Shown here one piece after another: positions 1 through 57,402 of a stretch of DNA of 57,402 bases. Location: IMG/VR virus record IMGVR_UViG_3300033150_001005, positions 1-57,402 of that record; one strand, written 5' to 3'. Below the pieces are notes generated by a model. It was not told where the DNA came from, searched no databases, and saw only the letters and a program-made list of their open reading frames with translations. Source of the DNA: a virus. Its lineage: Duplodnaviria > Caudoviricetes. The position numbers and the translations under genes were made by a program. Each line of letters starts with the position of its first letter. Positions within the stretch are counted from its first letter, which is position 1.

Positions 1-114
1 CCACTACCAGGAACTGTGACAGCTAAGACGTGCCAGGTTTCGGTCTCGATAGTCTCGGCAAAATAGCAATAGTTTTCGCTATTGAGATAGATTAGTGGCT
101 TGCTCTGATTACCC
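1..114. repeat. Terminal direct repeat (circular assembly overlap), copy 1
   Basis: 1-114 is identical to 57289-57402, and an ORF reads in frame across the junction. Confidence 0.97.
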
Positions 115-1442
115 CAGTCGTCTGGCGACCTTGCGTAGACCGCCGGGCGCGAATCTGTAGCAGACCAACCAATCACAGGCTCGCCATCTGTAGCATCATG
201 CATCCGTAGTACAGCAATGACGGTAAAAGCACCCGGCTTCAATGCGGACTCACCAGGCAAAGCAACGTAATCATCCACCCCATCAAACGTCGCCCCTTGC
301 ACCAGGTTCTCCTCGGCCGGGTTGGTGTAGGCGGTTGCGGTGGAGCCGGTTTCGAGCTGCACATCCATGAATGTGATCGCGCCGAAAGCGCTGCTGTTCG
401 GATCGCGCAAGCCAAGATCCCAAGCATTGCCGTCGCCAGTGAATGTCGTGCTGTAGCGAGTTGGGGTTGCCGTCACCGTCAGATTGGCCGTGCTGCCGCC
501 CTTCACCCACTGGAGCGATGTGTTTCCGGCGGAGCTGATGGTGGCCGACAGAACGTAGTCCGCGCCATCTGTCGTCGTGAAGCTCTGCACCACCTGCCCA
601 TTCTGTGCCGTTGGCGTGAACGTAGTTGCCGTAGTGCTTGCGTCCGTCGCAGTCCAATTGCTGTCCGTCAAATCCTCCGTGCTCCCCGGTGCCAGGAGGT
701 TCCTGCTGCTCGGCGTCAACTCCGGGTCGTTGGTGTCCTCGTTCTCGCTGGAGCCGCGCGTTGCAGTGTTCCCATTGCCCGACCAGTCATGAAAGGTTTG
801 CTGGGCTTCGGTTTTTTGGTAGAGCGCGGCGCATTCGGCAGCAGTGTAAGTGCCGGGGATGACCATCCAACCGGTAATCTCCAACTGGCGATCTCCCTCA
901 CCACCGTCTTGGTCAAGGAAACCGAAACCGACATCTCCCCCACCAGACCGTCCAGACACGGTGACAGCATACCGAGTAGGGCCGCTCTGGGGCGTCAGCG
1001 GCGTATAATTACCGCTCGCAGAATCGAAGTGACAATAGTAGGGAGTAATCCCTTCACCGAGGCCGTCAAGCACGAAGGAAAGCGTATATTGCTGCCCTTC
1101 CACAGTTGGTATAGGTTGCCTGACCCACGCCCAATCGCCACCCTTAAAGGTTATATGAGTGGCGTCATCCTTGGTCACGTACCAGCTCCACCACTTACTT
1201 TTCGTCAAATCCTCCGACCACAGCAGCAAATTCCGCCCCACCCAAAACCACCGCGCACCGGGCACCAGCGTGGGGTCAGGGCCGAAGGTGTAGAGGGCCT
1301 TTAGGCCGTTCCGCGGCAAGCCGAATGCGAGCCTCGGATCAATCACCGACACCGGCCCGCCAAGATCATTCACGCGCACCACTTGCGCCAGTCCGGCGAC
1401 AAGCGCCAGCGAAGTAAACAAAATTGCAGCAAATTGTTTCAT
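1..1442 (-). CDS. 5' part of a ~604-aa LamG/concanavalin-like and carbohydrate-binding-like protein with a signal peptide; continues across the origin to 56916
   Basis: ATG at 1442 (MKQFAAILFTSLALVAGLAQ...); two RNLL..SEDLT repeats; FDGVDDYV LamG motif; 1442+373 nt = 605 codons in frame; missed by the ORF track. Confidence 0.8.
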   Translation of the reverse strand, partial: MKQFAAILFTSLALVAGLAQVVRVNDLGGPVSVIDPRLAFGLPRNGLKALYTFGPDPTLVPGARWFWVGRNLLLWSEDLTKSKWWSWYVTKDDATHITFKGGDWAWVRQPIPTVEGQQYTLSFVLDGLGEGITPYYCHFDSASGNYTPLTPQSGPTRYAVTVSGRSGGGDVGFGFLDQDGGEGDRQLEITGWMVIPGTYTAAECAALYQKTEAQQTFHDWSGNGNTATRGSSENEDTNDPELTPSSRNLLAPGSTEDLTDSNWTATDASTTATTFTPTAQNGQVVQSFTTTDGADYVLSATISSAGNTSLQWVKGGSTANLTVTATPTRYSTTFTGDGNAWDLGLRDPNSSAFGAITFMDVQLETGSTATAYTNPAEENLVQGATFDGVDDYVALPGESALKPGAFTVIAVLRMHDATDGEPVIGWSATDSRPAVYARSPDDWGNQSKPLIYLNSENYCYFAETIETETWHVLAVTVPGS

Positions 1443-1543
1443 CTCGCAATACCCTCAAGGCAGCCGTGGGGGGAGGTATCCGGCTGAAACGCTCCCGGCG
1501 TTCCCTTACCTCCTAGTATTCGTGTCCAAAAATTCATGTCTCT

Positions 1544-2665
1544 CTATGGTATTGAAGCCAGCGGATACCAGGCGTAGGTGTCACTGGAATTCTTTGCGCA
1601 TACTTCCAGCTTGTCGGCAACTCCTGCGCCGCCCTCTTCACGCCAGATGTAGCCACGAGTACTCGCGCCACAAGTCGGCTTGGTGCCCATGTCGTAGATC
1701 TTAAGGCCGCTGGAATTGACAGCCATAGCATTGCCATTGCTCGGAGCGGTCGTAACCACGAAGTTTGTAGCTGAGTTTCCAGAACGATCAATGATCAAAG
1801 CGTCGCTGCTAGCAGTATAAGCGTCATTCGTCGTCTGGATGTAGAGCTTGCCCCCGTTGGCGTAGATTCGCCAGCGCTTCTCGTCCGTCCCAGCATCCGT
1901 CTCATTTGTGGTGTAAGCGGGTCCCGCGTCTTGAAGCTCGAATCGGAGGCCATAAAAAACACCCACTCCGGGAGTCGTCCCGCCCCGGTCAAAATACAGC
2001 ATCGCCTCCTGGTTGGCGTAGGAGTCATCGAGTAGCCACAGCCGCAACGCCCCCTGATCGGCCACCAGATTCCAGTACTTCTCGTCCGTATCTGCGTTGG
2101 TGTCGTAATACGTGATCCGCGGGACAGTACTGTGGTAGACTGCGTGATCCTGCTCCAAACCAGCGTAACCACTGTCATCAGCCAGTCGAACATCGATAGC
2201 AGTTCCATTACGCTTCAGTGCCGGATAGGACGATGAGGTCCCGCCGAATCGTAGCATTGTCCCGATGTGGGAGGAACCCAGCAACGAGTTTTCAATCGCC
2301 TTCAATTCGTCCTTCAACCCGTTGTGGTGAGCAGCAACGATATAGCCATAAACCGCGGTGCCGTCATCATGGGGAACAGCCGAGGTGCCCCCATAGCCCC
2401 GTGTGCAACCGGAGAAGGTAAAGCCGGCGAAGCTTGCACAGAAAATCTGCTCATCGTCGATCACCACAACCATATTGCTTGCGAAGTTCGAAGCGCCAAC
2501 CACGTCAAACGCAGTCGCTGTATCACTGATAGCCCCATTTAGGGTTGATGAGGCCTTATCCCGGGCAACGAGCAAATCCGCGTCAGTCGCCACACCGCCC
2601 GGGAACACTTGGCTCCATGACAAGCCAGCAAGTAGGCTCAATGCAACGAGTAATCTTGTTCTCAT
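1544..2665 (-). CDS. Tail fibre-like/virion-associated protein with a signal peptide
   Basis: Hydrophobic N-terminus; GCTRGYGGT.A..H..G motif; internal duplication TNADTDEKYW / TDAGTDEKRW; lies downstream of tail genes. Confidence 0.6.
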   Translation of the reverse strand: MRTRLLVALSLLAGLSWSQVFPGGVATDADLLVARDKASSTLNGAISDTATAFDVVGASNFASNMVVVIDDEQIFCASFAGFTFSGCTRGYGGTSAVPHDDGTAVYGYIVAAHHNGLKDELKAIENSLLGSSHIGTMLRFGGTSSSYPALKRNGTAIDVRLADDSGYAGLEQDHAVYHSTVPRITYYDTNADTDEKYWNLVADQGALRLWLLDDSYANQEAMLYFDRGGTTPGVGVFYGLRFELQDAGPAYTTNETDAGTDEKRWRIYANGGKLYIQTTNDAYTASSDALIIDRSGNSATNFVVTTAPSNGNAMAVNSSGLKIYDMGTKPTCGASTRGYIWREEGGAGVADKLEVCAKNSSDTYAWYPLASIP

Positions 2666-2871
2666 GTGGCATCCTCCTCAGTATGTTCGCATCGCAAGCC
2701 TGAACCACCCGGAAGCAATTGAATATTGCCGCGCATGCCCTGCTGTCGCGCAATCAGCAGCAACGCGTTATTCAGCATCTGCTGTGCTTGGGCCACCGCA
2801 ACGCGCAGCTCGTTGATGTGCTGCTTCTCGGCGTCAGTGAATTGGTATTGATTTACCTTCGATTCACTCAT
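2662..2871 (-). CDS. Small coiled-coil protein (possible fibre chaperone)
   Basis: ORF overlaps both neighbours; likely start MSESKV. Confidence 0.5.
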   Translation of the reverse strand: MSESKVNQYQFTDAEKQHINELRVAVAQAQQMLNNALLLIARQQGMRGNIQLLPGGSGLRCEHTEEDAT

Positions 2872-3412
2872 TGGCATCCTCCGTAGGCGCAGCAACCCAT
2901 TGAAATTCAATCGTCCAAGTAGTCTCGATATGCACGAGTTGGCCGGTTTCATTCAGCCAAACCGCGTGCTTGAATTTCAAACAGTTGTCCGGCCCAACCA
3001 ATACGCCCCGTTTGAAGCGCCGGTCGAATTCGGTTGTGTGCGCCCGAAGCCCGTCCACTCCAAGCTGCCGGTACAAAATCACGTCCTCCGTGCAATAGTC
3101 ACAGGGTGCCCAAGGGTTTTTGCCACCCCATAGCGTTCGGTGAATCCCTACGAGGACGCCAGCCTTGCCGTAGCTCCAGTTGCGCGTCCAGGCCAGGAGA
3201 TCACCGCTGATTGACAGCAGTTTGACGGCGCAGCCGTCGGGCGGATGAAAGCGAAGCTCGTGATACGCCACGCCAGCCGTGCCCCAGGTTCCAGGACGCG
3301 TATCCGGCGTGCCGATCAGATCATCGGCGAAGTTGCCACTGACAACACGGATCTCCGAAGGGCACTCTCCGAACAGCGTGCTTGCAAGAACAAGAATCAG
3401 AATCAATCTCAT
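2864..3412 (-). CDS. Hypothetical exported protein
   Basis: Signal-like N-terminus MRLILILVLASTLFG; ATGA coupling to the upstream gene. Confidence 0.6.
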   Translation of the reverse strand: MRLILILVLASTLFGECPSEIRVVSGNFADDLIGTPDTRPGTWGTAGVAYHELRFHPPDGCAVKLLSISGDLLAWTRNWSYGKAGVLVGIHRTLWGGKNPWAPCDYCTEDVILYRQLGVDGLRAHTTEFDRRFKRGVLVGPDNCLKFKHAVWLNETGQLVHIETTWTIEFQWVAAPTEDANE

Positions 3413-5583
3413 GCAATGCTCGTGATGATGCCGCCCCGGACCGTAACCGTCTTACCGTCGTTGGTGGTAAAGGTGGTCGGCCCCGTGACACCGTAGTACC
3501 AACCGCTTTGGTAGATGTTGAACCCGGAGCCACCAATGCCGGAGCTTGGGCAGGCTACCCCTCCGCCGACGAATTGTTTGGAGGAGTTGATGACTTCAGT
3601 TCCGTTTACCTTGAAACCAGAGGCCCCATCGACGACTCCAGATGTATCCACTCCACCTTGACCGATAAACTTTGCCGAGGAATCAATAGCCTGATAGGCA
3701 CCCCCAGATCCTACGTAGATTCCCGTATAACCAGTGACTGCCGAATAGGACGTAAGAGAGTTTGCAGTCAAGTTCCCACTGCTGTCAATTGAGAAGTTCG
3801 TTCCCTGAAACTGGTCTCCAGTGATTATTCCTCCAGTTATGGACCCGGACCCCGCGTCAATCGCCGAAGGCCAAAGTTTGGCTGCATTGTCTATCACCTT
3901 AGTTGAACCAATGTAGAACCCCAATCCTCCAGAAGATACACGAACGTACGAGGAAACGTCAATATAGTTGGGGAACGAAACAGCACCAGTTATGCTTCCA
4001 CCGTCAAGTTCAATCGTCGCACCGGCCATCGACAGTTTGCGGCTGGCGGAAATCGTCACATCTCCTCCAGTTACAGACAACCCGCCAGCGGCGGTAATGC
4101 TCAAACCTCCGGCACTGGAAATCGTAAACGTGCCGGTACCACTATAGGTAATCCCGGCGTCGATGTTTACCGACTCACCACTGAACACCAAATTACTAAC
4201 GTGTATGGTACCGATGTGGCTGTCGTTGATGACTACGCTGGTAACTTGGCCGAAGGTAATCGTATTGATCTGGTTGGCCTGGATTAGACCGGTGATCTGT
4301 CCGGCAGTTATGGAGTCAATCTGCCCGGCTGTGATCTGGCCCGTGATCGACGAAGCGTTCACTGAACTGATGTCGTTGGCCGTGATGTTGATTGGATCTG
4401 TCGTACGGTCCAGCTTCGCGTCGCCAACCGAGTTGTTAGACGGAATTGCGATAGGGGCGGTTCCTGCATCGTGGGCTAGATCAATGAGTTTGCGGAGCGT
4501 CGCTATTTCATTCGGGCGATAATCCCCAAATTCAATCTCATAAAGCGTGCGGGATGCAGTCTCCCACGTCATCCGCATACGCAGAATTCGGTAATCGCCG
4601 CTCGCATCAAGCGATGGGGCCTCAAGTGTCAATAATTCGTCCACGTGCAGCCCGTCGTAGATGAAGGCCAACGAGCCGTGCCCGGATGGATACGCATCCC
4701 GCAGGACCTCGGTCTTCGCGCGTAATTGCGCCTCCGCGCTTGACTGGACAGAGCGATCAACGATTACGCGTTTGAACGTACGGCCGTACTCTGCCTGAGA
4801 AGCCGTATCTTGATAGGTCCCGCTCACTGGCGTTGAACCATCGCCGAGCACGCCGACAACAGTGCAGTGATTACAGGGAGAGTGGAAATCCTTCGTGAAG
4901 GTAAAGCTATCCCGGCGAAAAGGAAAGCTTGTGGCGTAGTTCGGCGATTCGGATAGCGAAAAAGCTGCCGGCTTTGCCGTCCTTGAATGATAGTGCAGGA
5001 TCTTGTCAGCATCCAACCACCATTCAGCGGCCGCTTCGCTCGCAATTGATTCGAGCGCTTGACGGAGATTCTGATGTTCAATGTCGATTGAAATCGAGGC
5101 AACGGCCTCCACGCCGGCCGTTGATACTTCCGGGAGGTATGTATCAATTAGCGCCTTGACGATCACATCATCAGACGTATTCGAATAGGAGGCCGACGAA
5201 ATGCACGCGGTCTCCAAGAGGATGCCGTAACCTCGGGCGGTAATGTGCCAAGCGGTAATTTTGTCAGCCTCGACGCGTATGGGTTCTGGCTCGATGGATG
5301 TGACATATCCACCGAATTGAGTTTCTCCCCTCTCCGATATCGCGCCGCCAAAGACAGCTTCGCCGAACAGTGTGGCTCCCGGCGTTGCACCGGGGGCCGG
5401 AGGTTGGCTCTCATAAACGTTTACCTCATCCCAAAGCGAAGCCGGCACACCCGATTCCGGATCAGACAAGATTGTCAGATTGCAGACAGAGGCATGATTC
5501 TGTTGGTCATGCTCTATGGAAAAATCCGCGATCCGGACAGATGAGGTAACATCCTCCCCGGCAATTGTGACTATGGGCGTCAT
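3409..5583 (-). CDS. Tail tip/baseplate hub protein with a fibre-like C-terminus
   Basis: Directly follows the tape measure gene; hub-like N-half (DTASQAEYG); ITAGQI repeats; C-terminal TVTVRGGIIT. Confidence 0.75.
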   Translation of the reverse strand: MTPIVTIAGEDVTSSVRIADFSIEHDQQNHASVCNLTILSDPESGVPASLWDEVNVYESQPPAPGATPGATLFGEAVFGGAISERGETQFGGYVTSIEPEPIRVEADKITAWHITARGYGILLETACISSASYSNTSDDVIVKALIDTYLPEVSTAGVEAVASISIDIEHQNLRQALESIASEAAAEWWLDADKILHYHSRTAKPAAFSLSESPNYATSFPFRRDSFTFTKDFHSPCNHCTVVGVLGDGSTPVSGTYQDTASQAEYGRTFKRVIVDRSVQSSAEAQLRAKTEVLRDAYPSGHGSLAFIYDGLHVDELLTLEAPSLDASGDYRILRMRMTWETASRTLYEIEFGDYRPNEIATLRKLIDLAHDAGTAPIAIPSNNSVGDAKLDRTTDPINITANDISSVNASSITGQITAGQIDSITAGQITGLIQANQINTITFGQVTSVVINDSHIGTIHVSNLVFSGESVNIDAGITYSGTGTFTISSAGGLSITAAGGLSVTGGDVTISASRKLSMAGATIELDGGSITGAVSFPNYIDVSSYVRVSSGGLGFYIGSTKVIDNAAKLWPSAIDAGSGSITGGIITGDQFQGTNFSIDSSGNLTANSLTSYSAVTGYTGIYVGSGGAYQAIDSSAKFIGQGGVDTSGVVDGASGFKVNGTEVINSSKQFVGGGVACPSSGIGGSGFNIYQSGWYYGVTGPTTFTTNDGKTVTVRGGIITSIA

Positions 5584-8500
5584 CGTCCAAACGCTACCCC
5601 GACGTGCCGAAGCTCCGTCGCAATTTTGTTGGCAACGTCAATGTTGCCGCCGTTGACATTGATTGTGATGTTTTGCAACCGGTTGTTGATCGATTGCACC
5701 GGGGTCAAAATGTCATTCAGCTTACCCTTGATATCCCAGAGCGTGGACTTCATGTTGTCGGTGTTCGGCACGAGGTAGCCGTTCGGCCCCAGGCTGTCGC
5801 GGATCTGCCAGAGCGTCGTCTTGATGTTGTCCGTGTTTCCGACCACGTAGCCGACCTGCTCCAACGTCTTCAGGCTGGCGGTCATGATTCCGCCATCGGC
5901 CCTGTCGCCGAGATACTGAGTGCCGCGACGCGTGTTTTCCTCGATTGCGTTGAGCGTGTTTTCGCGCCGTGCGCCTTGGAGCAGGCCAACAACACCGGTT
6001 GCAGCGCTGATACCGCCAAAGATGGTACCCAGCACTCCGGACGCGCCGCCGCCCACCGCACCACCTCCGCCGGTTGCGGCACCACCTGCACCCGCAGCAC
6101 CAGCCGCTGCGCCGCCCCCGCCGCCAAACACGCGGCCAAGGGCTTTGCCGATCGAGTTGATTGCGCTCAGGAGGCCGCCGTCGCCAGTGAGCTTGTCAAT
6201 CAGCCCTTGGAAGATACTTTCCAGGCCGGCTCTCGCCAGCGCTTCCCCCATGTCGAGCAGCATCCCAGAGAAAGCATCCTTGACTCGGTTGAAGATGGAC
6301 TGCCCCTTCTTATCCTTGTCGATCTGGTCTAGTTTGTCGCTGACGTCATCAACGAAAGCCTCCCACTTGCCGCGCTCTTCATCCAGAGCGGCTTGCAAGT
6401 CTGCCGTTTGCTGATCGAGCTTTTCTTTCGCGGCAGTTTTGAGGTTCTCTAATTCAGTTGCAGCATCCTGCTGATATTGCTGCCAGTCCGCCGTGGAATC
6501 TTGCAGCTTCTTCGCGGTCTCTGCCTTGAAGGACTCCAGCGCTGCTTCGCGCTGCGCCAGGCTATCCTTCAGGTCTGTGATTTGCTGGTCGAGTTGCTGG
6601 GCGGCCGAGGCGGTGATCTCTTCTTGCTTGGTCTTGTTCTCTTCAACGTACTCCTCATAGTCGCGCTTCCGCCGCTCCATCGACTTTGCGATGTCGGCCT
6701 CAATGTCATGGAGGCGGCGGTTGTGGTCCCGGACAAACTCAGCGAGGTCTTCCGTTTTCCGCTGGATGTACCGCTCGTGATCCTCGGTCCGCCGCTCGAT
6801 GCTCAGCCGGAGATCACGGACCTCCTGCGAATTGGCGTCCTTGCCCTTTTGGAGCAGCCGCCGGATCTGCCGCTCTTTATCCTCGACGTAGCGCTTATAG
6901 CGCCGCTCCTCATCATCCAAGGAACGCTGGATGTCTCGCTTCTTGTCGCGGATGGCCTCCTTGTTGTCACGAACCGCCCGCTTCAGCCGCGTCTTGTCAT
7001 CCTGCATCGCATCGCGGTAGCGCTCCGTCGCATCCCGCAACTGCTCGCGCAGATCGCCCAATCGCTTGGCAAGCTCCTCCTTGTTTTTCTCCGTGATCTC
7101 TTCGATTTTAGTGAAGACTTCGGCTTTATACTCCTCGAAGTCTGCGGCCTTCTGAATGAGGCTATCCCGGAGGTTCCGTTGGTCCTCCTCGTACTGTTGC
7201 CGACGCGATTCGAGCGATTCAGCATACCTGCGCTCAGCCTCCGCAATGGAATCCTGATAATCCTGCTGCGCCTGTTGGAGCCGGTCGGCGATATCTTGCT
7301 GATACTTCTCCCACTCACTCCGCCGCTGTTCGAGCGATTGACGAAGCTCCGCCTCTTGCTGCCTCAGACTCTCAAGTTGCCGAGAATCGAAGATTGAGAA
7401 AAAGCGGTCAGTGATGTTCTTGCCAAGGTCGGTCAGGATGGTTGATACCTGACGGCCGAAGCTGCCCCATTCCTCCCTTGACTTCTGCGCAGCCTGCCCA
7501 AGCGCCTCCCCAGCCTTCCGGGCGGCCTCCGGCAGTTCCACATCAAAGCCTTCCAAGAGCGGCGGCACGCTGTCCTGAGAAAGCGCGTCAATCTCTTTCC
7601 GAACTCTCTCCGCCTCTTCCGCGATCGCCCCGCTTTCCCACGCGCGATTCCAATCTTCCGTTGCTTTGCGCGCCGCCTCCAAGGCTTGCTTCGCCGCCTG
7701 CATATCGCGTTCCCACTCGGCGTATGCCGGGTCGAAGTCGCGGATAGCGTAGCCATGCTCTTCGAGTGCTTCGTTCTGCTTTTCGAGTTTGGCGGTTAAC
7801 GCGGCTGTCGTCTGCGCCAGTTCCTTCTTGGCTTTCTCTTGCGCTAACGCAGCATCCCTAGCTGCCCATGCTTTTGCCGCCTCGGCCTCCATCGCGGCGT
7901 CTGCTTTACGCGCTACCTCATCAGCACGCCTGCGGTGCTCATCGATCACCGTGTCCATGTCAAGAAAGGACTTCTTGACCGCATAGGCCGCCGCCACGAC
8001 CCCAACCCCGAGAAGCGCAATCAGACCCACCGGACCGGTCAGGACTCCAATCAGTCCGGTTACCGCCAGCTTGGTTCCAGCCAAGACAGCAGGCAGCGTG
8101 GCCATGGCAACGCGCATACCAGCAAACATGTGGATTGCCTTGCCGCCCGCCAGGGTCAGCGGAGCCAGCGCGGCAGTAAAAGCGCCAATTCCAACAATCG
8201 CCTTTTGGGTCGTGGGGGACAGCTCAGCAAACCAATTGGCGAGATCTCCGAGGCGATCCAGTAGCGGACGGAGCGCATCCAGCGCATCACTGAGTGCTGG
8301 CGCGAGCGCATCACCGAATTTCTGCGCCAGAACCTCAGCCTTGGCCGCCACTTGCTTCATCGTGAAGCCTGCCTTATTGATGCCGTTCGTCTGCTCCTCA
8401 AATGCTGCCTGAGTTGCACCCGCGGCATCATTCATTGCGGCGAGTTTGCTGTTGAAGGTATCGGCTTGATTGCCCGTGAGAGCGAAAACCGCGTTAAGAG

Positions 8501-9395
8501 CCTCAGCGCGCCCGAACAGCTTGCCCACCGATTCCACGGTTCCATCGGTGGTACCGATCAGCGCAGTCAGGGCCTTTTGCATCCCGAGCTGCTGGACCAT
8601 CGTCTCCGCACTGTCATAGCCAAGCTGCGCCACGGCCTTTGACATGTCCGTGGTCGGCTTCATCATCGCGCGAAGCACGGCGGCAAGCTGCGTGCTCACT
8701 TCGGCTGTGTCGCCCGTCACGCCGGTCAGGGTGGCGAATCCGGCGAATAGCTCCTGCTGGGAGACGTGCAGCTTCGCTGCGATGGGAACGACGCGACCAA
8801 TTGCGGCGGACAATTCAGGAAAAGTCGTTTGTCCCAAGCGCACCGTTTGAAATGCTAGGTCGGAAGCCTGCTGTGCAGCCTCGGCAGAAGTGTCGCCGTA
8901 GCCCTTCATCACCGCTGACAGCAAATTGACTGCGTCGGTCGTCGTGGAGAGTCCCGCCGCAGACGCCACAGCGGCCGTTTGGAGGATTTGCGCCGAGTCA
9001 GCCGAATCACCGAATGCGGAGACGACCTGATATAGCCCCGCAGCCAATTCGCCCGTGCGCTTACCGACATCCACCGCCATATCCTGCACGGCGGATTTCA
9101 GCTCCTGGACCCGCTGAGTATTCCCGGGGATCAGGGTGGCGACATTCGCCATTGATTCATTGAAGTCGGTGGCGAACTTAACTGCGGCGGCCCCGGCCCC
9201 CGCAAGCGGAACAGTCAGCCCAACCGTCAGACTCTTGCCGACATTCGCCAATGTGCCACCAAGCCGGTTAAATCCGCTGACACTTCGATTGGCGTTGGTG
9301 AGGGCTTTGTTGAGTTGAGTGTTTGCTTTGGCTAGGCCCTGCTCGAAGTTCTTGGCATCGAGACCGAGCTTGACAAGCAAGGACGAAAGGATCAT
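5580..9395 (-). CDS. Tail tape measure protein (TP901-like core)
   Basis: 1271 aa; GKSLTVGLTVPLAGAG, FQTVRLGQTTFPEL; long coiled coil. Confidence 0.95.
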   Translation of the reverse strand: MILSSLLVKLGLDAKNFEQGLAKANTQLNKALTNANRSVSGFNRLGGTLANVGKSLTVGLTVPLAGAGAAAVKFATDFNESMANVATLIPGNTQRVQELKSAVQDMAVDVGKRTGELAAGLYQVVSAFGDSADSAQILQTAAVASAAGLSTTTDAVNLLSAVMKGYGDTSAEAAQQASDLAFQTVRLGQTTFPELSAAIGRVVPIAAKLHVSQQELFAGFATLTGVTGDTAEVSTQLAAVLRAMMKPTTDMSKAVAQLGYDSAETMVQQLGMQKALTALIGTTDGTVESVGKLFGRAEALNAVFALTGNQADTFNSKLAAMNDAAGATQAAFEEQTNGINKAGFTMKQVAAKAEVLAQKFGDALAPALSDALDALRPLLDRLGDLANWFAELSPTTQKAIVGIGAFTAALAPLTLAGGKAIHMFAGMRVAMATLPAVLAGTKLAVTGLIGVLTGPVGLIALLGVGVVAAAYAVKKSFLDMDTVIDEHRRRADEVARKADAAMEAEAAKAWAARDAALAQEKAKKELAQTTAALTAKLEKQNEALEEHGYAIRDFDPAYAEWERDMQAAKQALEAARKATEDWNRAWESGAIAEEAERVRKEIDALSQDSVPPLLEGFDVELPEAARKAGEALGQAAQKSREEWGSFGRQVSTILTDLGKNITDRFFSIFDSRQLESLRQQEAELRQSLEQRRSEWEKYQQDIADRLQQAQQDYQDSIAEAERRYAESLESRRQQYEEDQRNLRDSLIQKAADFEEYKAEVFTKIEEITEKNKEELAKRLGDLREQLRDATERYRDAMQDDKTRLKRAVRDNKEAIRDKKRDIQRSLDDEERRYKRYVEDKERQIRRLLQKGKDANSQEVRDLRLSIERRTEDHERYIQRKTEDLAEFVRDHNRRLHDIEADIAKSMERRKRDYEEYVEENKTKQEEITASAAQQLDQQITDLKDSLAQREAALESFKAETAKKLQDSTADWQQYQQDAATELENLKTAAKEKLDQQTADLQAALDEERGKWEAFVDDVSDKLDQIDKDKKGQSIFNRVKDAFSGMLLDMGEALARAGLESIFQGLIDKLTGDGGLLSAINSIGKALGRVFGGGGGAAAGAAGAGGAATGGGGAVGGGASGVLGTIFGGISAATGVVGLLQGARRENTLNAIEENTRRGTQYLGDRADGGIMTASLKTLEQVGYVVGNTDNIKTTLWQIRDSLGPNGYLVPNTDNMKSTLWDIKGKLNDILTPVQSINNRLQNITINVNGGNIDVANKIATELRHVGVAFGR

Positions 9396-9398
9396 TTA

Positions 9399-9672
9399 TT
9401 AGTCCTTCAAAAGCAGGAAGTCTTTGAGTTTCTTCCTGGATTTGCGCTTGGCAGGAATGCTGGCGTAGATCCAGCTACAAATGTGTGCAGTGAGGGCATC
9501 CAGAAAGCCGTACTCCTCGCGCCGGGCACGATGCAGCGCGCCCAGTTCGCGCGGCGTGAGCGACCAGAATTCATCCGGGTCCTTTAACCCGAGTGAAATG
9601 CGCGCCGTGGCCCACAGGCTCAGCCAATCTGTTCGACCGGCTGAGCCTCGGGAGGGCGGGCATCCGCTTTGT
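9399..9672 (-). CDS. Tail assembly chaperone C-terminal extension (gpT-like, -1 frame)
   Basis: -1 frame overlapping the chaperone end reads DWLSLWATARISLGLKDPDEFWSLTPREL...; no start codon of its own. Confidence 0.7.
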
Positions 9673-10042
9673 CGTCAGCAGCCTCGGCACTGGCCCCAAT
9701 GATCGTGCCGAAGATCTCACCCAGCTTCTCCACGGTAAGCATTCCGGCGACATCTTCAAGCGTCAGATCATCATCGGGAATCCAGCGCCACGGCTTCTCG
9801 TCATCGTAGCGGCCTAGCGCGCACCAGACGAGGGCGGCAACATGGCGCGGCGAGATCCTGGAGAGCACATCCCCCACAAGATCAACGTCGGCCCCCTGCT
9901 TCATGAAGGACAACAGGGGCTTCAAGGCCGCAACCATGTTGACGCCCGTGGCTTCCTCAAACCGGAATTGCGCCAGCAGGTTATATTGAAGCTGGCGCTT
10001 CCGGTCCAGTTCTACTTCAAAGGTTCTTGCGGTAGGTCTCAT
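9620..10042 (-). CDS. Tail assembly chaperone (gpG-like)
   Basis: Position between tail tube and tape measure genes; size. Confidence 0.8.
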   Translation of the reverse strand: MRPTARTFEVELDRKRQLQYNLLAQFRFEEATGVNMVAALKPLLSFMKQGADVDLVGDVLSRISPRHVAALVWCALGRYDDEKPWRWIPDDDLTLEDVAGMLTVEKLGEIFGTIIGASAEAADDKADARPPEAQPVEQIG

Positions 10043-10051
10043 CGGTCCTCA

Positions 10052-10459
10052 TTACGAGGTGCTGCGGCTGAGATCACCAGCAGGCCCGAACTCAGCAGTG
10101 CAGGTCAGCTTGTCGCCAACGCTGCCTGAAATCGGGTTGTAGCTGGTGAGTAGGGCTGTGCCACCGAAGGATGGATTCGTCGCGCTGGTGGCGCTCGACG
10201 TGGGCTTAATAGCGACAGTCGTTGTTGAGCCCACGAGGCTGAATAGCGTTGCATCGACCTTGCCGGATGCGAAATCCTGCGAGAATTCGATGCTCAGGCT
10301 CCAATTCTTCAGCCCCCCGAGGTTGATATGGGTGCTGTCGCCCATATTAGTATCTTCAACCGCGTCGGCCTCATAGGTTAGGTCGACACTGATGACGTGA
10401 TCCGAAAGATCAACGGAATTGATTTCGACGGACGCATCCGTCAGAACGAAAGTGGCCAC
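10052..10459 (-). CDS. Major tail tube protein
   Basis: VDLSDHV, GGLKNWSLSIEFSQDF, NPSFGGT; synteny; GGAGG SD. Confidence 0.85.
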   Translation of the reverse strand: MATFVLTDASVEINSVDLSDHVISVDLTYEADAVEDTNMGDSTHINLGGLKNWSLSIEFSQDFASGKVDATLFSLVGSTTTVAIKPTSSATSATNPSFGGTALLTSYNPISGSVGDKLTCTAEFGPAGDLSRSTS

Positions 10460-10570
10460 TTTCTCACCTCCCCTGTCTCACGACAGTGCAGTTTTTAGTT
10501 GCCCTTCCGGGCCGGTGCGCCATTCCGGGCCGGCGCTGCCACACTTCACCAGCCGTCGCCGGTGAAACTC

Positions 10571-11296
10571 TTAACGAATCCCGAATACGACGACGAAAGT
10601 AAACGACGGACTGGAGCCGCCAATGGTGTAGCTCACCCGCCAATAGCTGTCGGAGATTGCGCCGGATGCGGACTTCCACTCGGCACCGACAGCCGATGCT
10701 TGCGAGAACGTGATGCGGTCTGTAGGAGAGCCGAACGAGGAATCCCCGTCGCTTTGAACAACAACATCAAGCGTGGGCGAGCCGCCGGAAGCCACGATCA
10801 CATGAAGTGCTGCATACGCCTTTTGGCTAGATGAGACATCACCCACATAGGTGATGGTCCCCGTCCCGCTGGTGGTTCGAGCCGTTGCGGGATGCAAAAC
10901 CACGCCGCGGACGATGCGCGCAGCGGCGGCACCACCAGACGCAGATAGCGCGAACATATCCCCGATGCTTGCCGCCGGCTCATAGTGCGCCATGAGGACC
11001 TGGCCGGTGTAAGCCACGTCGCCGTCACTGCCGTCCGTACATCCAATGCTGATGATTTTGGATGCTCCAACCCCGGAATATAGGACGTCGTCGATGTTGT
11101 CGTCGCCGCCCTCCCAGAGGCCATTCATGGAAGCCTCGAAAGCCTCCAGTCCCGGCGCCATCTTGTGCGTATCGCTGCCGAGCGTTGTTGCTTCGACAGC
11201 ATCAATGTTGATCCCGAGTGCAATCTCGGTAAGATTGGGACTCAGGTCGTAGCCGTCGTAATACATTTTTTGGTCTTTTACGATTAGCGTGCTCAT
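10571..11296 (-). CDS. Second tail tube-like protein with an extra C-terminal domain
   Basis: N-half resembles a tail tube (DGYDLS, EATTLG, PGL); synteny. Confidence 0.65.
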   Translation of the reverse strand: MSTLIVKDQKMYYDGYDLSPNLTEIALGINIDAVEATTLGSDTHKMAPGLEAFEASMNGLWEGGDDNIDDVLYSGVGASKIISIGCTDGSDGDVAYTGQVLMAHYEPAASIGDMFALSASGGAAAARIVRGVVLHPATARTTSGTGTITYVGDVSSSQKAYAALHVIVASGGSPTLDVVVQSDGDSSFGSPTDRITFSQASAVGAEWKSASGAISDSYWRVSYTIGGSSPSFTFVVVFGIR

Positions 11297-11517
11297 CCCT
11301 CAAACTCCTCTCCGCAGTCCTTGCAACGATAGCGGACATGCCCCATCGTCGAGCCGGGAACCGGCTCCCGGTTGGTGTGCGGGCAAGCGTTTAGCCGGAC
11401 GCCTCCGGCCTCCAGCATCGCCAGAATGGTGTCGCATTGACTGCGAATCCCCATCACAGCCAACACAATTGCTTCGGTGTTCACTCCTTGTGCCATATCC
11501 GGTATTGCTGCAACCAT
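11293..11517 (-). CDS. Small zinc-ribbon protein
   Basis: CPH...CKDC motif. Confidence 0.5.
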   Translation of the reverse strand: MVAAIPDMAQGVNTEAIVLAVMGIRSQCDTILAMLEAGGVRLNACPHTNREPVPGSTMGHVRYRCKDCGEEFEG

Positions 11518-11876
11518 CCGAAGGCCTCGCCGGTGGCGTCATAGCCTCTGGCGTATTCGTTCTCGATGAACGCTCGTTGGATGGTCACCCCTCCGCTTGT
11601 TCCTGAGTAGTCCTGTAGTGCCCCCCGGACCTGTTCAATTACGTCCCGGGCACCGCTATTCGTGTCGTCCCACGCTTGCACTTGAACGACAGATGCCACA
11701 TCCCCGGTATCGCTGCCCATCGCGTGCACCCGCACAGTGCTGATCACCTGAAATGTCACCAGCGGAAACGTTGGATTTTGCGGCGCTTGCAACGGATAAA
11801 TCCTGGTCGAGACGAGATCCGTCAGCCCGCTATATGCGGCAAGCCGGGCATACACAGCCTTCTCGATGTCAGCCAT
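11481..11876 (-). CDS. Tail terminator/completion protein (DUF3168-like)
   Basis: LVSTRIYPLQAPQ..FPLVTFQ motif; synteny. Confidence 0.85.
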   Translation of the reverse strand: MADIEKAVYARLAAYSGLTDLVSTRIYPLQAPQNPTFPLVTFQVISTVRVHAMGSDTGDVASVVQVQAWDDTNSGARDVIEQVRGALQDYSGTSGGVTIQRAFIENEYARGYDATGEAFGWLQQYRIWHKE

Positions 11877-12411
11877 TGATCTTCACCGGTGGCTTGGTCA
11901 GCGGGCGAACCCGCGAGCGGACCGCCTTTGCGATGGATGACTGAAGCGCATGGCGCACCGCAGATTGACCAGCGCCCGCCACCGATTCCACCGCCGGACG
12001 GAAAAACGGGCGCGCCGGCATATTTACGGTGCCGAATTCGATAAAGTGCCAGTGCGGCGCGATGTTCGGGTTGATGCCAGCGAGGGCCGAGGGTTGCCAC
12101 TTGTCGTGGAACGGATGCCGCGTATCGGCAAATGGCGAGCGCTCCAAGCTGCCCGTCTTCGGCTCCGTCACGCTGGCGATGTTGCGCTTGGTTTGGTCCC
12201 GTGCCATCACCGCCCAGCGATTGATGGCGTCCACAACGTCCTGAGAATATGGAACCCCGGTCAATGACCTCAGCTTCTCCGCCAGCTCTTTCTGTCCCTC
12301 AATACTGGTGGCCTTCCTGATGCCGCGTTTCCAGGCGCGATAATACTTCTGCTTCTCCGCACTGATTGCGGTTCCGCGCAAGCCACGTATTGTCCCTGTC
12401 CACGTCGGCAT
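11869..12411 (-). CDS. HK97 gp10-like neck protein
   Basis: HWHFIEFGTVNMPARPFFRPA motif. Confidence 0.9.
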   Translation of the reverse strand: MPTWTGTIRGLRGTAISAEKQKYYRAWKRGIRKATSIEGQKELAEKLRSLTGVPYSQDVVDAINRWAVMARDQTKRNIASVTEPKTGSLERSPFADTRHPFHDKWQPSALAGINPNIAPHWHFIEFGTVNMPARPFFRPAVESVAGAGQSAVRHALQSSIAKAVRSRVRPLTKPPVKING

Positions 12412-12737
12412 CAGGCTTGCCTCTCAACACAGTAGAGCCGCAGTTCACCTTCCCTTCGGCGAGAGTCGTCAACGGCCTCAATGTCGAACGTTTTGCTCTT
12501 CCATACCGCCCGCATCTTCGGCGTGACGCCGGAGCGGTAGCGCATCCGGATTCGCCAATTCAGCATTGAGTTGATGCTCGTGCGGTCTAATAGCTCGGTG
12601 CCCCGCAGGAATGTAACCTGAGCCGGAACCGACGAGTACAGCGTGCTCCAAGTGCTCGTGACCTCACCGGTAGCCCCCTGGCTTTCGGTCGGCTTCTCAA
12701 TGTCCACGTGCTCAGATAGGAATGCTGCGAGATTCAT
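12411..12737 (-). CDS. Head closure protein (SPP1 gp16-like)
   Basis: IRMRYRSGVTPKMR, FDIEAV motifs. Confidence 0.9.
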   Translation of the reverse strand: MNLAAFLSEHVDIEKPTESQGATGEVTSTWSTLYSSVPAQVTFLRGTELLDRTSINSMLNWRIRMRYRSGVTPKMRAVWKSKTFDIEAVDDSRRREGELRLYCVERQA

Positions 12738-13597
12738 GCCACTCCAAACAAATCAAGCCCGGCGAATTTGCTTCGCCCATGCTCCGCTACCAATCGGCGC
12801 ACCTCCGCTTCCTGCCAAGGCTCTCGGTCAACATGCAGATGGCGTAGCAGCTCGAGGTACGGCTGCCACCAGTCCAGCGGCACCGGCGCTGTCCGCAGTC
12901 CTGTTTCATCCGGCGCCATTGAGTACAGCCGATCAATCAGCCCCACATCGCGGTCTGGCCACCGAAGCCGCTCATTGACCTTGTAGAGCGCGTGCTTGGC
13001 GACCAGCCGCCGGCGGCTCACGAATTGCAAATGCATCAGCCCGCCATCACGCCCCCGAACCGGAATTGCCGCAATCCGCGAGCCGAACGGCGCACGGGCA
13101 TGATGATCATAGCCCTCATGGGTGCGCCAACAGACCTTCCCGTCATCCCGGAACGCAACGCAGCATCGCTGCTGAAACTGGATGCCGAACGCGCTGGGGT
13201 CTGACCGATACTGGTCAATACTGCCCCACAAGCACGGCAGGGGCGTCACCAGTACGCCGGCGGGCGTTAGCTCTTCGATCCAACGGCGTACCCGTGGTAA
13301 GAGGTTGCCCGTCAACACCTCATCGGCGTCGATGGTCGCAATGTGCGTAGCGCCCGCAGATCGGGCCGTCTCCAGAAGGCGCTGCCGATGGGCCATCTCG
13401 TGCCAAACAGGATCATTCTCCTCGATGATCTGAACTCGCCCTGTTTCCTTGGCAATCTCGGCGAGAATCGCTGCCGTCTTATCGGTCGAGCAATGGTTCA
13501 GCACCACCGCCGCGTCGCACCACATCAGTAGCGCCCGCAACGACAATCCCAGCACCCAGTCCTCGTTGCGGACCGGCATGACCGCTACCAGCTTCAT
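12734..13597 (-). CDS. Glycosyltransferase family 2-like
   Basis: MPVRNE, STDKT, IDADE (DxD). Confidence 0.85.
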   Translation of the reverse strand: MKLVAVMPVRNEDWVLGLSLRALLMWCDAAVVLNHCSTDKTAAILAEIAKETGRVQIIEENDPVWHEMAHRQRLLETARSAGATHIATIDADEVLTGNLLPRVRRWIEELTPAGVLVTPLPCLWGSIDQYRSDPSAFGIQFQQRCCVAFRDDGKVCWRTHEGYDHHARAPFGSRIAAIPVRGRDGGLMHLQFVSRRRLVAKHALYKVNERLRWPDRDVGLIDRLYSMAPDETGLRTAPVPLDWWQPYLELLRHLHVDREPWQEAEVRRLVAEHGRSKFAGLDLFGVA

Positions 13598-14106
13598 GCG
13601 AGATATTTACGGTTTCCATCCCTGGGTGCTAGCTTGCGCGCCCACCCCTGCCAGTCAAAACGTTGCGGGTCCAATCCCAAAAGTCGAATGATCCACGCTA
13701 GATATTCCGCCCCCTCTTCGGCCAGCCCTTCGTAACTGACGAATTGGACGGGCCCCCTCCAGGCCGCCAGATCCGCCCACATCTGCTCCGATGCTCGCCG
13801 GCGATCAGCGCGACTTGGATCAACGTCAAAGAATCCGCGCCGCACATTTGACCGCGTTGAACATGTCCGGTCCCGCATCGCCACGAGGACCGGCGCCGTC
13901 TTGTCGGTGATGCTTCGGCAGTCGCTGTATTCTCTGCCGGGCTCCCCGTATTCGATCAGCCGCAAGTAGGGCGACCCCCGCCAGTCAACCGGATAACTCT
14001 GATGCAAGACGCGCGAGATGTCCGGATGGTAGCCCAGGGTCCAAGTCAACCATTGGCTGCCGCTGCCCTCGTGTCCGAGTACGCAGACGACCTCAATACG
14101 CCCCAT
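13594..14106 (-). CDS. Sulfotransferase-like P-loop protein
   Basis: VLGHEGSGSQWL..LG.HP, RD...S, VSYE.L. Confidence 0.65.
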   Translation of the reverse strand: MGRIEVVCVLGHEGSGSQWLTWTLGYHPDISRVLHQSYPVDWRGSPYLRLIEYGEPGREYSDCRSITDKTAPVLVAMRDRTCSTRSNVRRGFFDVDPSRADRRRASEQMWADLAAWRGPVQFVSYEGLAEEGAEYLAWIIRLLGLDPQRFDWQGWARKLAPRDGNRKYLA

Positions 14107-14761
14107 CAACAATGAGCAATGTATCCGCCGTCTCACCGCCGCGATAGGCGATGATCTTTGGCGGGTCGGTCAGCTTCCACCCGTGCCGCCACACCAGCAC
14201 CCCGAGCGCCGTCTGATCATGCCGGTGCCCCCGGACCCGCGGATCATTACTTGCTTCCCCGTTGCGATTGGTCCATGGGCCGCGAAACGCCGTACCGTCC
14301 ATCGCAAGCTGGAACCACTCGCGGAATAGCCCCATAGCATCAGGATCAGCGAGGTTCAGCCCGAACGCAGTGGCAACCGGATGGGGAATCCCCCAGCTTT
14401 GCTCCCTTGTAATCCCTAGCGGCTTTAAGGCGCTGTCCGCGCACCATTCGCCGGTGGTGAAGCCGTTGTTCGAGACCCAGTAGCCATTGCGTTCAATGCA
14501 CTCAAATAGTGGATCGAGCGGCCTGGCTGGCAACACGGAAGCATCGGCCCATAGCACTACGCTCGCACCGCGCCTCCAGGCATCCGCGATAGCAAATGCC
14601 TTGAAAGCATAGGGTGTTTCCTGGTGCGATGGGCTGCCTGGCGGCCATTGGTCGCGGAAGAACGCCCGCATTCCGTCGAAACCTACAGCATCCAGCGCCC
14701 GGCGTAAGCGCTCCTGCCCGCGCACAAAACGCCCCGTCGCCACATTTACGACAGCTCTCAT
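14093..14761 (-). CDS. Putative glycosyltransferase (GT-A fold)
   Basis: YAFK, VLWADAS, HRHDQTAL motifs. Confidence 0.7.
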   Translation of the reverse strand: MRAVVNVATGRFVRGQERLRRALDAVGFDGMRAFFRDQWPPGSPSHQETPYAFKAFAIADAWRRGASVVLWADASVLPARPLDPLFECIERNGYWVSNNGFTTGEWCADSALKPLGITREQSWGIPHPVATAFGLNLADPDAMGLFREWFQLAMDGTAFRGPWTNRNGEASNDPRVRGHRHDQTALGVLVWRHGWKLTDPPKIIAYRGGETADTLLIVDGAY

Positions 14762-15339
14762 TGCCCCAGAATCAAATTTGTGCTATTGACGTCCAGCACG
14801 CGGTAGTCATACTTCCGCGCCCGCTCCGTGGCCTCGACAATGCGGTTATCATGCTCGACACAGATCAGCGACGGCTGCGCATGCGCCAGCAGGACAAACA
14901 ACAAGTCAACGGATGTGCCTTCCGTGTCGATATTGACAAAATCCGCGCCGCCGAATTGGTTCAGGATGTCGCCCCACGTTACCGTCGGACAATAGAACTG
15001 CCCCGTGTACTTCGTCGCCTTGCGCCAGGTCTCGTAATGATCCGGCTGCGACGTGCTAACGGCGTCGGGCGTGTTATAAAAGTAGATCAGTCCACGATCA
15101 ATCGCCAGCGCCGCATGGATCAACGTCATCTTCGGGTTGGCACCGTGGGTTTTCAGCAGCCCCAACATTCCCTCCAATGAGGGTTCCAGCAGCAGCCCCG
15201 ACCATCCGCGCTCCGCCAGCGCATACGTGTTCGAGAATGTCTTCCCGTCCCAAGCCCCCACGTCGATGAAGCGACCATCCGTCTTATCCCCGAAATACTG
15301 GAGAATCACTGCCTCCTCGCCAAACTGCGAGTACATCAA
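14758..15339 (-). CDS. FkbM-family SAM methyltransferase
   Basis: YSQFGEE, FIDVGAWDG..SNT, IDTEG. Confidence 0.9.
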   Translation of the reverse strand: MMYSQFGEEAVILQYFGDKTDGRFIDVGAWDGKTFSNTYALAERGWSGLLLEPSLEGMLGLLKTHGANPKMTLIHAALAIDRGLIYFYNTPDAVSTSQPDHYETWRKATKYTGQFYCPTVTWGDILNQFGGADFVNIDTEGTSVDLLFVLLAHAQPSLICVEHDNRIVEATERARKYDYRVLDVNSTNLILGQ

Positions 15340-16043
15340 GCCTCCTTCTCTAACGGGAGCATCTGCGCCATTTGCCGCCGGGCATTCACAAAGTCCAGCC
15401 GTGGATCGGGCTGATGGTTCGGCGGCTCAAACGCTCCGCGCCAGCACACACACAGCATGTGCGGCGTGTTGTAGACGCGGAACCGGAAGCCGCAGTCAAT
15501 CAGGTACTTAGCGGCCTTCCATGTCGGGCTTGCACTGAAATCGTGAATCACCACGGCTCCCGGCGTCAGCAACAGCCGCTCGGCCCCGATCGCGTCATTC
15601 AGCGGTGCCGGCGGCTCATGATCGCCGTCAATCACCACGCCGCAGAATTGTTTCCGCTCAACCGTGTCGAAGAATTCCTCGGACGTCCCCGCGAAGAGCG
15701 AAACATCCTCCAGCACGTTCACGTTAGCCAGATTCTCCTCGGTGCGCGCCCGGAACTTATGGTCCGCGTACATCGGATCTACCGCTACAACCGCGTCGCT
15801 CGCCGCTGCGAGATGAGCCGCCGTCCAGCCTGTATGACCGCCAATGTCCAGCCAAGTCCCCCAGAGCTGCGAGGCAATGTGATACAGGATCGCCGCTTCA
15901 TCATGCGTGAAAAAGCCGCAATCGGGAAAATGTTCCCGGTCGCTGATCACGTCATGCCCGCGCGAATGGGGCATTGGGCGCGAGATCGTATGCCTGAAGA
16001 ACGGTTGGAGATCCGGCGCATTCAGGTTCGAGCGATAGATCAT
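15336..16043 (-). CDS. Class I SAM methyltransferase (Methyltransf_24-like)
   Basis: LDIGGHTGWT, IDGDH, VIHD. Confidence 0.85.
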   Translation of the reverse strand: MIYRSNLNAPDLQPFFRHTISRPMPHSRGHDVISDREHFPDCGFFTHDEAAILYHIASQLWGTWLDIGGHTGWTAAHLAAASDAVVAVDPMYADHKFRARTEENLANVNVLEDVSLFAGTSEEFFDTVERKQFCGVVIDGDHEPPAPLNDAIGAERLLLTPGAVVIHDFSASPTWKAAKYLIDCGFRFRVYNTPHMLCVCWRGAFEPPNHQPDPRLDFVNARRQMAQMLPLEKEA

Positions 16044-16621
16044 GCGTTGTATCCCAGCAGCCCGAAGTCCTGCCAAGAGTGCCGGCGCACCGCTGTCCGG
16101 AACTCCGCGCCAAAATCGTAGTCTGTCCGGTGAATCGTCGCGCCAACAATTGGCAACGGGTGCCACTTGCAAACGAAAGGCAATGCCTGAAGATCCGCCT
16201 TAAGCCGTTCGTATCCAATGAGTTGTATCTGCTCATAGGGCACCGTCGCCCGCTGAAGCGTCGTAGTCAGCGGCGCCCAATTGGCCCTGTCGCTGTGCTC
16301 CGCGCACCAGTCCACGAATTCCGCCGGCGTCATATCCGCCCTCATGCCCTGCTGCGCCCACCCCCGCCCCTCATCCGTGTTGGCAAGGTAACCGGTGCTC
16401 CAAAATTCCTGTTTCATCAACCGGTAAAGGCTCGCTAGCCGAGAGTAGGGGTTCCGGACAACGGCAAATACCAACTTCTTGCGATACCCTGGCGGAATCT
16501 CAACGGAGTGATGATCACCGCCCGGATTGACCCCGGAGTAATAGTCCCGCAACCAGTGATCAATCGCCCGGCTCGCTGTCCGCGGCATCGCCAGGAACAC
16601 ATACTCCGGCCCGATCACCAT
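16040..16621 (-). CDS. Sulfotransferase family 2-like protein
   Basis: FLAMPRTAS (5'PSB-like), FAVVRNPYSRLASLY (3'PB-like), YE.L..D. Confidence 0.8.
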   Translation of the reverse strand: MVIGPEYVFLAMPRTASRAIDHWLRDYYSGVNPGGDHHSVEIPPGYRKKLVFAVVRNPYSRLASLYRLMKQEFWSTGYLANTDEGRGWAQQGMRADMTPAEFVDWCAEHSDRANWAPLTTTLQRATVPYEQIQLIGYERLKADLQALPFVCKWHPLPIVGATIHRTDYDFGAEFRTAVRRHSWQDFGLLGYNA

Positions 16622-16626
16622 GTGCG

Positions 16627-16902
16627 TCAGAGCAGATATGCCGCCAACCCGCCGCGCCCACTAAGCGTATCCGGCGCCTTTGCTGGTCCCCACCCGAGCT
16701 GACGGCGGTTCCAGGGAAAGTCTTCAGTCTTCCCGCACACCCGGCAGGTCCGCGCTAGATACTTTGGAACCAACCCACCATCCGGAGTGTAAACTCTGTG
16801 CCACACCCACATGTGGTCATCGTGCATCCGCCAGTCTGCACAATGGCCACGGTGACAAGCTTGCGCCATCCAGAAAAAGAACAGAGTCAGCGCCTTTCTC
16901 AT
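16627..16902 (-). CDS. Small Cys/His-rich hypothetical protein
   Basis: C..GH and CRVCG motifs. Confidence 0.5.
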   Translation of the reverse strand: MRKALTLFFFWMAQACHRGHCADWRMHDDHMWVWHRVYTPDGGLVPKYLARTCRVCGKTEDFPWNRRQLGWGPAKAPDTLSGRGGLAAYLL

Positions 16903-16910
16903 TGATTTCC

Positions 16911-17567
16911 TTATACCCCAATCGGCTCATGCCCGGGAAACCCGGCTTGCTTGCGGTCCATGAATAGATTGCGGTGCGCTCGAAGCGTCCAGTTCTTGTC
17001 TTTCAGGTGCTCCGGCTCCGGCTCATGCTCTCGCACCCAGTGCCGGTGATAATGGGTCAGATCCGGGCGTTGCCACAGTACACCGAGCGCCTTGGCGACC
17101 TCGTATAGCTCCTCATCCACATACATGTGCCACCAGCCAGGCCAGAACGGTCCTTCGCCGCCATACATCCGCTGGCAGAATTCCAGTCCAAGCCACGGGG
17201 AGCCGCAGACGTGCTCCGAGTAGACGTGCTGCCCGCTGCCCCATCGGTCCCCCGTGGGCTGCATCACGCCAAACGTTCCGCTGAAATGCTTGGTACACTC
17301 CTCGGCAATCTCCAGCGGTGCCCTCTGGTCCGGTTCGATATCATCGCCACCCGTGACAATCCACGTCACATCGGCATCTGCGTAGCGGACCTCCCGGCAT
17401 AGTGCGTTAACAGCCTTCGCATAGCCCGGATATTCGCCCACGAGAACCAGCTCCGCCGGGATTTCGTCTGTATCCCGCCAGACGGCGATCCGATAGCCTT
17501 TCTCCCTCCATAGTGGGATTGTGCCGCCATTAGGCCGGGCGGATGGGACAGCAAGCCAGACGCTCAT
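16911..17567 (-). CDS. Putative glycosyltransferase (GT-A fold)
   Basis: GYAKAVN, GGDD, MYVDEEL, HRHW. Confidence 0.65.
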   Translation of the reverse strand: MSVWLAVPSARPNGGTIPLWREKGYRIAVWRDTDEIPAELVLVGEYPGYAKAVNALCREVRYADADVTWIVTGGDDIEPDQRAPLEIAEECTKHFSGTFGVMQPTGDRWGSGQHVYSEHVCGSPWLGLEFCQRMYGGEGPFWPGWWHMYVDEELYEVAKALGVLWQRPDLTHYHRHWVREHEPEPEHLKDKNWTLRAHRNLFMDRKQAGFPGHEPIGV

Positions 17568-18175
17568 ACTATACGACGCCAACACGGCGCAGTCACGCGC
17601 TTGCTGCTCGTGTTTCCGGCGTGAATTCTCGCCACAATGTGATTGCCGCCGGGCACCACAATAGCCTTCGCTCCACGCTGGAATTCGCCGTCCTCGCTCT
17701 CGTTTAAGTCCGGGAATGGGCGGCGGCGCCAATAGTCACGCCAATACATCAGCGTCACGCCAGGCGCATAGTGTGGATCATTGCTGATGTACAACCAGCG
17801 CTGTCCGCGCTCATCCTCGAAGACCAGCGGGCAGTAACCAGTCATCTGCGTATCAGTCCTGGCCAACCGCGCCACCTGATCCGCAATCCGGTCTGGCGCG
17901 TACATATCGTCGGAGTCCCAATGGCAGATGATGTCGCCGTGAGCGATGGAGCACGCCAGATTCCGCTTCGCGCCAATGCTCATTCGCGGCGCCCGCTCGT
18001 AGATGATGCCTGCCCCCCGCGGCGGCGTGATGAATGACGGCTCCAGCCGGTCATCTACAATCACGATCTCCCGCACTGGGTAGGACTGTCGCCGCCACAT
18101 CTCGACCGCTTCGGCGGCCATGCGGCAGCGTCCCCTTGTCGGCATGATCGCCGAAACGAGCAATTCAGAACGCAT
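17564..18175 (-). CDS. Glycosyltransferase family 2
   Basis: VSAIMPTRGR, Q.YP..EIVIVDD, IGAKRN, HWDSDD, ED. Confidence 0.92.
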   Translation of the reverse strand: MRSELLVSAIMPTRGRCRMAAEAVEMWRRQSYPVREIVIVDDRLEPSFITPPRGAGIIYERAPRMSIGAKRNLACSIAHGDIICHWDSDDMYAPDRIADQVARLARTDTQMTGYCPLVFEDERGQRWLYISNDPHYAPGVTLMYWRDYWRRRPFPDLNESEDGEFQRGAKAIVVPGGNHIVARIHAGNTSSKRVTAPCWRRIV

Positions 18176-18776
18176 AACTGACGGTTCGGGCCTCCAGCAG
18201 CATCTGTAGCCCGAAATCTAACGTCGGCGAGATTTTACCGTCTTGCAACCAACCCGCGCGATTCTCGAATAGGGCCGCCGCAATCAACAGAATCGGTGCC
18301 TTGTCGTCATCGCGGGCTTCCGTTATCGGACTCGTTGTCTCGATCCCCGCCTTGTAGCGGATCTTGATCGGTGATGCCGGATAAAGCGTCGCGCTCGGCC
18401 ACGATTTGCTGTACCCCAGCACGAGCTTGCCCGGCAATGAGTCCGTGTCGGCGATGTAATTACTTGAGTCCCAGGTGGTTGTGTCCCCGTCGCTGTCGGT
18501 ATATTTCAGGCTCACGATTGAAATGAGCGGCGTTGCTCGCGGCAATTCCACCTCATCCTCGCCCGGGAACTCATCGAGCACGATCTCCCACTCGGTCTCA
18601 TGTACGGTGCGCCCGGTCCGACGCTCGTAATACTGTCGAGCGGCCACCCGGCAGATTTCGAGCTGGTTATCCCATGAGGAATCATCACCCGCAATCCCAA
18701 GTTGCCGCTTGAGTTCAGCGATAGATATAGCTTCCGTGGTCGGTGCCGTAATGAGATTCGGCGTAATCGTCGCCAT
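18165..18776 (-). CDS. Head-tail connector (HK97 gp6-like)
   Basis: P..EAISIAELKRQL, IRYKAG, ILLIAAALFENR. Confidence 0.9.
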   Translation of the reverse strand: MATITPNLITAPTTEAISIAELKRQLGIAGDDSSWDNQLEICRVAARQYYERRTGRTVHETEWEIVLDEFPGEDEVELPRATPLISIVSLKYTDSDGDTTTWDSSNYIADTDSLPGKLVLGYSKSWPSATLYPASPIKIRYKAGIETTSPITEARDDDKAPILLIAAALFENRAGWLQDGKISPTLDFGLQMLLEARTVSYAF

Positions 18777-19246
18777 CAGTACTCGCGCCAGCGGACGTTG
18801 ACCAGCAGCTTTGAAACGGTCGCCGATTCGGTCCTGATCGTCAGAGCTTCGCCAGCGGCCAGTGACACATCCTCAAGGGAAACACTCAGCGTGGTATAAC
18901 CAACCACTTCGTACTTGTGCAAGACGGTCGTCCCGGAAATCGAGGTGCCGTATGTCGCAAGTGCCGTGTTCGCCGCATCTCCAGTGTGGGTCTTGTTGAC
19001 CGTGAGCGATGTGCCGGAACTGTAGGTCCCGTCACGCTCCACGGTGATCTCGACGTCATCAGACGAATAGACCGAAACACGGAAGCCCCCGGCCGTCACC
19101 GCAGTGCCGGAAGGAAGGCGTACCGTGACAACTTCAGCGGACGAGCTGAGTGATGCCTCCCGCTGTACAACGTAGGTCCCGCGTTGCGCCCACGCCGCCG
19201 GTGCAGCGAGCGCGACAGCAAGCAGTGCGATAAGGAATCTTTTCAT
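18776..19246 (-). CDS. Beta-rich protein with a signal peptide, inside the head operon
   Basis: MKRFLIALLAVALAAPAAWAQ. Confidence 0.7.
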   Translation of the reverse strand: MKRFLIALLAVALAAPAAWAQRGTYVVQREASLSSSAEVVTVRLPSGTAVTAGGFRVSVYSSDDVEITVERDGTYSSGTSLTVNKTHTGDAANTALATYGTSISGTTVLHKYEVVGYTTLSVSLEDVSLAAGEALTIRTESATVSKLLVNVRWREY

Positions 19247-19548
19247 TCGCTTTTCCCCCGGCAATGCAATCGTGCCTCGCGTGCGCTGGGACACATCACC
19301 CCGCAAACACGGCAAGGTGTCGGTTTCGGCGGACGGCCTCGCTTGTGCTCCTGCGGCAGAAAGGCTTTCACTGAATATTGAGTGATCGCCTTCGGCTCCA
19401 CGACGGGCGGGTAATACTTCTCCGCCAGCCCGCGGCGCATCAGGCTCTCCGCAACGTGAGGCGGTGCCTCGAAGATCTGCCCCGGTGCAACGTGGCCATA
19501 GAAATCCGCATTGGTAAGCGGGCGATTAGCCCGTAGTTGGATCGGCAT
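19243..19548 (-). CDS. Small post-capsid protein with a C-terminal zinc finger
   Basis: G..FE...AESL..RGLAE; KRGRP; C..C...HC. Confidence 0.65.
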   Translation of the reverse strand: MPIQLRANRPLTNADFYGHVAPGQIFEAPPHVAESLMRRGLAEKYYPPVVEPKAITQYSVKAFLPQEHKRGRPPKPTPCRVCGVMCPSAREARLHCRGKSE

Positions 19549-19573
19549 GGTTGATTCTCCGAAAGAAGGGGAA

Positions 19574-19677
19574 GGAGAGGCGCTCGCTGTGCTTGGTGCT
19601 CTCGACTACTTTGGCTCGCTCCAGCGGTTTGGTGCTCTCTTGATGTATGGCTCGCCTTACGGTTTGAGCGCCTCTCC
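19574..19677 (-). ncRNA. TIGR-like mini-array (2 x 36-nt units) inside a 12-bp inverted repeat
   Basis: + strand repeats at 19594, 19612, 19630 and 19648 (tggtgctctc/tggctcgctc), 18-nt period; flanks ggagaggcgctc 19574-19585 and gagcgcctctcc 19666-19677. Confidence 0.8.
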
Positions 19678-19691
19678 CTTTATTTTAGCGC

Positions 19692-20903
19692 CTAAAAGCT
19701 GGACGCGTAAATTACAGCATCGCTCCGATAGGTGGTGAGCGCCAGCCGCTCTTCGGCTCGGATCGCCACGAGGTTCTTAGTGAAATAATCCGAGTGCTCG
19801 GTGCTGATTACCACCTGAGCCTGCTGACGGTCCCAGAGCGCAACGTGGGTAGCAAAAGCGCCCACAAGCGCAGTGCCAGCGGTCATTGCGGTAGTCGTCG
19901 CTACTGGCAGTCCCCACAGGGTAGGCTCAGCAACACCCTGCGGCCCGCCAAGCAGATACCGGCCAGTGCCCGCGGCGCGCTCCTCCGTCTTCAAGGTCTG
20001 AATCAATCGCCAATCGGTAGGGTGCATCACGACACCGGTAGCCGTCAGGTTCGCAGCCTCGATCTGTTCGATCATCCGGGCAACCTTATCGATCTTAGTA
20101 TCGTTGGTTTGCCCATATGTGGAGCTATCGTAGGCCGTCGCCTCATTGGTCAAGCCGCTGAGGTTTTGCCCCGTGGCATCGCCGGACAGGATCTGTTTGT
20201 CTTCCTCGTCCATCAGGCCGTCGATGAGCCGCTGGTTAATATAGGCTTGCAAACCCTGGAAGTCATCCAGGATTTGCCGGGATGCCGGAATCCAGTGTGC
20301 GATGGTGCGAACGTTCTCGTAATCGATCGTAAAAGTGAGCGCGGATTCCTCCTTGGCCGAAGCCTCGACCTGCGGCGAAGCGTTGCTCGTGAAGACGTTC
20401 TCCTTCACGAATTCCACCGCATTATTGCTCGTGGTGAATCGCGGAATCAGATCCCGCATACGGTTGCGCCGCACGCCCGGCTTGACGATTCCCGGCACGC
20501 GTGCAGGTACCAGAATGCCCGGCGTCGAGCTACCGACCGCCGAACTCGTGATCGTGGTCTTGAAATCCCCCGGAAAGAACGTCTTGACCGGCACCTCCAG
20601 CGAAATACCGCGGATGTGACCATCACTCCGAACGTGCCCAGCGAACTCCTTGAAGGCATCGTTCTCGATGATCACCTCACCAATGGACCTCGTTTCAGCG
20701 ACAGTGTTCGGCGCGATGTTGCGCTGTTGTGCCGCCTCAAGTTCATCCAGGCGGCGCAAAGCCCTTTCCGCCTTTTCCAATGCCGGCTTGGCCGGTGCAC
20801 CCAGCGCCTTCAGCTCCTCGTAGTGCTGCTTCCACATCTCGCGCTGGGCTTCAATTGCTTGCATGACGTCATTCTTGACGTCTTCCAACGTATGTTCAGG
20901 CAT
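19692..20903 (-). CDS. Major capsid protein, HK97 fold
   Basis: VRTIAHWIPASRQILDD, FTKNLVAIRAEERLAL. Confidence 0.97.
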   Translation of the reverse strand: MPEHTLEDVKNDVMQAIEAQREMWKQHYEELKALGAPAKPALEKAERALRRLDELEAAQQRNIAPNTVAETRSIGEVIIENDAFKEFAGHVRSDGHIRGISLEVPVKTFFPGDFKTTITSSAVGSSTPGILVPARVPGIVKPGVRRNRMRDLIPRFTTSNNAVEFVKENVFTSNASPQVEASAKEESALTFTIDYENVRTIAHWIPASRQILDDFQGLQAYINQRLIDGLMDEEDKQILSGDATGQNLSGLTNEATAYDSSTYGQTNDTKIDKVARMIEQIEAANLTATGVVMHPTDWRLIQTLKTEERAAGTGRYLLGGPQGVAEPTLWGLPVATTTAMTAGTALVGAFATHVALWDRQQAQVVISTEHSDYFTKNLVAIRAEERLALTTYRSDAVIYASSF

Positions 20904-20913
20904 AATGCCCTCC

Positions 20914-22179
20914 TCAGAATGGATTTTCCGTGATGGCCTTTACCAAGGCATCGCGGAATTGCTTCAACTGCTCCGAGTGGAGGGCATCTTCCTCCGGCTC
21001 GTCGCTCTTGTGTTCGTCGGCTCCCTCTGAAGTGGTGGCGGCTTTACTCGAAGTGCCACCGGCTTCACCCAAGAGTGACTTCAAATCTTCAATGACTCGC
21101 TCAATTGCTTCACGGGCAGCGGGCTTGAAGCCGCGCCCGTCTGCGGCGGCCTCCTTATGCGCCAGCCGCATCTCGTCAAACTCTTCCATCGCTACTGCGA
21201 AATTCGCCCGGAATTCATCGAGCAGCGCATCAACCCGGTCCTCTTTCGCGGGCTGGTTTGCTGCCTTATCGAGCAACGTTTCCAACAGCTTGCTTGCCAG
21301 AGCTTCAACCTGCGAAAACGGCAGCATCAGGGCATTGCGGACAGCGAACTCATTGTCCAGTTCGCTCTTCACATCCGTCACCTGAGCCCGCTCGTTGGCC
21401 GGGAACGTAACAAGCGCCACCTCCCACAGCTTGATTTCCTTGAGGTGACGGTAGCCGTCCTCGGAATCCTCCGGTTCAACCGCCTTGACCGTTGTGAATC
21501 CGATGGACAGCCCGCGAACCAAGCCTTTCTTTAGCCGGATGTAGGCCGTCTTAGCATTCGGCAGTTCCAGTTCCAGCTTGCCGGTGATCTCCAGGCCCTG
21601 CTTGGTGTCTTTGAGCGTCCCCAGCCCAATCGGCTCCCGGTAATCGTGCTGCCAGGTGATGATAATCTGCTTGCCATTCTCGCGGATGGTCTTGCGGAAA
21701 GCACCCGGCTCCACCACGTCGCCGTAGGAGTCCACATTGCCGTAGGTCGAGGCGAGCCCGACAAAGGTTCCATCTTCCTTGAGGGATTTGCACTCGAAAT
21801 TGAGCGTCTTTTCCTCGCGCTCGTCCGGCTTCTCCTTCAGCGTCGGCGGCTCCATCCCAGCGTCTCGAAGGTGTGCGGCAAGATGGTTGTAGACCCCGCG
21901 ACGGTCGCCCGCCGGAATCGTGGTCCCACCGCGCGCGCCATTCAGCACAGCGATGCCCGCAGAGCAGGCGACAGTACTGGCTGCTTGCGGCGTGCCGTCC
22001 TGGCTGACGAAATGATGGATGAACCGGTAGGCACTCTTCTGATCGCTCTCCGGGTCCCGCCAAGCGTAGATCTTGGCGTAATAACTCCTGTCCTCGTCGC
22101 TGCGGACTCGTTTCTTCATCGCGGCCGCATCCCACGACGCATCGGATGTAGCCGTGCTATGTGATTTGATTGCGGGCAT
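20914..22179 (-). CDS. HK97-family prohead protease with N- and C-terminal extensions
   Basis: GLASTYGNVDSYGDVVEPGAF, WQH, GLSIGF, EVALVTFPAN. Confidence 0.95.
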   Translation of the reverse strand: MPAIKSHSTATSDASWDAAAMKKRVRSDEDRSYYAKIYAWRDPESDQKSAYRFIHHFVSQDGTPQAASTVACSAGIAVLNGARGGTTIPAGDRRGVYNHLAAHLRDAGMEPPTLKEKPDEREEKTLNFECKSLKEDGTFVGLASTYGNVDSYGDVVEPGAFRKTIRENGKQIIITWQHDYREPIGLGTLKDTKQGLEITGKLELELPNAKTAYIRLKKGLVRGLSIGFTTVKAVEPEDSEDGYRHLKEIKLWEVALVTFPANERAQVTDVKSELDNEFAVRNALMLPFSQVEALASKLLETLLDKAANQPAKEDRVDALLDEFRANFAVAMEEFDEMRLAHKEAAADGRGFKPAAREAIERVIEDLKSLLGEAGGTSSKAATTSEGADEHKSDEPEEDALHSEQLKQFRDALVKAITENPF

Positions 22180-23506
22180 TTCCACCCCCTCCGAATGCTG
22201 TTTTTGCGGCTTCCTGGGCCGCGCCGGCGACAGCCTGCATGTTGAGCTGGACATAATGCTCATCGCCGCCATCTACCGGGTTAAGGTTCAGCCATCGGCG
22301 AACCTCGTTGATGCTATAGACTCCCTTTTCAAGTAGCTTGGCGAACGCCTCCGCTTGGCCGCGAAAGTCGCCACGGAGGAAGGCTTCCAAATCGTGCTCC
22401 GCGTAAAGCCGGTCCTCCAATTGTTCATCGCGGCTTAGAAGACAGCGGAAAACCGTCTCCTTCCATCGCCGCCGCCACGGGCTGAGCGTCTGTGTCAGGT
22501 AGTCAATGTTCTCCGCCTCGATGGAGTTGTAGTTGACGCGCTCCAAGTCCGCCAATTTGTGCGGCTTCATGCGGAACAACCGGCAGACCTCCAGGATCTG
22601 AAACTTTCGTTGCTCCACTAGTTGCGCCTTGTCGTTGTCCGGCGTCAAGGGAGTGATATCGGCGCCGGAATGGAGAATGGCCGGCTCGTGCGATCGATCC
22701 ACACCCTGAAACCACTCCTTCCACTTCTCCTTGAATGCCTTAGCAGACTCGGGGCTGAGAGCATTGGGGAACTTGACAACAACGCCGGGCGTCGCATTGT
22801 GCGCGAAGAACTTGCTTGCGTATTTGTTCGCGGCCAACGTCAGCCCAATCACCTGCCGCGCCCGCTGCATGATATCGTCACCCTGAGTGCCGGTTACTGT
22901 AAACCCCTTCAGGTGGAATACATCGTCGGCGCGGTACTCCTTCTCTTTGCCGTCCTCGTTGTGGAAGTAGATGATCCGCCCTTTGCGGTCTTGCTCCTGC
23001 CTGACCGTGTACGGCATCCAGGGCCACAACCAAACCAGCCCTTTCTTCTCCCGTGACCGCTCCTTCCAGGCATAGCCGTTGCCTGTCAGCGCCGCGTGCG
23101 CCGTCAGCGTCTCAACAAACTCGCCGGCGGAAATGTCCGGATTCGGCAGATTCTTCAACAAGGGAAATAGCGGATGGTCAATCGCCTTCTCAGTCGCGCT
23201 CCGATCCGCTGATCGCCGATAGAGCACAAACGGCAGGCTTCCCATATCCTCGGCAATGATCTTCACGCAGGCATACACCGCCGAGGCTTCAAGCGCCGTC
23301 TCCGCATTAACGCTGATGCCCGCATCTGAGGAGCCAGTGCCGATGCCGGAAAAGTAATAGCCGTTGCGCGCGTACCAATCCGAGAGAACCGTTCCTGCAG
23401 TAACAGTGTTGAATGCTGCCAGCGTCCCCTTCTTGCTGAGTTCGAGCAATGCCGGCTTATGGCGGTGCCACCAGATCTCGAACTTCAGCGAATTCAACAA
23501 CCGCAT
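22157..23506 (-). CDS. Portal protein, HK97 family
   Basis: SAVYACVKIIAED, LTGNGY, INEVRRWLNLNPVDGGD. Confidence 0.97.
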   Translation of the reverse strand: MRLLNSLKFEIWWHRHKPALLELSKKGTLAAFNTVTAGTVLSDWYARNGYYFSGIGTGSSDAGISVNAETALEASAVYACVKIIAEDMGSLPFVLYRRSADRSATEKAIDHPLFPLLKNLPNPDISAGEFVETLTAHAALTGNGYAWKERSREKKGLVWLWPWMPYTVRQEQDRKGRIIYFHNEDGKEKEYRADDVFHLKGFTVTGTQGDDIMQRARQVIGLTLAANKYASKFFAHNATPGVVVKFPNALSPESAKAFKEKWKEWFQGVDRSHEPAILHSGADITPLTPDNDKAQLVEQRKFQILEVCRLFRMKPHKLADLERVNYNSIEAENIDYLTQTLSPWRRRWKETVFRCLLSRDEQLEDRLYAEHDLEAFLRGDFRGQAEAFAKLLEKGVYSINEVRRWLNLNPVDGGDEHYVQLNMQAVAGAAQEAAKTAFGGGGNARNQIT

Positions 23507-25188
23507 CAGACGTACACCGTCGCCGGATCAGCATAGCCCCACTCCGGCTCCTTGGCGCTCAGTGCGCGCGACAACGCCATCATCGCCGCCACCGGCCCAT
23601 CGATCTTGTTTTCCCGCCGCTCCTTCCGCGGATAGACGTTGCCCTTCACGTCTTCCTTTGCCACCACATTCCCCAGCATCCAACTGAGCACCGGGTCCCC
23701 ATCGTGCCGAATCGATCCATCAAGGATCATGGCGCCCAGGGCCTTCATCGGCTCAGAGATATGCAGGGTGTTCATCGGAATTTCGACCATCGGCAGCCCC
23801 TCCTGTGACATACGTGTGGCAAGTTCTGTCGCCTGATATGGGTCGTAGCAGATCTCTTTCGGATTCACCCGGCGCGCCCAATCGGCCAGATCGCGTTCGA
23901 TGAAGGCGAAATCGATGATCGGACCGGGCGTCAGCGTCATTCGCCCTTGTTGCGCCCAGCCGGCGTAGAGATCGTAGTTTGGCTTTCCCTTCTCCACGGC
24001 ATCTTCCGGCAAGTAGTAGTCGCCGAAAACCGCCCAATGGTCTTCGGCGCGGTAGATGCGCATGAAGGCGGCCACGTCCCACTTGCTTGCCAAGTCCAGC
24101 CCAAACCAACAGGGGTAGCCCTCATAATCGGACTCGGCAATGTTCCGCTTGCAACGGCCCCAAGCCAGCATATTGAAGTAGCTTTGCCCGCCGGAAAGCC
24201 AGATGTTGAGCCGCTTTGTCTGAAAGTTCGCTTGCGCCAGCGGATTGATTTGAGCCTGCTTGCAAAGCGTCTCAATATCATCCCGAAGAACCGATACCCC
24301 GTAGTTGGGATTGGCCTTTCGCCACGATTTCGGCGATAACCAGTCATCCTCCGGGTCTAGCGTGTAAATGATGCCGAAATAGCGGTCAGCCTCAACACGC
24401 CCCTCTAGCATCTGCGTTACAAACTCTCGCTGCTCGTAACAGATACCCTCCTTGTTCGTGCCAGCCGTGGTGATGATCCACTTCAGCGGCTGTTGCCGTG
24501 ATCCGGTCGAGGTATCAATCGCGTCAAATACTTCCCGCCCCTTGTGCGCGTGTAGTTCGTCAATGATTGCACAATGAATGTTTAGCCCATCGAGCGAGTC
24601 CGCATCCGAGGCCAACGGGCGAAAAACCCCGGCACTCTGCGGGACGTAGAGGTGGTGGTTGAACACCTCGACGCCTTGGCTTGCCCGTAGCCCCGGCGTG
24701 CGCAATGCCATCTGCCGCGCGATCTCGAAAACGATCCGCGCCTGATCCCGCGTAACCGCCGCGGAGTAAACTTCGGGTCCGGGCTCACGGTCGGCGGTGA
24801 GCATGTAGAGTCCGATAGCGGCACAAAGGCTTGATTTGCCGTTCTTCCGCGGCACCTCAACATACGCGGTCCGGAAGCGTCGCAAGTCATCGGTCTTGCC
24901 GACCCAGCCGAAAACCGTGGCGAGCAGGAAGCATTCCCAATCCTCAAGCTGGAGCGTCCGGCTACTCCAGCGCCCCTTGATGTGGGGCAATAGCTCGACA
25001 AATCGGCAGACCCGGTTGCCGAGATCGCGTTCGAATTTGAACGGGAACTGCGGGTCTTTCTCGCGCTCGCGGTCCTTGAGCTGGCGCTCGCAGGCGAGCT
25101 TGACCCAACGGCACGCCGGGATCTTGCCATTGAGTACCGCCCGAGCATAGCGTTCAGCCCGGTCGCAGTAATCATTCCGCTTGCCCAC
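23506..25188 (-). CDS. terL: Terminase large subunit
   Basis: EVPRKNGKS Walker A, IIDELH Walker B, ITTAG, KIDG. Confidence 0.97.
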   Translation of the reverse strand: MGKRNDYCDRAERYARAVLNGKIPACRWVKLACERQLKDREREKDPQFPFKFERDLGNRVCRFVELLPHIKGRWSSRTLQLEDWECFLLATVFGWVGKTDDLRRFRTAYVEVPRKNGKSSLCAAIGLYMLTADREPGPEVYSAAVTRDQARIVFEIARQMALRTPGLRASQGVEVFNHHLYVPQSAGVFRPLASDADSLDGLNIHCAIIDELHAHKGREVFDAIDTSTGSRQQPLKWIITTAGTNKEGICYEQREFVTQMLEGRVEADRYFGIIYTLDPEDDWLSPKSWRKANPNYGVSVLRDDIETLCKQAQINPLAQANFQTKRLNIWLSGGQSYFNMLAWGRCKRNIAESDYEGYPCWFGLDLASKWDVAAFMRIYRAEDHWAVFGDYYLPEDAVEKGKPNYDLYAGWAQQGRMTLTPGPIIDFAFIERDLADWARRVNPKEICYDPYQATELATRMSQEGLPMVEIPMNTLHISEPMKALGAMILDGSIRHDGDPVLSWMLGNVVAKEDVKGNVYPRKERRENKIDGPVAAMMALSRALSAKEPEWGYADPATVYV

Positions 25189-25189
25189 A

Positions 25190-25654
25190 TCAGAACTTTG
25201 CCCAGGGATCGTCCTCCGGGCCAGCATCCGGAGTCTTCAAAGTCGCCCGTGAGGCAGGCGTGAACCCGAAGTCTCGATAGCCGCGCCACAGATGCCCCAG
25301 AATCTCCTTCATCTCCCGGACCGCCGGGTTGATATGGACCACGCCACTCCGCTTATTGGCGATGAGGAATCCCGCCTTCCGCACCAGGTCCGCCATCTCC
25401 TGAAAACGGGCCTCCAAGTAAGCGATCTTCTCCAGTGGTCGCCCGTCCGCCTCCGTCAGCACTCGCATGTGCTCGGTGAGCGTCAGGAGGTCGCCGTAGT
25501 GCTTCTTCGCCAGTTCATCCTCGGCGAGCAGCCCGGTCTCGTCCGGTCGTCGCTCAGCCGGTTTCGGCTCCCGCTTGTTGATTGGCCGGTGCTGCGGATT
25601 GCCTGCACGAATCCTGATCGGCGTCGGTGTCGGTGCTGGTCCTCGAAGTCCCAT
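25190..25654 (-). CDS. terS: Terminase small subunit (P27-like)
   Basis: RGPAPTPT..GNP..R; NPA; FGFTPASR. Confidence 0.93.
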   Translation of the reverse strand: MGLRGPAPTPTPIRIRAGNPQHRPINKREPKPAERRPDETGLLAEDELAKKHYGDLLTLTEHMRVLTEADGRPLEKIAYLEARFQEMADLVRKAGFLIANKRSGVVHINPAVREMKEILGHLWRGYRDFGFTPASRATLKTPDAGPEDDPWAKF

Positions 25655-27003
25655 CAGCTTGCCTTCTTCAATGCCCGCAGATCACACTTGCGCTTGGTCA
25701 TTTGCACGATCTTCCACGGCTTTGCCTTCGGGGCACCACAGTAACGATCCGGTCCGCCAAATTGTCGCAGCCCTTCAATGACTGCGCGCTTGTCGGTCAC
25801 AGTCACTCGCCCGTCGTGAACCCTGTAGGCCTTCCGGCGCCTCCACTCGCCGATGATGTCCACAGCCTCAAGCCCCGCGCGAAGTGAAACCATTGACATT
25901 ACCCGCATTTCCGGAGAGTAAACGCGGGTCCGCTCAGCCATCTTGACCGGCCAACTCCGCTCATCACCGCGTCCAAAAAACTCCACCCACTTGCCTCGAT
26001 AATCTCGTTCCCAGTGGACGACGGCATCCTCCATCACGGTATGAGGAGTGGGCATAAACACCGACGGTGACGGTTTGAGCAGGAAATCGCTAGCCCCCGG
26101 CAGTTCCGAGATTTTCATGAGCGTCTCGCGGAACTCTGCCCAGTCGTCCTCAGTCTCGCCCGGCAGGTCCAGGATGAGATACATGAATAATCCCTTCCGC
26201 TTCAGAGCAATCGCCTTACGAGCGGCCTCCACCACTTGCTCATTCGTGTACGGTTTGCGCACCGACTGGCGGAGCCTTTCAGACAGACCTTCAACGCCAA
26301 CCCGCGGAACGCTATCGCTGCGCTTTTCGATTCGATCAAGCCTTACATCCGAGTCAACCCGGATCTTGCCCATTCGGTGGCATATTGCCGTTAGCTCATC
26401 GTCCGCCTTGTGCATCGTCGGTTCCGGAGCAAATAGCGAAACCCGCTTGCCCTTGGTTGACCAGAGCAGCTTCCGCGCCTCGTCGAGCGGCAGTTCACGA
26501 TACGGCTTCAACTGCGCCACAGCACAGAACGTGCAAGGCATCCGGCAGCCCCTGGCTACCTCGATACGAGCAATGCCATTGGTCTCATGGAGAAACGGCG
26601 GCAGTTGCTCGGCATTTCCCCAGCGGACAGATCGCTGGTCCTCAGACGTCAACACGTACGGACTCTCGCGGCCCTCGACGGCATCTTCAATCGCAACCTC
26701 CCCATCGCCCACCACGACCGCGTCAGCGAAAGGCAAGAATACAACTGGGTTGAACGCGTTGAAGCCGCCAACAACAATCCGCGGGCGCGGCTGACGATCC
26801 TTGCGGATACCGGCCTTCTGCAAAAAATCAGCTAGCGCATACAGGTGTTCCCACCAGAAGCAGGAGAAAACCAGCGTGTCAACGTATCGGGCCGTCCTCG
26901 GGGTAACCCGGAAAACCTCATGCTTGCCTCTGAGCACGTGCAGGCAAAGCGCCAACCCATATGCCAGATCATCGCGCCCGAAAGTCAGATACCCGATTCT
27001 CAC
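25654..27003 (-). CDS. Radical SAM protein with a B12-binding-like N-terminal domain
   Basis: EVARGCRMPCTFC (CxxxCxxC); VVGG..A, VVGDGE, LPGET. Confidence 0.9.
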   Translation of the reverse strand: MRIGYLTFGRDDLAYGLALCLHVLRGKHEVFRVTPRTARYVDTLVFSCFWWEHLYALADFLQKAGIRKDRQPRPRIVVGGFNAFNPVVFLPFADAVVVGDGEVAIEDAVEGRESPYVLTSEDQRSVRWGNAEQLPPFLHETNGIARIEVARGCRMPCTFCAVAQLKPYRELPLDEARKLLWSTKGKRVSLFAPEPTMHKADDELTAICHRMGKIRVDSDVRLDRIEKRSDSVPRVGVEGLSERLRQSVRKPYTNEQVVEAARKAIALKRKGLFMYLILDLPGETEDDWAEFRETLMKISELPGASDFLLKPSPSVFMPTPHTVMEDAVVHWERDYRGKWVEFFGRGDERSWPVKMAERTRVYSPEMRVMSMVSLRAGLEAVDIIGEWRRRKAYRVHDGRVTVTDKRAVIEGLRQFGGPDRYCGAPKAKPWKIVQMTKRKCDLRALKKAS

Positions 27004-27590
27004 TCCTGCACCTTGTATTTGCACTCATAGGTCTTGACCATCTGCTCAAGCACTCGAGTGATCTCCTGCCGCTTTGCAAGCCATATGCCAGGATGAAAGG
27101 TCATGCCCACCTTTACGCCAGGCTCGACCTCCGGGACATCGACAGGGAGATCCGCGTCCGCGTCTCCGATGCCCTGTTCACCGCGAATCAGATCCTCCAC
27201 CGCCGATGAGTCAACCTGTCCGATATCCGCAACTAGACCGGAGAGAATCTCTTCGTCCGGAACGGCCATGGCGCCCAGCGGATCGAATGTCGCAATAATC
27301 AGCTTTTCCTCGTCTTCGTCCAGATCAACATAGGTAACCGGAACCTTCTCCCCACGCGAAATCGCCATGGCGACGCGCGCGTGACCGTCGATGACGTAGC
27401 CGGTGCGTTTATTGACGATCACCCGTTGCACCCAACCAACCTGATCCAAGACGCCCGCCAGCGCATCTTGCTGGGCCTTCGGGTGAATGCGCCAGTTATG
27501 CGGGTTCGCCAACAATTGATCGGCGTCAACCTCGTCCTGACCGACTATCCGGTTTTGCCACTGCCGGGGTTGTGCTTTCTTACGGGCCAT
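27000..27590 (-). CDS. ParB-like nuclease-domain protein
   Basis: NPHNWRIHP..Q, VIDGHAR. Confidence 0.85.
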   Translation of the reverse strand: MARKKAQPRQWQNRIVGQDEVDADQLLANPHNWRIHPKAQQDALAGVLDQVGWVQRVIVNKRTGYVIDGHARVAMAISRGEKVPVTYVDLDEDEEKLIIATFDPLGAMAVPDEEILSGLVADIGQVDSSAVEDLIRGEQGIGDADADLPVDVPEVEPGVKVGMTFHPGIWLAKRQEITRVLEQMVKTYECKYKVQE

Positions 27591-27599
27591 CAAGCGAGC

Positions 27600-27690
27600 A
27601 TCCCCTTAAAAACCTGCGCGCGCATAAAATTGACTCGTCGCACGGTCTCGCGCCGCACTGCGCAGATTTTGCGCCGTGCCCCTCCCTTTA
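27600..27690 (-). other. Probable cos/packaging site region
   Basis: Non-coding gap just after the HNH gene with a GGGG..AAATC..GACCG..TTTT..CGCGCG pattern typical of HK97-like cos regions (by analogy). Confidence 0.45.
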
Positions 27691-27701
27691 CTTTCAACAA
27701 C

Positions 27702-28076
27702 TTAGCGCCGCTTGCTGCGATACCAACCCCGCTCCGGCTCAATCTCGTCATGGCACTGGCGGCACAGCGGCATCAGGTTCGCCGGATCGTAGGCTAGCCC
27801 CGGTGCCTCCCGGACGGGGCGGACGTGATGAACTTCTGTCGCCAATCGCGTTCGCCCGGCCTCCTTGCAGCGCTGGCACAACGGATGTTTGGCGAGTACG
27901 ATTCGCCGCACTTTCCGCCATCGGGCATCGTAGCCTCGTTGTGCTGCGCTTCCGCGCACTTCATCGGCTGCTTTCGCATCAGCTCGCTTATGTCGCGGGC
28001 AGTAGCCGCCCGTTCCGGCCCGGACCAGTTCAGTGCAACCGGGCTTGCGGCATGGACGGAGCGGAGCTTGTGCCAT
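27702..28076 (-). CDS. Terminase-associated HNH endonuclease (HK97 gp74-like)
   Basis: RGSAAQRGYDARW, HPLC..C, ATEVHH, NLMPLC..CH. Confidence 0.92.
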   Translation of the reverse strand: MAQAPLRPCRKPGCTELVRAGTGGYCPRHKRADAKAADEVRGSAAQRGYDARWRKVRRIVLAKHPLCQRCKEAGRTRLATEVHHVRPVREAPGLAYDPANLMPLCRQCHDEIEPERGWYRSKRR

Positions 28077-28077
28077 G

Positions 28078-28389
28078 TCAGCCCAGATTGCGGGGGATAT
28101 TGAGGACCGGGAAGTCCACACCGGGCCAAGTTCTATGGACTCCGCCTTGCCGGTCAGAGGCTCCACCCAGCCGCTCCACCGAGTAATAGAGCACGTTGCC
28201 GCCGCTATCCGCGATCAGTTGCCAGCGATTGGATTGCTTGTCAACGAACTCCAATCGGTAATAGGTTGTAGTGCCATAGCGCAGCGCGGCAAGAAAATCA
28301 ACATGCGATGCAATCACCGCATGGTCGGCGTGCTTGTCCAGAATCCTGGTCCCCTTCGGGGAGCCGTCCGAATCGACGTGTGGAAACAT
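28078..28389 (-). CDS. Hypothetical protein
   Basis: ORF with AAGGA SD filling the gap. Confidence 0.55.
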   Translation of the reverse strand: MFPHVDSDGSPKGTRILDKHADHAVIASHVDFLAALRYGTTTYYRLEFVDKQSNRWQLIADSGGNVLYYSVERLGGASDRQGGVHRTWPGVDFPVLNIPRNLG

Positions 28390-28399
28390 ATATTCCTTG

Positions 28400-28595
28400 T
28401 GCGACAGTAGCGGCGCCACCCGCTGGCTTAAGGCGGGTGCTTGCTACACCCTGACGGCTTGCGCCGCCCCACGCGCTGCCGCGACCACGTGGCCCACTAT
28501 AACCCGCCGGAGGGACCTTTCAGCCGCGAATCCGGAAGCGACCGGTCCATGTCCGGCGGGCAGTAAGGCGATCCCAAAGGACCGCCGGAGAAGAC
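28400..28595 (-). ncRNA. Candidate structured non-coding RNA
   Basis: ~200-nt intergenic stretch with nested stems: cccgccgga/tccggcggg, ggcggtcc/ggatcgcc, ggcggc-gcaa-gccgtc, cacccgc/gcgggtg. Confidence 0.45.
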
Positions 28596-28868
28596 CTACG
28601 CCCGGAATGTGCCGGGGTCAGTCTTCAATTCTTTGAACGCACGCCGCAATCTTCGCATCTCCGCATCCACGTCGATACCGTGATGCTGCGCCCAGCGCTT
28701 GCCCAATGTGTGTACCGCTTCCCGATACGGCCACTGGTGATGCTCCCGGCACAGCGGAATTGCTTGACTGTCGGGAGCCTTGCGCCCAAAGGCTCGCGGC
28801 CCGTAGTGGTGCGCTTCAACCGGGCGCTTGCCGCAGATCAGACAGGGCTGCTGGCGAATCCATTCCAT
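28596..28868 (-). CDS. DUF968-like zinc/HNH-type protein
   Basis: WIRQQPCLICG..EAHH, KAPD...IPLCREHH; start uncertain because the frame extends through the tRNA. Confidence 0.75.
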   Translation of the reverse strand: MEWIRQQPCLICGKRPVEAHHYGPRAFGRKAPDSQAIPLCREHHQWPYREAVHTLGKRWAQHHGIDVDAEMRRLRRAFKELKTDPGTFRA

Positions 28869-28882
28869 GTACTTCCGGTCTC

Positions 28883-28956
28883 TGGCTGGAGCGCGGGGGC
28901 TCGAACCCCGATCCCCGGAATCAAAGCCCGGTATCCTCCCATTGGACGACGCTCCA
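28883..28956 (-). tRNA. tRNA-Gln(TTG)
   Basis: 74-nt cloverleaf: acceptor tggagcg/cgctcca, anticodon arm ccggg-ctTTGat-tccgg, GGTTCGAG T-loop, CCA end. Confidence 0.9.
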
Positions 28957-29049
28957 TGGCTGATCATCGCCACGGCGGCGGCTCGCCATGCTTGGAGCCC
29001 ATCTGATAGCGCCAGACGGCAATGGCTTCCTCCTCGCTGTCGAAGCCCG

Positions 29050-29388
29050 CTATTTCCCAGAGGGGAGCGGTGGCGGGGGGCAAATCCGCCTGGATTCCTT
29101 CAATGTCCAAACCTTCAGCCCGTTGTCGAGTCTCTGCTGCCATGAATATCTCGTGCCGGCCAGTTGCCCCAGCGTGATCGGTGGTGGATCAAATGGCCGG
29201 CGATAGCGGATCGCCCGCACGGGCTTTCCCTTCCGGGTCCGCACCACCCGCACCATGCCGGCGGCTTCCATCCGCTTGATCTTCGCCAGACTCCACCAGC
29301 CCAGCAACTCGCCGTCATAGCGGTACAACCGAATTAGATTCGCCGACAAATCGCCTATGTGCTTTATCCGCCGCCACATAGCGGCCAT
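29050..29388 (-). CDS. Hypothetical protein (possibly frameshifted near the C-terminus)
   Basis: ORF; an alternative frame continues to about 28964. Confidence 0.55.
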   Translation of the reverse strand: MAAMWRRIKHIGDLSANLIRLYRYDGELLGWWSLAKIKRMEAAGMVRVVRTRKGKPVRAIRYRRPFDPPPITLGQLAGTRYSWQQRLDNGLKVWTLKESRRICPPPPLPSGK

Positions 29389-29425
29389 GCGGGAGATGGA
29401 TTAACGACCGTCCCGGCGGTCGATG

Positions 29426-29692
29426 CTAGCTGGCGGTCACAAGCCGCGCATACTCGGCCCTTGCTTGCGCTCTGATCTCGCGCTTGCCTTGGCGTGAAAC
29501 CACATCTATGGTTCGGAAGTACTTCGATCTGCGCATCGGCACCCACTCATAGAGGCGATCAGCTTGACTTGCCACCAGGGGGTCAACCATCCTACTCTCC
29601 TCCTCTTCGCGCCCGCACTCCCAACATTGGTTGATCAGACCGGGCTTCCCGGGGTCTGGGGTGAACTCTTCGCCACACACCGCGCAGATCAT
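29426..29692 (-). CDS. Small zinc-finger protein
   Basis: CAVCG...CWECG. Confidence 0.6.
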   Translation of the reverse strand: MICAVCGEEFTPDPGKPGLINQCWECGREEEESRMVDPLVASQADRLYEWVPMRRSKYFRTIDVVSRQGKREIRAQARAEYARLVTAS

Positions 29693-29747
29693 GATGTATT
29701 CTTCCCCTCATCCGGGTAGTAGAACAGCGATGGCGAATTTTACGCCT

Positions 29748-29969
29748 TCAGGACAGGATTTTTTTGATTTTGTGCCGCGCTTGCTTTCGTAGATCCGAGA
29801 TCCATTGTTGGCCGACGCCAACAATCCGGGCCGCCTCCGCCTGTGTAAAACCCAGCACGTCGCAATACAGAAAGGCATCCCGCTCCTTCGGGGGGAGCTG
29901 TTTCATTGCCGCCCGGAGCGATAGTCGGGCGATGATCGCATCCTCAGAATTTCTCACGGTGGTTCTCAT
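29748..29969 (-). CDS. Sigma-70 region 4 domain protein
   Basis: AMKQLPPKERDAF...GFTQAEAARIVGVGQQWIS. Confidence 0.85.
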   Translation of the reverse strand: MRTTVRNSEDAIIARLSLRAAMKQLPPKERDAFLYCDVLGFTQAEAARIVGVGQQWISDLRKQARHKIKKILS

Positions 29970-30237
29970 CAAACATTTCTCTCCAGGGTTTACGCTTGCG
30001 CCAATGGCGTACCTCGCCGCGAATTGAGCGTTTCATCCGCTGCTTGGCATTGCAAAGGATATGCGTCAGTTTGGTCCGCCCCCACGCCAAATCCAGCACG
30101 AGCGAGTAATTCCCCACGGCAACCAGCTCGTCTCGCTCTACCGTGGGCCGCTGCCCTGCCCGGATCATCCGATTCGCCAGACGCCGAATGTACGGCATGT
30201 ATTCCCGCACCAGGCGGTCTCTCTCTTCGATTGTCAT
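29944..30237 (-). CDS. Sigma-70 region 2-like protein
   Basis: ERDRLVREYMPYIRRLA...ERDELVAVG resembles FliA/WhiG region 2. Confidence 0.7.
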   Translation of the reverse strand: MTIEERDRLVREYMPYIRRLANRMIRAGQRPTVERDELVAVGNYSLVLDLAWGRTKLTHILCNAKQRMKRSIRGEVRHWRKRKPWREMFDENHREKF

Positions 30238-30336
30238 GGCGGATCGTTTGGACGACTGGGGCATGGCGAGACAGTTAGACCTTCAATCTCCCCAGTCACC
30301 GGCCCGCGTGGGGGGCGCCAGACCGGCTACACTTTC

Positions 30337-30365
30337 ATTCTGCCACATCATAAAGCAATTTGCAA
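30337..30365 (-). promoter_or_regulatory. Sigma70-like promoter for the leftward operon
   Basis: TTGCAA-17-CAGAAT on the - strand. Confidence 0.5.
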
Positions 30366-30436
30366 CAGAAATGTTTTTGCGCCCCAATGTACACTGGAGC
30401 ACAAAGGAGTCGCTGCTGCAAAGCGGCAAGCGGGCA

Positions 30437-30465
30437 TTGCCTAACAGACCTGTAAGATGTACAAT
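30437..30465 (+). promoter_or_regulatory. Promoter, leaderless mRNA
   Basis: TTGCCT-17-TACAAT, 6 nt before ATG 30472; contains CAGACCTG. Confidence 0.65.
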
Positions 30466-30471
30466 GGGGGC

Positions 30472-30699
30472 ATGAGCGGCAGTGCGCCCTCACAAAAAGA
30501 TCCTACTGCCATCGCCCGGGGGCGGCTCGGGGGATTGGCCGCCGCCCGCAACATGACCGCCGCACAGCGCTCGGAGCGGGCGCGCAAGGCTGGACACGGG
30601 CGGAAGCTGAAATGCACCTGCGGGCACTGCCCCACCTGCTACCAGCGCGAGTATCACCGCCGCTGGCGCGCCGCCCGCAGGCGAACAAACGGCGAATAA
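30472..30699 (+). CDS. Small basic putative DNA-binding protein (GRLGG motif plus CxCxxCxxC)
   Basis: KDPTAIARGRLGGLAAARNMTAAQRSERARKA. Confidence 0.7.
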   Translation: MSGSAPSQKDPTAIARGRLGGLAAARNMTAAQRSERARKAGHGRKLKCTCGHCPTCYQREYHRRWRAARRRTNGE

Positions 30700-30739
30700 A
30701 AAAAGTGAAAAAAAATTGAACTTTCGCCTTCTCTTCGCC

Positions 30740-30768
30740 TTGACAACTTAGAGCAGACCTGCGAAAAT
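30740..30768 (+). promoter_or_regulatory. Promoter, leaderless mRNA
   Basis: TTGACA-17-GAAAAT, 6 nt before ATG 30775; contains CAGACCTG. Confidence 0.7.
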
Positions 30769-30774
30769 ATAAGC

Positions 30775-31200
30775 ATGATGAGGCGGACAGAATCTAGGGC
30801 AGCCCGGAACAGGAACGACGCCTGGACGGGCATGAACTGGATTCGCCGCGAGAAGCGGCTCGCCATCTATCTCCGCGATGGGCTGGCGTGCTGCTACTGC
30901 GGCGCCTCGGTCGAGGACGGCGCCAAGCTGACCCTCGACCACCTCACGCCGGATAGCCGGGGCGGCGGGAACGAGGCGAGCAACCTTGTGACCTGCTGCC
31001 ACCGGTGCAATTCGGCTCGCGGCAATCGCCCGTGGCGGAAATTCGCTGGGGCGGTCGCCGAGTACCTCAACCACGGGATCGCGGCGGATGACATCATCCG
31101 CCACATCCAAAATACCCGCCGCCGGGCACTGGATGTCCAGGCGGCGAAGGAACTGATCGCGCGCCGCGGCGGATTCACCGCGGCGCTGAAAGGAAAATGA
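30775..31200 (+). CDS. HNH endonuclease
   Basis: RDG..C.YCG, LTLDH..P.SRGG, NLVTCCHRCN. Confidence 0.9.
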   Translation: MMRRTESRAARNRNDAWTGMNWIRREKRLAIYLRDGLACCYCGASVEDGAKLTLDHLTPDSRGGGNEASNLVTCCHRCNSARGNRPWRKFAGAVAEYLNHGIAADDIIRHIQNTRRRALDVQAAKELIARRGGFTAALKGK

Positions 31201-31457
31201 AAATGAAACACCGCTGCGGTCATCAAGCGGTGCTGCCGCCCTATATGGGGCGGGGCGCAGCTCGGCAGAGGCGGATCGCCGCCTATCTGGAGCGGGTATG
31301 CCCGCGATGCGCCGTCGAAGCCGCCCGGCGCCAATGCATGGCGCTGACAAACCTTGATGGTTCGCCAGCGCCGCTTGCATACCGCGAGCGGAAGCTGGCG
31401 GATCGACTTGCGGCGCTGCGGCGGATCTACGGAGCCGCGGCGCTGAAAGGAGAATGA
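31197..31457 (+). CDS. Small zinc-binding hypothetical protein
   Basis: H.CGH...CPRC. Confidence 0.7.
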   Translation: MKMKHRCGHQAVLPPYMGRGAARQRRIAAYLERVCPRCAVEAARRQCMALTNLDGSPAPLAYRERKLADRLAALRRIYGAAALKGE

Positions 31458-31460
31458 CAA

Positions 31461-31628
31461 ATGATAGTAATCGAGCAAAGTATTGAGATCCTGGAGGAGA
31501 CCCATGACGGCGATGATCTGACGCCGCAGGACCTGCGGCTCGTTGAAGCCGCTGTCAACGGGTGGTTGAGCGAGACTGGTAAGGTTGCATTCGACGAGCT
31601 GTACCGTCGCGTACAGCGCGGGAGGTGA
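31461..31628 (+). CDS. Hypothetical protein (55 aa, not in the ORF track)
   Basis: AAGGAG SD; MIVIEQSIEILEETHDGDDLTPQDLRLVEAAVNGWL... Confidence 0.7.
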   Translation: MIVIEQSIEILEETHDGDDLTPQDLRLVEAAVNGWLSETGKVAFDELYRRVQRGR

Positions 31629-31631
31629 ACC

Positions 31632-31835
31632 GTGGCTGAAATCATCAAGCGAATCAAAGCCTTCGGCGTGCCCTGCACGCTGTGGGCGTCCAAAGATCCC
31701 GAGGGGCGGCGTGTCTACGCCGTCAGCCGCGACCGGGGCGGCGTCGCCGTCGAGCCGCAGGGCGGCTGGCGGTACACCCAGCGCCTCACCCGGCTCGCGG
31801 GCGAGGATGCGACCAAGGCGGAGACGGATGACTGA
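31632..31835 (+). CDS. Hypothetical protein
   Basis: GGAGGT SD, GTG start. Confidence 0.65.
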   Translation: MAEIIKRIKAFGVPCTLWASKDPEGRRVYAVSRDRGGVAVEPQGGWRYTQRLTRLAGEDATKAETDD

Positions 31836-31839
31836 TTAA

Positions 31840-31898
31840 GCCCGCCTCCTCCCCTGATGAGCGCGGGCCGAAACGCCCCACCCGGGGCGTCGGGAGGA
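31840..31898 (+). ncRNA. Type I hammerhead ribozyme with pseudoknot
   Basis: Stem I tcctccc/gggagga; CTGATGA 31854-60; GAAA 31870-73; stem III acgcccc/ggggcgt; GTC cleavage triplet ending 31891; loop II gcgggc pairs with 5' gcccgc. Confidence 0.92.
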
Positions 31899-31905
31899 TA
31901 AAGAC

Positions 31906-32193
31906 ATGAGACTCAGGACCCCTAGCGACATTCAGCAATCGATCGCCCAGTGGCCTGGCTACTGGGCAGCGATGGACCTTCAACCATCCGGCGAGGTCCG
32001 GATTCGCTACTACGACGGCGGCGAGGCAAGCGCCGTCTTCACGCGGCGCGACGCCAATGACTACTACCTATGGAGCGAGACCCGACAGGTCCGGCTCCAG
32101 AACTGGAAGCGGGCGGATGAAATGTGGGAGTTCGTCCGCGAAGTCCTGGACCGCGGACCGGACCGTTACGGGCTCGCGCAGCTCCCCCTCTGA
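31906..32193 (+). CDS. Hypothetical protein
   Basis: GGAGG SD inside hammerhead stem I. Confidence 0.7.
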   Translation: MRLRTPSDIQQSIAQWPGYWAAMDLQPSGEVRIRYYDGGEASAVFTRRDANDYYLWSETRQVRLQNWKRADEMWEFVREVLDRGPDRYGLAQLPL

Positions 32194-32253
32194 CCCCTCA
32201 CCCCGGCTCACTCACGAAGCGGGCCAGGGTAGGCGGTTAGCCTGAGAAAGGAG
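32191..32253 (+). repeat. Intergenic structured motif, copy A
   Basis: TGACC..CTCA-hairpin-aggc GGTTA gcct-GAG-AAGGAG; aligns with 32571-32634. Confidence 0.7.
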
Positions 32254-32258
32254 AAGCA

Positions 32259-32573
32259 ATGAAGTATATAGTCGATTACGATCCTCCAGAGGGACAGAGC
32301 AGCAGAGTCCCCGGATTCCCGACGCCCCATGAGTTCGCCACGTTAAAAGAGGCTCGCCGGTACATCCGACAGCAACTGGGAGTCCGGCGGCTCCACCCAA
32401 GCCGGCGATGGGACCCCGACATTTACGAGAGCCGGGAAGATTCGACGCTCGTCAGCACCGAAGCGTATTACGAGACGCCTGACGAGGGATGCGGGTCGTA
32501 CTACATCCTTCGGCGCGAAGCTCCTGAGAAGCACTACGATCTCCGGCTGAGGTCTCAGTATGACGTGCTCTGA
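32259..32573 (+). CDS. Hypothetical protein
   Basis: AAGGAG SD; F.TLKEAR.YI motif. Confidence 0.7.
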   Translation: MKYIVDYDPPEGQSSRVPGFPTPHEFATLKEARRYIRQQLGVRRLHPSRRWDPDIYESREDSTLVSTEAYYETPDEGCGSYYILRREAPEKHYDLRLRSQYDVL

Positions 32574-32634
32574 CCTCTCACGCCAGCTCGCTCACTGAGT
32601 GCGGCTGGCGCGGGCGGTTAGCCCGAGGAAGGAG
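32571..32634 (+). repeat. Intergenic structured motif, copy B
   Basis: TGACC..CTCA-cgccagc/gctggcg hairpin-gggc GGTTA gccc-GAG-AAGGAG. Confidence 0.7.
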
Positions 32635-32641
32635 AAAGGAC

Positions 32642-32959
32642 GTGAATGGAAGAGAAATCAGGGAAATCCTGATGCAGCCCGCTGTCAGCCGTGCGATGAT
32701 GCTCGGCACCGAGAATCCGGCTTTGACCAAGCTCGTCAAGGCAAGAAAAATCCGCCGCGGCATCCTGCGCGCGAAGCGGAATCTCCAGCAGGATGTGGCG
32801 CGGCATTACAGTCCCCGGATGGACGCTGGCGAATGGTACGACGCTGGACTCAGCCTTGGCCCGCATCCGGCCCAGGAGCTGGCCATGCAGCGGTTGATTC
32901 GGGAAGCGTTCGAGGACCCGACGCTGCCGCCGGAGCTGCGGAAGAATGCGGCGCAGTAA
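32642..32959 (+). CDS. Hypothetical protein
   Basis: SD plus GTG start. Confidence 0.65.
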   Translation: MNGREIREILMQPAVSRAMMLGTENPALTKLVKARKIRRGILRAKRNLQQDVARHYSPRMDAGEWYDAGLSLGPHPAQELAMQRLIREAFEDPTLPPELRKNAAQ

Positions 32960-32983
32960 GCCAGAGTGGAAAGGAGAACAGGA

Positions 32984-33445
32984 ATGAACTTGAAACTTGT
33001 CCGGGCTGTCTACAGAACAGCCCTTGAAGCCAAATGGGGGGGCGAAGCAAACGCGGCGGCCCTCCACTACGGCATTCCGGAGATGCAAGTCCCTCCGCCC
33101 TACCCGGTCGCCGTATATGACGGCGAGAGGAAATACTTGGGATACTATCTCCGCGACTACCCTCGCGATACCGACCGGCGAACCCTGACGCTGGCGGAGG
33201 CTGCCGGCCCGGAGCTGCCGGTCTACCGCGACATTCGCGGGGTGTTCCGCCATGCCCTGATTGTCCGCTTGCCAAATGGCGGCTGGCTCCTAGAAGAGGT
33301 GGACGGGCCCGGCACCCGGTATGTACGGGACTTGCCCGAGATCGTGAGGTCTCAGCAGGTGTACGAGGAAATCCTCGCCACCATGCCGCCCGGCTTGACA
33401 CCCGGATTACCTGGCGAGATCCGGGCCCGCAGGCTGTGGGCGTGA
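32984..33445 (+). CDS. Hypothetical protein
   Basis: AAGGAG SD, ATG 32984. Confidence 0.65.
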   Translation: MNLKLVRAVYRTALEAKWGGEANAAALHYGIPEMQVPPPYPVAVYDGERKYLGYYLRDYPRDTDRRTLTLAEAAGPELPVYRDIRGVFRHALIVRLPNGGWLLEEVDGPGTRYVRDLPEIVRSQQVYEEILATMPPGLTPGLPGEIRARRLWA

Positions 33446-33468
33446 GGCGGCAGTGAAAGATCGCCGCG

Positions 33469-34794
33469 CTAGTCATCCCTATCATCCTCTAGCCTCAGAT
33501 ATCGCGGCTGGAATAGCAGTTTCGCCGCGCCTATCGGCCCGTTGCGTTGCTTCTCCACGCTGATCCGCGTTGGCACAGGATTCCCCGCCTCCATTGCCTC
33601 CTCGCGTGCTTTCCGCCGCTGCCAGATCACCAGAACAATATCGGCATCCTGCTCAATTGTCCCGCTCTCCCGGAGCATTGACAGCGATGGCGGCTTCTCG
33701 TCTTCATCTTGGTAGCGCCGGATTTGCGACAGTGCAATGACGGGAATTTGATGCTCGGCCGCCAACAGCTTCAGGTCCCGCGTCATCTGCGAGACCTCCT
33801 GCACCCGGTTTTCGGTCCGGTCGGCACCGCGGAGCAATTGCAGGTAGTCGATCACCATGTAGTCCGCCCGCCGCCCCGCGGCCTTGTGTCGCTGGAGCGC
33901 CGCGTGCAGCGAAAGAACCGTCCGGCTGGGCTGGTCCGAAACGTAGACCGGGAGCTCGGCAAGCTCTCGCGCAGCTTCCGCAACTTCTCGCCGCTCCAGG
34001 TTGCTTAGCCGGCCCTTGCGCCAGTGCTGCATACTGACTTGCGCCGCCGCTGCGATCATCCGCCGCCAGATCTCGGCCTTGCCCATCTCCAGCGACGCAA
34101 GTAGCCCGTGTCGCCCACATTTCCCGGCGTAGTGGCAGATGGCACCAGCGACAGCGCTTTTGCCGTGCGATGGTCGCCCAGCGATGATCACTAGTTCGCC
34201 ACGCCGAAACCCACCACCAAGAATCGCATTCAGATGCTGCCAGGGAAGCGGGAGCACCGGCTTCATCCGCGCCGGATTGAGGAAGTCCTCAAGTGGCGAC
34301 TCACGCTCCAGGTATTCCGTGAGCGATAAGAAATCCCCATCCGTCCGCTTGCCGCCAATGCCCCGGAGCTGCTGCTCGGCCCGTTCAAGCAGTTCCGTTG
34401 CCGTTCCGGCCCCTTCCGCTGCTTCGTTGGCTATCGCACGTGCCGCGTGGATGAGCCGCCGGCGCATCGCCGCCTCTTGGACGGTCCGGATGTATGATTC
34501 CAGGCCATACAACTGCGGCAACCCGTCATCCAGGCTCACCAGGTAGCTCAGTCCGTCGATTCTGCGGAGGTCGCCCGTCTCCTCCAGCCGATGCGCCAGC
34601 GTCACCCGGTCCACCGATTGCCCCTGCGCGTGCAGTTCCCGCATCGCCGTGAAAATAAGCTGGTGCTTGCGGAGCGAGAAATCGAGCGGTTGAAGTGAGG
34701 AAAGCATAGCAAGGAGGGCCTTGGCGTCGGTCATCGCGGCGCCGAGGATCAGCCGCTCAATATCGACCGCCGCCGGGAGCGTAGCCGCCGCCAT
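33469..34794 (-). CDS. dnaB: Replicative DNA helicase
   Basis: IIAGRPSHGKS, SLEM, IDYLQL, ALSQ, LRESGTIEQDAD, KQRNGP. Confidence 0.96.
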   Translation of the reverse strand: MAAATLPAAVDIERLILGAAMTDAKALLAMLSSLQPLDFSLRKHQLIFTAMRELHAQGQSVDRVTLAHRLEETGDLRRIDGLSYLVSLDDGLPQLYGLESYIRTVQEAAMRRRLIHAARAIANEAAEGAGTATELLERAEQQLRGIGGKRTDGDFLSLTEYLERESPLEDFLNPARMKPVLPLPWQHLNAILGGGFRRGELVIIAGRPSHGKSAVAGAICHYAGKCGRHGLLASLEMGKAEIWRRMIAAAAQVSMQHWRKGRLSNLERREVAEAARELAELPVYVSDQPSRTVLSLHAALQRHKAAGRRADYMVIDYLQLLRGADRTENRVQEVSQMTRDLKLLAAEHQIPVIALSQIRRYQDEDEKPPSLSMLRESGTIEQDADIVLVIWQRRKAREEAMEAGNPVPTRISVEKQRNGPIGAAKLLFQPRYLRLEDDRDD

Positions 34795-35004
34795 TTAGTC
34801 ACCCTTCAGCCAGCGTCGGAACCGCCCTCTTGACTTGTTGTCCGGATCATGCCAACTTACGCCGTAGATCCGCCGGCTGAAATCGCCCCAAAGTTTCTCT
34901 ATCTCTCGACGGTTGAGACCGCAGCATTCCGGGACGTACCAGTCAAGCCACTGCACGTCGAGCTCGTGTATCGGGTTAGCTACGTCATTCCTTGCTTTCG
35001 TCAT
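34795..35004 (-). CDS. Hypothetical protein
   Basis: ORF between rep and dnaB. Confidence 0.5.
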   Translation of the reverse strand: MTKARNDVANPIHELDVQWLDWYVPECCGLNRREIEKLWGDFSRRIYGVSWHDPDNKSRGRFRRWLKGD

Positions 35005-35968
35005 ACAGCCTCCCGAATGGATCTTCCGGCTCCGGAATTTTGTCCAGATCGCGCTTTTCCCGGAGCCACCGGTGCAACGCTGGCCAGTAGCGCGGCTCAA
35101 TGCCTTCGGCTAAGACGTGCTCCACCCATGCCTCGTGCCGTTTGTCAATCCGGGCTGCAGCTTCCGAATGCTGCGAATCGGGGAACTCACTCAATCTCTC
35201 TGCCCATGCTTGCTCAGCGAGAATTCGGCCGTCCTTCTTCGCGTGGCGTTCGTAGATCCGCTCAAATCTCTTCAAGCGATCTTCAGACACACACACCTCT
35301 GAGTCTTGCCGCGTTCCGCCAGACGGTGTTACCGTTACGATACGTTCGGTGTGTGTTGGCTCTGGCTTAGGCTCTGGCTCTGGTAGTAGAGTTTCTGTTG
35401 AATTTCTGTTGAATTTCTGTTGAATATCGGGGTTAACCACCAATGTTTTGTTAGACTTAGCCGATACACCGCGTATTGTGTGGCGCTGGTCTGTTGGGTT
35501 TCCGTTGAATCTTCGTTGAATCTTCGTTGAGTCTCTGTTGAGTTTCTGTTGAATTTCCGTTGAGTTTCTGTTGAGTTTCTGTACTGGTCTGCCGCGCGAT
35601 GGGTGGCGTGGATCGGAACCGTCCCACCATGTCAGCCCAGCCCGAGAGAGCGCGGTACGCCAAGTATTGTCCGCGTGCTCGGCAACGTCATGGATAACCA
35701 GCCGATGCGGCTCCGGCGCCGAGTCTACCCAACCCGTCTCAATGAGCAACTCGATCAGCTTGCCTTTCTCGCCAGTCCAGCCCAGCGCCGTCTCGATGAC
35801 GGCATCCGGCCACTTCCCGATGTCGCCCTGGATGGCGTACTTCGACGCCCAATGCCACAGTGACTCTAATATCCCTACAGCTAGCGTCTTGGGCATTCCT
35901 AGACCCGCCTCGCTGAGCCGATCAGCGAGCAGTTGGATCTTAGGGTGTTCAGGGGTTCCGCGTTTCAT
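34985..35968 (-). CDS. Replication initiator protein
   Basis: HPK..LA..L, G.L..LW.WA N-terminus; low-complexity iteron region; upstream of dnaB. Confidence 0.8.
   Translation of the reverse strand: MKRGTPEHPKIQLLADRLSEAGLGMPKTLAVGILESLWHWASKYAIQGDIGKWPDAVIETALGWTGEKGKLIELLIETGWVDSAPEPHRLVIHDVAEHADNTWRTALSRAGLTWWDGSDPRHPSRGRPVQKLNRNSTEIQQKLNRDSTKIQRRFNGNPTDQRHTIRGVSAKSNKTLVVNPDIQQKFNRNSTETLLPEPEPKPEPTHTERIVTVTPSGGTRQDSEVCVSEDRLKRFERIYERHAKKDGRILAEQAWAERLSEFPDSQHSEAAARIDKRHEAWVEHVLAEGIEPRYWPALHRWLREKRDLDKIPEPEDPFGRLYDESKE
35390..35582. repeat. Iterons / probable replication origin inside rep
   Basis: Two blocks of tandem 11-nt repeats (about tttctgttgaa) at 35390-35424 and 35498-35582. Confidence 0.8.
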
Positions 35969-35980
35969 GGTCCGTCTCAA

Positions 35981-36310
35981 TCATGACTGCTCAAACCCGG
36001 CAATGATCTCCCTGCCGATTTCGACGTATGAGCGCATCCACTGCGCCAAGGTTTTCGCGTCCTCGCCCGAAGCACGCTCAGCAAGATCACGTAGCGCCTC
36101 GCCCAGGCGGCCGTGGAAAGCAACTGAGTTCAAGTATTCCTTGCCTGTATTCTTACCCCTCGCCGCCACCGTTCGCTTGGAAATAGTGAGACACAGATCA
36201 TTTCGGGTGAGCACAAAGCCGTTTTGCGTCTCGTATAACACTCGCTCTTCGGCGGTTTTGCATTGACGCCCCAATGGCTTTGTGGTTTTCAGAATGGTTT
36301 TATTCAACAT
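35981..36310 (-). CDS. Hypothetical protein
   Basis: ORF in operon. Confidence 0.55.
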   Translation of the reverse strand: MLNKTILKTTKPLGRQCKTAEERVLYETQNGFVLTRNDLCLTISKRTVAARGKNTGKEYLNSVAFHGRLGEALRDLAERASGEDAKTLAQWMRSYVEIGREIIAGFEQS

Positions 36311-36316
36311 TGTTCC

Positions 36317-37285
36317 TTATGCCTCTCGTAGCGCAAGGCGCTCTTGGTCTGTCGCTGGTGTCTCCAGCTCCGCAAGGTTCCTCAGCGCTTGCCGGTAGTA
36401 GGTTGGCTTTAGCTCAATCCCAATTGCTTTCCGTCCGGCTTTTACCGCTCCGTACACCTCGCTTCCCACGCCCATGAAGGGAGATAATACCGCTTCCCCT
36501 GAGTTGCTCCAAAGCACAAGACACCGCTCGATCACATCAAGCTGAAGCGGGTGAATATGCCTCTCGTCTTCTTGGTCGCGTGCGGGTTTGTACGGCAGAA
36601 CATTGGTAAGCCGTATGTCATCCCAGAAGGCTGAAGCGTATTGTCGCCAGATCCAGTGAGAATAGCGATTTTCCGTCTGCTTGCCTTTCCAGTTGCGGTA
36701 TGGCAGCAGTTCCTGCGGAATAGGCCTCGCGCCAGCGTAGCTCTGCAATCCGTGCGGGTGAGCGATGGGGATCTTGTTTTCCCCCTTCTTCCTCATGACA
36801 AGGAGATAATCCGCACTAGCGACGCCGCAACGCGAGGAGTCCTCGACGATTGTTTTGTGTGCCAAACATTTTGCCATGGTCCGATTGCGGACGGTGAGCG
36901 GCTCCTTCCAGACATGGTATCTGGCGACGTAGCGGAACCCGATCTTATCATGCAACCGGATGATGTCACCTGGAAAATCTATCAGGTAATCATTACGCCC
37001 ATTATTGCTACGCGGTATGTCCATGCAGTGAACGCAAGTCATCCGACCCGGAAGTGTTAACCGAAAGATCTCCCGGATTATGAACTCATAATGCCTGAAA
37101 AACTCGTCGTAGTCTCGGCTGTTTGACAGATCCCTTGGACTGGAGGAATAATGATAAAGCCCAGCGAATGGCGGTGAGTAGATAGACAGGTGGATACTAT
37201 TATCCGGAAGCGTTGGTAGTACTTCCATTGCATCGCCGTTGTATACCGCGTAGCGCTCTGTGAGTTTCTGCTCGATTATAGCCAT
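36317..37285 (-). CDS. DNA methyltransferase (N4/N6, beta class)
   Basis: SPPF catalytic motif, HIHPLQL, PFMGVGS, GIELK. Confidence 0.93.
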   Translation of the reverse strand: MAIIEQKLTERYAVYNGDAMEVLPTLPDNSIHLSIYSPPFAGLYHYSSSPRDLSNSRDYDEFFRHYEFIIREIFRLTLPGRMTCVHCMDIPRSNNGRNDYLIDFPGDIIRLHDKIGFRYVARYHVWKEPLTVRNRTMAKCLAHKTIVEDSSRCGVASADYLLVMRKKGENKIPIAHPHGLQSYAGARPIPQELLPYRNWKGKQTENRYSHWIWRQYASAFWDDIRLTNVLPYKPARDQEDERHIHPLQLDVIERCLVLWSNSGEAVLSPFMGVGSEVYGAVKAGRKAIGIELKPTYYRQALRNLAELETPATDQERLALREA

Positions 37286-38820
37286 GATGGTACCTGGACG
37301 TCGGTATTGTAGTTCTGCTCTCGCTCGATATGTAGCTCCTCGTTCATGTGGGACACCAGGGCTGAGAACATCCGGTCGGCCGCCTCTGATTTCCGGCGGA
37401 GGTTCTCTTTTGCCCCGCGCTCACCCTCCGTGACAACTAGGTCAACACGCACCGGGCGCGTCTGACCAAAACGCCAACAGCGCCGGACTGCCTGATAATA
37501 TTGCTCGTAGCTGTGAGACGCGAACGTTACAACGTGAGCGCAATGCTGCCAATTCAACCCCCAGGCGCCGATTTTGGGCTTGGTGATGATAACTCGAAGC
37601 TGGCCGGAGCCGAATGCCTCGTAAGTCTCCTCCTTCTCTTCGTCCGGGGTTGAACCGGCAACTTCACGCGCATCGGGAATGAGCCGGCTGAGCAGCCTGC
37701 CCTCATCATTAAGGTGGCACCAGATCACCGCAGGCTCACTGGTGTTAGAGACGAGCTCGGCGACGGCCTCGCATCGCTCAGGAATTGTTCTGCGCCGTTC
37801 TTCTCGCTCCTCCCTCATATTCGTAGCCGGCATAGCGAAAAGGGCACCGGGCGCGAGAGTACGGGTTTCAATCACGTGCTCGCGTTCGTGCAATGGTGGC
37901 AGGATAAAGCCGTCATCCTCAAAGCCGAGATCTGATGGCTTGCGCAGCGCCCTTGCCCATGAGCACACCCAACGCCAAAACGGCCGCTGAGCATGACCCT
38001 TAAAGCGCCAGCGCTGGCCGGCGTGGCGGCCCCCAAATGCCGCCCCCTTGACATCCACCGTGCTGTTGTCGCTCCGGAAAAACCTAGTCAGCATGTCCAT
38101 ATGTCCCATCTCACCCAACGCCTCAGCAGAAGTGCCCAGCTCGGTATAATCGTTTGGTGCCGCAGTCGCTGTGCAAAGCAGCCGATACGGGAGCGTCCGC
38201 ATAAACTCGGTTATCTGTCCGCGCCGCTTCCCATCAAACGATTTCAATATGCTTGATTCGTCGCAGACGACGCCAGCGAAGTCGTCCGGATTAAAATGAT
38301 GTAGCTTCTCATAGTTCGCCACGGCGATCTTTGCCGTCGCGGGGCTTCCCGCGCTGCACCGTTCGCACTCGATGCCGAACTTCTGACCTTCTTTGATTGT
38401 CTGTTGTGCCACGGCCAGGGGCGTGAGGATGAGCACCGGTTTGTTCGTTTTCCTGACGACGTTTTCGGCCCACACCAACTGCATCGGCGTTTTTCCAAGA
38501 CCGCAGTCTGCAAAGATAGCCGCCTTACCCTTACGCAAAGCCCAGTCCACCAAGACGCGCTGGAAACCAAAGAGAAAATCTGGCATCCAAATCGGATCAA
38601 AGCCGGAATACGATCCATACTGTTCCTTCTGCCGCAGAAATTCCCTATAGTCGGTGTGGTCCACCAATATGATTGCTTCCTCCATCAAGTTGTCTTCCGC
38701 GCCACGTTTCGCGCCTTCAACGTCAAGCAACCACTCCGGATAGCGCCCGGCGGAGCGAATATAGTCCCCGGCTCGCCGCTGGTTGGCGCGGGCAACGGAT
38801 AGCGCTTGCTCAAGATTCAT
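37276..38820 (-). CDS. SNF2-like SF2 helicase
   Basis: FADCGLGKT, DESS, TATAAPN, QAVRRCWRFGQ. Confidence 0.92.
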   Translation of the reverse strand: MNLEQALSVARANQRRAGDYIRSAGRYPEWLLDVEGAKRGAEDNLMEEAIILVDHTDYREFLRQKEQYGSYSGFDPIWMPDFLFGFQRVLVDWALRKGKAAIFADCGLGKTPMQLVWAENVVRKTNKPVLILTPLAVAQQTIKEGQKFGIECERCSAGSPATAKIAVANYEKLHHFNPDDFAGVVCDESSILKSFDGKRRGQITEFMRTLPYRLLCTATAAPNDYTELGTSAEALGEMGHMDMLTRFFRSDNSTVDVKGAAFGGRHAGQRWRFKGHAQRPFWRWVCSWARALRKPSDLGFEDDGFILPPLHEREHVIETRTLAPGALFAMPATNMREEREERRRTIPERCEAVAELVSNTSEPAVIWCHLNDEGRLLSRLIPDAREVAGSTPDEEKEETYEAFGSGQLRVIITKPKIGAWGLNWQHCAHVVTFASHSYEQYYQAVRRCWRFGQTRPVRVDLVVTEGERGAKENLRRKSEAADRMFSALVSHMNEELHIEREQNYNTDVQVPSWL

Positions 38821-39115
38821 TGGTTACCGGTATCTTTCGCGCGCTGAGCTTTAGCTCGTAGCCCAGCTCGTAGAGCATGGCAGCGAGATCCCAAAGGGAA
38901 ATTTCACCGTCACTAAACAGGCGGCGCACGATCCGCATACTCTCTGATGTCTGAACGTTGCAGCCCTTGCTCAGTTCGCTCCCGAGCCACTCTGGGCTGC
39001 GCGCCTGTTCTCCTAGCAGTCGTGCTACTAGCTCTGCAGCATCAATGCCAGCACCATGTACATAGTAAAGTCGGCGGTACGTTGGGCTCCGCATGAGCTT
39101 TTCGTGTCTAGTCAT
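38810..39115 (-). CDS. Hypothetical protein (possible degenerate HTH)
   Basis: ORF coupled to neighbours. Confidence 0.5.
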   Translation of the reverse strand: MTRHEKLMRSPTYRRLYYVHGAGIDAAELVARLLGEQARSPEWLGSELSKGCNVQTSESMRIVRRLFSDGEISLWDLAAMLYELGYELKLSARKIPVTNES

Positions 39116-39477
39116 TCTAGCCTCCGTTTCTGATAATTCAGTTCAACGTCGAACACTTCGTCCGAGATGCCTGCGAGCTCTTGGAGTTCCAGAAGCACAT
39201 CGCCGAGCTGATACCAGGGGCAACACGTAAAATGCCGCCCGAAAACACCTGGCTTGCGGTACGGGCCGCAAGTGCACGGGTATCGCTCCTGAAGTATCCG
39301 AACAAGACGAGCCACCAGTACCCCCGAATCGCCACCTGCAAGTTCGGCTGCAAGCTTTAACAAGTCTTGTACGGCGAAGTCCGAAGCGGGCACCTTCGTT
39401 CGGAACCTCTCGGGTGGGCCGTAGTAGACCTTTTCCCATACCTGATGAAGCCTTTGAGCTAACTCCCCGTACGTCAT
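39112..39477 (-). CDS. Hypothetical protein
   Basis: ATGA coupling; CTC...H..C. Confidence 0.55.
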   Translation of the reverse strand: MTYGELAQRLHQVWEKVYYGPPERFRTKVPASDFAVQDLLKLAAELAGGDSGVLVARLVRILQERYPCTCGPYRKPGVFGRHFTCCPWYQLGDVLLELQELAGISDEVFDVELNYQKRRLE

Positions 39478-39740
39478 TCGCTTTCCCCCAACCTCTCTCT
39501 GATTTTCCGTAGTAGCTCAGCGTGCGTCATTGGATGGCAAAAGAAGAATGGCGGGTCGGATTTCTCCTTTGCCATAAGATCTGTATCAGTTTTAATGAGC
39601 CTGTCTAGCAAGATACTTAGTACTTTCATGTCAGTAGGCGCTGGTACTAGCCGTCCGTTGCGATCCCGCCACGCCCGGACGACAAACGCGCCGACTATGT
39701 GGCAAAGAGCTTTTATGGTATTATTATCAATGGGTTTCAT
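39474..39740 (-). CDS. Hypothetical protein
   Basis: ORF with SD. Confidence 0.5.
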   Translation of the reverse strand: MKPIDNNTIKALCHIVGAFVVRAWRDRNGRLVPAPTDMKVLSILLDRLIKTDTDLMAKEKSDPPFFFCHPMTHAELLRKIRERLGESE

Positions 39741-39761
39741 TTTATTGGCCTCATTCCTTCC

Positions 39762-40091
39762 CTAGAGGTATTCGCTCGCATCGTCTAGCCCTTCTTGCAG
39801 CAATTGCACGCCTTCGCGGAATGCACCACCAGCTTGACGCTCATTCTGCTTCCTCCATGCCGCAAGGAGAACTGCGGCGTCGCCTGTTTCGGTGTATTGC
39901 ACCCAGGCATTCCTGTCCCTGATGGGCGGCCAAGGAATCGGCCAGTACGGATACACGGCGTCGCGCGTGTCCTCCACCAGGTAGCCGTCCTGCTCCCTGA
40001 CGCCGTGCTTTTCCAGGTTCTCGCGGAGCAGCCCGCGCAGCAGTTCTTCTGGCGATCCGTCAAACTCGTCAATCCATGTGTCTAGGCTCAT
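39762..40091 (-). CDS. Hypothetical protein
   Basis: ORF downstream of attP. Confidence 0.5.
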   Translation of the reverse strand: MSLDTWIDEFDGSPEELLRGLLRENLEKHGVREQDGYLVEDTRDAVYPYWPIPWPPIRDRNAWVQYTETGDAAVLLAAWRKQNERQAGGAFREGVQLLQEGLDDASEYL

Positions 40092-40209
40092 CCGTTTTCC
40101 GGTTAACAATTGCTCATCAAAACTTGAGCATCGGTGCTCGAAAAGCCGGTGCTCAGGCGCACGGGTAGCCTGTGTGATTCTCGTAACTTGTTGATTTCGC
40201 TAGGTGGTG

Positions 40210-40264
40210 TGGCAGGCGCGGCAGGACTCGAACCTGCGACCCTCGGCTTAGAAGGCCGATGCTC
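40210..40264 (-). mobile_element. attP core: 3' two-thirds of tRNA-Arg(TCT)
   Basis: - strand gagcatcggc-ctTCTaa-gccga-gggtc-gcaggTTCGAGTcctgc-cgcgcctgCCA; 5' acceptor and most of the D arm missing; 22 nt from the integrase stop. Confidence 0.9.
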
Positions 40265-40286
40265 GCAAATTCCGTGGTAACGCATG

Positions 40287-41486
40287 TCACTGAATGCTTT
40301 GGACTTGCCCGCCAGCATCCTCATCGCATGTATCAAATGCACCACAAAACCATCCCAATTCGCCCAGAATCGCCTCCGGAATCGCCCGGCGCCGCTCCAC
40401 GTCTTGGACGCTGTAGTACAACGTCATGCTCGCGTCACGATGCCCCATCGTCCGCTGCCGATCTTCCAACGGAATCCCTGGAATCTGGCCGGCTAGCGCC
40501 GAGTGTGCACGCCGAAAGCCGTACCACGTCACCGGGAATCCGAGCGTGTCGGCTAGCTTGCGGAATTGCCGGTTGGCGATGTTGTGCGAGTCAACCGGGG
40601 TTCCCCGGCGGCTCTGGAACAGCGGCGCCTCCGGGTCCTGGCGCTTGGAACGTTCAACCAGCGCCGCCAGCATCCCGGCCAGCTCCGGCGTCAAGCCCTC
40701 GATCCGTTCCCTGGCCGATGTCTTCAAGCTGCCATACTCGCCGCGGTAGTAATTCTCGCGGACGGCTACTGAGTAGGGCGCTAGCATGATTCCGTCCACC
40801 TGCACAGGTTGGGGCGTGAAGTTGCAATTCCGCAGACGGAGTCCACACAATTCCGCCGGCCCCATCGAAGTAGCTACCGATAAAAGTGCCATCTCGCGTG
40901 CTGGCGGCGTGAGCCGTAAGAGCACCAGGCGCAATTGTTCCACCGTGTACGTAGGGCGCCGCTCGTGCCGCACCGCGGGCAAGCTCACCAACCGTGCCGG
41001 ATTCTCCGCCTGGTACAATCGCAGTCTCCGCGCGTGCTCAAAGATGGCGGACAGGCAGTGCTTCGCGTGCAACACCGTCTGCACACTGTAGCCTCGCTCG
41101 AATAGCTGCCGCACAATGCCCTCAATGGTGCCCGCGTCCACATCTGACAGCCTGCACCCGCCCACCAGCGGTTCCAGCATCCGCCACCGGGTGGCATAGT
41201 GCGTTCGCCCGGCCTTTTTCAGCCGCCACACCACCTGTGGCTCAAATTGCGACGCCCAAAACTCGCTGAGTGTCGTGCTGCTGGAGGGGCGGCAGTTGCG
41301 GAGATTGATAGCCGCCATGAACTCTCGGCGCTTCCGCTCGGCCTCCCGGACGCCGACATCTTTCTTGGAACCGATGTACTCGTACCGCCACCTCCAATTC
41401 CCTTCCGCGTCGTACTCCCGGTATTGCACCGTCCAGGTGCTGCGAGACTTCACCCATCTACCCTTCTGACTTCTCGGTCGTGCCAT
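40287..41486 (-). CDS. int: Tyrosine integrase
   Basis: ELCGL, LKT, Y.FRR, MGH...MT..Y; adjacent attP. Confidence 0.92.
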   Translation of the reverse strand: MARPRSQKGRWVKSRSTWTVQYREYDAEGNWRWRYEYIGSKKDVGVREAERKRREFMAAINLRNCRPSSSTTLSEFWASQFEPQVVWRLKKAGRTHYATRWRMLEPLVGGCRLSDVDAGTIEGIVRQLFERGYSVQTVLHAKHCLSAIFEHARRLRLYQAENPARLVSLPAVRHERRPTYTVEQLRLVLLRLTPPAREMALLSVATSMGPAELCGLRLRNCNFTPQPVQVDGIMLAPYSVAVRENYYRGEYGSLKTSARERIEGLTPELAGMLAALVERSKRQDPEAPLFQSRRGTPVDSHNIANRQFRKLADTLGFPVTWYGFRRAHSALAGQIPGIPLEDRQRTMGHRDASMTLYYSVQDVERRRAIPEAILGELGWFCGAFDTCDEDAGGQVQSIQ

Positions 41487-41533
41487 CGTTGCCTCCATGG
41501 GCATTGTGGCACAAACGGGATTGGGCATCATTC

Positions 41534-41776
41534 TCATCTCAGCGCTTCAGATTCGAGCCGCGGCTCCGCCATCTGTTCGTTGTGCACCTCACGTAAGCCG
41601 AGCTGGCTAGATTCACCAGCCACAGCCATCAGACCCTCAACGCTGAAGCCGTGATGGCGGCACAGACGCCAGGCAGCTTTAGGCTGATTATATGGCGGGA
41701 GGGCTAACGCGGAAATAGCCATTGCGAACCCCTGATAGAAGCCCCGCTCCCAATCGCTCAGCTTTTTTCGTGCCAT
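41534..41776 (-). CDS. Hypothetical protein
   Basis: ORF in operon. Confidence 0.5.
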   Translation of the reverse strand: MARKKLSDWERGFYQGFAMAISALALPPYNQPKAAWRLCRHHGFSVEGLMAVAGESSQLGLREVHNEQMAEPRLESEALR

Positions 41777-41970
41777 GTCGCATCTTCTTGCTGGCGCTGC
41801 TTCAGCTCTTCCAGTTCCCGTAAGGCGCTCTTATAGTCACGGAGCAGCCTCTCCCACTGTGGGAGCCTCCACCTTGCTAAGCGTTCAGCCGCAGCATGAC
41901 AGGTTGCGACCTCGCACCGAAAACCATCAAGTACCCCGCGATAATAGGCTGGGCTCTCGCGTTCTTTCAT
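41758..41970 (-). CDS. Hypothetical protein
   Basis: GGAGG SD. Confidence 0.5.
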   Translation of the reverse strand: MKERESPAYYRGVLDGFRCEVATCHAAAERLARWRLPQWERLLRDYKSALRELEELKQRQQEDATWHEKS

Positions 41971-42135
41971 CGCTCCTCCTTCTGATCTTTGCGTGGCTGA
42001 AAGCAGTCGCAGTCGTCCTCTCCAAATTCATTCAAATAAACAATGCCTATCGAGGGAATTTCCTCCTGCGGGGCAAAACAGTAACCCCAGTTTGCTCTGA
42101 CGTGCTCGCACCTCCCTGACTTGCAAATCGCTGGG

Positions 42136-42486
42136 CTATTCGTCGAACGGGATTTTCCTGCCGTGCTTCGCAAGTTGCTTCCCATCAATGTCCCCACTGC
42201 ACAGTCCATCAATGATTTCCAGCAGTGTCTCCACATCTCGCTGGTAGTGGGTGGCATATTCCAACAAGATCTTCAACCGCTCCTTGTCGCGTTCCGACAC
42301 TAATGGATCAATTTTGAAGCTCGCCCAGAGGTGATCCGGCGGCAGTTCGTAGTGGTTGGCAATCACGTAATCACAGCCGCCCTTGCAAATCGATGCGAAC
42401 GTTGGGATGGAGCAATCCTTACACCGCCCCTGAATCGATCTGAGCAAATGCTGCACCGCTCGGATTCCGTCAGCTTGTATGTTCAT
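42136..42486 (-). CDS. Hypothetical Cys-containing protein
   Basis: ATGA coupling. Confidence 0.5.
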   Translation of the reverse strand: MNIQADGIRAVQHLLRSIQGRCKDCSIPTFASICKGGCDYVIANHYELPPDHLWASFKIDPLVSERDKERLKILLEYATHYQRDVETLLEIIDGLCSGDIDGKQLAKHGRKIPFDE

Positions 42487-42683
42487 CGCTTGCCTCCGTA
42501 CTTGCGCTCCCACTCGCGGAGCACCTTTGCCACCAGGTGTCGCATCGGGCGGGTGTCGGTGTCAGTGCATTGCGACAGCGTGTCCATGCAATAGTCGCCG
42601 GTTATAACAAAGATCGGGCAGGCCTCGTGGCAAAGGTGTGATTCCATGGTTTCAAGTTTCCTCTTCAGTTCCTGGTTATTCAC
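42483..42683 (-). CDS. Small Cys-rich hypothetical protein
   Basis: GTGA coupling. Confidence 0.5.
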   Translation of the reverse strand: MNNQELKRKLETMESHLCHEACPIFVITGDYCMDTLSQCTDTDTRPMRHLVAKVLREWERKYGGKR

Positions 42684-43252
42684 TGCATTACCCCCGCTCC
42701 CGCAAACGCCTCCAGCTCCTTGCGGTACTTCTTGGCAATGCGGCTCAAAACTTTCCGCTGGAATTCCGTCAATCCATCCAGCTCGCCCACCAGCGCCCGG
42801 CCGATCTGCGCAAGCACCACGGCATCGGCTTGATTGTTATCTGCCGCTTCAACCCTCCATCGCCGCCAAACCTCGCGGAGGATCAGTGCCTTGTCGGCTT
42901 TAGTGCTCCCTGTTGCAAATTGCTTGAGCTGAACGGGGGCGACAAGAACGTACGGGATTTCGGCCTTATCCAATAAGATCCTTGCCTGCCAGTGCAGCCA
43001 GCCAATCTGAAGGAATGTCGCTGATTTGGAGCCGTAGCTCGGCGATTCAATGACAGCCAGCTTGCCCGCTGGACCGTATGAGGTTACCATCTGCACCGCC
43101 AGCTGCTTCCACAACCACGAGAGCCGATCAGTACCGCTCCTGTCCCCGGTAGAAATCGTGCCAAACCGGTCATACCAGTCGCCAGCCTGGTCCTTGATGC
43201 ACCAGCACCAGCCGGTTGCGGTGAGCGAGAGATCGAGTCCGAGAATCGTCAT
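42680..43252 (-). CDS. ruvC: RuvC-like Holliday junction resolvase
   Basis: ILGLDLSLTATG, AVIE, LKQFATG..KADK, NQADA. Confidence 0.88.
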   Translation of the reverse strand: MTILGLDLSLTATGWCWCIKDQAGDWYDRFGTISTGDRSGTDRLSWLWKQLAVQMVTSYGPAGKLAVIESPSYGSKSATFLQIGWLHWQARILLDKAEIPYVLVAPVQLKQFATGSTKADKALILREVWRRWRVEAADNNQADAVVLAQIGRALVGELDGLTEFQRKVLSRIAKKYRKELEAFAGAGVMQ

Positions 43253-43350
43253 CAATCCCCCTTGTTGAATAACCAGTCCAGCAGAATGATCAATACGGAG
43301 CCGGCAAGCACCGCGCCGGCGACGAAACCTAGCGCTTCTAGCGGAGTCAT
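43252..43350 (-). CDS. 32-aa membrane peptide
   Basis: MTPLEALGFVAGAVLAGSVLIILLDWLFNKGD; AGGAGG SD; translationally coupled. Confidence 0.7.
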   Translation of the reverse strand: MTPLEALGFVAGAVLAGSVLIILLDWLFNKGD

Positions 43351-43457
43351 CGGTTCCTCCTGTCAATCAAGTCATCGAGGAGAATAATTATGATCCCTCC
43401 AATAATGCACCCAAGCGTCCAGGCACAGACAAAAGCTAGCGCTTCTGACAGAGTCAT
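43347..43457 (-). CDS. 36-aa membrane peptide, paralogue of the neighbour
   Basis: MTLSEALAFVCAWTLGCIIGGIIIILLDDLIDRRNR; GAGGAG SD. Confidence 0.7.
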   Translation of the reverse strand: MTLSEALAFVCAWTLGCIIGGIIIILLDDLIDRRNR

Positions 43458-43603
43458 CAGCTCTCCTCGCGGCGATACCGCCGCCGCTGCGCTGCGCTCA
43501 TGCGCCGGCGGGCTTCTTCGCTCACCTCACGGCGCTTGCGCCGCCAAGGAATCGTCAGAATGATTCGGATGTCGCGGTAGCGACGTTCAATCCGCAGCTT
43601 CAT
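43457..43603 (-). CDS. 48-aa Arg-rich peptide with a NUMOD3-like motif
   Basis: SEEARRRMSAAQRRR; GGAGGT SD. Confidence 0.6.
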   Translation of the reverse strand: MKLRIERRYRDIRIILTIPWRRKRREVSEEARRRMSAAQRRRYRREES

Positions 43604-44747
43604 GTTTCACCTCCGGTTCAAGCTGGAAATCCTCACCCGCTTCGCTCGAAGCCTCGCCGGCCGCCTCGCTCTTGCGCCTCGGCATGGCGATTTCATTGGA
43701 ATCAGGTTCCGCTTGCCAGTCCGTCTCCTCTTCCGGCTCCTCATCCTCCGGGTAGAATTCGGCTTCCATGCGTGCGGCTTCTTGCGCTTCCGGGAGTTGC
43801 GGGGATTGCTGGGGGGCACTGGCAAGAGCGACACGCCGGAATTCCTCGCCAGCCTCGATAGCCTTGCGGTAAAGTTCAACTGCATCGCTTGCACGAAGTT
43901 GCAGGCTCACGGCGTACTGAGTTGTCGGCTTGCCTTGGTGTGACGCGCGATAGGGCCGCAGTGTGAGCAACAGCGGGATGCCTGCCACTGTGCCCTGTTC
44001 AGCATTTCCCCTTCCAGTCACGGTGCGAATTCGATGAATGCTTGAGGCGAGATCCGCTGCACTGCGAAACCCCGTGCTGTCAAAGGTGCAGGTCCCGCCG
44101 AGCATGGGGGCATACGCTAGCTGGAAGTTCAAACGGCTGTGCGGCTTACAGACGCGCTTCTCGCCGCGAGCGAGCGGACAGCCCTTGATGTAGCATCTGC
44201 CAACCAGCGGAAAGAACTGCTCGCCTGCCGCCTCTGCTTCAGCCGCAAGCCGCCTTTCCTCCTCGTTTTGAGCGGCGGTGATCCGGCGCCGCGCATTGAT
44301 GCCGTCGCCCTCGCACTTGAGTTCTGCCGCAGTCCACCATTGATATGCGAGTTCGAGCGGCTGATCCGTCAAGAAGACGATGCCGATCTCTGTCGGCACT
44401 GGACCGTGGCGCTCTATCGCTTCCCAATCGGGGTAATAGGAGCCGTCAATACCGATGCGGTGAAAGGTGAAGTAGGGGAACTTGCCCGGATGGCCCCTCA
44501 ATGGTGCCTTGCGCCGCTGCTCGTTGTACGCCTTTTCGGCTTCCACCCGCGAGTCGAACCGCAGCCGCTTCGTGTCCTTGCCAACACCAACCTCAACAAC
44601 CCACTTTTGCGCCCTGTCAATGTAGACGTGGACGGCTGGCCCCTTCGGGTAGCCGATGCCTACCTTGAGGATGCGGACTTCGCGCGTCAATGGCGTGCCA
44701 TCCGGTGAGTGCGTCACACCATAGAGTTTGGTTCTATCGAGCTCCAT
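43587..44747 (-). CDS. Recombination-associated protein (gp3-like 'directionality factor' family)
   Basis: C.GDG, CP...CKP..RL.F, GIPL.L; acidic tail; in recombination module. Confidence 0.65.
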   Translation of the reverse strand: MELDRTKLYGVTHSPDGTPLTREVRILKVGIGYPKGPAVHVYIDRAQKWVVEVGVGKDTKRLRFDSRVEAEKAYNEQRRKAPLRGHPGKFPYFTFHRIGIDGSYYPDWEAIERHGPVPTEIGIVFLTDQPLELAYQWWTAAELKCEGDGINARRRITAAQNEEERRLAAEAEAAGEQFFPLVGRCYIKGCPLARGEKRVCKPHSRLNFQLAYAPMLGGTCTFDSTGFRSAADLASSIHRIRTVTGRGNAEQGTVAGIPLLLTLRPYRASHQGKPTTQYAVSLQLRASDAVELYRKAIEAGEEFRRVALASAPQQSPQLPEAQEAARMEAEFYPEDEEPEEETDWQAEPDSNEIAMPRRKSEAAGEASSEAGEDFQLEPEVKHEAAD

Positions 44748-44748
44748 G

Positions 44749-45210
44749 CTACCTCCTGTCGGTGTCGCTTCCCTGGCTATTCTCCACCGGCGCATCCGGC
44801 TGCTTTGCCTTGCCGGGATCACCGAGTTCCGCTTCCAGCCAATCAGCGAACGGACCGGTCGAAACTTCGATCTTATAATCCATTGTTTTTCCGTCCGTGA
44901 CGCGGAATGTCGTAATGCCATATAGGTCGATCCCCGCCTTGTCGCCGTATTTGGTCGGCACACGCTCAAGCATGATGTCGGGCTTCGGATTATCTGGACT
45001 GACAACCTGGAAATCCCAAAGCCGGTGAATGGCAGGCGGCACTGGTTTATCGTGTTCCAGATGCTCCGCAGCCTGCCGCAAGATTAACACTTGGAAGTTT
45101 CGGATGGCTCTTATGGGATCGTCCGTTGCAACGTCGCAACCAGCCACGGAAGGAACGACGACTCTCCATTTGTCCCCGTTTCGCATCATCTTGATTCGGA
45201 TCTGATTCAT
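44749..45210 (-). CDS. Hypothetical protein
   Basis: GGAGG SD, ATGA coupling. Confidence 0.55.
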   Translation of the reverse strand: MNQIRIKMMRNGDKWRVVVPSVAGCDVATDDPIRAIRNFQVLILRQAAEHLEHDKPVPPAIHRLWDFQVVSPDNPKPDIMLERVPTKYGDKAGIDLYGITTFRVTDGKTMDYKIEVSTGPFADWLEAELGDPGKAKQPDAPVENSQGSDTDRR

Positions 45211-45902
45211 GCCTGCCTCCTGCCGGCACGAACAACCTGCTCGGCGATAACCCTGACTCCCGGCAGTTGCGCTGATCCCCTCGTGGCCCGCGCCCACTGG
45301 TTCAGTGCCTTCATGTTCGGCTCAATGAGAGCGGGCGGAACGGTGCCGTTGACGACGCCGCCAGCCAGTGCCTTCAGGTCAGTCACCTCCGCGCGAAAAA
45401 CGGTTACCGTCGAGATCCCTTTCGTCTTTGGGGGCTCTGGCGGCTTTGAAACAGGCAAAGGCTGCCGTCCCGCTTCCTGAAGGATCGCCTCAACCTCAGC
45501 GGCCGCTGCTCCCTCTTTCTCGGCTTCAATAGCGGCACGTAGCGCCTGCTCTTCCGCTCGCCGCCTTGCTTCTTCCTCGGCCTTGCGCCTGGCCTCCTCA
45601 GCCTCTCGCTGCCTCTTGAGCCGGTAGTCCCTCGTGCGTTGCTTGATCACGGCTTCCGCCTGTCGGAGCGGCTCCAACATGCGTTTCTCGGCGGCGACGA
45701 CGGCCTTCCACGCCTCATGCGCCTTCCGCTTGATTGGACCATGGTGTGCCGTGATCTCTTTCTCCAGATCCTTGATGCCGAGCAGCATTTCATCCGCCTG
45801 CATCAAGGCTTCATCGCTAGTGATCTGAAGCGCTTGCGCCCGCTCCGGCCACGTCATGGCCTGCTGCTCCAGTTCCCTGGGTGCTACCGCCGCTTCAGCC
45901 AT
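45207..45902 (-). CDS. Coiled-coil protein of the recombination module
   Basis: Long helix; C-terminal P.MKALN..A....LPGVRV. Confidence 0.7.
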   Translation of the reverse strand: MAEAAVAPRELEQQAMTWPERAQALQITSDEALMQADEMLLGIKDLEKEITAHHGPIKRKAHEAWKAVVAAEKRMLEPLRQAEAVIKQRTRDYRLKRQREAEEARRKAEEEARRRAEEQALRAAIEAEKEGAAAAEVEAILQEAGRQPLPVSKPPEPPKTKGISTVTVFRAEVTDLKALAGGVVNGTVPPALIEPNMKALNQWARATRGSAQLPGVRVIAEQVVRAGRRQA

Positions 45903-46494
45903 TCGTCCTGCTCCTTTCCTGCTTTGCCCTCATCACCGTCAGGGCGGCGAGGAAGATGTTGAAGTCCTCCTGCCACTGCTTGCTTGAGAACTCTTGCACC
46001 TGATAGGCGCCGTCTGATTTGAGCGCCACCGCCATGCGGCGGTAGCTTCGCGGCTCCTCGAAGAACGCTGCGTAAGCCGCAAGCTGGATGCTCACCCACC
46101 ACGGCATGGCGCCCGTCTTGATATCAATGATCCACTTGTCGCCGGCCGGAAATGCACCCAGCCGGTCCAGCGTGCCAGCGTAGCCATACGTCGGATTGTA
46201 GCCGCGATGCTCGATCAATTCGGGCTTGAATTGTGTCTCCTGCCGGAAGCGCCGCCATGCCTCAACGTAGCCGCGCAGCGAGGCGTCAAGGGTGTTCCAG
46301 TCCAGGTCGTTCTCGTCGTCATACCGGGTGGCCTCGTGCACAGCAATGCCCCGGCGCAGCGCGCGATCCCGAACGTCCCAGGCAAGGTGAGAGTAGTCCG
46401 AGATGCCTACGCCTTCCAGGATGGAAGTGACGTTCGGGACGACCGTGCCGCCGACACGGTACGTATGAGTGTCTGAATCGAATTCAAGCGCCAT
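45895..46494 (-). CDS. PD-(D/E)XK exonuclease (Cas4/RecB-like)
   Basis: P.VTSIL, RG..VH, YAGTLD, IIDIKT, QLAAY. Confidence 0.88.
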   Translation of the reverse strand: MALEFDSDTHTYRVGGTVVPNVTSILEGVGISDYSHLAWDVRDRALRRGIAVHEATRYDDENDLDWNTLDASLRGYVEAWRRFRQETQFKPELIEHRGYNPTYGYAGTLDRLGAFPAGDKWIIDIKTGAMPWWVSIQLAAYAAFFEEPRSYRRMAVALKSDGAYQVQEFSSKQWQEDFNIFLAALTVMRAKQERSRTNG

Positions 46495-46505
46495 CGCAGC
46501 TCCTG

Positions 46506-46700
46506 TCAGGAATACCAACGCGGAATCGCCCGGAAGAGTCTCGGAATCTCTGGATCAATCTTGGCTAGCACCGCAAGCAGGGCTTCATCGGCCCTAATGT
46601 GGGCTACTTCAATTTCATCATCCGACTCCGCATATTCCCTGCATTCTTTGAGTTTCGCCTTCAGGTTTTTAATGTCCTCCGGCGTTATTAGCATGTCCAT
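46506..46700 (-). CDS. Hypothetical protein
   Basis: D.E.AH..ADE.L...WY pattern. Confidence 0.6.
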   Translation of the reverse strand: MDMLITPEDIKNLKAKLKECREYAESDDEIEVAHIRADEALLAVLAKIDPEIPRLFRAIPRWYS

Positions 46701-46712
46701 TGTTCTTCCCCT

Positions 46713-46931
46713 CTATTCACGTCGTAATCCTTGATTTTGGTCCGCCCATCTTTCGCAGACCCCCCTCGCCAACTCATCAACCATGTCCCGCAGCTTATCC
46801 AGAGCCGCCATTGCCACGACAACACGGTCGGCTATCTTTCCGAGGTCATTATTAAGCGCCTTAAGTTGGTTCAGGATCGCTGCGGATTGGTGCAACTCCT
46901 TCACTGTTTGCTCGTCGTTAAATGCGGTCAT
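46713..46931 (-). CDS. Small coiled-coil protein
   Basis: ATG 46931 with a GGAGG SD supplied by the last array unit. Confidence 0.6.
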   Translation of the reverse strand: MTAFNDEQTVKELHQSAAILNQLKALNNDLGKIADRVVVAMAALDKLRDMVDELARGVCERWADQNQGLRRE

Positions 46932-47120
46932 TTGTTCGCTCCTCCCGGTTGGCGCTCTCAACCTATATGGCTCGCTCTTACCTCCTGGCACTCTCTGTTT
47001 CACTGGCTCGCTCGCGTGGCTTGGTGTTCTCTCGTCGTTTGGCTCGCTCCCCCTATTTGGTGCTCTCGGCAAGGTTGGCTCGCTCAGGTTTTTTGGTGCT
47101 CTCGCCGCCGCTGGCTTGAT
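46932..47120 (-). ncRNA. TIGR-like dual-repeat array (5 x 36-nt units)
   Basis: 11 repeats at exact 18-nt spacing (46932 to 47112); - strand alternates GAGCGAGCCA and GAGA(G/A)YRCCA with ten different 8-nt inserts. Confidence 0.85.
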
Positions 47121-47128
47121 GCTTTCGC

Positions 47129-47162
47129 AAAAAGCGGGGAGCAGCGCCGCCACCGCTCCCCG
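47129..47162 (-). terminator. GC hairpin plus U-tract just upstream of the array
   Basis: cggggagcggtg-gcgg-cgctgctccccg-cttttt on the - strand. Confidence 0.6.
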
Positions 47163-47186
47163 GATCGCAGGAGGGAGGAAAAGGCA

Positions 47187-47399
47187 TCATGACCGGTCCT
47201 CCAGCCACTTAGCGGCCAGCGCAAAGGCCGCCGCCCGATCCCGCTCGATCTTCTGGCGCTCCGCCCATCGACGCAGCCGCCGCCGCTCGTCGGGTGAAAG
47301 CGGCTCGCCCTCATCATCGGCACCGGGCAGGAAATCGTCACCCTCCGGCAAGCGCTCCTCGTCTTGCAAGCGGAACAGGTGCTCTAGCGATTCGTGCAT
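47187..47399 (-). CDS. Hypothetical protein
   Basis: TGATG coupling. Confidence 0.55.
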   Translation of the reverse strand: MHESLEHLFRLQDEERLPEGDDFLPGADDEGEPLSPDERRRLRRWAERQKIERDRAAAFALAAKWLEDRS

Positions 47400-47680
47400 C
47401 AGACGGGAACCCCCTTCTGCCGCAAGCGCTCCGCCATGTCGCTGTCACGCCACGCCCTGAATGCTGCCACCTCTTCAGGGAAGCCGCGTGCCAATCGCTC
47501 CAGGTTCTCCGGATCGGCCAGGCGGATTGCCTCAAACAAAGCCGCCTTGAAGTCCCCAAGCATCCGGAACTGCCACATGATGATCAACGTCTCGCGCTTG
47601 CCGAATTCATGGCGCCGCAATGCCTCGTGCAAGCGCTCCCACGTGAAGGTGGATGCTAAGGGATCAACTGCCGTAGCCAT
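47399..47680 (-). CDS. Hypothetical protein
   Basis: G.F..AL..AI..AD..N..RL..GFPE pattern. Confidence 0.65.
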   Translation of the reverse strand: MATAVDPLASTFTWERLHEALRRHEFGKRETLIIMWQFRMLGDFKAALFEAIRLADPENLERLARGFPEEVAAFRAWRDSDMAERLRQKGVPV

Positions 47681-47855
47681 CGCTCTTCGCCTCCATTCTC
47701 TTCCGGAGCCGCTGCTCCGTCTGTGCCATCAGCTCCTTAATCTCCTTCACTGTGCGCAGGGAGCAGTCGACCTCCACATGGCGGCCATGCTCGTAGCCAG
47801 CCCAAAATCCCGTGGCGCCAACGAGCAGAAAGAGCGCTAATTCTATGAGCATCAT
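47664..47855 (-). CDS. Small membrane-anchored protein
   Basis: ALFLLVGATGFWAGY transmembrane segment. Confidence 0.5.
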   Translation of the reverse strand: MMLIELALFLLVGATGFWAGYEHGRHVEVDCSLRTVKEIKELMAQTEQRLRKRMEAKSDGYGS

Positions 47856-48021
47856 CTCAACCACCCCACCGCCGCGACGATAGTCATGACCATCAGCGCA
47901 CCGTAGGTCCACTTCCAGCGGCGGTACCACCGTGTGCCCCATTGTCGCCAGATCTCAGCGTTCTCTTGCTGTACTCTGAGGGCGTGGAGAAGGCTGGCAA
48001 AACGCTGGGACTGTGTCTCGG

Positions 48022-48231
48022 TCATCGGATAAAGAGCCTCCGGAGGGACGCTTTCGGATAGTTGCCGAGGGCGTCGTAGTGCCCCAAGTCGGGGCGGCGT
48101 GACTTTCGGAAAGGCACAGGGTCCGGCCCGAGATCCCGCATCCGCTCGTGGATGCGATCAAGCCGAAGCTCGCCTACGGGTCTCGGTGCAACCGGGTTGC
48201 TGCACCATGGCGTCAGGCTAACGATTCTCAT
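48022..48231 (-). CDS. Hypothetical protein
   Basis: ATGA coupling, GAGG SD. Confidence 0.45.
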   Translation of the reverse strand: MRIVSLTPWCSNPVAPRPVGELRLDRIHERMRDLGPDPVPFRKSRRPDLGHYDALGNYPKASLRRLFIR

Positions 48232-48557
48232 GCAGCCTCCTCTTCAAGATCCCGCCGCGTGGCATTCACGTGCGAGATGGTGTTCATGATGCCATTGCGC
48301 CACCGGCTGTTCTCGACGAGCAGTCGGCGGAAGAATTGATTGACAACAACCTCCACCACGAGCACGGGAACACCAACGGTGTCCGACACTTCCTGCGGAA
48401 TGTGCTTCTGGACGGTTCCCTGATGGAGCAGTCTTGCGGCGTGCCCCTCGATGAGATCGTGGAGGGGGCGAGAAATCCTTGCAGAATCATAGATTTGCGC
48501 CCGCCCGGCTGGCTTTCTCGGGGCTTTCGGGGCATGATTGGAGCTATGATTGCTCAT
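48228..48557 (-). CDS. Hypothetical protein (CII position)
   Basis: Follows the Cro-position gene. Confidence 0.5.
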   Translation of the reverse strand: MSNHSSNHAPKAPRKPAGRAQIYDSARISRPLHDLIEGHAARLLHQGTVQKHIPQEVSDTVGVPVLVVEVVVNQFFRRLLVENSRWRNGIMNTISHVNATRRDLEEEAA

Positions 48558-48745
48558 GACTTTTTGATCCTCGCATCAGCATCCAGCTTTGCCGCGATCG
48601 CCTCGGCGACGTAGCGGCGCAATTCAATCCCCCGGAGCGCAGCCGCGGCCTTTGCTCTGCGGTGAAGATCCTCGGGGATATCAATGCTGATGCGCTTGAG
48701 CTTTGATAGCTCTGAGATCTGTGATATGCTGCCTGCGTGTGGCAT
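48554..48745 (-). CDS. Ribbon-helix-helix regulator (Cro position)
   Basis: KRISIDIPEDLHRRAKAAAALRG. Confidence 0.8.
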   Translation of the reverse strand: MPHAGSISQISELSKLKRISIDIPEDLHRRAKAAAALRGIELRRYVAEAIAAKLDADARIKKS

Positions 48746-48752
48746 CAATTAC

Positions 48753-48781
48753 AGTCTAGTCCAAATGTCCAAATGTGTCAA
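48753..48781 (-). promoter_or_regulatory. Early promoter with an operator-like tandem repeat, leaderless
   Basis: TTGACA-catttggacatttggac(17)-TAGACT, 7 nt before ATG. Confidence 0.8.
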
Positions 48782-48806
48782 GGTGTATTTTCACAAAAGG
48801 GCATGA

Positions 48807-49157
48807 GTGAACACGATGGTGTGGGATAAGTACATCAAGATCGGCGTCACCGAGGACGAACACAAGCAGATCAAAACCAAGCTCGGTGCCGCGGGACTCT
48901 CGTTTCAAGATGTGGGCTATCGCCTTTGGATTGATTGGCTTAAGCGGGGTATGGAGCGTGCGGGACCTGATCCGCCGCAGCCGAATCGCTCCCGTTATCT
49001 GCCGGAGAACGAGGAGTTCCATGATCTGTTGGAGAAGATCTTGGTAGGGGGCAAGCCCGGGGAGCGTGCAGGACTCCTGCTGCTGCTCCGAAACACGGCC
49101 GGCGACTCCCGGCCGTCGCCCCGGGCTTCTAGGAAACACCACGTCTCTGGAGGGTAA
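48807..49157 (+). CDS. Probable repressor with an RHH-like N-terminus (CI position)
   Basis: KYIKIGVTEDEHKQIKTKLG..GLSFQ; divergent from the RHH gene. Confidence 0.6.
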   Translation: MNTMVWDKYIKIGVTEDEHKQIKTKLGAAGLSFQDVGYRLWIDWLKRGMERAGPDPPQPNRSRYLPENEEFHDLLEKILVGGKPGERAGLLLLLRNTAGDSRPSPRASRKHHVSGG

Positions 49158-49196
49158 CGGATCGGAACGGGGAACGAGATTATTGGAGGTGATGCC

Positions 49197-49616
49197 ATGA
49201 GGGTAGCAATGTCTGTTTTGCTCGGGCTGGTGCTCGCCGACGCGTGCTGGGGCGGATCGTTTGACGTGCAGCTTCTAACCCGGAGCGGCGAGAAGACCAA
49301 GCAGGTCAAGACGCGATTAGTTATTGCAGACGACGGGGTGCGGATCGAGACGCGCAAGGGCGCTGAGCTAATGGGATTTCGGTTCGACGAGATCAAGCGG
49401 ATTTCCTACGAGCGATCAACGCACCCGCGTTGGAAGACGGCGGTCTTCCTCTCGCCATTTGCGCTGCTCAGCAAGAGCAAGCACCACTGGTTGAACATCC
49501 AGTCGGCCGGCGGGCAGTCGGCAATCCTGCGGCTGAGGAAGCACGACTACCAGATCATCAGGAATCAACTAGAGGCGAAGTGGGGACATGAGATAACAGT
49601 GCTGACGCCGGAATAG
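49197..49616 (+). CDS. Exported protein (PH-like beta pattern); possible lysogenic/exclusion factor
   Basis: Signal peptide; GGAGGT SD; co-oriented with the repressor. Confidence 0.6.
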   Translation: MRVAMSVLLGLVLADACWGGSFDVQLLTRSGEKTKQVKTRLVIADDGVRIETRKGAELMGFRFDEIKRISYERSTHPRWKTAVFLSPFALLSKSKHHWLNIQSAGGQSAILRLRKHDYQIIRNQLEAKWGHEITVLTPE

Positions 49617-49626
49617 GTCCTGAGCG

Positions 49627-49848
49627 CTAAGGCGGCAACTGGCGGTAATACCGGGTGACAAGGCGATCAACACGCTTCCAGGCCTGCCGCGTCGCCTGCC
49701 ACGCCGGGATCTCACGTGCATCCAGCACGCCACGGCGGCGGGCCCCCACCCAAAGTTCAACCCAATGATTCCAGCATCGCGGAAATTCCTCGCCGGGATC
49801 GGGCGCAGCTTTCCCGACCAACATCAATAGCAAGAACCTCCGCGTCAT
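49627..49848 (-). CDS. Hypothetical protein
   Basis: ORF at operon end. Confidence 0.45.
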   Translation of the reverse strand: MTRRFLLLMLVGKAAPDPGEEFPRCWNHWVELWVGARRRGVLDAREIPAWQATRQAWKRVDRLVTRYYRQLPP

Positions 49849-49872
49849 ACTGCATCCCGATCCGCGCCGTGC

Positions 49873-50250
49873 TCATGCAGCAAACCCGTCCGGCTGATCC
49901 ACGGCGTCCTCGACGGCGAATTCCGCAAGGCGTGCGGAATCCTGCGGCCATTCAAACACTGGAATGCTGCGCTTTTTGGCGGCGTAGTGCTCGACAGTAG
50001 CACCCGGAGATTTCTGCCAGCCGGGCAGCATCACCACCAGATCGCAGCGCGCAAGGATCTGCTCATCGCCTTGCAGGAAGGTAGAGTCAGGCACCACGCC
50101 GCCCATGAAGGCAGTGTTGCAATGCGGACAGATCACCGCGTAGCCCATCTGCCAGAGTTGTACGGCAACCTGCCGGGCGTGCCAGATGTTCTCCGCCACG
50201 TCAGACTCCGAGGCGCCGCGATACAGCCCCGACACGTAGGCTATCTTCAT
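49873..50250 (-). CDS. Nucleoside 2-deoxyribosyltransferase-like protein (DUF4406/DUF1937-like)
   Basis: YVSG.Y, CPH, CD....LPGW.KS.GA..E. Confidence 0.8.
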   Translation of the reverse strand: MKIAYVSGLYRGASESDVAENIWHARQVAVQLWQMGYAVICPHCNTAFMGGVVPDSTFLQGDEQILARCDLVVMLPGWQKSPGATVEHYAAKKRSIPVFEWPQDSARLAEFAVEDAVDQPDGFAA

Positions 50251-50537
50251 TGTTCCCTCGGAAGCGATAGCTTCGCGCCGCAGCGGCAGATGAATTCTCG
50301 TCGCTCATCGTCGTGGGCCGTTACCTCAAACCAGTCGTGCTCATGCTTCAGTTTCGGGTCGCCAACGATCTCGATATCACTTCCGCCCTTTGCCAGGTAA
50401 ACAACGAACTGCCCCTCATAAGCCACGCTAAGGTCAAAGACGACTCGTTCTATCGGGAGTTGCAAATCACGCCCGGTCTCCGCATCAACGAGCGTCGTGC
50501 CGGACGGACTACCATCACTGACTAGTTTCAATCGCAT
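50247..50537 (-). CDS. Hypothetical protein with a C-terminal Zn motif
   Basis: H.H.W...CRCG. Confidence 0.55.
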   Translation of the reverse strand: MRLKLVSDGSPSGTTLVDAETGRDLQLPIERVVFDLSVAYEGQFVVYLAKGGSDIEIVGDPKLKHEHDWFEVTAHDDERREFICRCGAKLSLPREQ

Positions 50538-50565
50538 TGTGGATATGGTTTCCTTTCTGGCGACG

Positions 50566-50910
50566 TTACAATAATTCCTTCAATCTCTCCGCTCGCCGCC
50601 ATAGCCGGAAGGAATCAGCAAGCAGAGCAGTCAGCTCTGCGCGGGCAGCATCGTTCATGGCGCGGCTGAATAGAATGGCGCCCCAACCGGGAATGTCCGC
50701 AATCTCCTCCATGATTTCATCGAGAAGTTCCGCCGGTGGCCGGTCGAACGACCGATCACCATAGTCCCGCGCGCCCTTGCGCAACCTGTCCTTGATGGTC
50801 CGTTGGAAGCGCCAGAACTGCGCCTGCCCCCCGTTCCCATCGACGCCGGAAGCGCGATAGAGGCCCCAGGCAAACTCGTCGTATTGGCGCATCAATGATC
50901 TGCTGTTCAT
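50566..50910 (-). CDS. Putative all-alpha NTP pyrophosphatase-like protein
   Basis: KG..DYG and EIMEEIAD motifs. Confidence 0.45.
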   Translation of the reverse strand: MNSRSLMRQYDEFAWGLYRASGVDGNGGQAQFWRFQRTIKDRLRKGARDYGDRSFDRPPAELLDEIMEEIADIPGWGAILFSRAMNDAARAELTALLADSFRLWRRAERLKELL

Positions 50911-51365
50911 CGGAGAATCACTGTGTCTGTCACCGGTCCGGACGCCCAAAACCGGCAGCGGGTCTGGAGCTTACCGCCCGGAAGTCTGGTGATACTCATG
51001 ATGCCCTGGATGTAGGCCCGCTCGAAGCGCTCTAGGTCGATCTGAGACGGAGCGCAGTCAGTCACCGGGCCCTTCCCTTTGTAGCAGTGGGAGTGCAGAT
51101 CGCCGACGACCTCCAGCCCCTGCCAGTTGGCTGTCAGGCGAGCTGCAACCCAGGCGCCCTCGGTGACGCGTACAAACTCCGGCGTCGATTCGATCTCGGA
51201 TTGCGTTGGGAAGTACAGATCCTCGATTGTTATCTGTCGGCCATCGCGGCTCCCGAGCAGGATGGCGTATGCTTCGCGCGGGAATGCACGCTTGGCGCGG
51301 CGGCGGAAACGGGAGACAAGATGCGCGGGGATTGCGACAGTGAGTCGCTGACGCTTGGGGATCAT
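50907..51365 (-). CDS. JAB/MPN (JAMM) metalloprotease
   Basis: P.E...LLG, VG..HSH, PS..D. Confidence 0.85.
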   Translation of the reverse strand: MIPKRQRLTVAIPAHLVSRFRRRAKRAFPREAYAILLGSRDGRQITIEDLYFPTQSEIESTPEFVRVTEGAWVAARLTANWQGLEVVGDLHSHCYKGKGPVTDCAPSQIDLERFERAYIQGIMSITRLPGGKLQTRCRFWASGPVTDTVILR

Positions 51366-51610
51366 TTCGGTGGCAGGATCTTGAAGGCGACCGTTCGGCG
51401 GAAGGTGCCACTGAGCGTTTCGATCACTTTCGGTGCACGTTGGAGCCGGTTCTCCCGTTGGGCCACATGCAGCAAATCGCGTACCTTTGCCACCCCGATG
51501 CCGAGACGGTCGGCTATCTCCCGAGTGGTCATTGCATCGGGATCGCCACGTTGTAGCCGCTCTAACTCGGTGAGATATTCGGCAATGGTAATGCTCGGTG
51601 GGCGCTTCAT
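51362..51610 (-). CDS. Small HTH protein
   Basis: MTTREIADRLGIGVAKVRDLL. Confidence 0.65.
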   Translation of the reverse strand: MKRPPSITIAEYLTELERLQRGDPDAMTTREIADRLGIGVAKVRDLLHVAQRENRLQRAPKVIETLSGTFRRTVAFKILPPK

Positions 51611-52443
51611 TCGGCTCGGCTCCTCGTCAGGGGATAGATCTTTTCCCGCACGTAGATTTCTCCGCGCGCGACACGCACCAAAAGGGCACCAATTTGTGGA
51701 AGGCTTTGACGGCCACCGGGAACCTTCCAGGCAAACGGGGTTTTCAGTTGCCAGCCGGGCGTGACTGCGGCGATCGCCGCGCCATCGGCGGTAGGAATTC
51801 GGGTCTCGGTGAATCGGTGGCGGTGGGACCGGATGACGGCATTTGGCGGGTGCTGGCGCCAACGGGCGGCCTCGGCAAATGCTTCGACAAGTTCCTTGTG
51901 CACCGCGGTTGCCTCATAGGCTTGTGATCCTGTAACGCCGATGTGGTGGAGGAAGTGAACGAGCTTCTTCCGTCCGGCTAGCCACTTCCATAGCTCCCAC
52001 CGGGCGTACCGGCCGTCCTCGTCCGGGATCGCACCGAGGCGCTCTGCTAACTGCTCTTCCGCCTCGGCGCTCGGCCCTACATGCGCCTCTGTTCCGCGGA
52101 TCATGTAGAGCGGGTGACCCTCCACCACCGGAGCAAGCGCTTCGTAGGCTACTCGGGCCTGGTCTGCAAGGTTGCCCGCGAACTGAGTGACTGCGCCATG
52201 GTGACGCCCGTCCAACGTGTCACCGTTGACGACGATAGCGTAGGGTTCGCCGCGCGTCGCCTCGGGCACCCATTGCCGCCACAAGTCTTCCCAGCAGCGC
52301 CAGACCTTCCGCTGAAGCCGCGAGGGCGAATAAGAACCGCCTTCGTCAAGCCGGATGCGCTTTGGCGGACATAGCCCCAACTGGCAGCCGCAATGCGTAT
52401 CCGAGATGACGACGAGGTTGCAGAGGGCTATTTGAGTAGCCAT
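51607..52443 (-). CDS. Calcineurin-like metallophosphoesterase
   Basis: SDTHCG, NGD..DG, GT..H, RSH.H. Confidence 0.85.
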   Translation of the reverse strand: MATQIALCNLVVISDTHCGCQLGLCPPKRIRLDEGGSYSPSRLQRKVWRCWEDLWRQWVPEATRGEPYAIVVNGDTLDGRHHGAVTQFAGNLADQARVAYEALAPVVEGHPLYMIRGTEAHVGPSAEAEEQLAERLGAIPDEDGRYARWELWKWLAGRKKLVHFLHHIGVTGSQAYEATAVHKELVEAFAEAARWRQHPPNAVIRSHRHRFTETRIPTADGAAIAAVTPGWQLKTPFAWKVPGGRQSLPQIGALLVRVARGEIYVREKIYPLTRSRAE

Positions 52444-52727
52444 GCCCTCAATTGCCCGCCAACGCCGCCCATGACTGCGGCGACGGCCGCGATGAGACCC
52501 ACGGCGATCCAGCGGGAGCGCTCCAGGACGTTCAAGCGTGGTGCCGTGGCCCGCTCTTCCTGGCGTGCTTCCATCGCCGTAATTTTCGCGCTGAGATCCG
52601 CGGTCTTCGCCTCTAAGATCTGGACGCGCCCCGGCTGCCCGTCACCCAACAACTCGCGGTCTAGCCGCTCAAGAACGGTGCTCATGCGCACCAAGTCCTC
52701 GTGAAGCTGTTCGAGCGTGATCGGCAT
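52428..52727 (-). CDS. Coiled-coil protein with a C-terminal membrane anchor (lysis region)
   Basis: WIAVGLIAAVAAVMG transmembrane segment. Confidence 0.6.
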   Translation of the reverse strand: MPITLEQLHEDLVRMSTVLERLDRELLGDGQPGRVQILEAKTADLSAKITAMEARQEERATAPRLNVLERSRWIAVGLIAAVAAVMGGVGGQLRAWLLK

Positions 52728-52897
52728 TATTTCCCCCGCTCGATATGCTTTGCCGTGATGCCGAGGCCCGCCAGGCCGCCCGCGAGTACGAACTTTGCGA
52801 TGTCAACCGCAAGCGGCGGGAAATAATCCGGCGCGAAGGCAACGAATGCGGCAAGCGCTGAGATGATGCCAAATACGGTGGTCTTCCAGTCTCTCAC
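52727..52897 (-). CDS. Putative holin (56 aa, 2 TM; not in the ORF track)
   Basis: MRDWKTTVFGIISALAAFVAF...FVLAGGLAGLGITAK. Confidence 0.7.
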   Translation of the reverse strand: MRDWKTTVFGIISALAAFVAFAPDYFPPLAVDIAKFVLAGGLAGLGITAKHIERGK

Positions 52898-52898
52898 C

Positions 52899-53318
52899 TT
52901 AGCCCTCCGGTAACACCACCGGTTCCAGGTCCTTTAGGAGCCGATAGGCAATGTCAATAGCGGCATAGAGCGTGGCATCGTCAATGGTGCGCAGTTCCGG
53001 GAACTGCTTCCGCGCAAGCGCGACGGCAGACGCCTTGAGCGCCGCCTTCTTCTGCTCGTCGCTCATCCCGGTAAAGGTTTTGATGCCTGCCCCCGCGGCC
53101 TGGACGAGCGCCACGATTTGATCATCGGTGCGATTCGGCGTCAGAGTTGCCACTAATTGCACCACCGGCAGCACCTTTTCAGCAATCTCAGCGAGTTGCT
53201 GTGCGGTTTCGGAAACACGGTCCATTGCATCATCAGAGACGATGAAGCGATAAGCCCGTTTGAAGGCACGTGCGAGCGCGCGCCCGAACTTCTTGAAGAA
53301 TGCTTTAACTCGATTCAT
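52899..53318 (-). CDS. Hypothetical lysis-region protein
   Basis: GAGGT SD; LTP...DD motif. Confidence 0.55.
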   Translation of the reverse strand: MNRVKAFFKKFGRALARAFKRAYRFIVSDDAMDRVSETAQQLAEIAEKVLPVVQLVATLTPNRTDDQIVALVQAAGAGIKTFTGMSDEQKKAALKASAVALARKQFPELRTIDDATLYAAIDIAYRLLKDLEPVVLPEG

Positions 53319-53325
53319 GTTCACC

Positions 53326-54084
53326 TCATTTGGCCGGCGCAACCTCCGCCGGCTTGGAAACCATGGAACTGATTCCGATACGCCCGAGGACGAAGGGCGT
53401 GCTGATCTGTGCCGCTGGGACTGCAATTGCCAGGGGGACCTGTAGCCAGCGCGGTAGCGGCCGGAATGACTTTGACAGATTGCGCATGAATGCCGCGCTC
53501 TCGTTCGTGGTCCGCTCAGAATTCTCGGCAATGCGGCGCATGGAGGCTGATAGTTGCGGCGCTGTCTTTGCCAGCTCGCCGGCGGCGGCCTTGACGCTGC
53601 CTGTCAGTGCCAGCATCTGAGACTGAAGACAAGCGGGGTAGTGCTTGCAGTCCCACAGCCATTTCGTGTTTTCGGCCACGGATGCCGGGATACCTTGATA
53701 AGTCCCCAGCAAGTCAACCGCCGCGGATGAGACCGGATGAATCTCCCGCTTCACGTCATCCTGCATTGCGGCAAGCCGGGCGTCCATGCGCCATTGAAAC
53801 TCATCCAGTTGCCCCACAAGATCCTTGCGCGTCGCCGCGATCTCCTGCCGTGCCGCCTGGCGGGCCAAGTCCATTTGCTGTGCCAGATCCGCGCGGGCTT
53901 GATCGAGTTGCCCCGACAGCATTGAACGCATTGCGCTCATCTCGATCGCCACGCGGCGGTCTAGAACGTCTGGCAATTGGTTGATGGTCTTGCTGATCGA
54001 CCAGACAGCCCATGCCGACAGGCTCACAAGGATAGTCAGCGCTACAAGAAAAGCGCAGATCAAACTGTTGCGCAGCGTCGTCAT
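53326..54084 (-). CDS. Membrane-anchored coiled-coil protein (possible spanin-like)
   Basis: N-terminal TM, long helix; next to endolysin. Confidence 0.5.
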   Translation of the reverse strand: MTTLRNSLICAFLVALTILVSLSAWAVWSISKTINQLPDVLDRRVAIEMSAMRSMLSGQLDQARADLAQQMDLARQAARQEIAATRKDLVGQLDEFQWRMDARLAAMQDDVKREIHPVSSAAVDLLGTYQGIPASVAENTKWLWDCKHYPACLQSQMLALTGSVKAAAGELAKTAPQLSASMRRIAENSERTTNESAAFMRNLSKSFRPLPRWLQVPLAIAVPAAQISTPFVLGRIGISSMVSKPAEVAPAK

Positions 54085-54497
54085 AACCTGTAGAACTCGA
54101 ATGCCCCGAGGCGGACAGTCCTGTGGGCATCATCAGCCCATTGCGGCTCGTCCCCCTCTGGGCAGGATTCGTAGTGGTTGGCGCCGCCGGTTGGGTCCGG
54201 GCCAGGATCGCCTGCGATGTGATAGCACCGCAACCATTCCGCGTCCGTCGGGCGTGGAAACTTGGTGGAATTGGGATCGCGCCGATTGAATGCCGAGAAC
54301 TGCTTCGGCTGCAAGATCACACCCACAGCATCATTGGGCCAGCGCGGATCTTTGAGCCGGTTGCGGATCACATGGCACACGCCGCGTTGCGCTTCTGGCG
54401 GCTGCCCCCGTGCCTCGCGCCACAGACACAAGGCTGTCATAAATTGCTCAGTGGCCCGAATGGCTTGCATGTCGGCTGATTTGTGTTCTCGCGCCAT
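54081..54497 (-). CDS. Endolysin, SleB/Hydrolase_2 family
   Basis: W.EARG, V..VIRNR, QFS.FN, DPT.GA.HY, P.WA. Confidence 0.92.
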   Translation of the reverse strand: MAREHKSADMQAIRATEQFMTALCLWREARGQPPEAQRGVCHVIRNRLKDPRWPNDAVGVILQPKQFSAFNRRDPNSTKFPRPTDAEWLRCYHIAGDPGPDPTGGANHYESCPEGDEPQWADDAHRTVRLGAFEFYRL

Positions 54498-55032
54498 ACA
54501 AAGTCCTCAGTGCAATTAAATCACTTTGCAAAATAAAGTGCTCTCCGTAAGCGATGCTGTAATACATGATGGATCGCTCATCATCGCTATGCGCCAGTCC
54601 GAGAGCGTGCCCGATCTCATGCAGCAGGACCAGCCGGAGCAATCGCGGCTTCGCCACCCAGTCGCAAGTGGCGGAAATTGTGATCTCGCCCGCAGCGCTA
54701 TCTTCAGGGCATGGATAGTGAGCCTCGCCCAGCCTGCCGGGCGGCAGTCGCCCGAAGCGGATGACGATGCCGTCCTCGCCGGGCACGAACCGCAGCCCCG
54801 CTAGCCGCCCCCATGTCGCCAAAGCATACAACGCCTCGTTGCGCCAGCGGACGGGGACGCCCTCAACGTCGTAGGAGAGCGTCTGCCCCCAGCGCTTGCC
54901 CTTGTGCCAGCCGCACACAGTCGGCGTCAATTGAACGTCCCGCTGGCACGTGAATCCCTCCGCCGTGGCGGTAACCACATCCGTAACGGCTATATGGGCA
55001 CACAAAGCCACGGCAAGCACAAGGGTAAACAT
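54448..55032 (-). CDS. Matrixin-family zinc metalloprotease with a signal peptide
   Basis: HEIGHALGLAH plus Met-turn SIMY. Confidence 0.9.
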   Translation of the reverse strand: MFTLVLAVALCAHIAVTDVVTATAEGFTCQRDVQLTPTVCGWHKGKRWGQTLSYDVEGVPVRWRNEALYALATWGRLAGLRFVPGEDGIVIRFGRLPPGRLGEAHYPCPEDSAAGEITISATCDWVAKPRLLRLVLLHEIGHALGLAHSDDERSIMYYSIAYGEHFILQSDLIALRTLYGARTQISRHASHSGH

Positions 55033-55059
55033 GAAAAGTGCTAGCGGTTAGGGAGTGAG

Positions 55060-55428
55060 CTATTCTGGCGCAGCAAAAGATTCCAAGATCGGAATCCAGC
55101 CGCCCGCCCGCCGAATAGTGCGGGCCTTGTCGGCGAACACAATCCACCAAAGGCCGTGCTCGTAGGTCGCGTCCTCGATTTCCAAAGAGCCGTCCGGCAA
55201 GATCACGAGCTCGCAGTCATGATTGTTGACGCTCCACTCGAACTGGATTCCGCCTCGAACTGTCGGCACAACAACGACGTGCCGCAAGAGCGATTCAGGA
55301 AACCGCCGCATGAGCTTACGGGCCGTGCGCAGAGCGGCTCGCGTCGGCGGTTTGGCATTGTAGCTGTTCCAACCAGGCTTCAGCCCAGCAAGTTCATCGA
55401 GTTGAGCGAAAGCCTCAGTCCTGGTCAT
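55060..55428 (-). CDS. Hypothetical protein
   Basis: L.PGWNSY.A, P..GGIQ.EW pattern. Confidence 0.65.
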   Translation of the reverse strand: MTRTEAFAQLDELAGLKPGWNSYNAKPPTRAALRTARKLMRRFPESLLRHVVVVPTVRGGIQFEWSVNNHDCELVILPDGSLEIEDATYEHGLWWIVFADKARTIRRAGGWIPILESFAAPE

Positions 55429-55654
55429 GCTTTTTCCGATTCTGCCGAAACCCTCGGCGCATACCGACAAATGCTGAGGATTCCTGAATCTGCTCTTCCT
55501 CGTCCGCCGGCCGCCGCTTGGCCTCTCGCCACCATCGCGCACTGGCGCAAGCGGGACAGCCTCCGTGCGGGCGGCAAGCTGGATCGAATGCGCGCTTGCC
55601 GAAATAGGGGCGTCGCCAGTCCTTGCGGTGCGGGTAGGTGTTGTCAAAGCTCAT
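55415..55654 (-). CDS. Hypothetical protein
   Basis: R.PY...FD..CR.HG.C..C pattern. Confidence 0.65.
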   Translation of the reverse strand: MSFDNTYPHRKDWRRPYFGKRAFDPACRPHGGCPACASARWWREAKRRPADEEEQIQESSAFVGMRRGFRQNRKKHDQD

Positions 55655-55914
55655 ATCGTGCCGCGTTCAAGCAGTTCCTCGAAGCGCTCCACAAACTGCC
55701 GATATTCCTCGTCGTAGTTTGGCGGCGGATTCAGTCCGCGATCCCTGCAAACCTTCGCTACCGTCTTCACGAGATCCCAAACAATCGGATCATTCGGGGC
55801 AACCCAGCCCGGCGGCTTCTTCTCGCATCGTAGCGACAGCATGTCCAGATGCTGCGCTAGATCCTTCCAGTTCCACGGCAGCACGTCAACCAGTTGCTGG
55901 AGTTTGGCGTTCAT
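55651..55914 (-). CDS. Hypothetical protein
   Basis: ORF in operon. Confidence 0.5.
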   Translation of the reverse strand: MNAKLQQLVDVLPWNWKDLAQHLDMLSLRCEKKPPGWVAPNDPIVWDLVKTVAKVCRDRGLNPPPNYDEEYRQFVERFEELLERGTI

Positions 55915-56149
55915 TGGACAGTGTCAAAGGTTGCCGGGATTCTATTTCCGCGACCGCATCTTCGCAGAACTTACGAAGAACCGGATCAATGGCCCAGGCA
56001 AGCGTGTCGGCAATATCGTACAGCTCCTCATACGCTTCAGTGTCAGCATCGATTGCTGGCAATATGGCCACAATCTCGTCGTAGACGCGTTGGGCTTCTT
56101 CTCGGCTGAGTGTACCTGTGTCAACCCCCAGCAGTTCCTCGGTGTTCAT
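55886..56149 (-). CDS. Hypothetical acidic protein
   Basis: ORF in operon. Confidence 0.5.
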   Translation of the reverse strand: MNTEELLGVDTGTLSREEAQRVYDEIVAILPAIDADTEAYEELYDIADTLAWAIDPVLRKFCEDAVAEIESRQPLTLSNERQTPATG

Positions 56150-56158
56150 TGGACAGCC

Positions 56159-56365
56159 TCAAGGGTTCCGGACAAAGCATCTAGCCCCGCTGATCTCATC
56201 GCGGTGAAAGAATCCAATGTATCTGCCGCACTCCGGGCACAGGGCTTCATCGTTGCCCGGAAACTGCGCCTCCCAGGTGGCGCCGCAGGCTGGGCACGCT
56301 AGCCTCCAAATCGCAGCAGGGCGATAAAAGAATCTCGCGGTGCCCCAAGATAGTTCAGTGTTCAT
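56159..56365 (-). CDS. Small zinc-ribbon protein
   Basis: CPACG...CPECG. Confidence 0.6.
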   Translation of the reverse strand: MNTELSWGTARFFYRPAAIWRLACPACGATWEAQFPGNDEALCPECGRYIGFFHRDEISGARCFVRNP

Positions 56366-56912
56366 TGGTTTCCACCGCCTTCAGGCCCGCTGGCAGCCTT
56401 CGCACGAACCGCACATTGCCGCTGGCTTGGTCTAGCTCCCAGAATGCCCGCAGGAATCGCCGGTCCCGTCGGCCATCCTTGAAAGCCGGGGCACAGAGCT
56501 GTTTGGCCGCTTCGATCAAAGCCTTGCCGCGCACCAGGAGAATTCTATCCCCGCCGCTCTCGCTGATGATGTTGCCTTCGGCGTCCCGGACAACACGGTG
56601 CGGTGCGGCAAATGTCGGGTGACTGAACGCCGCCACGAGCCGCCCCTGAGGATCGCGGAACAGCGCCGGTGTCCCGAAAGCCAACCCTCGTCCGGCTGCA
56701 CAATAGCGCCGCAGTTGCCGGAGCCTCGTGGCAAGTTCGGTGGCGTCTGTCGGCCTGCGATAGGCGGTCCAGGCGCTGTCGGTTGCTGGGGCTTCTAGAG
56801 GCTTCAGTTCCTGCCCATGCAGTGTGGCAGCGGCCAAGGCGACCATGGTAAGCATAGCAACCCAAGACGCCGCTACCACAAACAGTTCGCACCAATGTCT
56901 ATCGTGTTTCAT
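56355..56912 (-). CDS. Hypothetical exported protein
   Basis: Hydrophobic N-terminus ending LHG-Q; GGAGGT SD. Confidence 0.6.
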   Translation of the reverse strand: MKHDRHWCELFVVAASWVAMLTMVALAAATLHGQELKPLEAPATDSAWTAYRRPTDATELATRLRQLRRYCAAGRGLAFGTPALFRDPQGRLVAAFSHPTFAAPHRVVRDAEGNIISESGGDRILLVRGKALIEAAKQLCAPAFKDGRRDRRFLRAFWELDQASGNVRFVRRLPAGLKAVETNEH

Positions 56913-56915
56913 CTC

Positions 56916-57402
56916 TCACCTCCAAACCGGCACCAACCCTAGCTTCCTCGGCAGCATCGCTAGTGCCCAAGTGCCGTCGGGTTGCCAGGGCGCGAGGAGC
57001 TTGGCGTGCAGCGGCGGCGATTGGCAGTGCGATTCCCAGCCGCTTACGCAAATGCTCCTGTAGTCCCAGTAGAGGCGCGCAATGCTGCGGTAGGAGCGCT
57101 GGGTCTCGGCGGCGCTGAGGGGGCGGGAGTAGATGGCGACAAGGGCTTGATCCATATGACCGTAGTAGTCGCCAGCACGACCAAGCCAAGGCTGACCCTT
57201 GGACAATTGAGAGTCAGCACTATAAGCCGTGTCAATAGTCAAGGGCGTGCCGTCAAGGTAGAAAGCGGACTCTTCTATATCCGTCTGTCCACTACCAGGA
57301 ACTGTGACAGCTAAGACGTGCCAGGTTTCGGTCTCGATAGTCTCGGCAAAATAGCAATAGTTTTCGCTATTGAGATAGATTAGTGGCTTGCTCTGATTAC
57401 CC
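56916..57402 (-). CDS. 3' part of the LamG-domain protein that starts at 1442
   Basis: WHVLAVT, FYLDG, VAIYSRPLSAAE. Confidence 0.8.
   Translation of the reverse strand, partial: GNQSKPLIYLNSENYCYFAETIETETWHVLAVTVPGSGQTDIEESAFYLDGTPLTIDTAYSADSQLSKGQPWLGRAGDYYGHMDQALVAIYSRPLSAAETQRSYRSIARLYWDYRSICVSGWESHCQSPPLHAKLLAPWQPDGTWALAMLPRKLGLVPVWR
57289..57402. repeat. Terminal direct repeat, copy 2
   Basis: Identical to 1-114. Confidence 0.97.

What the first reader, a model, noticed from the sequence alone, without database searches (positions are those of the whole stretch)
19574..19677. Second TIGR-like mini-array, enclosed in a 12-bp stem, directly after the major capsid gene
Seen: the same two repeats recur 27 kb away, in non-coding DNA, with four new inserts (tacatcaa, aaccgctg, aagtagtc, agcacagc). 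They are flanked by the perfect inverted repeat ggagaggcgctc/gagcgcctctcc, whose arm includes the last partial repeat. This shows the motif works as nucleic acid rather than protein. Inference: the position suggests very high late expression, and the stem may allow excision of the guides or mark a mobile mini-array unit.
Basis: partly seen in the sequence, partly recalled or inferred. Interest (0 to 1): 0.9.

Follow-up and report, generated by a model that had tools for sequence, protein, structure and literature searches.

The report
Orphan guide-RNA array aimed at rival capsids
Right behind its capsid gene this phage carries a tiny array of two guide RNAs of the recently discovered TIGR type, although it has no gene for the protein that uses such guides, and the guides fit the capsid genes of its closest sibling phages but not its own, which points to guide-RNA warfare between related viruses.

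Summary
On the minus strand, 19677..19574 holds a 12-bp stem arm, two complete 36-nt TIGR units (edge repeat GAGCGAGCCA, loop repeat GAGAGCACCA, 8-nt spacers), and a 3'-truncated edge that forms the other arm. It lies between the major head gene and the next gene.

These two repeats define a large array family:
- 109 IMG/VR stretches on 89 contigs carry it.
- 74 of the 89 contigs also encode a nuclease-less Tas protein (NCBIfam TIGR_Tas_endo, 214 bits).

The window is a complete genome with 114-bp terminal repeats. Six searches found no tas in it, so both of its arrays are orphans.

The main new result concerns targets. The window and two sibling contigs give six post-capsid guides. Each has its best match (0-2 mismatches) in the major capsid gene of another phage, in the geometry I derived from the published 3' overhangs. 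Each differs from its own phage's allele by at least 3 mismatches. Shuffled guides reach 1 mismatch or fewer in 2 of 2400 trials.

Repeats and stem are invariant, while fourfold sites diverged 9-57%.

Best reading: borrowed-effector guides against sibling phages, kept next to the immune capsid allele. Still open: where the Tas protein comes from, whether the array is expressed, what the stem does, and what array 1 targets.

The parts
19666..19677 (-). 5' arm of the closing stem (GGAGAGGCGCTC)
   Evidence: Perfect 12-nt inverted repeat. It is the only helix kept in the centroid fold and in the 3-sequence consensus fold. Eleven of the 12 nt are identical in L047 and L177.
19648..19657 (-). First edge repeat, degenerate at its 5' end (AGGCGAGCCA). 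It supplies the AGCCA 5' end of tigRNA 1.
   Evidence: It is identical in both siblings. Family arrays start with a 5'-truncated edge AGCCA.
19640..19647 (-). Spacer A of tigRNA 1 (TACATCAA)
   Evidence: Together with spacer B it matches the capsid site YINQRL of sibling L177 with 1 mismatch.
19630..19639 (-). Loop repeat GAGAGCACCA (unit 1)
   Evidence: 0 mismatches.
19622..19629 (-). Spacer B of tigRNA 1 (AACCGCTG)
19612..19621 (-). Full edge repeat GAGCGAGCCA between the two units (expected processing site)
   Evidence: 0 mismatches. Processing within the edge repeat is taken from Faure 2025 and Xu 2026.
19604..19611 (-). Spacer A of tigRNA 2 (AAGTAGTC)
19594..19603 (-). Loop repeat GAGAGCACCA (unit 2)
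   Evidence: 0 mismatches.
19586..19593 (-). Spacer B of tigRNA 2 (AGCACAGC)
   Evidence: With spacer A it matches the EHSDYF capsid site of L177 at 15 of 16 positions.
19574..19585 (-). 3' arm of the stem (GAGCGCCTCTCC). Its first five bases are the 3'-truncated terminal edge repeat.
   Evidence: Family arrays end in GAGCG.
19549..19573 (-). U/C-rich tract (TTCCCCTTCTTTC), then the Shine-Dalgarno-like GGAGA of the next gene
   Evidence: Read. A stem followed by a U-rich tract occupies the place where array-less relatives have a compact terminator hairpin.
19692..20903 (-). Major head protein gene. It carries the window's own, mismatched alleles of the three guide target sites.
   Evidence: phrog_10 E 1.4e-63.
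20227..20243 (+). Own allele of target site 1 (codes YINQRL). It is a perfect 8+1+8 match to tigRNA 1 of sibling L177 and has 3 mismatches to the window's own tigRNA 1.
20116..20132 (-). Own allele of target site 3 (codes YDSSTY). It has 2 mismatches to tigRNA 1 of sibling L047.
   Evidence: gene nt 772-788, converted by me to window coordinates.
19783..19798 (-). Own allele of target site 2 (codes EHSDYF). It has 5 mismatches to the window's own tigRNA 2, including a Ser codon change from AGC to TCG.
46937..47116 (-). Array 1: five tigRNA units with the same repeats. It starts with the truncated edge AGCCA and ends in GAGCG just before the ATG at 46931. Its targets were not found.
47135..47162 (-). 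Terminator-like hairpin (12 pairs, then CTTTTT) just upstream of array 1

Best explanation
The feature is a genuine two-unit dual-repeat TIGR array. Each unit would give a 36-nt tigRNA: AGCCA, spacer A (8 nt), GAGAGCACCA, spacer B (8 nt), GAGCG. The phage itself has no tas gene.

SHOWN:
- The anatomy of the array.
- Membership of its repeats in a large Tas-linked array family.
- No tas found in a complete genome.
- Strong purifying selection on repeats and stem.
- Near-perfect matches of all six sibling-lineage guides to major capsid genes of other phages, in the tandem-spacer geometry, while each phage's own allele is mismatched.

INFERRED:
1. The array is transcribed with, or just after, the capsid message.
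2. The 12-bp stem plus U-rich tract takes the place of the usual post-capsid terminator hairpin. It closes and stabilises the precursor, pairing the terminal truncated edge.
3. A nuclease-less TasA from a co-resident prophage, a co-infecting phage or the host binds the precursor and cuts it in the edge repeats.
4. The loaded TasA dimer binds the capsid gene of a co-infecting or superinfecting sibling and blocks its transcription or replication. The phage's own capsid gene escapes through synonymous differences.
5. The array sits directly behind the capsid gene because guide and immune target allele must be inherited together in a recombining phage population.
For: Architecture:
- 10-nt repeats, 8-nt spacers and a 36-nt period.
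- In 604 distinct family units every spacer column carries 0.12 bits or less.
- Arrays begin with AGCCA and end with GAGCG, as Faure 2025 describes for edge repeats.
- Both repeats end in CCA, which is box C.

Tas link:
- A roughly 270-aa neighbour occurs in 70 of 89 contigs within the fetched loci, plus 4 of the other 19 when whole records were searched.
- It matches NCBIfam NF052498 TIGR_Tas_endo (E 2.1e-63, 214 bits, cut-off 100).
- Its profile matches PDB 9mty_A (E 3e-24) and TasH 21kl_A (E 8e-15).
- None of 10 longer members has an HNH or RuvC Pfam domain.

Orphan status:
- The genome has an exact 114-bp terminal repeat and is rated 100% complete.
- No hit with Pfam Nop, Transposase_20 or NF052498.
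- No hit with a family HMM of 53 sequences (best E 2.6) or with alignment A2.
- hhalign on 113 ORFs of 120 aa or more gave a best probability of 1.5%.

Selection:
- Between the window and L047, fourfold sites differ by 0.57 (capsid gene) and 0.25 (next gene).
- The repeats, the terminal GAGCG and 11 nt of each stem arm show no difference, while 12 of 32 spacer positions differ.
- There are no indels inside the array, although the flanks have them.

Targets:
- Best mismatches of the six guides on 31 capsid genes are 1, 2, 0, 1, 1, 2.
- Shuffled guides reach 1 or fewer in 2 of 2400 trials, 2 or fewer in 44 of 2400, and never 0.
- The same guides in the wrong arrangement give 3-4 mismatches.
- In 6 of 6 guides the best allele is foreign and the phage's own allele has 3-6 mismatches.
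- L177 tigRNA 1 fits the window's capsid perfectly, and the window's tigRNA 1 and 2 fit L177's capsid with 1 mismatch each.
- The arrangement that matches is the one I derived from the published 8-nt 3' overhangs.
- Both Ser codon-family switches between the window and L177 capsids (2 of 21 Ser columns) lie in target sites.

Effector activity:
- TasA acts as an RNA-guided repressor (Xu 2026, sections read).
Against: - No source of Tas is identified. NF052498 passed its cut-off in only 1 of 301 sampled genomes of the class of G021, and that one was the centre genome itself. The window's host is unknown.
- The two siblings are fragments (21% and 24% complete), so whether they carry tas is unknown.
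- The three tigRNA-1 matches need one unpaired base between the half-sites, while the tigRNA-2 matches are contiguous. Whether TasA tolerates that gap is unknown.
- The spacers diverge at about the neutral rate, 8 of 32 and 12 of 32 against fourfold 0.09-0.57. That alone would also fit unconstrained spacers.
- Only three sibling arrays exist, and their guides share ancestry, so the six guides are not independent.
- The family's 1004 guides show no overall excess of matches on the 1.4 Mb held.
- There is no evidence of transcription or processing.
- The 156-nt region does not fold better than shuffles (z -0.48).
- The promoter-like site upstream is not conserved in spacing in the siblings (my reading).
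Confidence: 0.6

Rival explanations
1. RNA decoy (an 'anti-TIGR'). The orphan arrays only mimic the repeats. They soak up the TasA of a resident or competing element, as RNA anti-CRISPRs do for Cas proteins, and spacer content is irrelevant.
For: There is no tas in the genome. The repeats are invariant, while spacer length is fixed and spacer sequence drifts at about the neutral rate. Racr precedent: PMC10651486 (listing and abstract seen).
Against: All six guides fit capsid genes at 0-2 mismatches in the correct geometry, against 2 of 2400 shuffles at 1 or fewer. A pure decoy has no reason to do so. Differences between sibling guides follow synonymous capsid alleles. For example, all 5 positions where the L047 tigRNA-2 guide differs from the window's correspond to existing capsid alleles (my reading).
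Confidence: 0.1
2. Guide-only homing or marker-exclusion element. With a nuclease Tas, or by TasA-induced stalling and bending, the guides damage the sibling's capsid gene. Repair then copies the neighbouring immune allele together with the array into the sibling, as with phage homing endonucleases.
For: All three target sites lie within 1.1 kb of the array in the adjacent gene. The phage's own allele is protected by synonymous changes. Ser codon switches and a mosaic pattern in the capsid genes hint at recombination.
Against: The Tas proteins that use these repeats lack nuclease domains in all 10 long members tested, and the typical length is about 270 aa. The unit was not found in any other context. 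All three siblings already carry the array.
Confidence: 0.12
3. Self-regulation. The guides bind the phage's own capsid gene imperfectly and tune late gene expression. The better fit to sibling alleles is a by-product of recombination between siblings.
For: The targets lie in the gene just upstream of the array. TasA is a repressor. The phage's own sites are still recognisably related to the guides, at 10-13 of 16 positions.
Against: In 6 of 6 guides the phage's own allele is worse than a foreign one and has 3-6 mismatches. In TasR and TasH single mismatches already change activity. A simple swap of arrays does not explain L177 tigRNA 2, whose best match is in L133/L134.
Confidence: 0.08
4. 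Decaying relic of a lost TIGR-Tas locus, or merely a structured terminator that happens to contain repeat-like sequence.
For: There is no tas. The array is very short. It occupies the position of the usual post-capsid terminator.
Against: About 45 repeat positions show no change against L047 although fourfold sites diverged 25-57%. The unit lengths are exact and the truncated edges are canonical. A second array of 5 units lies in the same genome. The guides match capsid genes.
Confidence: 0.05

Closest known systems
Dual-repeat TIGR arrays of TIGR-Tas systems (Faure et al. 2025, PMC12045711; sections 4, 5, 6, 8, 10, 24 and 49 and passages read)
   Same: Two alternating short repeats with short spacers and a 36-nt unit. 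Both repeats end in CCA. The array starts with a 5'-truncated edge and ends with a 3'-truncated edge followed by a stem and a U-rich tract. Spacer A and spacer B match opposite strands of adjacent half-sites, in the arrangement that gives 3' overhangs. The 8-nt spacers are as in the Salicola phage TasH system.
   Different: No tas gene anywhere in a complete genome. Only 2 units (5 in the second array), against the usual 5-15. The repeats begin with GAG rather than UG. The terminal stem encloses the whole array. Natural targets can be named.
Nuclease-less TasA as RNA-guided transcriptional repressor (Xu et al. 2026, bioRxiv 10.64898/2026.09.09.750476; abstract and sections 5, 11 and 13 read)
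   Same: The Tas proteins that go with these repeats are TasA-like (no HNH or RuvC domain). Repression is therefore the expected activity at the capsid gene targets.
   Different: That work starts from tas loci and searches for arrays around them. Arrays in genomes without tas are not covered in the parts I read. It states that natural targets mostly cannot be determined.
Virus-borne mini-CRISPR arrays (Medvedeva et al. 2019, PMC6858448; listing and start of abstract seen. The details below are recalled, not read here.)
   Same: Very short arrays in viruses without effector genes. Their spacers are directed at close relatives of the virus, implying a borrowed effector and superinfection exclusion.
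   Different: A different guide system (CRISPR repeats, host Cas). Here the source of the effector is unknown, and the array sits next to the gene it targets.
RNA anti-CRISPRs (Racr; PMC10651486) and phage crRNA-like regulatory RNAs (bioRxiv 10.1101/2024.10.29.618823); abstracts seen in the listing
   Same: Phage-encoded repeat mimics, without effector genes, that engage an effector made by someone else.
   Different: Racrs work as decoys without meaningful spacers. The guides here have specific targets.
Post-capsid intrinsic terminator or attenuator hairpins of HK97-like head modules
   Same: Same position. A G+C-rich stem is followed by a U-rich tract. Of 21 distinct array-less relatives, 11 have a compact hairpin there.
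   Different: The loop is 80 nt and holds two tigRNA units. The simple terminator scan does not call it.

Membership tests
Dual-repeat TIGR array | Two distinct alternating repeats of 8-12 nt separated by short (about 9 nt, range 8-12) variable spacers; 36-nt unit | tested here: met
   The repeats are 10 nt, the spacers 8 nt and the period 36 nt. Across 604 family units the spacer columns carry 0.12 bits or less and the repeat columns 0.9-2.0 bits.
Dual-repeat TIGR array | Edge and loop repeats share box D at the start and box C (CCA) at the end, and these covary between the two repeats | tested here: met
   Both repeats end in CCA and both start with GAG. The start differs from the UG of TasR arrays. 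Faure 2025 says the motifs can diverge but covary.
Dual-repeat TIGR array | [quoted passage not shown] | tested here: met
   Array 2 runs from ..GCGAGCCA to GAGCG, then stem arm and U-rich tract. Array 1 runs from AGCCA to GAGCG. The same holds in tas-linked arrays. The terminator here is atypical (80-nt loop).
Dual-repeat TIGR array | A tas gene (Nop-domain protein) in the locus | tested here: not met
   No match in the window to PF01798, PF02371, NF052498, a family HMM, alignment A2 or hhalign. The feature is met for the repeat family at large: 74 of 89 IMG/VR contigs and 12 of 21 genome loci.
Dual-repeat TIGR array | Tandem-spacer targeting: spacer A and spacer B pair with opposite strands of adjacent half-sites | tested here: met
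   Near-perfect natural matches occur only in the arrangement [spacer B][reverse complement of spacer A]. I derived that arrangement from the 3' overhangs. Three of the matches need one unpaired central base.
Dual-repeat TIGR array | Transcribed and processed into 36-nt tigRNAs bound by Tas | not testable with these tools
   No sequencing run was listed. This needs small-RNA sequencing and a pull-down.
TIGR-associated protein (Tas), for the neighbour protein of the repeat family | Match to the curated Tas model and to solved Tas structures | tested here: met
   NF052498 gives 214 and 204 bits against a cut-off of 100. PDB TasH 21kl_A E 8e-15 and 9mty_A E 3e-24. That 9mty is TaTasR is my inference, from its 331-aa length and the 331 residues given.
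Intrinsic (rho-independent) terminator | G+C-rich stem, loop of a few nucleotides, and a U run directly after the stem | tested here: not met
   There is a 12-bp stem, but the loop is 80 nt and the tail is mixed U/C. It is not called by the scans.
Mobile (MITE-like) inverted-repeat unit | The same unit in several unrelated contexts, with target-site duplication | tested here: not met
   The 5' arm plus first edge occurs only in the three siblings in IMG/VR. The metagenome hits are chance matches. No direct repeat flanks the arms (read).

The most novel reading that the evidence does not exclude
A guide-only selfish cassette. A TIGR mini-array has shed its effector gene and is welded to the immune allele of its own target, the major capsid gene. 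Sibling phages fight each other reciprocally with it, using a borrowed Tas protein. This would be a poison-antidote or marker-exclusion system made of RNA guides. It would also give the first natural protospacers for TIGR systems, showing that their biological role includes conflict between viruses.
Probability: 0.45. Interest if true: 0.92.

Novelty: new variant of a known kind. Interest (0 to 1): 0.85.

Why it matters
[quoted passage not shown] Here a small, tractable case gives named targets:
- three sites in the major capsid gene of sibling phages;
- reciprocal perfect or near-perfect matches between siblings;
- self-avoidance through synonymous changes.

This turns the question of role into an experiment with one TasA, one 100-nt array and a few capsid alleles.

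It also shows that TIGR arrays can exist without a tas gene in the same genome, so surveys that start from tas miss them. It suggests effector sharing across a family whose repeats stay invariant while the Tas proteins have diverged to about 30% identity. It also offers an explanation for array position: linkage of the guide to the immune allele.

My searches for 'TIGR array' with 'orphan', and for 'anti-TIGR', 'tas-less', 'solitary tigRNA' and 'standalone TIGR', found no relevant paper.

Tried and rejected
Tools that gave nothing:
- The look-up of sequencing runs: none was listed and no RNA holder was listed.
- blastn of the capsid region against cultured phages: no match.
- Rfam at gathering scores found only two tRNAs in the window.

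Searches for more relatives:
- The metagenome scan for the 5' arm plus first edge gave 16 hits. All were chance matches in G+C-rich coding DNA without arrays.
- Searching with the exonuclease gene beside array 1 and with the gene downstream of array 2 gave no new close relatives. Array 1 could therefore not be compared.

Target searches that came up empty:
- Self-targets in the window: 7 hits at 3 mismatches against 8.4 +/- 3.4 for shuffles. With gaps allowed, nothing stood out.
- Exact or 1-mismatch targets of all family guides on the held loci showed no excess over control arrangements. At gap 0 the correct arrangement (Y) gave 40 against 23-34. At gap 1 it gave 29 against 23-38.
- Database-wide scans for 16-nt targets were not run. 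By my rough estimate of collection size, chance alone would give tens of hits.
- Array-1 guides on capsid genes gave 3-4 mismatches, the random level.

Leads dropped:
- A first lead that tigRNA 1 matched the capsid site TSTAV (a peptide match with 6 wobble mismatches) was dropped in favour of the YINQRL site.
- The Ser codon switch at EHSDYF as proof of escape was weakened. Such switches also occur elsewhere in these capsids, and the site's divergence is not an outlier.
- The sigma-70-like site at 19711-19682 was not adopted, because the siblings have 3 extra bases in the spacer.
- The post-capsid position is not a general habit. Dispersed mini-arrays of tas-bearing phages lie beside integrase, terminase, exonuclease and helicase genes. 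None of the 26 more distant capsid relatives shows an array motif after the capsid gene in the downstream sequence held, which was missing or short for a few.

Checks for a hidden Tas:
- The 456-aa unknown protein looks like a viral radical-SAM protein. The 252-aa unknown stays unexplained at score 0.80.
- No structure prediction was run.

Full report
THE OBSERVATION

Genes in this part of the window run on the minus strand. Read on that strand, 19677..19574 is:

GGAGAGGCGCTC - aaaccgta - AGGCGAGCCA - tacatcaa - GAGAGCACCA - aaccgctg - GAGCGAGCCA - aagtagtc - GAGAGCACCA - agcacagc - GAGCGCCTCTCC

A U/C-rich tract and the ribosome-binding site of the next gene follow.
- No minus-strand ORF of 40 aa or more spans the region.
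- The upstream ORF 19692-20903 is a major head protein (phrog_10, E 1.4e-63). It follows terminase, portal and head protease genes in the usual order.
- The other array lies at 46937-47116 (-). It has five units, sits just after a terminator-like hairpin, and ends at the start codon of a 72-aa ORF.

WHAT KIND OF REPEAT THIS IS

A scan of IMG/VR for GAGAGCACCA-N8-GAGCGAGCCA gave 109 stretches on 89 contigs.
- They hold 363 distinct arrays with 2987 repeat units.
- The spacing is exactly 18 nt in 2457 of 2624 intervals.
- Stop codons occur in all frames. Of 137 arrays with 8 or more units, only 25, 19 and 9 are open in the three frames. The arrays therefore work as nucleic acid.
- In 604 distinct 36-nt units the spacer columns carry 0.12 bits or less.

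Arrays start with a 5'-truncated AGCCA, often overlapping the stop codon of the upstream gene. They end with a 3'-truncated GAGCG. This makes GAGCGAGCCA the edge repeat and GAGAGCACCA the loop repeat in the terms of Faure et al. 2025. That paper describes two alternating 8-12-nt repeats, about 9-nt spacers, truncated edges, a terminator at the end, and repeats ending in CCA. The finding is therefore exactly two tigRNA units.

THE ASSOCIATED PROTEIN

Next to the arrays, 70 of the 89 contigs encode a protein of about 270 aa. Whole-record searches added 4 of the remaining 19. The other 15 contigs are fragments, 6-70% complete.

The protein is a Tas protein:
- NCBIfam NF052498 'TIGR-Tas system RNA-guided endonuclease', E 2.1e-63, 214 bits, cut-off 100.
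- Its profile matches PDB 9mty_A (E 3e-24) and TasH 21kl_A (E 8e-15), and more weakly IS621.
- None of 10 longer members has an HNH or RuvC Pfam domain, so the family is TasA-like.
- In GTDB genomes the array pattern occurs in 21 stretches, mostly on contigs of soil Acidobacteriota MAGs. Twelve of them have tas in the fetched locus.

THE WINDOW HAS NO TAS

The record has an exact 114-bp terminal direct repeat and is rated 100% complete. Six searches found nothing:
- Pfam Nop
- Pfam Transposase_20
- NF052498
- an HMM of 53 family members on the six-frame translation (best E 2.6)
- alignment A2
- hhalign on 113 ORFs of 120 aa or more (best probability 1.5%)

Both arrays are therefore orphans. 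The phage looks temperate: it has an integrase-like ORF next to a tRNA-Arg gene. Its terminase is closest to those of phages of Proteobacteria, at 54% identity or less. The host is unknown.

RELATIVES

Two IMG/VR contigs are siblings: L047 (capsid 78% identical) and L177, which includes L131 (capsid 95.5% identical). They carry the same post-capsid array.
- Repeats, the terminal GAGCG and 11 nt of each stem arm are identical to the window's, apart from one change at the least conserved loop position and one change in the outer stem of L177.
- Spacers differ at 12 of 32 positions (L047) and 8 of 32 (L177), without any indel.
- Fourfold-degenerate sites of the flanking genes differ by 0.25-0.57 (L047) and 0.09-0.29 (L177).
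- Repeats and stem are thus under strong constraint. Spacer length is fixed, while spacer sequence changes at about the neutral rate.
- None of the 26 more distant capsid relatives shows an array motif after the capsid gene in the downstream sequence held, which was missing or short for a few. Eleven of 21 distinct downstream regions have an ordinary compact terminator hairpin at that place. None of the three array bearers has one.

TARGETS

Faure et al. report 8-nt 3' overhangs. From this I derive that the target strand reads 5'-[spacer B][reverse complement of spacer A]-3'. In this arrangement:
- The window's tigRNA 2 matches the capsid gene of L177 at 15 of 16 positions, at the site coding EHSDYF. 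The window's own allele has 5 mismatches.
- L047's tigRNA 2 matches the same site in L133/L134 at 15 of 16 (own allele 4 mismatches).
- L177's tigRNA 2 matches L133/L134 at 14 of 16 (own allele 6 mismatches).
- With one unpaired central base, L177's tigRNA 1 matches the window's capsid gene perfectly (20227-20243, coding YINQRL).
- The window's tigRNA 1 matches L177's allele of that site with 1 mismatch (own allele 3 mismatches).
- L047's tigRNA 1 matches a third site (YDSSTY) in the window with 2 mismatches (own allele 3 mismatches).

Statistics:
- On 31 capsid genes the six guides reach best mismatches of 1, 2, 0, 1, 1 and 2.
- Shuffled guides, with gaps of 0-2 allowed, reach 1 or fewer in 2 of 2400 trials and 2 or fewer in 44 of 2400.
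- The wrong arrangement gives 3-4 mismatches, and so do the array-1 guides.

Further observations:
- The positions where sibling guides differ largely follow synonymous capsid alleles (my reading).
- Both Ser codon-family switches between the window and L177 capsids lie in target sites, although such switches also occur elsewhere in comparisons with L047.

Limits:
- There are only three lineages, and their guides share ancestry.
- The one-base gap is unexplained.
- The family's 1004 guides show no general excess of matches on the 1.4 Mb I held.
- Array-1 targets were not found.

MECHANISM

Shown:
- A canonical TIGR array without tas.
- Strong selection on its repeats and stem.
- Guides that fit the capsid genes of siblings but not the phage's own.

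Inferred:
- The tigRNAs are loaded into a TasA made by another element in the same cell. The repeats are invariant across Tas proteins that share only about 30-99% identity, which makes sharing plausible.
- The complex blocks the rival's capsid gene, as TasA represses transcription in the assays of Xu et al. 2026.
- The place directly behind the capsid gene keeps guide and immune allele linked.
- The stem with its U-rich tail stands where relatives have a terminator. It is the only helix in the centroid and consensus folds. It pairs the terminal truncated edge and may end and protect the precursor.
- No covariation beyond two ambiguous outer pairs supports the stem. The region as a whole does not fold better than shuffles (z -0.48).

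The weakest link is the source of TasA. NF052498 passes its cut-off in 1 of 301 sampled genomes of one bacterial class, and that one is the centre genome itself.

COMPARISON AND NOVELTY

The array is a member of the TIGR dual-repeat kind by every sequence feature I could test, except for the neighbouring tas gene. Functionally it resembles virus-borne mini-CRISPR arrays (PMC6858448) more than RNA anti-CRISPR decoys (PMC10651486).

The TIGR papers I read do not describe arrays in genomes without tas, and they state that natural targets are unknown. Literature searches for orphan, standalone or anti-TIGR elements found nothing relevant. Supplements were closed.

VERDICT

The TIGR reading is supported. 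The expression and mobility ideas are untested or unsupported. The new content is orphan status plus targeting of sibling capsid genes. I rate it a new variant of a known kind, interest 0.85.

Noticed in passing
L027:105-2231 (-): One TasA of the family is 709 aa long because an intein-like insert (Hint_2, LAGLIDADG_3 and Intein_splicing hits) splits the Tas homology into two blocks.
   Followed up: partly
window 46929-46950 (-): The last spacer B of array 1 plus the truncated edge (ACCGGGAG GAGCG AACAA ATG) forms a strong Shine-Dalgarno-like GGGAGGAG 8-9 nt before the start of a 72-aa ORF. The end of the array therefore doubles as a ribosome-binding site.
   Followed up: no
window 27000-27593 (-): A ParB-like protein (phrog_620 E 9e-15; phrog_498 E 2e-17). 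Faure 2025 notes that TasA loci are sometimes in an operon with ParB homologues. Here it lies far from both arrays.
   Followed up: no
window 25654-27024 (-): A 456-aa ORF without Pfam or PHROG hits resembles viral radical-SAM protein clusters in the ESM Atlas (score 0.98).
   Followed up: no
window 40210-41537 (-): An integrase-like ORF (Phage_integrase E 4.8e-6, just under the cut-off) abuts a tRNA-Arg(TCT) gene. A tRNA-Gln gene lies at 28883-28956. This suggests a temperate phage with a tRNA attachment site.
   Followed up: no
window 17968-17983 (+); L047 2219; L177 2209: A guide from a tas-bearing array on a Gemmatimonadetes MAG contig (L115) matches, with 1 mismatch, a site conserved in all three siblings, inside ORF 17564-18175. 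A single such hit is within chance expectation.
   Followed up: no
L013 3481, L055 1596, L074 5217, L039 1026, L076 956: One guide of the tas-bearing phage behind L008 matches (1 mismatch, one-base gap) a site conserved in five loci of another tas-bearing phage group. This may be targeting between phages, or chance.
   Followed up: no
L013 ~6585-6600, L055, L076, L039: In tas-linked loci the array starts inside or at the tas stop codon (TAAGCCA...). Close relatives (TasA 96-99% identical) differ by gain, loss and reshuffling of whole units, unlike the static two-unit post-capsid array.
   Followed up: partly
L006, L060, L016/L090, L108, L093, L024: Tas-bearing and tas-less contigs of the family carry further small arrays far from tas. 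They lie beside integrase, large terminase, exonuclease/SbcC-like and DnaB-like genes.
   Followed up: partly
capsid genes of window, L177 and L047: Serine codon-family switches (AGY/TCN) are unusually frequent between these closely related capsid genes: 2 of 21 and 4 of 15 Ser columns. This hints at mosaic recombination among alleles.
   Followed up: partly
G024:C399 (L126, L180): One 61-kb Pyrinomonadaceae MAG contig holds a tas gene with arrays and also an HK97-type capsid gene 43% identical to the window's. It is a tas-bearing relative of the head module.
   Followed up: no

What the first reader, a model, noticed from the sequence alone, without database searches (positions are those of the whole stretch)
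46932..47120. TIGR-like guide array with two alternating repeats and a 36-nt unit in the early operon
Seen: the - strand reads AGCCA gcggcggc GAGAGCACCA aaaaacct GAGCGAGCCA accttgcc GAGAGCACCA aatagggg GAGCGAGCCA aacgacga GAGAACACCA agccacgc GAGCGAGCCA gtgaaaca GAGAGTGCCA ggaggtaa GAGCGAGCCA tataggtt GAGAGCGCCA accgggag GAGCGAACAA. The period is exactly 18 nt, the two repeat types alternate strictly, and all inserts are unrelated. Established: TIGR arrays of TIGR-Tas systems use 36-nt units of edge repeat, spacer A, loop repeat and spacer B with box C/D-like motifs. Inference: this locus yields five dual-spacer guide RNAs for an RNA-guided DNA-binding system.
Basis: partly seen in the sequence, partly recalled or inferred. 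Interest (0 to 1): 0.95.

Follow-up and report, generated by a model that had tools for sequence, protein, structure and literature searches.

The report
Orphan TIGR guide arrays in phage
A complete soil phage genome carries two genuine TIGR guide-RNA arrays but no gene for the Tas protein that uses them, and the guides of one array match the capsid gene of its closest relatives rather than its own, which points to phages fighting their kin with a borrowed RNA-guided protein.

Summary
Window 46932-47120 (- strand) is an exact 18-nt-period array of two alternating 10-mers with unrelated 8-nt inserts. It is non-coding.

The same repeat pair forms arrays next to a ~270-330-aa gene in 74 of 89 other viral contigs. 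That includes 22 of 22 records at least 90 % complete. The gene's product matches solved Tas proteins (TasH chains E 4e-11; 9mty_A E 3.5e-14). So this is a real dual-repeat TIGR array of a TasA family.

The window is a complete 57.4-kb genome with direct terminal repeats, and four independent searches find no tas in it. Its arrays are therefore orphans. A second, 2-unit array lies at 19581-19657, inside the hairpin downstream of the capsid gene.

In that array and its two close relatives, the guides match the major capsid gene in the published tandem-spacer geometry. L183's guide matches the window's allele 16/16. The window's guides match L183's alleles 15/16. Every guide has at least 3 mismatches to its own phage's allele. 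The mirror geometry gives 0 hits, and 0 of 1000 shuffles reach the observed count.

Most likely these are guide-only arrays that use a TasA supplied in trans against sibling phages. Targets of the reported array (array 1) remain unknown.

The parts
46932..47120 (-). Array 1, the reported finding. It has a 5'-truncated edge repeat (ATCAAGCCA) followed by 5 units of spacer A (8 nt), loop repeat (GAGAGCACCA type), spacer B (8 nt) and edge repeat (GAGCGAGCCA). The final edge is 3'-diverged (GAGCGAACAA). Spacer pairs are GCGGCGGC/AAAAACCT, ACCTTGCC/AATAGGGG, AACGACGA/AGCCACGC, GTGAAACA/GGAGGTAA and TATAGGTT/ACCGGGAG.
   Evidence: Searches give the sequence and register. One search shows the same start and end forms in tas-linked arrays of G009 and G016. 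One search shows that the unit-3 loop GAGAACACCA is rare (1 of 748). One search shows the array is unstructured as RNA (z +0.5).
47125..47162 (-). Terminator-like hairpin (12 pairs, 9 of them G-C, then a T-run). It lies between the upstream 70-aa ORF and array 1.
46713..46931 (-). 72-aa ORF of unknown function that starts directly after array 1. Its Shine-Dalgarno sequence (GGGAGGAG) is formed by the last spacer plus the start of the last edge repeat. It is unrelated to Tas.
   Evidence: Searches find no Pfam or PHROG match. One search gives hhalign probability 0.04 % against the Tas alignment. One search finds no homologue in the other array loci.
47187..47399 (-). 70-aa ORF upstream of array 1, function unknown.
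19581..19657 (-). Array 2, a 2-unit mini-array: edge-like AGGCGAGCCA, TACATCAA, loop, AACCGCTG, edge, AAGTAGTC, loop, AGCACAGC, then a 3'-truncated edge GAGCG.
   Evidence: It is conserved at the same place in the relatives L053 and L183.
19561..19679 (-). Hairpin that encloses array 2. The arms AGGGAGAGGCGCTC (19666-19679) and GAGCGCCTCTCCT (19573-19585) form a 14-bp stem, followed by a T/C-rich tail. In distant relatives an ordinary terminator hairpin occupies this position.
   Evidence: centroid fold; L185-L199 have plain hairpin terminators; arms identical in L053.
19692..20903 (-). Major head (capsid) protein gene. The array-2-type guides address this gene.
   Evidence: phrog_10, E 1.4e-63.
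20227..20243 (-). Protospacer site 1 in the window's capsid gene (TATATTAA-C-CAGCGGCT). It is an exact 16/16 match, with a 1-nt gap, to the first guide of relative L183. The window's own guide has 3 mismatches here.
19783..19798 (-). Protospacer site 2 (window allele AGCACTCGGATTATTT). The window's second array-2 guide matches L183's allele 15/16 but its own allele only 11/16.
20116..20132 (-). Protospacer site 3 (TACGATAG-C-TCCACATA). It matches the first guide of relative L053 with 2 mismatches. L053's own allele has 3 mismatches to that guide.
40210..41537 (-). tRNA-Arg-like attP fragment (40210-40287) next to a tyrosine integrase (40287-41537). This marks a temperate phage. The fragment matches Bryobacteraceae and Solibacteraceae MAGs best.

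Best explanation
Both loci are bona fide dual-repeat TIGR arrays. The edge repeat is GAGCGAGCCA, the loop repeat is GAGAGCACCA and the spacers are 8 nt. They belong to a TasA family (nuclease-less Tas) that is widespread in soil phages. This phage has the guides but not the protein.

Proposed mechanism:
1. The arrays are transcribed with their neighbours. Array 1 is the 5' leader of an early-operon gene. Array 2 lies in the hairpin after the capsid gene.
2. In a cell that also holds a TasA-encoding prophage or co-infecting phage, TasA dimers bind the transcripts.
3. The transcripts are cut into 36-nt tigRNAs.
4. [quoted passage not shown]
5. For array 2 the targets are the capsid-gene alleles of sibling phages. 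The phage's own allele escapes through synonymous differences. The result would be heterotypic exclusion of close relatives by a DNA-bound roadblock.

Shown here: array identity, absence of tas, selection on the repeats, and guide-to-capsid matches in the correct geometry with self-avoidance.

Inferred: transcription, trans-loading, processing and repression. Array 1 probably works the same way against unsampled targets.
For: Array identity
- The repeat pair occurs in 109 viral stretches. These hold 184 arrays with strict alternation and an 18-nt register.
- A ~270-330-aa gene lies directly beside the arrays in 11 of 11 fetched (near-)complete genomes.
- That gene's product matches PDB 9mty_A (E 3.5e-14), TasH chains (E 4.2e-11) and Pfam Transposase_20.
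- tas census: 44 of 50 records, 30 of 38 and 0 of 1 (L053's record), giving 74 of 89. Among records at least 90 % complete, 22 of 22 have it.
- The window's array start and end forms are the same as in tas-linked arrays.

Absence of tas in the window
- The family HMM run over all six frames with filters off gives a best E of 0.97.
- The alignment search gives 0 hits at E<=10.
- PF02371 gives 0 hits and phrog_4285 gives 0 hits.
- The record has direct terminal repeats and 100 % estimated completeness.

Selection on the repeats
- Against L053 the repeats show 0 of 45 changes, and against L183 1 of 45.
- Four-fold degenerate sites in the flanking genes differ by 0.36 and 0.23 respectively.

Targets
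- Six guides from the three relatives were scanned against their structural regions. In the spacerA-gap-revcomp(spacerB) geometry they give 1, 3, 4 and 10 hits at up to 0, 1, 2 and 3 mismatches.
- The mirror geometry gives 0 hits at every threshold.
- Shuffled spacers average 0.010 hits (<=1 mismatch) and 0.153 hits (<=2 mismatches). None of 1000 shuffles reaches 4 hits at <=2 mismatches.
- All hits lie in the capsid gene. The alleles differ at synonymous third positions.
- Mismatches to the phage's own allele are 3, 4, 3, 5, 4 and 6. The best non-self mismatches are 1, 0, 2, 1, 4 and 5.

Availability of TasA in trans
- 12 of 19 repeat-carrying MAGs encode this tas.
- The window's attP tRNA fragment matches the tas-positive Bryobacteraceae and Solibacteraceae MAGs G028 and G037 best (95 % over 55-56 nt).
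- In G037 the tas gene lies among phage replication genes.

Published background
- TasA acts as an RNA-guided transcriptional repressor (bioRxiv 10.64898/2026.09.09.750476, section 12 read).
Against: - No Tas protein is encoded here, and no experiment shows that a foreign TasA loads these RNAs.
- The kin-targeting evidence rests on three lineages. Two are contig fragments (21-24 % complete) whose tas status is unknown.
- Two of the six guides have no close match among the sampled alleles (4-6 mismatches).
- Array 1, the reported finding, has no identified target. It shows no near-self excess: 7 hits at <=3 mismatches against 8 for the mirror geometry, with shuffles at 7.6 +/- 3.4. Three IMG/VR scans gave no credible hit.
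- No relative covering array 1 was found.
- A terminator-like hairpin lies just upstream of array 1 and no promoter was detected.
- One array-1 unit has a rare loop variant.
- Across all 764 units, exact protospacers are not enriched: 3 in the correct geometry and 1 in the mirror, against 1-6 in shuffles.
- The mismatch tolerance of this TasA is unknown.
Confidence: 0.6

Rival explanations
1. RNA decoy (anti-TIGR). The orphan arrays work through their repeats only. They soak up or mis-load the TasA of resident prophages or competitors and so protect the incoming phage. This would be analogous to repeat-mimicking RNA anti-CRISPRs.
For: - There is no tas in cis.
- The repeats are under purifying selection while the spacers change.
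- Array 1 sits in the early operon and has no detectable target.
- A precedent exists for CRISPR (PMC10651486; search listing and start of abstract only).
Against: - Array-2 spacers are not free-drifting. They match capsid alleles of relatives in the exact TIGR geometry, so the spacer sequence matters at least there.
- Full units with two spacers and canonical array ends are more than a decoy needs.
Confidence: 0.15
2. Relic. The arrays are leftovers of a TIGR-Tas locus whose tas was deleted, for example by recombination between the arrays that flank tas. They no longer function.
For: - In relatives, arrays flank tas on both sides. A repeat-to-repeat deletion would therefore leave an array with canonical ends.
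- One array-1 unit has a rare loop variant.
- tas-linked arrays are usually much longer.
Against: - Array-2 repeats and the enclosing stem are unchanged across lineages whose neutral sites differ by 23-36 %. About 10-16 changes would be expected, and 0-1 are seen.
- The guides track relatives' capsid alleles.
- Four of the five array-1 loops and all internal edges are consensus or common variants.
- Array 2 is 27 kb away from array 1, in a terminator loop rather than beside a former tas site.
Confidence: 0.12
3. Self-regulation. The guides act on the phage's own capsid gene (autoregulation of late expression) with imperfect pairing. The cross-matches would then come from recombination that swapped capsid alleles between lineages.
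For: - The targets lie in the gene immediately upstream of the array.
- Capsid divergence is mosaic compared with neighbouring genes.
Against: - Every guide matches its own allele worse (3-6 mismatches) than the best non-self allele in 4 of 6 cases, and reciprocally between the window and L183.
- Published TasR data show single seed mismatches abolish activity (PMC12045711, section 7). Whether this holds for TasA was not tested.
Confidence: 0.05
4. Protein-coding tandem repeat. ORF 46713-47153 would encode a 6-residue periodic peptide.
For: One frame is open through the array and reads xxRAPxxxSEP.
Against: - Arrays elsewhere shift frame freely. Of 340 off-register spacings, 231 are 1 mod 3.
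- Several frames on both strands are open through such arrays.
- A strong SD and ATG follow the array.
- Array 2 has no ORF through it.
Confidence: 0.01

Closest known systems
Dual-repeat TIGR arrays of TIGR-TasA systems (Faure et al. 2025, PMC12045711)
   Same: - Alternating edge and loop repeats of 10 nt with 8-nt spacers (16 variable nt, as reported for SpTIGR) and 36-nt units.
- Both repeats end in CCA.
- The array has a 5'-truncated first edge and a 3'-truncated last edge.
- Spacers are hypervariable.
- Repeats are identical to arrays that flank a Tas gene in 74 of 89 other contigs.
- Targets are matched in the two-strand tandem-spacer geometry with a 0-1-nt gap.
   Different: - There is no tas gene anywhere in this complete genome.
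- The arrays are very short (5 and 2 units).
- They lie at two distant sites. One is in the leader of an unrelated small gene and the other is inside a terminator hairpin loop.
- The 5' motif of the repeats is GAG rather than the UG described for TasR arrays.
- No terminator follows array 1.
Virus-borne mini-CRISPR arrays without cas genes (Medvedeva et al. 2019, PMC6858448; abstract read)
   Same: - Short guide arrays (1-2 spacers there, 2-5 units here) are carried by a virus that lacks the effector genes.
- Closely related viruses carry guides against each other.
- The proposed role is heterotypic superinfection exclusion using an effector supplied in trans.
   Different: - The guide system is different (TIGR/TasA rather than CRISPR-Cas).
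- The hosts are bacterial soil organisms rather than Sulfolobales.
- The supplier of the effector here is probably another mobile element rather than the host's own immune system.
- The effector has no nuclease.
RNA anti-CRISPRs (Racrs; PMC10651486, search listing and start of abstract only)
   Same: Repeat-bearing non-coding RNAs in phage genomes that engage an effector the phage does not encode.
   Different: Racrs are solitary repeat units that act as inhibitors. Here there are complete units with two spacers, and at least one array has matching targets.
IS110-family bridge RNA / transposase
   Same: The partner protein of these arrays hits Pfam Transposase_20 and weakly hits the IS621 transposase 8wt6_A (E 0.49). 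PHROGs labels the family 'transposase' (phrog_4285).
   Different: - The TasA family has no DEDD/RuvC domain.
- The arrays are tandem 36-nt units, not a single two-loop bridge RNA.
- The window holds neither the protein nor element ends.

Membership tests
Dual-repeat TIGR array | Two distinct alternating 8-12-nt repeats | tested here: met
   Ten-nt GAGCGAGCCA and GAGAGCACCA types alternate strictly. Across the family there are 779 loop-to-edge and 746 edge-to-loop transitions, against 66 edge-to-edge.
Dual-repeat TIGR array | Short spacers of fixed length (about 9 nt; 8 nt in SpTIGR), giving a 36-nt unit | tested here: met
   All spacers in both window arrays are 8 nt. In the family, 1772 spacings are 18 nt and 92 are 19 nt.
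Dual-repeat TIGR array | Box C (CCA) at the 3' end and a shared box D motif at the 5' end of both repeats, covarying between edge and loop | tested here: inconclusive
   CCA is present in both repeats. In loop slots, positions 8-10 are 96 %, 100 % and 93 % conserved. Both repeats start with GAG, not the UG described for TasR arrays. The paper says these motifs can diverge but covary. Base-specific contacts were not tested.
Dual-repeat TIGR array | [quoted passage not shown] | tested here: met
   Array 1 runs from ...AAGCCA to GAGCGAACAA. Array 2 runs from AGGCGAGCCA to GAGCG. The same forms are seen in the tas-linked arrays of G009 and G016.
Dual-repeat TIGR array | Rho-independent terminator after the array | tested here: not met
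   Array 1 is followed directly by an ORF, and the hairpin lies upstream instead. Array 2 is enclosed by a 14-bp stem with a T/C-rich tail, which is only partly comparable. The paper describes this feature as typical, not obligatory.
Dual-repeat TIGR array | Variable spacers with conserved repeats among relatives | tested here: met
   There are 828 distinct units with all four bases at every spacer position. Between the window and L053, the repeats show 0 of 45 changes and the spacers 16 of 40.
Dual-repeat TIGR array | Spacer A and spacer B pair with opposite strands of adjacent target DNA (gap 0-2 bp) | tested here: met
   This is met for array-2-type guides only. Hits occur solely in the spacerA-gap-revcomp(spacerB) geometry, with none in the mirror geometry. 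I derived the geometry from the cleavage description in PMC12045711 section 7. Array 1 has no target found.
Dual-repeat TIGR array | Processed into 36-nt tigRNAs bound by Tas | not testable with these tools
Complete TIGR-Tas system | A Nop-domain Tas gene next to the array | tested here: not met
   There is no tas in the window. The same alignment query finds it in 74 of 89 other carriers. The window therefore holds orphan arrays, not a system.
TasA (partner protein family found in other contigs) | Tas Nop-like domain without a nuclease domain | tested here: met
   Matches to TasH chains and 9mty_A start at query residue 70-82 and chain residue 135-154. Only Transposase_20 is detected by Pfam. 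Pfam Nop PF01798 does not detect the family: 0 of 25 records, although 24 of those 25 hold tas.

The most novel reading that the evidence does not exclude
Some temperate phages carry TIGR guides without a Tas gene and use the TasA of other mobile elements (resident prophages or the competitor itself) to silence the capsid gene of their closest relatives. The guides and the synonymous sites of the capsid gene co-evolve in a kin-level arms race. This would give the first natural targets and a first biological role for TIGR-TasA: heterotypic superinfection exclusion. It would also show that TIGR guides can act as free-standing, tradable modules.
Probability: 0.45. Interest if true: 0.9.

Novelty: new variant of a known kind. 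Interest (0 to 1): 0.8.

Why it matters
The biological role and natural targets of TIGR-Tas systems are an acknowledged open question. The discovery paper states that genuine targets are hard to identify and that the function of nuclease-less TasA is unclear (PMC12045711 discussion).

This work offers three things:
1. A concrete, testable set of natural guide-target pairs: capsid-gene sites of three sibling phages, with self and non-self alleles that differ at a few synonymous positions.
2. Evidence that TIGR arrays exist and are kept under selection in a genome without tas. Annotation pipelines anchored on tas loci would miss such arrays (TIGRFinder).
3. A parallel with cas-less viral mini-CRISPR arrays. 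This suggests that guide-only parasitism of RNA-guided effectors is a general strategy in virus-virus conflict.

There are also practical points:
- The family's repeats are conserved across phages of 45-68 % GC.
- Pfam Nop misses its Tas protein.
- PHROGs labels the family 'transposase'.

Tried and rejected
Searches that found nothing
- blastn of 45000-49000 against GenBank phages gave no match.
- Rfam found only two tRNAs.
- Pfam Nop (PF01798) used as a Tas detector gave 0 hits in the window, 0 of 25 viral records and 0 of 19 MAGs above cut-off. I rejected it as a test, because 24 of those 25 viral records do hold tas by the family alignment.

Ideas rejected
- Protein-repeat reading: rejected because the arrays do not keep frame.
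- Neutral drift of the spacers: my first reading, where spacer divergence equalled 4-fold-site divergence. I revised it when the differences proved to mirror synonymous differences in the capsid targets.

Protospacer searches
- Self-targets of the 7 window units: 1 hit at 2 mismatches, against 0-4 in controls.
- 762 units against 12 genomes: 1 exact hit, against 0-3 in controls.
- 764 units against 1.3 Mb: 3 hits in the correct geometry and 1 in the mirror, against 1-6 in shuffles.
- Array-1 near-self sites: no excess.
- Three IMG/VR scans for array-1 units gave 18, 14 and 21 hits. The only hits in a phage with any homology to the window (4 near-identical contigs) lie in an intergenic terminator hairpin of a low-GC phage, so I judged them chance.

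Relatives of the early region
- None was found with the exonuclease in viral contigs (only about 31 % identity).
- None was found with the exonuclease in metagenome contigs.
- None was found with the Gp3-like protein.

More siblings of array 2
- The adaptor-protein search returned only the same two contigs.
- The metagenome pattern scan returned nothing.

Other
- The 72-aa ORF after array 1 is not Tas-like.
- No structure prediction, complex prediction or large protein-database search was run.
- Supplements of the TIGR papers (tables of tas loci and repeat alignments) were closed. They may already list this TasA family and its repeats.
- Literature searches for orphan TIGR arrays or natural targets found nothing in the held library. 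That is not proof that nothing is in print.
Full report
**1. The observation**

It begins with a 5'-truncated repeat (ATCAAGCCA). Ten 10-mers follow at an exact 18-nt period and alternate between GAGAGCACCA-type and GAGCGAGCCA-type. Unrelated 8-nt inserts separate them. The last repeat (GAGCGAACAA) touches the ATG at 46931.

The degenerate motif GAGMGMRCCA occurs 10 times in the window against 1.92 +/- 1.40 expected. None of 100 shuffles reaches 10. The matches form two clusters.

The window is a complete viral record of 57,402 bp with direct terminal repeats and 100 % estimated completeness. It has:
- a terminase, portal, protease and major-head-protein module;
- an integrase next to a tRNA-Arg-like fragment;
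- an early operon with recombination genes.

**2. The array is not coding**

An ORF with a GTG start (46713-47153) reads through array 1 as xxRAPxxxSEP. The exact repeat pair occurs in 109 stretches of viral contigs, and these hold 184 arrays. Their spacings are:
- 18 nt, 1772 times;
- 19 nt, 92 times;
- 37 nt, 82 times.

Of the 340 spacings off the 18-nt register, 231 are 1 mod 3 and only 24 are 0 mod 3. No reading frame is maintained. ORFs in several frames on both strands run through such arrays simply because the repeats lack stop codons.

**3. What accompanies the arrays**

Clustering the ORFs of the 109 loci showed no conserved neighbour apart from the spurious through-array ORFs. I then fetched 11 (near-)complete array-bearing phage genomes, which span 45-68 % GC. 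One family of about 270-330 aa is present in 11 of 11 and lies directly beside the arrays.

This family matches:
- the solved chain 9mty_A (E 3.5e-14);
- TasH chains such as 21kl_A (E 4.2e-11);
- Pfam Transposase_20, the IS110 Nop-like domain.

The matches begin after a short N-terminal region and no nuclease domain is detected. The family is therefore TasA-type. PHROGs holds it as phrog_4285, labelled 'transposase'. Pfam Nop (PF01798) does not detect it: 0 of 25 records, although 24 of those 25 hold the gene. The discovery paper also needed a custom profile.

The anatomy of the arrays fits the published definition (PMC12045711, passages):
- two alternating 8-12-nt repeats;
- spacers of about 9 nt (16 variable nt in SpTIGR);
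- both repeats end in CCA;
- a 5'-truncated first edge and a 3'-truncated last edge.

The window's array starts and ends in the same way as tas-linked arrays in G009 and G016. The edge repeat is GAGCGAGCCA and the loop repeat is GAGAGCACCA. In loop slots, positions 6 and 7 vary. Position 5 is G in 98.9 % of slots. The window's third unit has A there (1 of 748). Its other loops are consensus or common variants.

**4. The window has no tas**

Four searches agree:
- An HMM of the family, run with all filters off over six-frame translations, gives a best E of 0.97.
- The alignment search gives nothing at E<=10.
- PF02371 gives nothing.
- phrog_4285 gives nothing.

The same alignment query finds tas in 44 of 50 and 30 of 38 other array-bearing viral records. 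It does not find it in L053's 12-kb fragment. That makes 74 of 89. Ten of the positives are the sequences from which the alignment was built.

Among records at least 90 % complete, 22 of 22 have tas. All 15 records without it are fragments of 70 % completeness or less. The window is the only complete carrier without tas that I saw.

Short arrays with no tas in the locus or in the MAG also occur on some MAG contigs (L119, L124, L126, L131, L134). Short arrays far from tas occur in tas-bearing phages too (G011, G017).

**5. Array 2 and its relatives**

Array 2 (19581-19657) has two units. It lies in the loop of a 14-bp hairpin downstream of the major head gene.

Two contig fragments, L053 and L183, are close relatives of the structural module, with 72-97 % amino-acid identity. 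They carry the same mini-array at the same place. More distant relatives have an ordinary hairpin terminator there.

Between the window and L053, the repeats and stem arms are unchanged (0 of 45 repeat positions) and the spacers differ at 16 of 40. For L183 the figures are 1 of 45 and 9 of 40. Four-fold degenerate sites of the flanking genes differ by 0.36 and 0.23. The repeats are therefore under purifying selection.

By contrast, spacers of tas-linked arrays turn over quickly. At tas 4-fold divergence of 0.03, only 3 of 10 units are identical. From 0.12 upward, spacer identity is at background (few independent pairs).

**6. Targets**

I derived the target geometry from the published cleavage description: cuts at the fifth spacer base on each strand, 8-nt 3' overhangs, and gaps of 0-2 bp tolerated. 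The target then reads spacerA, gap, revcomp(spacerB) on one strand.

A scan of 1.9 Mb of fetched DNA with the window's seven units gave four hits at up to 1 mismatch (controls 1-2). Two of them lie in the capsid gene of L183.

| Site | Window allele | L183 allele | Guide matches |
|---|---|---|---|
| Site 1, about 660 nt into the capsid ORF | TATATTAA-C-CAGCGGCT | TACATCAA-T-CAGCGATT | L183's guide matches the window allele 16/16 and its own 12/16. The window's guide matches L183's allele 15/16 and its own 13/16. |
| Site 2, near the 3' end, opposite strand | AGCACTCGGATTATTT | AGCACAGCGATTACTT | The window's second guide matches L183's allele 15/16 and its own 11/16. |
| Site 3 | TACGATAG-C-TCCACATA | not matched | L053's first guide matches the window allele with 2 mismatches and its own with 3. 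|

At site 1 the two alleles differ only at synonymous third positions.

Over the six guides, mismatches to the phage's own allele are 3, 4, 3, 5, 4 and 6. The best non-self values are 1, 0, 2, 1, 4 and 5.

In a focused test, the correct geometry gives 1, 3, 4 and 10 hits at up to 0, 1, 2 and 3 mismatches. The mirror geometry gives 0 at every threshold. Shuffled spacers average 0.010 and 0.153 hits at up to 1 and 2 mismatches. At <=2 mismatches, 0 of 1000 shuffles reach the observed 4. At <=1 mismatch, 1 of 1000 reaches the observed 3.

The spacer 'drift' at the neutral rate is therefore co-variation with synonymous sites of the target.

**7. Array 1**

Array 1 has five units and follows a terminator-like hairpin (47162-47125). 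It forms the leader of a 72-aa ORF. That ORF's Shine-Dalgarno sequence is built from the last spacer and the last edge repeat. The array is unstructured as RNA.

Its guides have no match or near-match in the window above background. No credible exact protospacer turned up in IMG/VR for the three units scanned. No relative of this genome region was found. Its targets are unknown.

**8. Where TasA could come from**

Of the 19 MAGs that carry the repeat pair (mostly Acidobacteriota), 12 encode this tas. The window's attP-like tRNA fragment matches the Bryobacteraceae MAG G028 and the Solibacteraceae MAG G037 best, at 95 % over 55-56 nt. Both are tas-positive. In G037 the gene lies among phage replication genes.

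This link is circumstantial, because tRNA genes are conserved.

**9. Interpretation**

The most economical reading is that these are guide-only TIGR arrays that depend on a TasA supplied in trans. At least array 2 directs that protein to the capsid gene of sibling phages while sparing its own.

A nuclease-less TasA represses transcription when guided to a gene (bioRxiv 10.64898/2026.09.09.750476, section 12). The discovery paper had proposed inter-element competition as a possible role without having natural targets.

The closest functional precedent is the cas-less mini-CRISPR arrays of archaeal viruses, in which closely related viruses carry spacers against each other (PMC6858448, abstract).

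The rival readings are:
- A repeat-only decoy role remains possible, mainly for array 1.
- A dead relic is unlikely for array 2, given the conservation of its repeats.
- Autoregulation is contradicted by the self-mismatch pattern.

**10. Limits**

- Only three lineages support the kin-targeting result, and two of them are fragments.
- No expression or processing data are available.
- TasA mismatch tolerance is unknown.
- The geometry is my derivation from text, although the mirror-geometry control supports it.
- Supplements of the TIGR papers were closed, so this TasA family and its repeats may already be catalogued.
- Searches of the held library for orphan TIGR arrays or natural TIGR targets found nothing.

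Noticed in passing
window 19581-19657 (-), within hairpin 19561-19679: A second, 2-unit TIGR mini-array with the same repeats. It sits in the loop of the hairpin downstream of the major head gene and is conserved in relatives L053 and L183.
   Followed up: yes
window 46929-46949 (-): The Shine-Dalgarno sequence of the 72-aa ORF (GGGAGGAG) is made of the last spacer plus the start of the last edge repeat. If TasA-dependent processing cuts in mid-edge as published, it would sever the SD from the ATG. Translation of this ORF could therefore depend on whether TasA is present. This is speculation only.
   Followed up: no
window 35392-35582: Tandem 11-nt repeats (TTTCTGTTGAA x3.1 and TCTGTTGAGTT x8.5) lie within or near ORF 34985-35980. 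They may be iterons of a replication origin.
   Followed up: no
window 28883-28956 (-) and 40210-40287 (-): A tRNA-Gln(ttg) gene, and a tRNA-Arg(tct)-like sequence that abuts the integrase gene (probable attP). The latter matches Bryobacteraceae and Solibacteraceae MAGs at 95 % over 55-56 nt.
   Followed up: partly
loci L145:2657-3466, L166:5646-6590 and others (alignment A1): The TasA family of these phages is missed by Pfam Nop (0 of 25 records) and is labelled 'transposase' in PHROGs (phrog_4285). Its C-terminal region has invariant Tyr and His residues (Y251, H258 in the first sequence). A recent preprint places a Y/H tigRNA-processing dyad in dual-repeat Tas proteins in that region.
   Followed up: partly
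viral loci L007-L115; genomes G001-G025: Identical edge and loop repeats are shared by phages from 45 % to 68 % GC that have almost no other genes in common. The tas-plus-array module therefore appears to move horizontally as a cassette. Arrays reach 84 repeats (L097).
   Followed up: partly
tas-linked arrays, e.g. L104 vs L086, L093 vs L047: Spacer content of tas-linked arrays is replaced very quickly compared with tas divergence. At 4-fold divergence 0.03 only 3 of 10 units are shared, and at 0.12 or more none are. No adaptation gene is evident.
   Followed up: partly
L077 unit ATCCTCGT/AATTGTGC; G017 about 51775 and L132 about 7692: One guide of another phage (L077) has an exact composite protospacer in the correct geometry, with a 2-nt gap, in G017 and in the G017-like MAG contig L132. 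It may be a second natural guide-target pair, but it is within chance expectation.
   Followed up: no
L126 3513-3594 and 5546-5627; L119 5226-5289; L134 2876-2956: Short arrays (2-5 repeats) lie on MAG contigs with no tas in the 8-kb locus or in the MAG. They may be further orphan arrays. In L126 one spacer (AAATGCGC) occurs twice.
   Followed up: partly

Follow-up and report, generated by a model that had tools for sequence, protein, structure and literature searches.

The stretch of DNA analysed in the present study (57,402 nt; hereafter, the window) is a complete virus record with a 114-nt direct terminal repeat at its ends and an estimated completeness of 100%, corresponding to a 57-kb phage. 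Of the window ORFs, 40 were scanned with Pfam or PHROG (six of them with both), which identified an integrase, a Gp3-like protein, a RuvC-like resolvase, two exonucleases, helicases, and a head module, among others. A run of glycosyltransferase-like and methyltransferase-like ORFs (12734-16172) is located within the structural half of the genome, and ORFs 30748-31380 and 32850-33485 have no family matches and resemble non-coding frames. Two blocks at 35375-35590, inside or beside ORF 34985-35980 with its replication-initiation PHROG match, contain an 11-nt tandem repeat (GTTGAATTTCT-like) in eleven overlapping copies, and these repeats resemble origin iterons. Two arrays of short repeats, designated arrays 1 and 2, and the features beside them are as follows:

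46932..47120, minus strand: predicted TIGR array 1, five 36-nt units with ten 8-nt spacers, from direct reading and a 10-interval CCA-N8-GAG chain
46713..46931, minus strand: 72-aa ORF of unknown function adjoining array 1, with no PHROG match
47135..47162, minus strand: terminator-like hairpin just upstream of array 1, 12-bp stem and T run, from the consensus scan only
19581..19657, minus strand: predicted TIGR array 2, two 36-nt units, from direct reading, a 4-interval chain, and orthologous arrays in the related loci L056 and L043
19682..19711, minus strand: TTTACG-18-TAAAAT, a sigma-70-like promoter match immediately upstream of array 2 that overlaps the head gene end, from the consensus scan only
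19692..20903, minus strand: major head protein gene (phrog_10, E 1.4e-63), alleles of which are matched by array 2 guides

In both arrays, an edge repeat (GAGCGAGCCA) alternates strictly with a loop repeat (GAGAGCACCA) in units of exactly 36 nt, each consisting of the edge repeat G-AG-CGAG-CCA, spacer A of 8 nt, the loop repeat G-AG-AGCA-CCA, and spacer B of 8 nt. Array 1 starts with a 5'-degenerate edge repeat (ATCAAGCCA), continues with five units that each read 8 nt, a GAGAGCACCA-like loop repeat, 8 nt, and GAGCGAGCCA, and ends with a 3'-degenerate edge repeat (GAGCGAACAA) abutting the ATG at 46931; three copies of its loop repeat are variants with one or two substitutions (GAGAACACCA, GAGAGTGCCA, and GAGAGCGCCA). 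Array 2, which follows the major head gene and precedes the next ORF, reads AGGCGAGCCA, 8 nt, GAGAGCACCA, 8 nt, GAGCGAGCCA, 8 nt, GAGAGCACCA, 8 nt, and GAGCG, and its guides are TACATCAA/AACCGCTG and AAGTAGTC/AGCACAGC. CCA stands directly 5' and GAG directly 3' of all the variable 8-mers in both arrays (14/14; ten in array 1 and four in array 2), confirming the original prediction that every insert is followed by GAG, and the interval to which that prediction referred, 46942-47111, is bounded exactly by the final base of the last spacer and the initial base of the first spacer in array 1. Chains of at least three CCA-N8-GAG intervals at an 18-nt period occur within the window only in arrays 1 and 2, and this pattern is not due to chance. 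Tandem Repeats Finder detected neither array in the window because half of each unit is variable. A loose 10-mer search of the window allowing two mismatches returned 183 matches versus 218 expected, no better than chance, and located array 2.

The end of array 1 is shared with the adjoining gene. The Shine-Dalgarno-like GGGAGGAG of the ORF starting at 46931 is made up of the last array 1 spacer (ACCGGGAG, 46942-46949) and the GAG of the terminal repeat (46932-46941), so that processing of the array and translation of the ORF could be linked. The small ORFs beside array 1, including the 72-aa ORF, had no homologues in any related locus compared. The consensus scan detected no terminator-like site 3' of either array, unlike in published TIGR arrays.

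In the accessible text of Faure et al. (2025; PMC12045711), dual-repeat TIGR arrays are described as having two alternating repeats of 8-12 nt, spacers of approximately 9 nt, and 36-nt tigRNAs, with a box C 'CCA' before and a box D 'UG' after each spacer, an A-rich 4-nt loop, and an edge repeat that has an extra G-C pair and is present as a 5'-truncated copy at the start and a 3'-truncated copy at the end. As far as that text describes TaTasR and the canonical TIGR systems, the window shares with them the alternating edge and loop repeats, the CCA box C, a 4-nt A-rich linker, and the possibility of the edge G-C pair. Furthermore, truncated outer edge repeats are present (ATCAAGCCA to GAGCGAACAA in array 1 and AGGCGAGCCA to GAGCG in array 2), in agreement with the TIGR description. 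The canonical systems, however, are described there as having spacers of 9 nt, heteroduplexes of 9 bp, UG as box D, and a RuvC nuclease, whereas the window has 8 variable nt and then GAG. The literal UG of box D is absent from the window: GAG follows every spacer at both repeat types (14/14), and AAG occupies this position in Salicola phage CGphi29.

According to the same text, the SpTIGR array of CGphi29 has 16 variable nt per unit. The array in the CGphi29 genome (NC_020844, approximately 15380-15760) has the edge repeat AAGCGAGCCA, the loop repeat AAGACAACCA, and 8-nt spacers; its edge repeat differs from GAGCGAGCCA of the window in the first base only, A there and G here, and the two phages also agree in unit length (36 nt), spacer length (8 nt), and a loop repeat of 10 nt with CCA at its end. 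In the 13033-15760 region of CGphi29, the TasH gene (annotated as hypothetical, 14395-15324) and the array lie directly downstream of the major head gene, and window array 2 is likewise located just downstream of the major head gene. CGphi29 carries the HNH nuclease TasH beside its array and a terminator after it, whereas the window has neither a tas gene nor a terminator. By sequence, arrays 1 and 2 are assigned to the dual-repeat TIGR arrays, in the 8-nt-spacer subtype represented by CGphi29. The first of the two layouts allowed by the original prediction, 8-nt spacers with 10-nt repeats, matches both the CGphi29 layout and the position profile of the repeat family. According to the available part of the report 10.64898/2026.08.11.744272, SpTasH forms a heteroduplex with one bp fewer than TaTasR and PlTasA (9 bp), with an 8 nt Spacer A.

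The exact repeat pair with an 8-nt gap was found in at least 100 IMG/VR contig stretches and in 18 MAG-contig stretches from Acidobacteriota, Gemmatimonadota, Alphaproteobacteria, and others, and 94 of the 100 IMG/VR loci listed contained at least one chain of at least three intervals, amounting to 1911 intervals in all. In 2124 intervals from related phages, duplicates kept, position 9 after CCA was G in 2000, A in 113, T in 9, and C in 2; an A is seen ahead of either repeat type and is absent from 54 of 99 loci, and the homologous position in the CGphi29 repeats is mostly A. In a set of 1534 distinct intervals, anchored on CCA alone at an 18-nt period with duplicates removed, positions 1-8 carry at most 0.04 bit each and position 9 carries 1.64 bit (G 93.9%, A 5.5%), with A at 97% in position 10 and G at 97% in position 11, so that position 9 is as conserved as the repeat core. 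The counts at the ninth position, mostly G and some A, thus indicate a purine position of the repeat. These results show that the constant G opens each 10-nt repeat, beside the box-D-like AG, and is not a guide base. The second layout, 9-nt spacers with a fixed last G, is contradicted by a ninth base that varies in the manner of a repeat position.

The relatives of the window arrays encode a nuclease-less TasA, whereas CGphi29 encodes TasH. Such a protein was identified in the related locus L039:

L039, 3495-4298, minus strand: predicted TasA, 268 aa, between two arrays, read in all frames

By sequence comparison, this 268-aa protein matches the TaTasR structure 9MTY (E 4.3e-12) and SpTasH (E 1.6e-9) in the C-terminal part (Nop / IS110 C-terminal RNA-binding type). 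Its sole Pfam match is a sub-threshold one to Transposase_20, with no HNH or RuvC domain, and the protein is accordingly classed as a predicted nuclease-less TasA. Clustering of the ORFs of the loci yielded array read-through ORFs and an out-of-frame artefact only, and was set aside; the reading of L039 in all frames gave TasA. TasA homologues are present in 67 of the 100 IMG/VR loci listed and in 8 of the 18 MAG loci, and the TasA proteins beside the shared repeats are 30-90% identical to one another. Two TasA-bearing phages, G001 (82.5 kb) and G006 (56.8 kb), are 93% identical and carry 40 guide units each, in several places and on both strands; one in-frame TAG lies within the TasA match of G006.

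Within the window, no match to PF01798 (Nop) or PF02371 (Transposase_20) was detected, tblastn with TasA gave a best E-value of 1.9, a profile built from 53 TasA sequences reached an E-value of 1 at best on the six-frame translation, and no Tas-like protein was present among the 40 ORFs scanned with Pfam and PHROG. These searches show a complete genome with no recognisable tas gene, and no effector is therefore shown in the window. Because the phage is complete without tas, TasA would have to come in trans, and the occurrence of identical repeats beside TasA proteins that are only 30-90% identical would allow guide loading in trans.

Only two close relatives of the window were found, L056 and L043, with 74-96% DNA identity over window positions 16050-30619, and both carry an orthologous two-unit array 2. 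A head-protein search retrieved 29 IMG/VR loci and 33 metagenome-contig loci, among which only L102, the same contig as L056, was close, and L102 alone carries an array. A pattern specific to array 2 matched L043 and L056 alone in IMG/VR and had no match in metagenome contigs, and a search for relatives of the array 1 neighbourhood gave two distant loci only. The contig names indicate that L043 and L056 are from the same metagenome, and such siblings thus co-occur. The window head protein has 95% amino-acid identity to that of L056 and 76% to that of L043; the flanking proteins are 86-98% identical compared to the 76% of the head protein (L043), the head gene being the most diverged of the shared module. 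Approximately 2 kb of the window (25657-27609) is absent from the L043 alignment and corresponds to other sequence in L056, an apparent insertion between the terminase and the next shared block that contains a radical-SAM protein (25654-27024) and a ParB-like/methyltransferase-like ORF (27000-27593).

The six array 2 guides of the window, L056, and L043 were scanned against the three head genes with gaps of 0-2 nt between half-sites. Three sites in the head gene were matched:

20227..20243, minus strand: head-gene site 1, TATATTAA-C-CAGCGGCT, codons Y-I-N-Q-R-L
19783..19798, plus strand: head-gene site 2, window allele AAATAATC-CGAGTGCT, L056 allele AAGTAATC-GCTGTGCT
20116..20132, plus strand: head-gene site 3, TATGTGGA-G-CTATCGTA

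Matches at 14 or more of the 16 guide positions numbered four, all in the arrangement of spacer A followed by the reverse complement of spacer B (A.rc(B)), and all on non-self alleles:

Window guide 1 on the L056 allele: 15/16, gap 1 nt
L056 guide 1 on the window allele: 16/16, gap 1 nt
Window guide 2 on the L056 allele: 15/16, gap 0 nt
L043 guide 1 on the window allele: 14/16, gap 1 nt

On their own alleles, the same four guides match at 13, 12, 11, and 13 of 16 positions, respectively, and the own-allele mismatches fall mid-spacer. At site 1, the window allele matches L056 guide 1 at 16/16 and window guide 1 at 13/16, and the alleles differ synonymously (TAT-ATT-AAC versus TAC-ATC-AAT). At site 2, window guide 2 matches the window allele at 11/16 and the L056 allele at 15/16, the two alleles having different, synonymous Ser codons (TCG versus AGC), and the guide of each phage carries the Ser-codon variant unlike that of its own gene. 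At site 3, L043 guide 1 matches the window allele at 14/16 and its own allele at 13/16; the Ser codon switches at sites 2 and 3, among TCG, AGC, and TCC, are all synonymous. L043 guide 2 matches both the window TCG allele and its own allele at 12/16, and L056 guide 2 matches at most 11/16 on all three alleles. As a sequence pattern, array 2 guides are thus shown to fit the synonymous head alleles of siblings, with 3-5 mismatches to the own allele, in a sample of three related phages in which two of the four matches fall on one site and the window guides reach at most 15/16, on L056.

Several controls were compared with these four matches. In 300 rounds of letter-shuffling of the guides, no round produced more than one match and the average per round was 0.007. 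Among the alternative arrangements, A.B had one match and rc(B).A and B.A had none, and combinations of spacer A of one guide family with spacer B of the other gave one match in 18. Both stray control matches lie on true sites, one being site 1 re-aligned and the other anchored on the exact right half of site 2. A first partner-swap control (mean 1.09) was discarded because it was contaminated by orthologous guides. The arrangement of spacer A followed by the reverse complement of spacer B, on which the original prediction was built, is thus the only one with independent near-perfect natural matches.

For array 2 only, spacers A and B match opposite strands of adjacent half-sites, as in canonical TIGR systems, for which the accessible text likewise describes small tolerated gaps. 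The half-sites are separated by C or T at site 1, by nothing at site 2, and by G at site 3. For array 2, the matched sequences show a predicted target that reads spacer A (8 nt), 0-1 nt, and the reverse complement of spacer B (8 nt), a total of 16-17 bp with no fixed centre, and this case sets the half-site spacing of the 8-nt subtype at 0-1 nt. From this spacing, an 8-bp heteroduplex per spacer may be expected for the window family. Cleavage by TaTasR leaves 8-nt 3' overhangs in the accessible part of the published work, which, in our own working, fits a target reading of A and then the reverse complement of B.

Spacers and repeats of array 2 have diverged at different rates between the siblings. 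In the three sibling pairs, the spacers have 8, 12, and 12 differences in 32 positions, compared to 1, 0, and 1 in 45 positions for the repeats (Fisher p 0.003, 6e-6, and 6e-5). The combination of constrained repeats and rapidly changing spacers speaks against decaying remnants. In the comparison of the window with L056, the target sites have diverged at 12 of 50 positions versus 135 of 1162 in the rest of the head gene (p 0.014); in both comparisons with L043, in which the whole gene is approximately 28% diverged, no excess divergence of target sites was observed.

Wider searches with the guides of the family and of array 1 were close to background. Exact matches of 738 family guides against 0.87 Mb of loci and the window numbered 0-1, versus approximately 0.4 for swapped A/B partners, with no enrichment; the one exact match was that of L056 guide 1 to the window at site 1. 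With one mismatch in the A.rc(B) arrangement, the 738 guides gave 28, 24, and 24 matches versus swapped means of 18.4, 20.1, and 16.5, at most a weak excess, and several of these one-mismatch matches sit in unmasked array remnants. Matches of family guides to five whole phage genomes were at background except at gap 0 with two mismatches (171 versus 139.5, sd 12.8), and the identical guides of G001 and G006 had no matches on each other above background. Across the 738-739 family guides, there is thus no clear excess over swapped pairs, and at most a weak one. The five array 1 guides gave 12 matches of at least 14/16 versus 2-35 in shuffled controls, and in a second test 9 matches versus a control mean of 7.9; no target of array 1 was found. 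As a side observation, guide TCGAGGCC/CGAGAAGC of locus L006 matches a small serine-recombinase gene of L035, L069, and L096 at 15/16 with a 1-nt gap, and this may be another inter-element target; L006 contains no homologue of the serine-recombinase gene.

The original prediction also listed seven 18-mers as targets, which were correctly built as spacer A plus G and then C plus the reverse complement of spacer B. As exact sequences, these 18-mers had no match in 1.65 Mb of related sequence (200 records), and the corresponding 16-mers with gaps of 0-2 nt had none either, the shuffled control of 42 swapped A/B pairs also giving 0. A scan of IMG/VR with one 16-mer with a 0-2 nt gap matched at least 115 stretches, and the 80 of these matches listed, split by gaps of 0, 1, and 2 nt into 35, 20, and 25, included none related to the window or its head gene. 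As all of these 16-mer matches are unrelated, exact searches at that length are swamped by chance and uninformative.

Considering these results, we propose the following scenario, to which we assign a probability of roughly 0.7. Arrays 1 and 2 are TIGR arrays in which the constant G is a base of the repeat, array 2 would be directed against the head alleles of siblings, and TasA would be provided in trans and act as a block to transcription. The guides of the array would be loaded onto a nuclease-less TasA from the host, a resident prophage, or a co-infecting phage; the TasA-guide complex would then sit on the head gene of the rival and block its transcription, and the recoded head allele of the phage itself would escape. 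The guides would thereby act in competition between sibling phages. TasA and inactive TasR are RNA-guided repressors, demonstrated on reporters for TasA, in the available part of the report 10.64898/2026.09.09.750476, and the 268-aa Tas protein of the relatives is of the nuclease-less TasA type, like the repressor TasA of that report; transcription block is therefore the expected action. More tentatively, the portable TIGR guides of a temperate phage may borrow the TasA of another element and silence the head genes of siblings, in a mutual, RNA-guided, allele-specific arms race of near-identical phages in which each phage has recoded its own alleles; this is possible, with the odds somewhat against it.

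A competitor of this scenario with respect to the constant G holds that the spacers are 9 nt with an obligatorily pairing last G, that the targets are 18 bp centred on GC, and that an acquisition or core-dinucleotide rule lies behind the centre. Counting back from CCA with the 4-nt linker and the 2-nt box D of the canonical description, as given in the accessible text, does leave a 9-nt 'spacer' ending in G; furthermore, at the gap-0 site both G's could pair, the two 9-mers then overlapping on the central CG, and in two of the gap-1 matches one of the two G's could pair. However, none of the three natural sites has two central bases, let alone GC (half-site gaps of 1, 0, and 1 nt), a spacing that contradicts the 9-nt reading; the ninth base is A in 113 of the 2124 intervals and mostly A in the CGphi29 array; SpTasH pairs 8 nt in the available part of its report; the exact 18-mers are without a match in the 1.65 Mb; and in the IMG/VR scan a GC centre occurred in only 1 of the 25 gap-2 matches listed, all unrelated to the window. 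Taken together, the ninth-base counts, the 8-nt pairing of SpTasH, and the absence of GC centres at all three sites therefore support neither an acquisition nor a core-dinucleotide rule, and we regard the whole 9-nt interpretation as highly improbable. It is barely credible that the repeats act at the DNA level, for example as protein-binding iterons, and not as guide RNAs. They are indeed short, regularly spaced, and intergenic, and the 11-nt repeats at 35375-35590, elsewhere in the window, do resemble true iterons, but the strict alternation of two repeats in a 36-nt unit, the CCA box, the near-identity to the characterised TIGR array of CGphi29, the Tas genes in 67 of the 100 related loci listed, and the strand-split matches to the head gene all speak for guides.

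Two further explanations accept the arrays as TIGR arrays and differ on their role. One of them, that the arrays are effector-less remnants of a tasA-bearing ancestor or decoys soaking up the TasA of a competitor or the host, we consider unlikely. The complete genome without a tas gene, the shortness of the arrays (five and two units, versus far more in many TasA-bearing relatives), and the array 1 guides for which no target was found are all consistent with it; conserved repeats (0-1 of 45 changes) beside changing spacers (8-12 of 32), however, are the opposite of neutral decay, and a decoy needs no spacers that track the head alleles of siblings in the correct two-strand arrangement. Quite improbable, in our estimation, is self-regulation, in which array 2 would act on the phage's own head gene by imperfect pairing, for example in the timing of late expression, and the sibling matches would be by-products of recombination. 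The array lies directly downstream of the gene it matches, the own-allele matches of 13, 11, and 13 of 16 exceed the expectation for random sites, and TasA proteins do repress transcription according to the available part of 10.64898/2026.09.09.750476. Against this, all four matches of at least 14/16 are on a foreign allele, the own-allele mismatches fall mid-spacer, and the mismatch of Ser codons between guide and gene at site 2 in each phage would need several separate recombination events. We thus favour the scenario of sibling-directed guides working with a TasA supplied in trans.

Virus-borne mini-CRISPR and orphan CRISPR arrays are short and effector-less, carry spacers against close relatives, and draw their effector from elsewhere in the cell. 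The window differs from mini-CRISPR in having TIGR guides, no known adaptation machinery, and discrimination by a few synonymous positions in 16-17 bp. Compared to the systems in the available part of 10.64898/2026.09.09.750476, the present case adds candidate natural targets and an array-bearing phage without a Tas protein. Among the literature entries listed, we found none on capsid-directed tigRNAs or on natural targets, orphan arrays, or inter-phage use of TIGR-Tas, and neither 'orphan' nor 'capsid' occurs in the accessible text of PMC12045711; supplementary tables and TIGRSafari may list the TasA-bearing relatives. The constant G is thus an ordinary feature of a known array subtype, and what is new is a Tas-less phage with guides that fit the head alleles of its siblings.

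TIGR arrays can exist without a neighbouring tas gene, and searches that start from tas loci miss such arrays. If the more tentative proposal of portable guides is true, these head-gene sites would represent the first set of natural targets of a TIGR system, with spacers that would evolve by point changes tracking their targets. For the biological role and the natural targets of TIGR-Tas, this locus offers a concrete and testable case: three head-gene sites of 16-17 bp, together with the guides and alleles of three siblings, for which the prediction is that the allele of the sibling would be bound and the phage's own allele spared.
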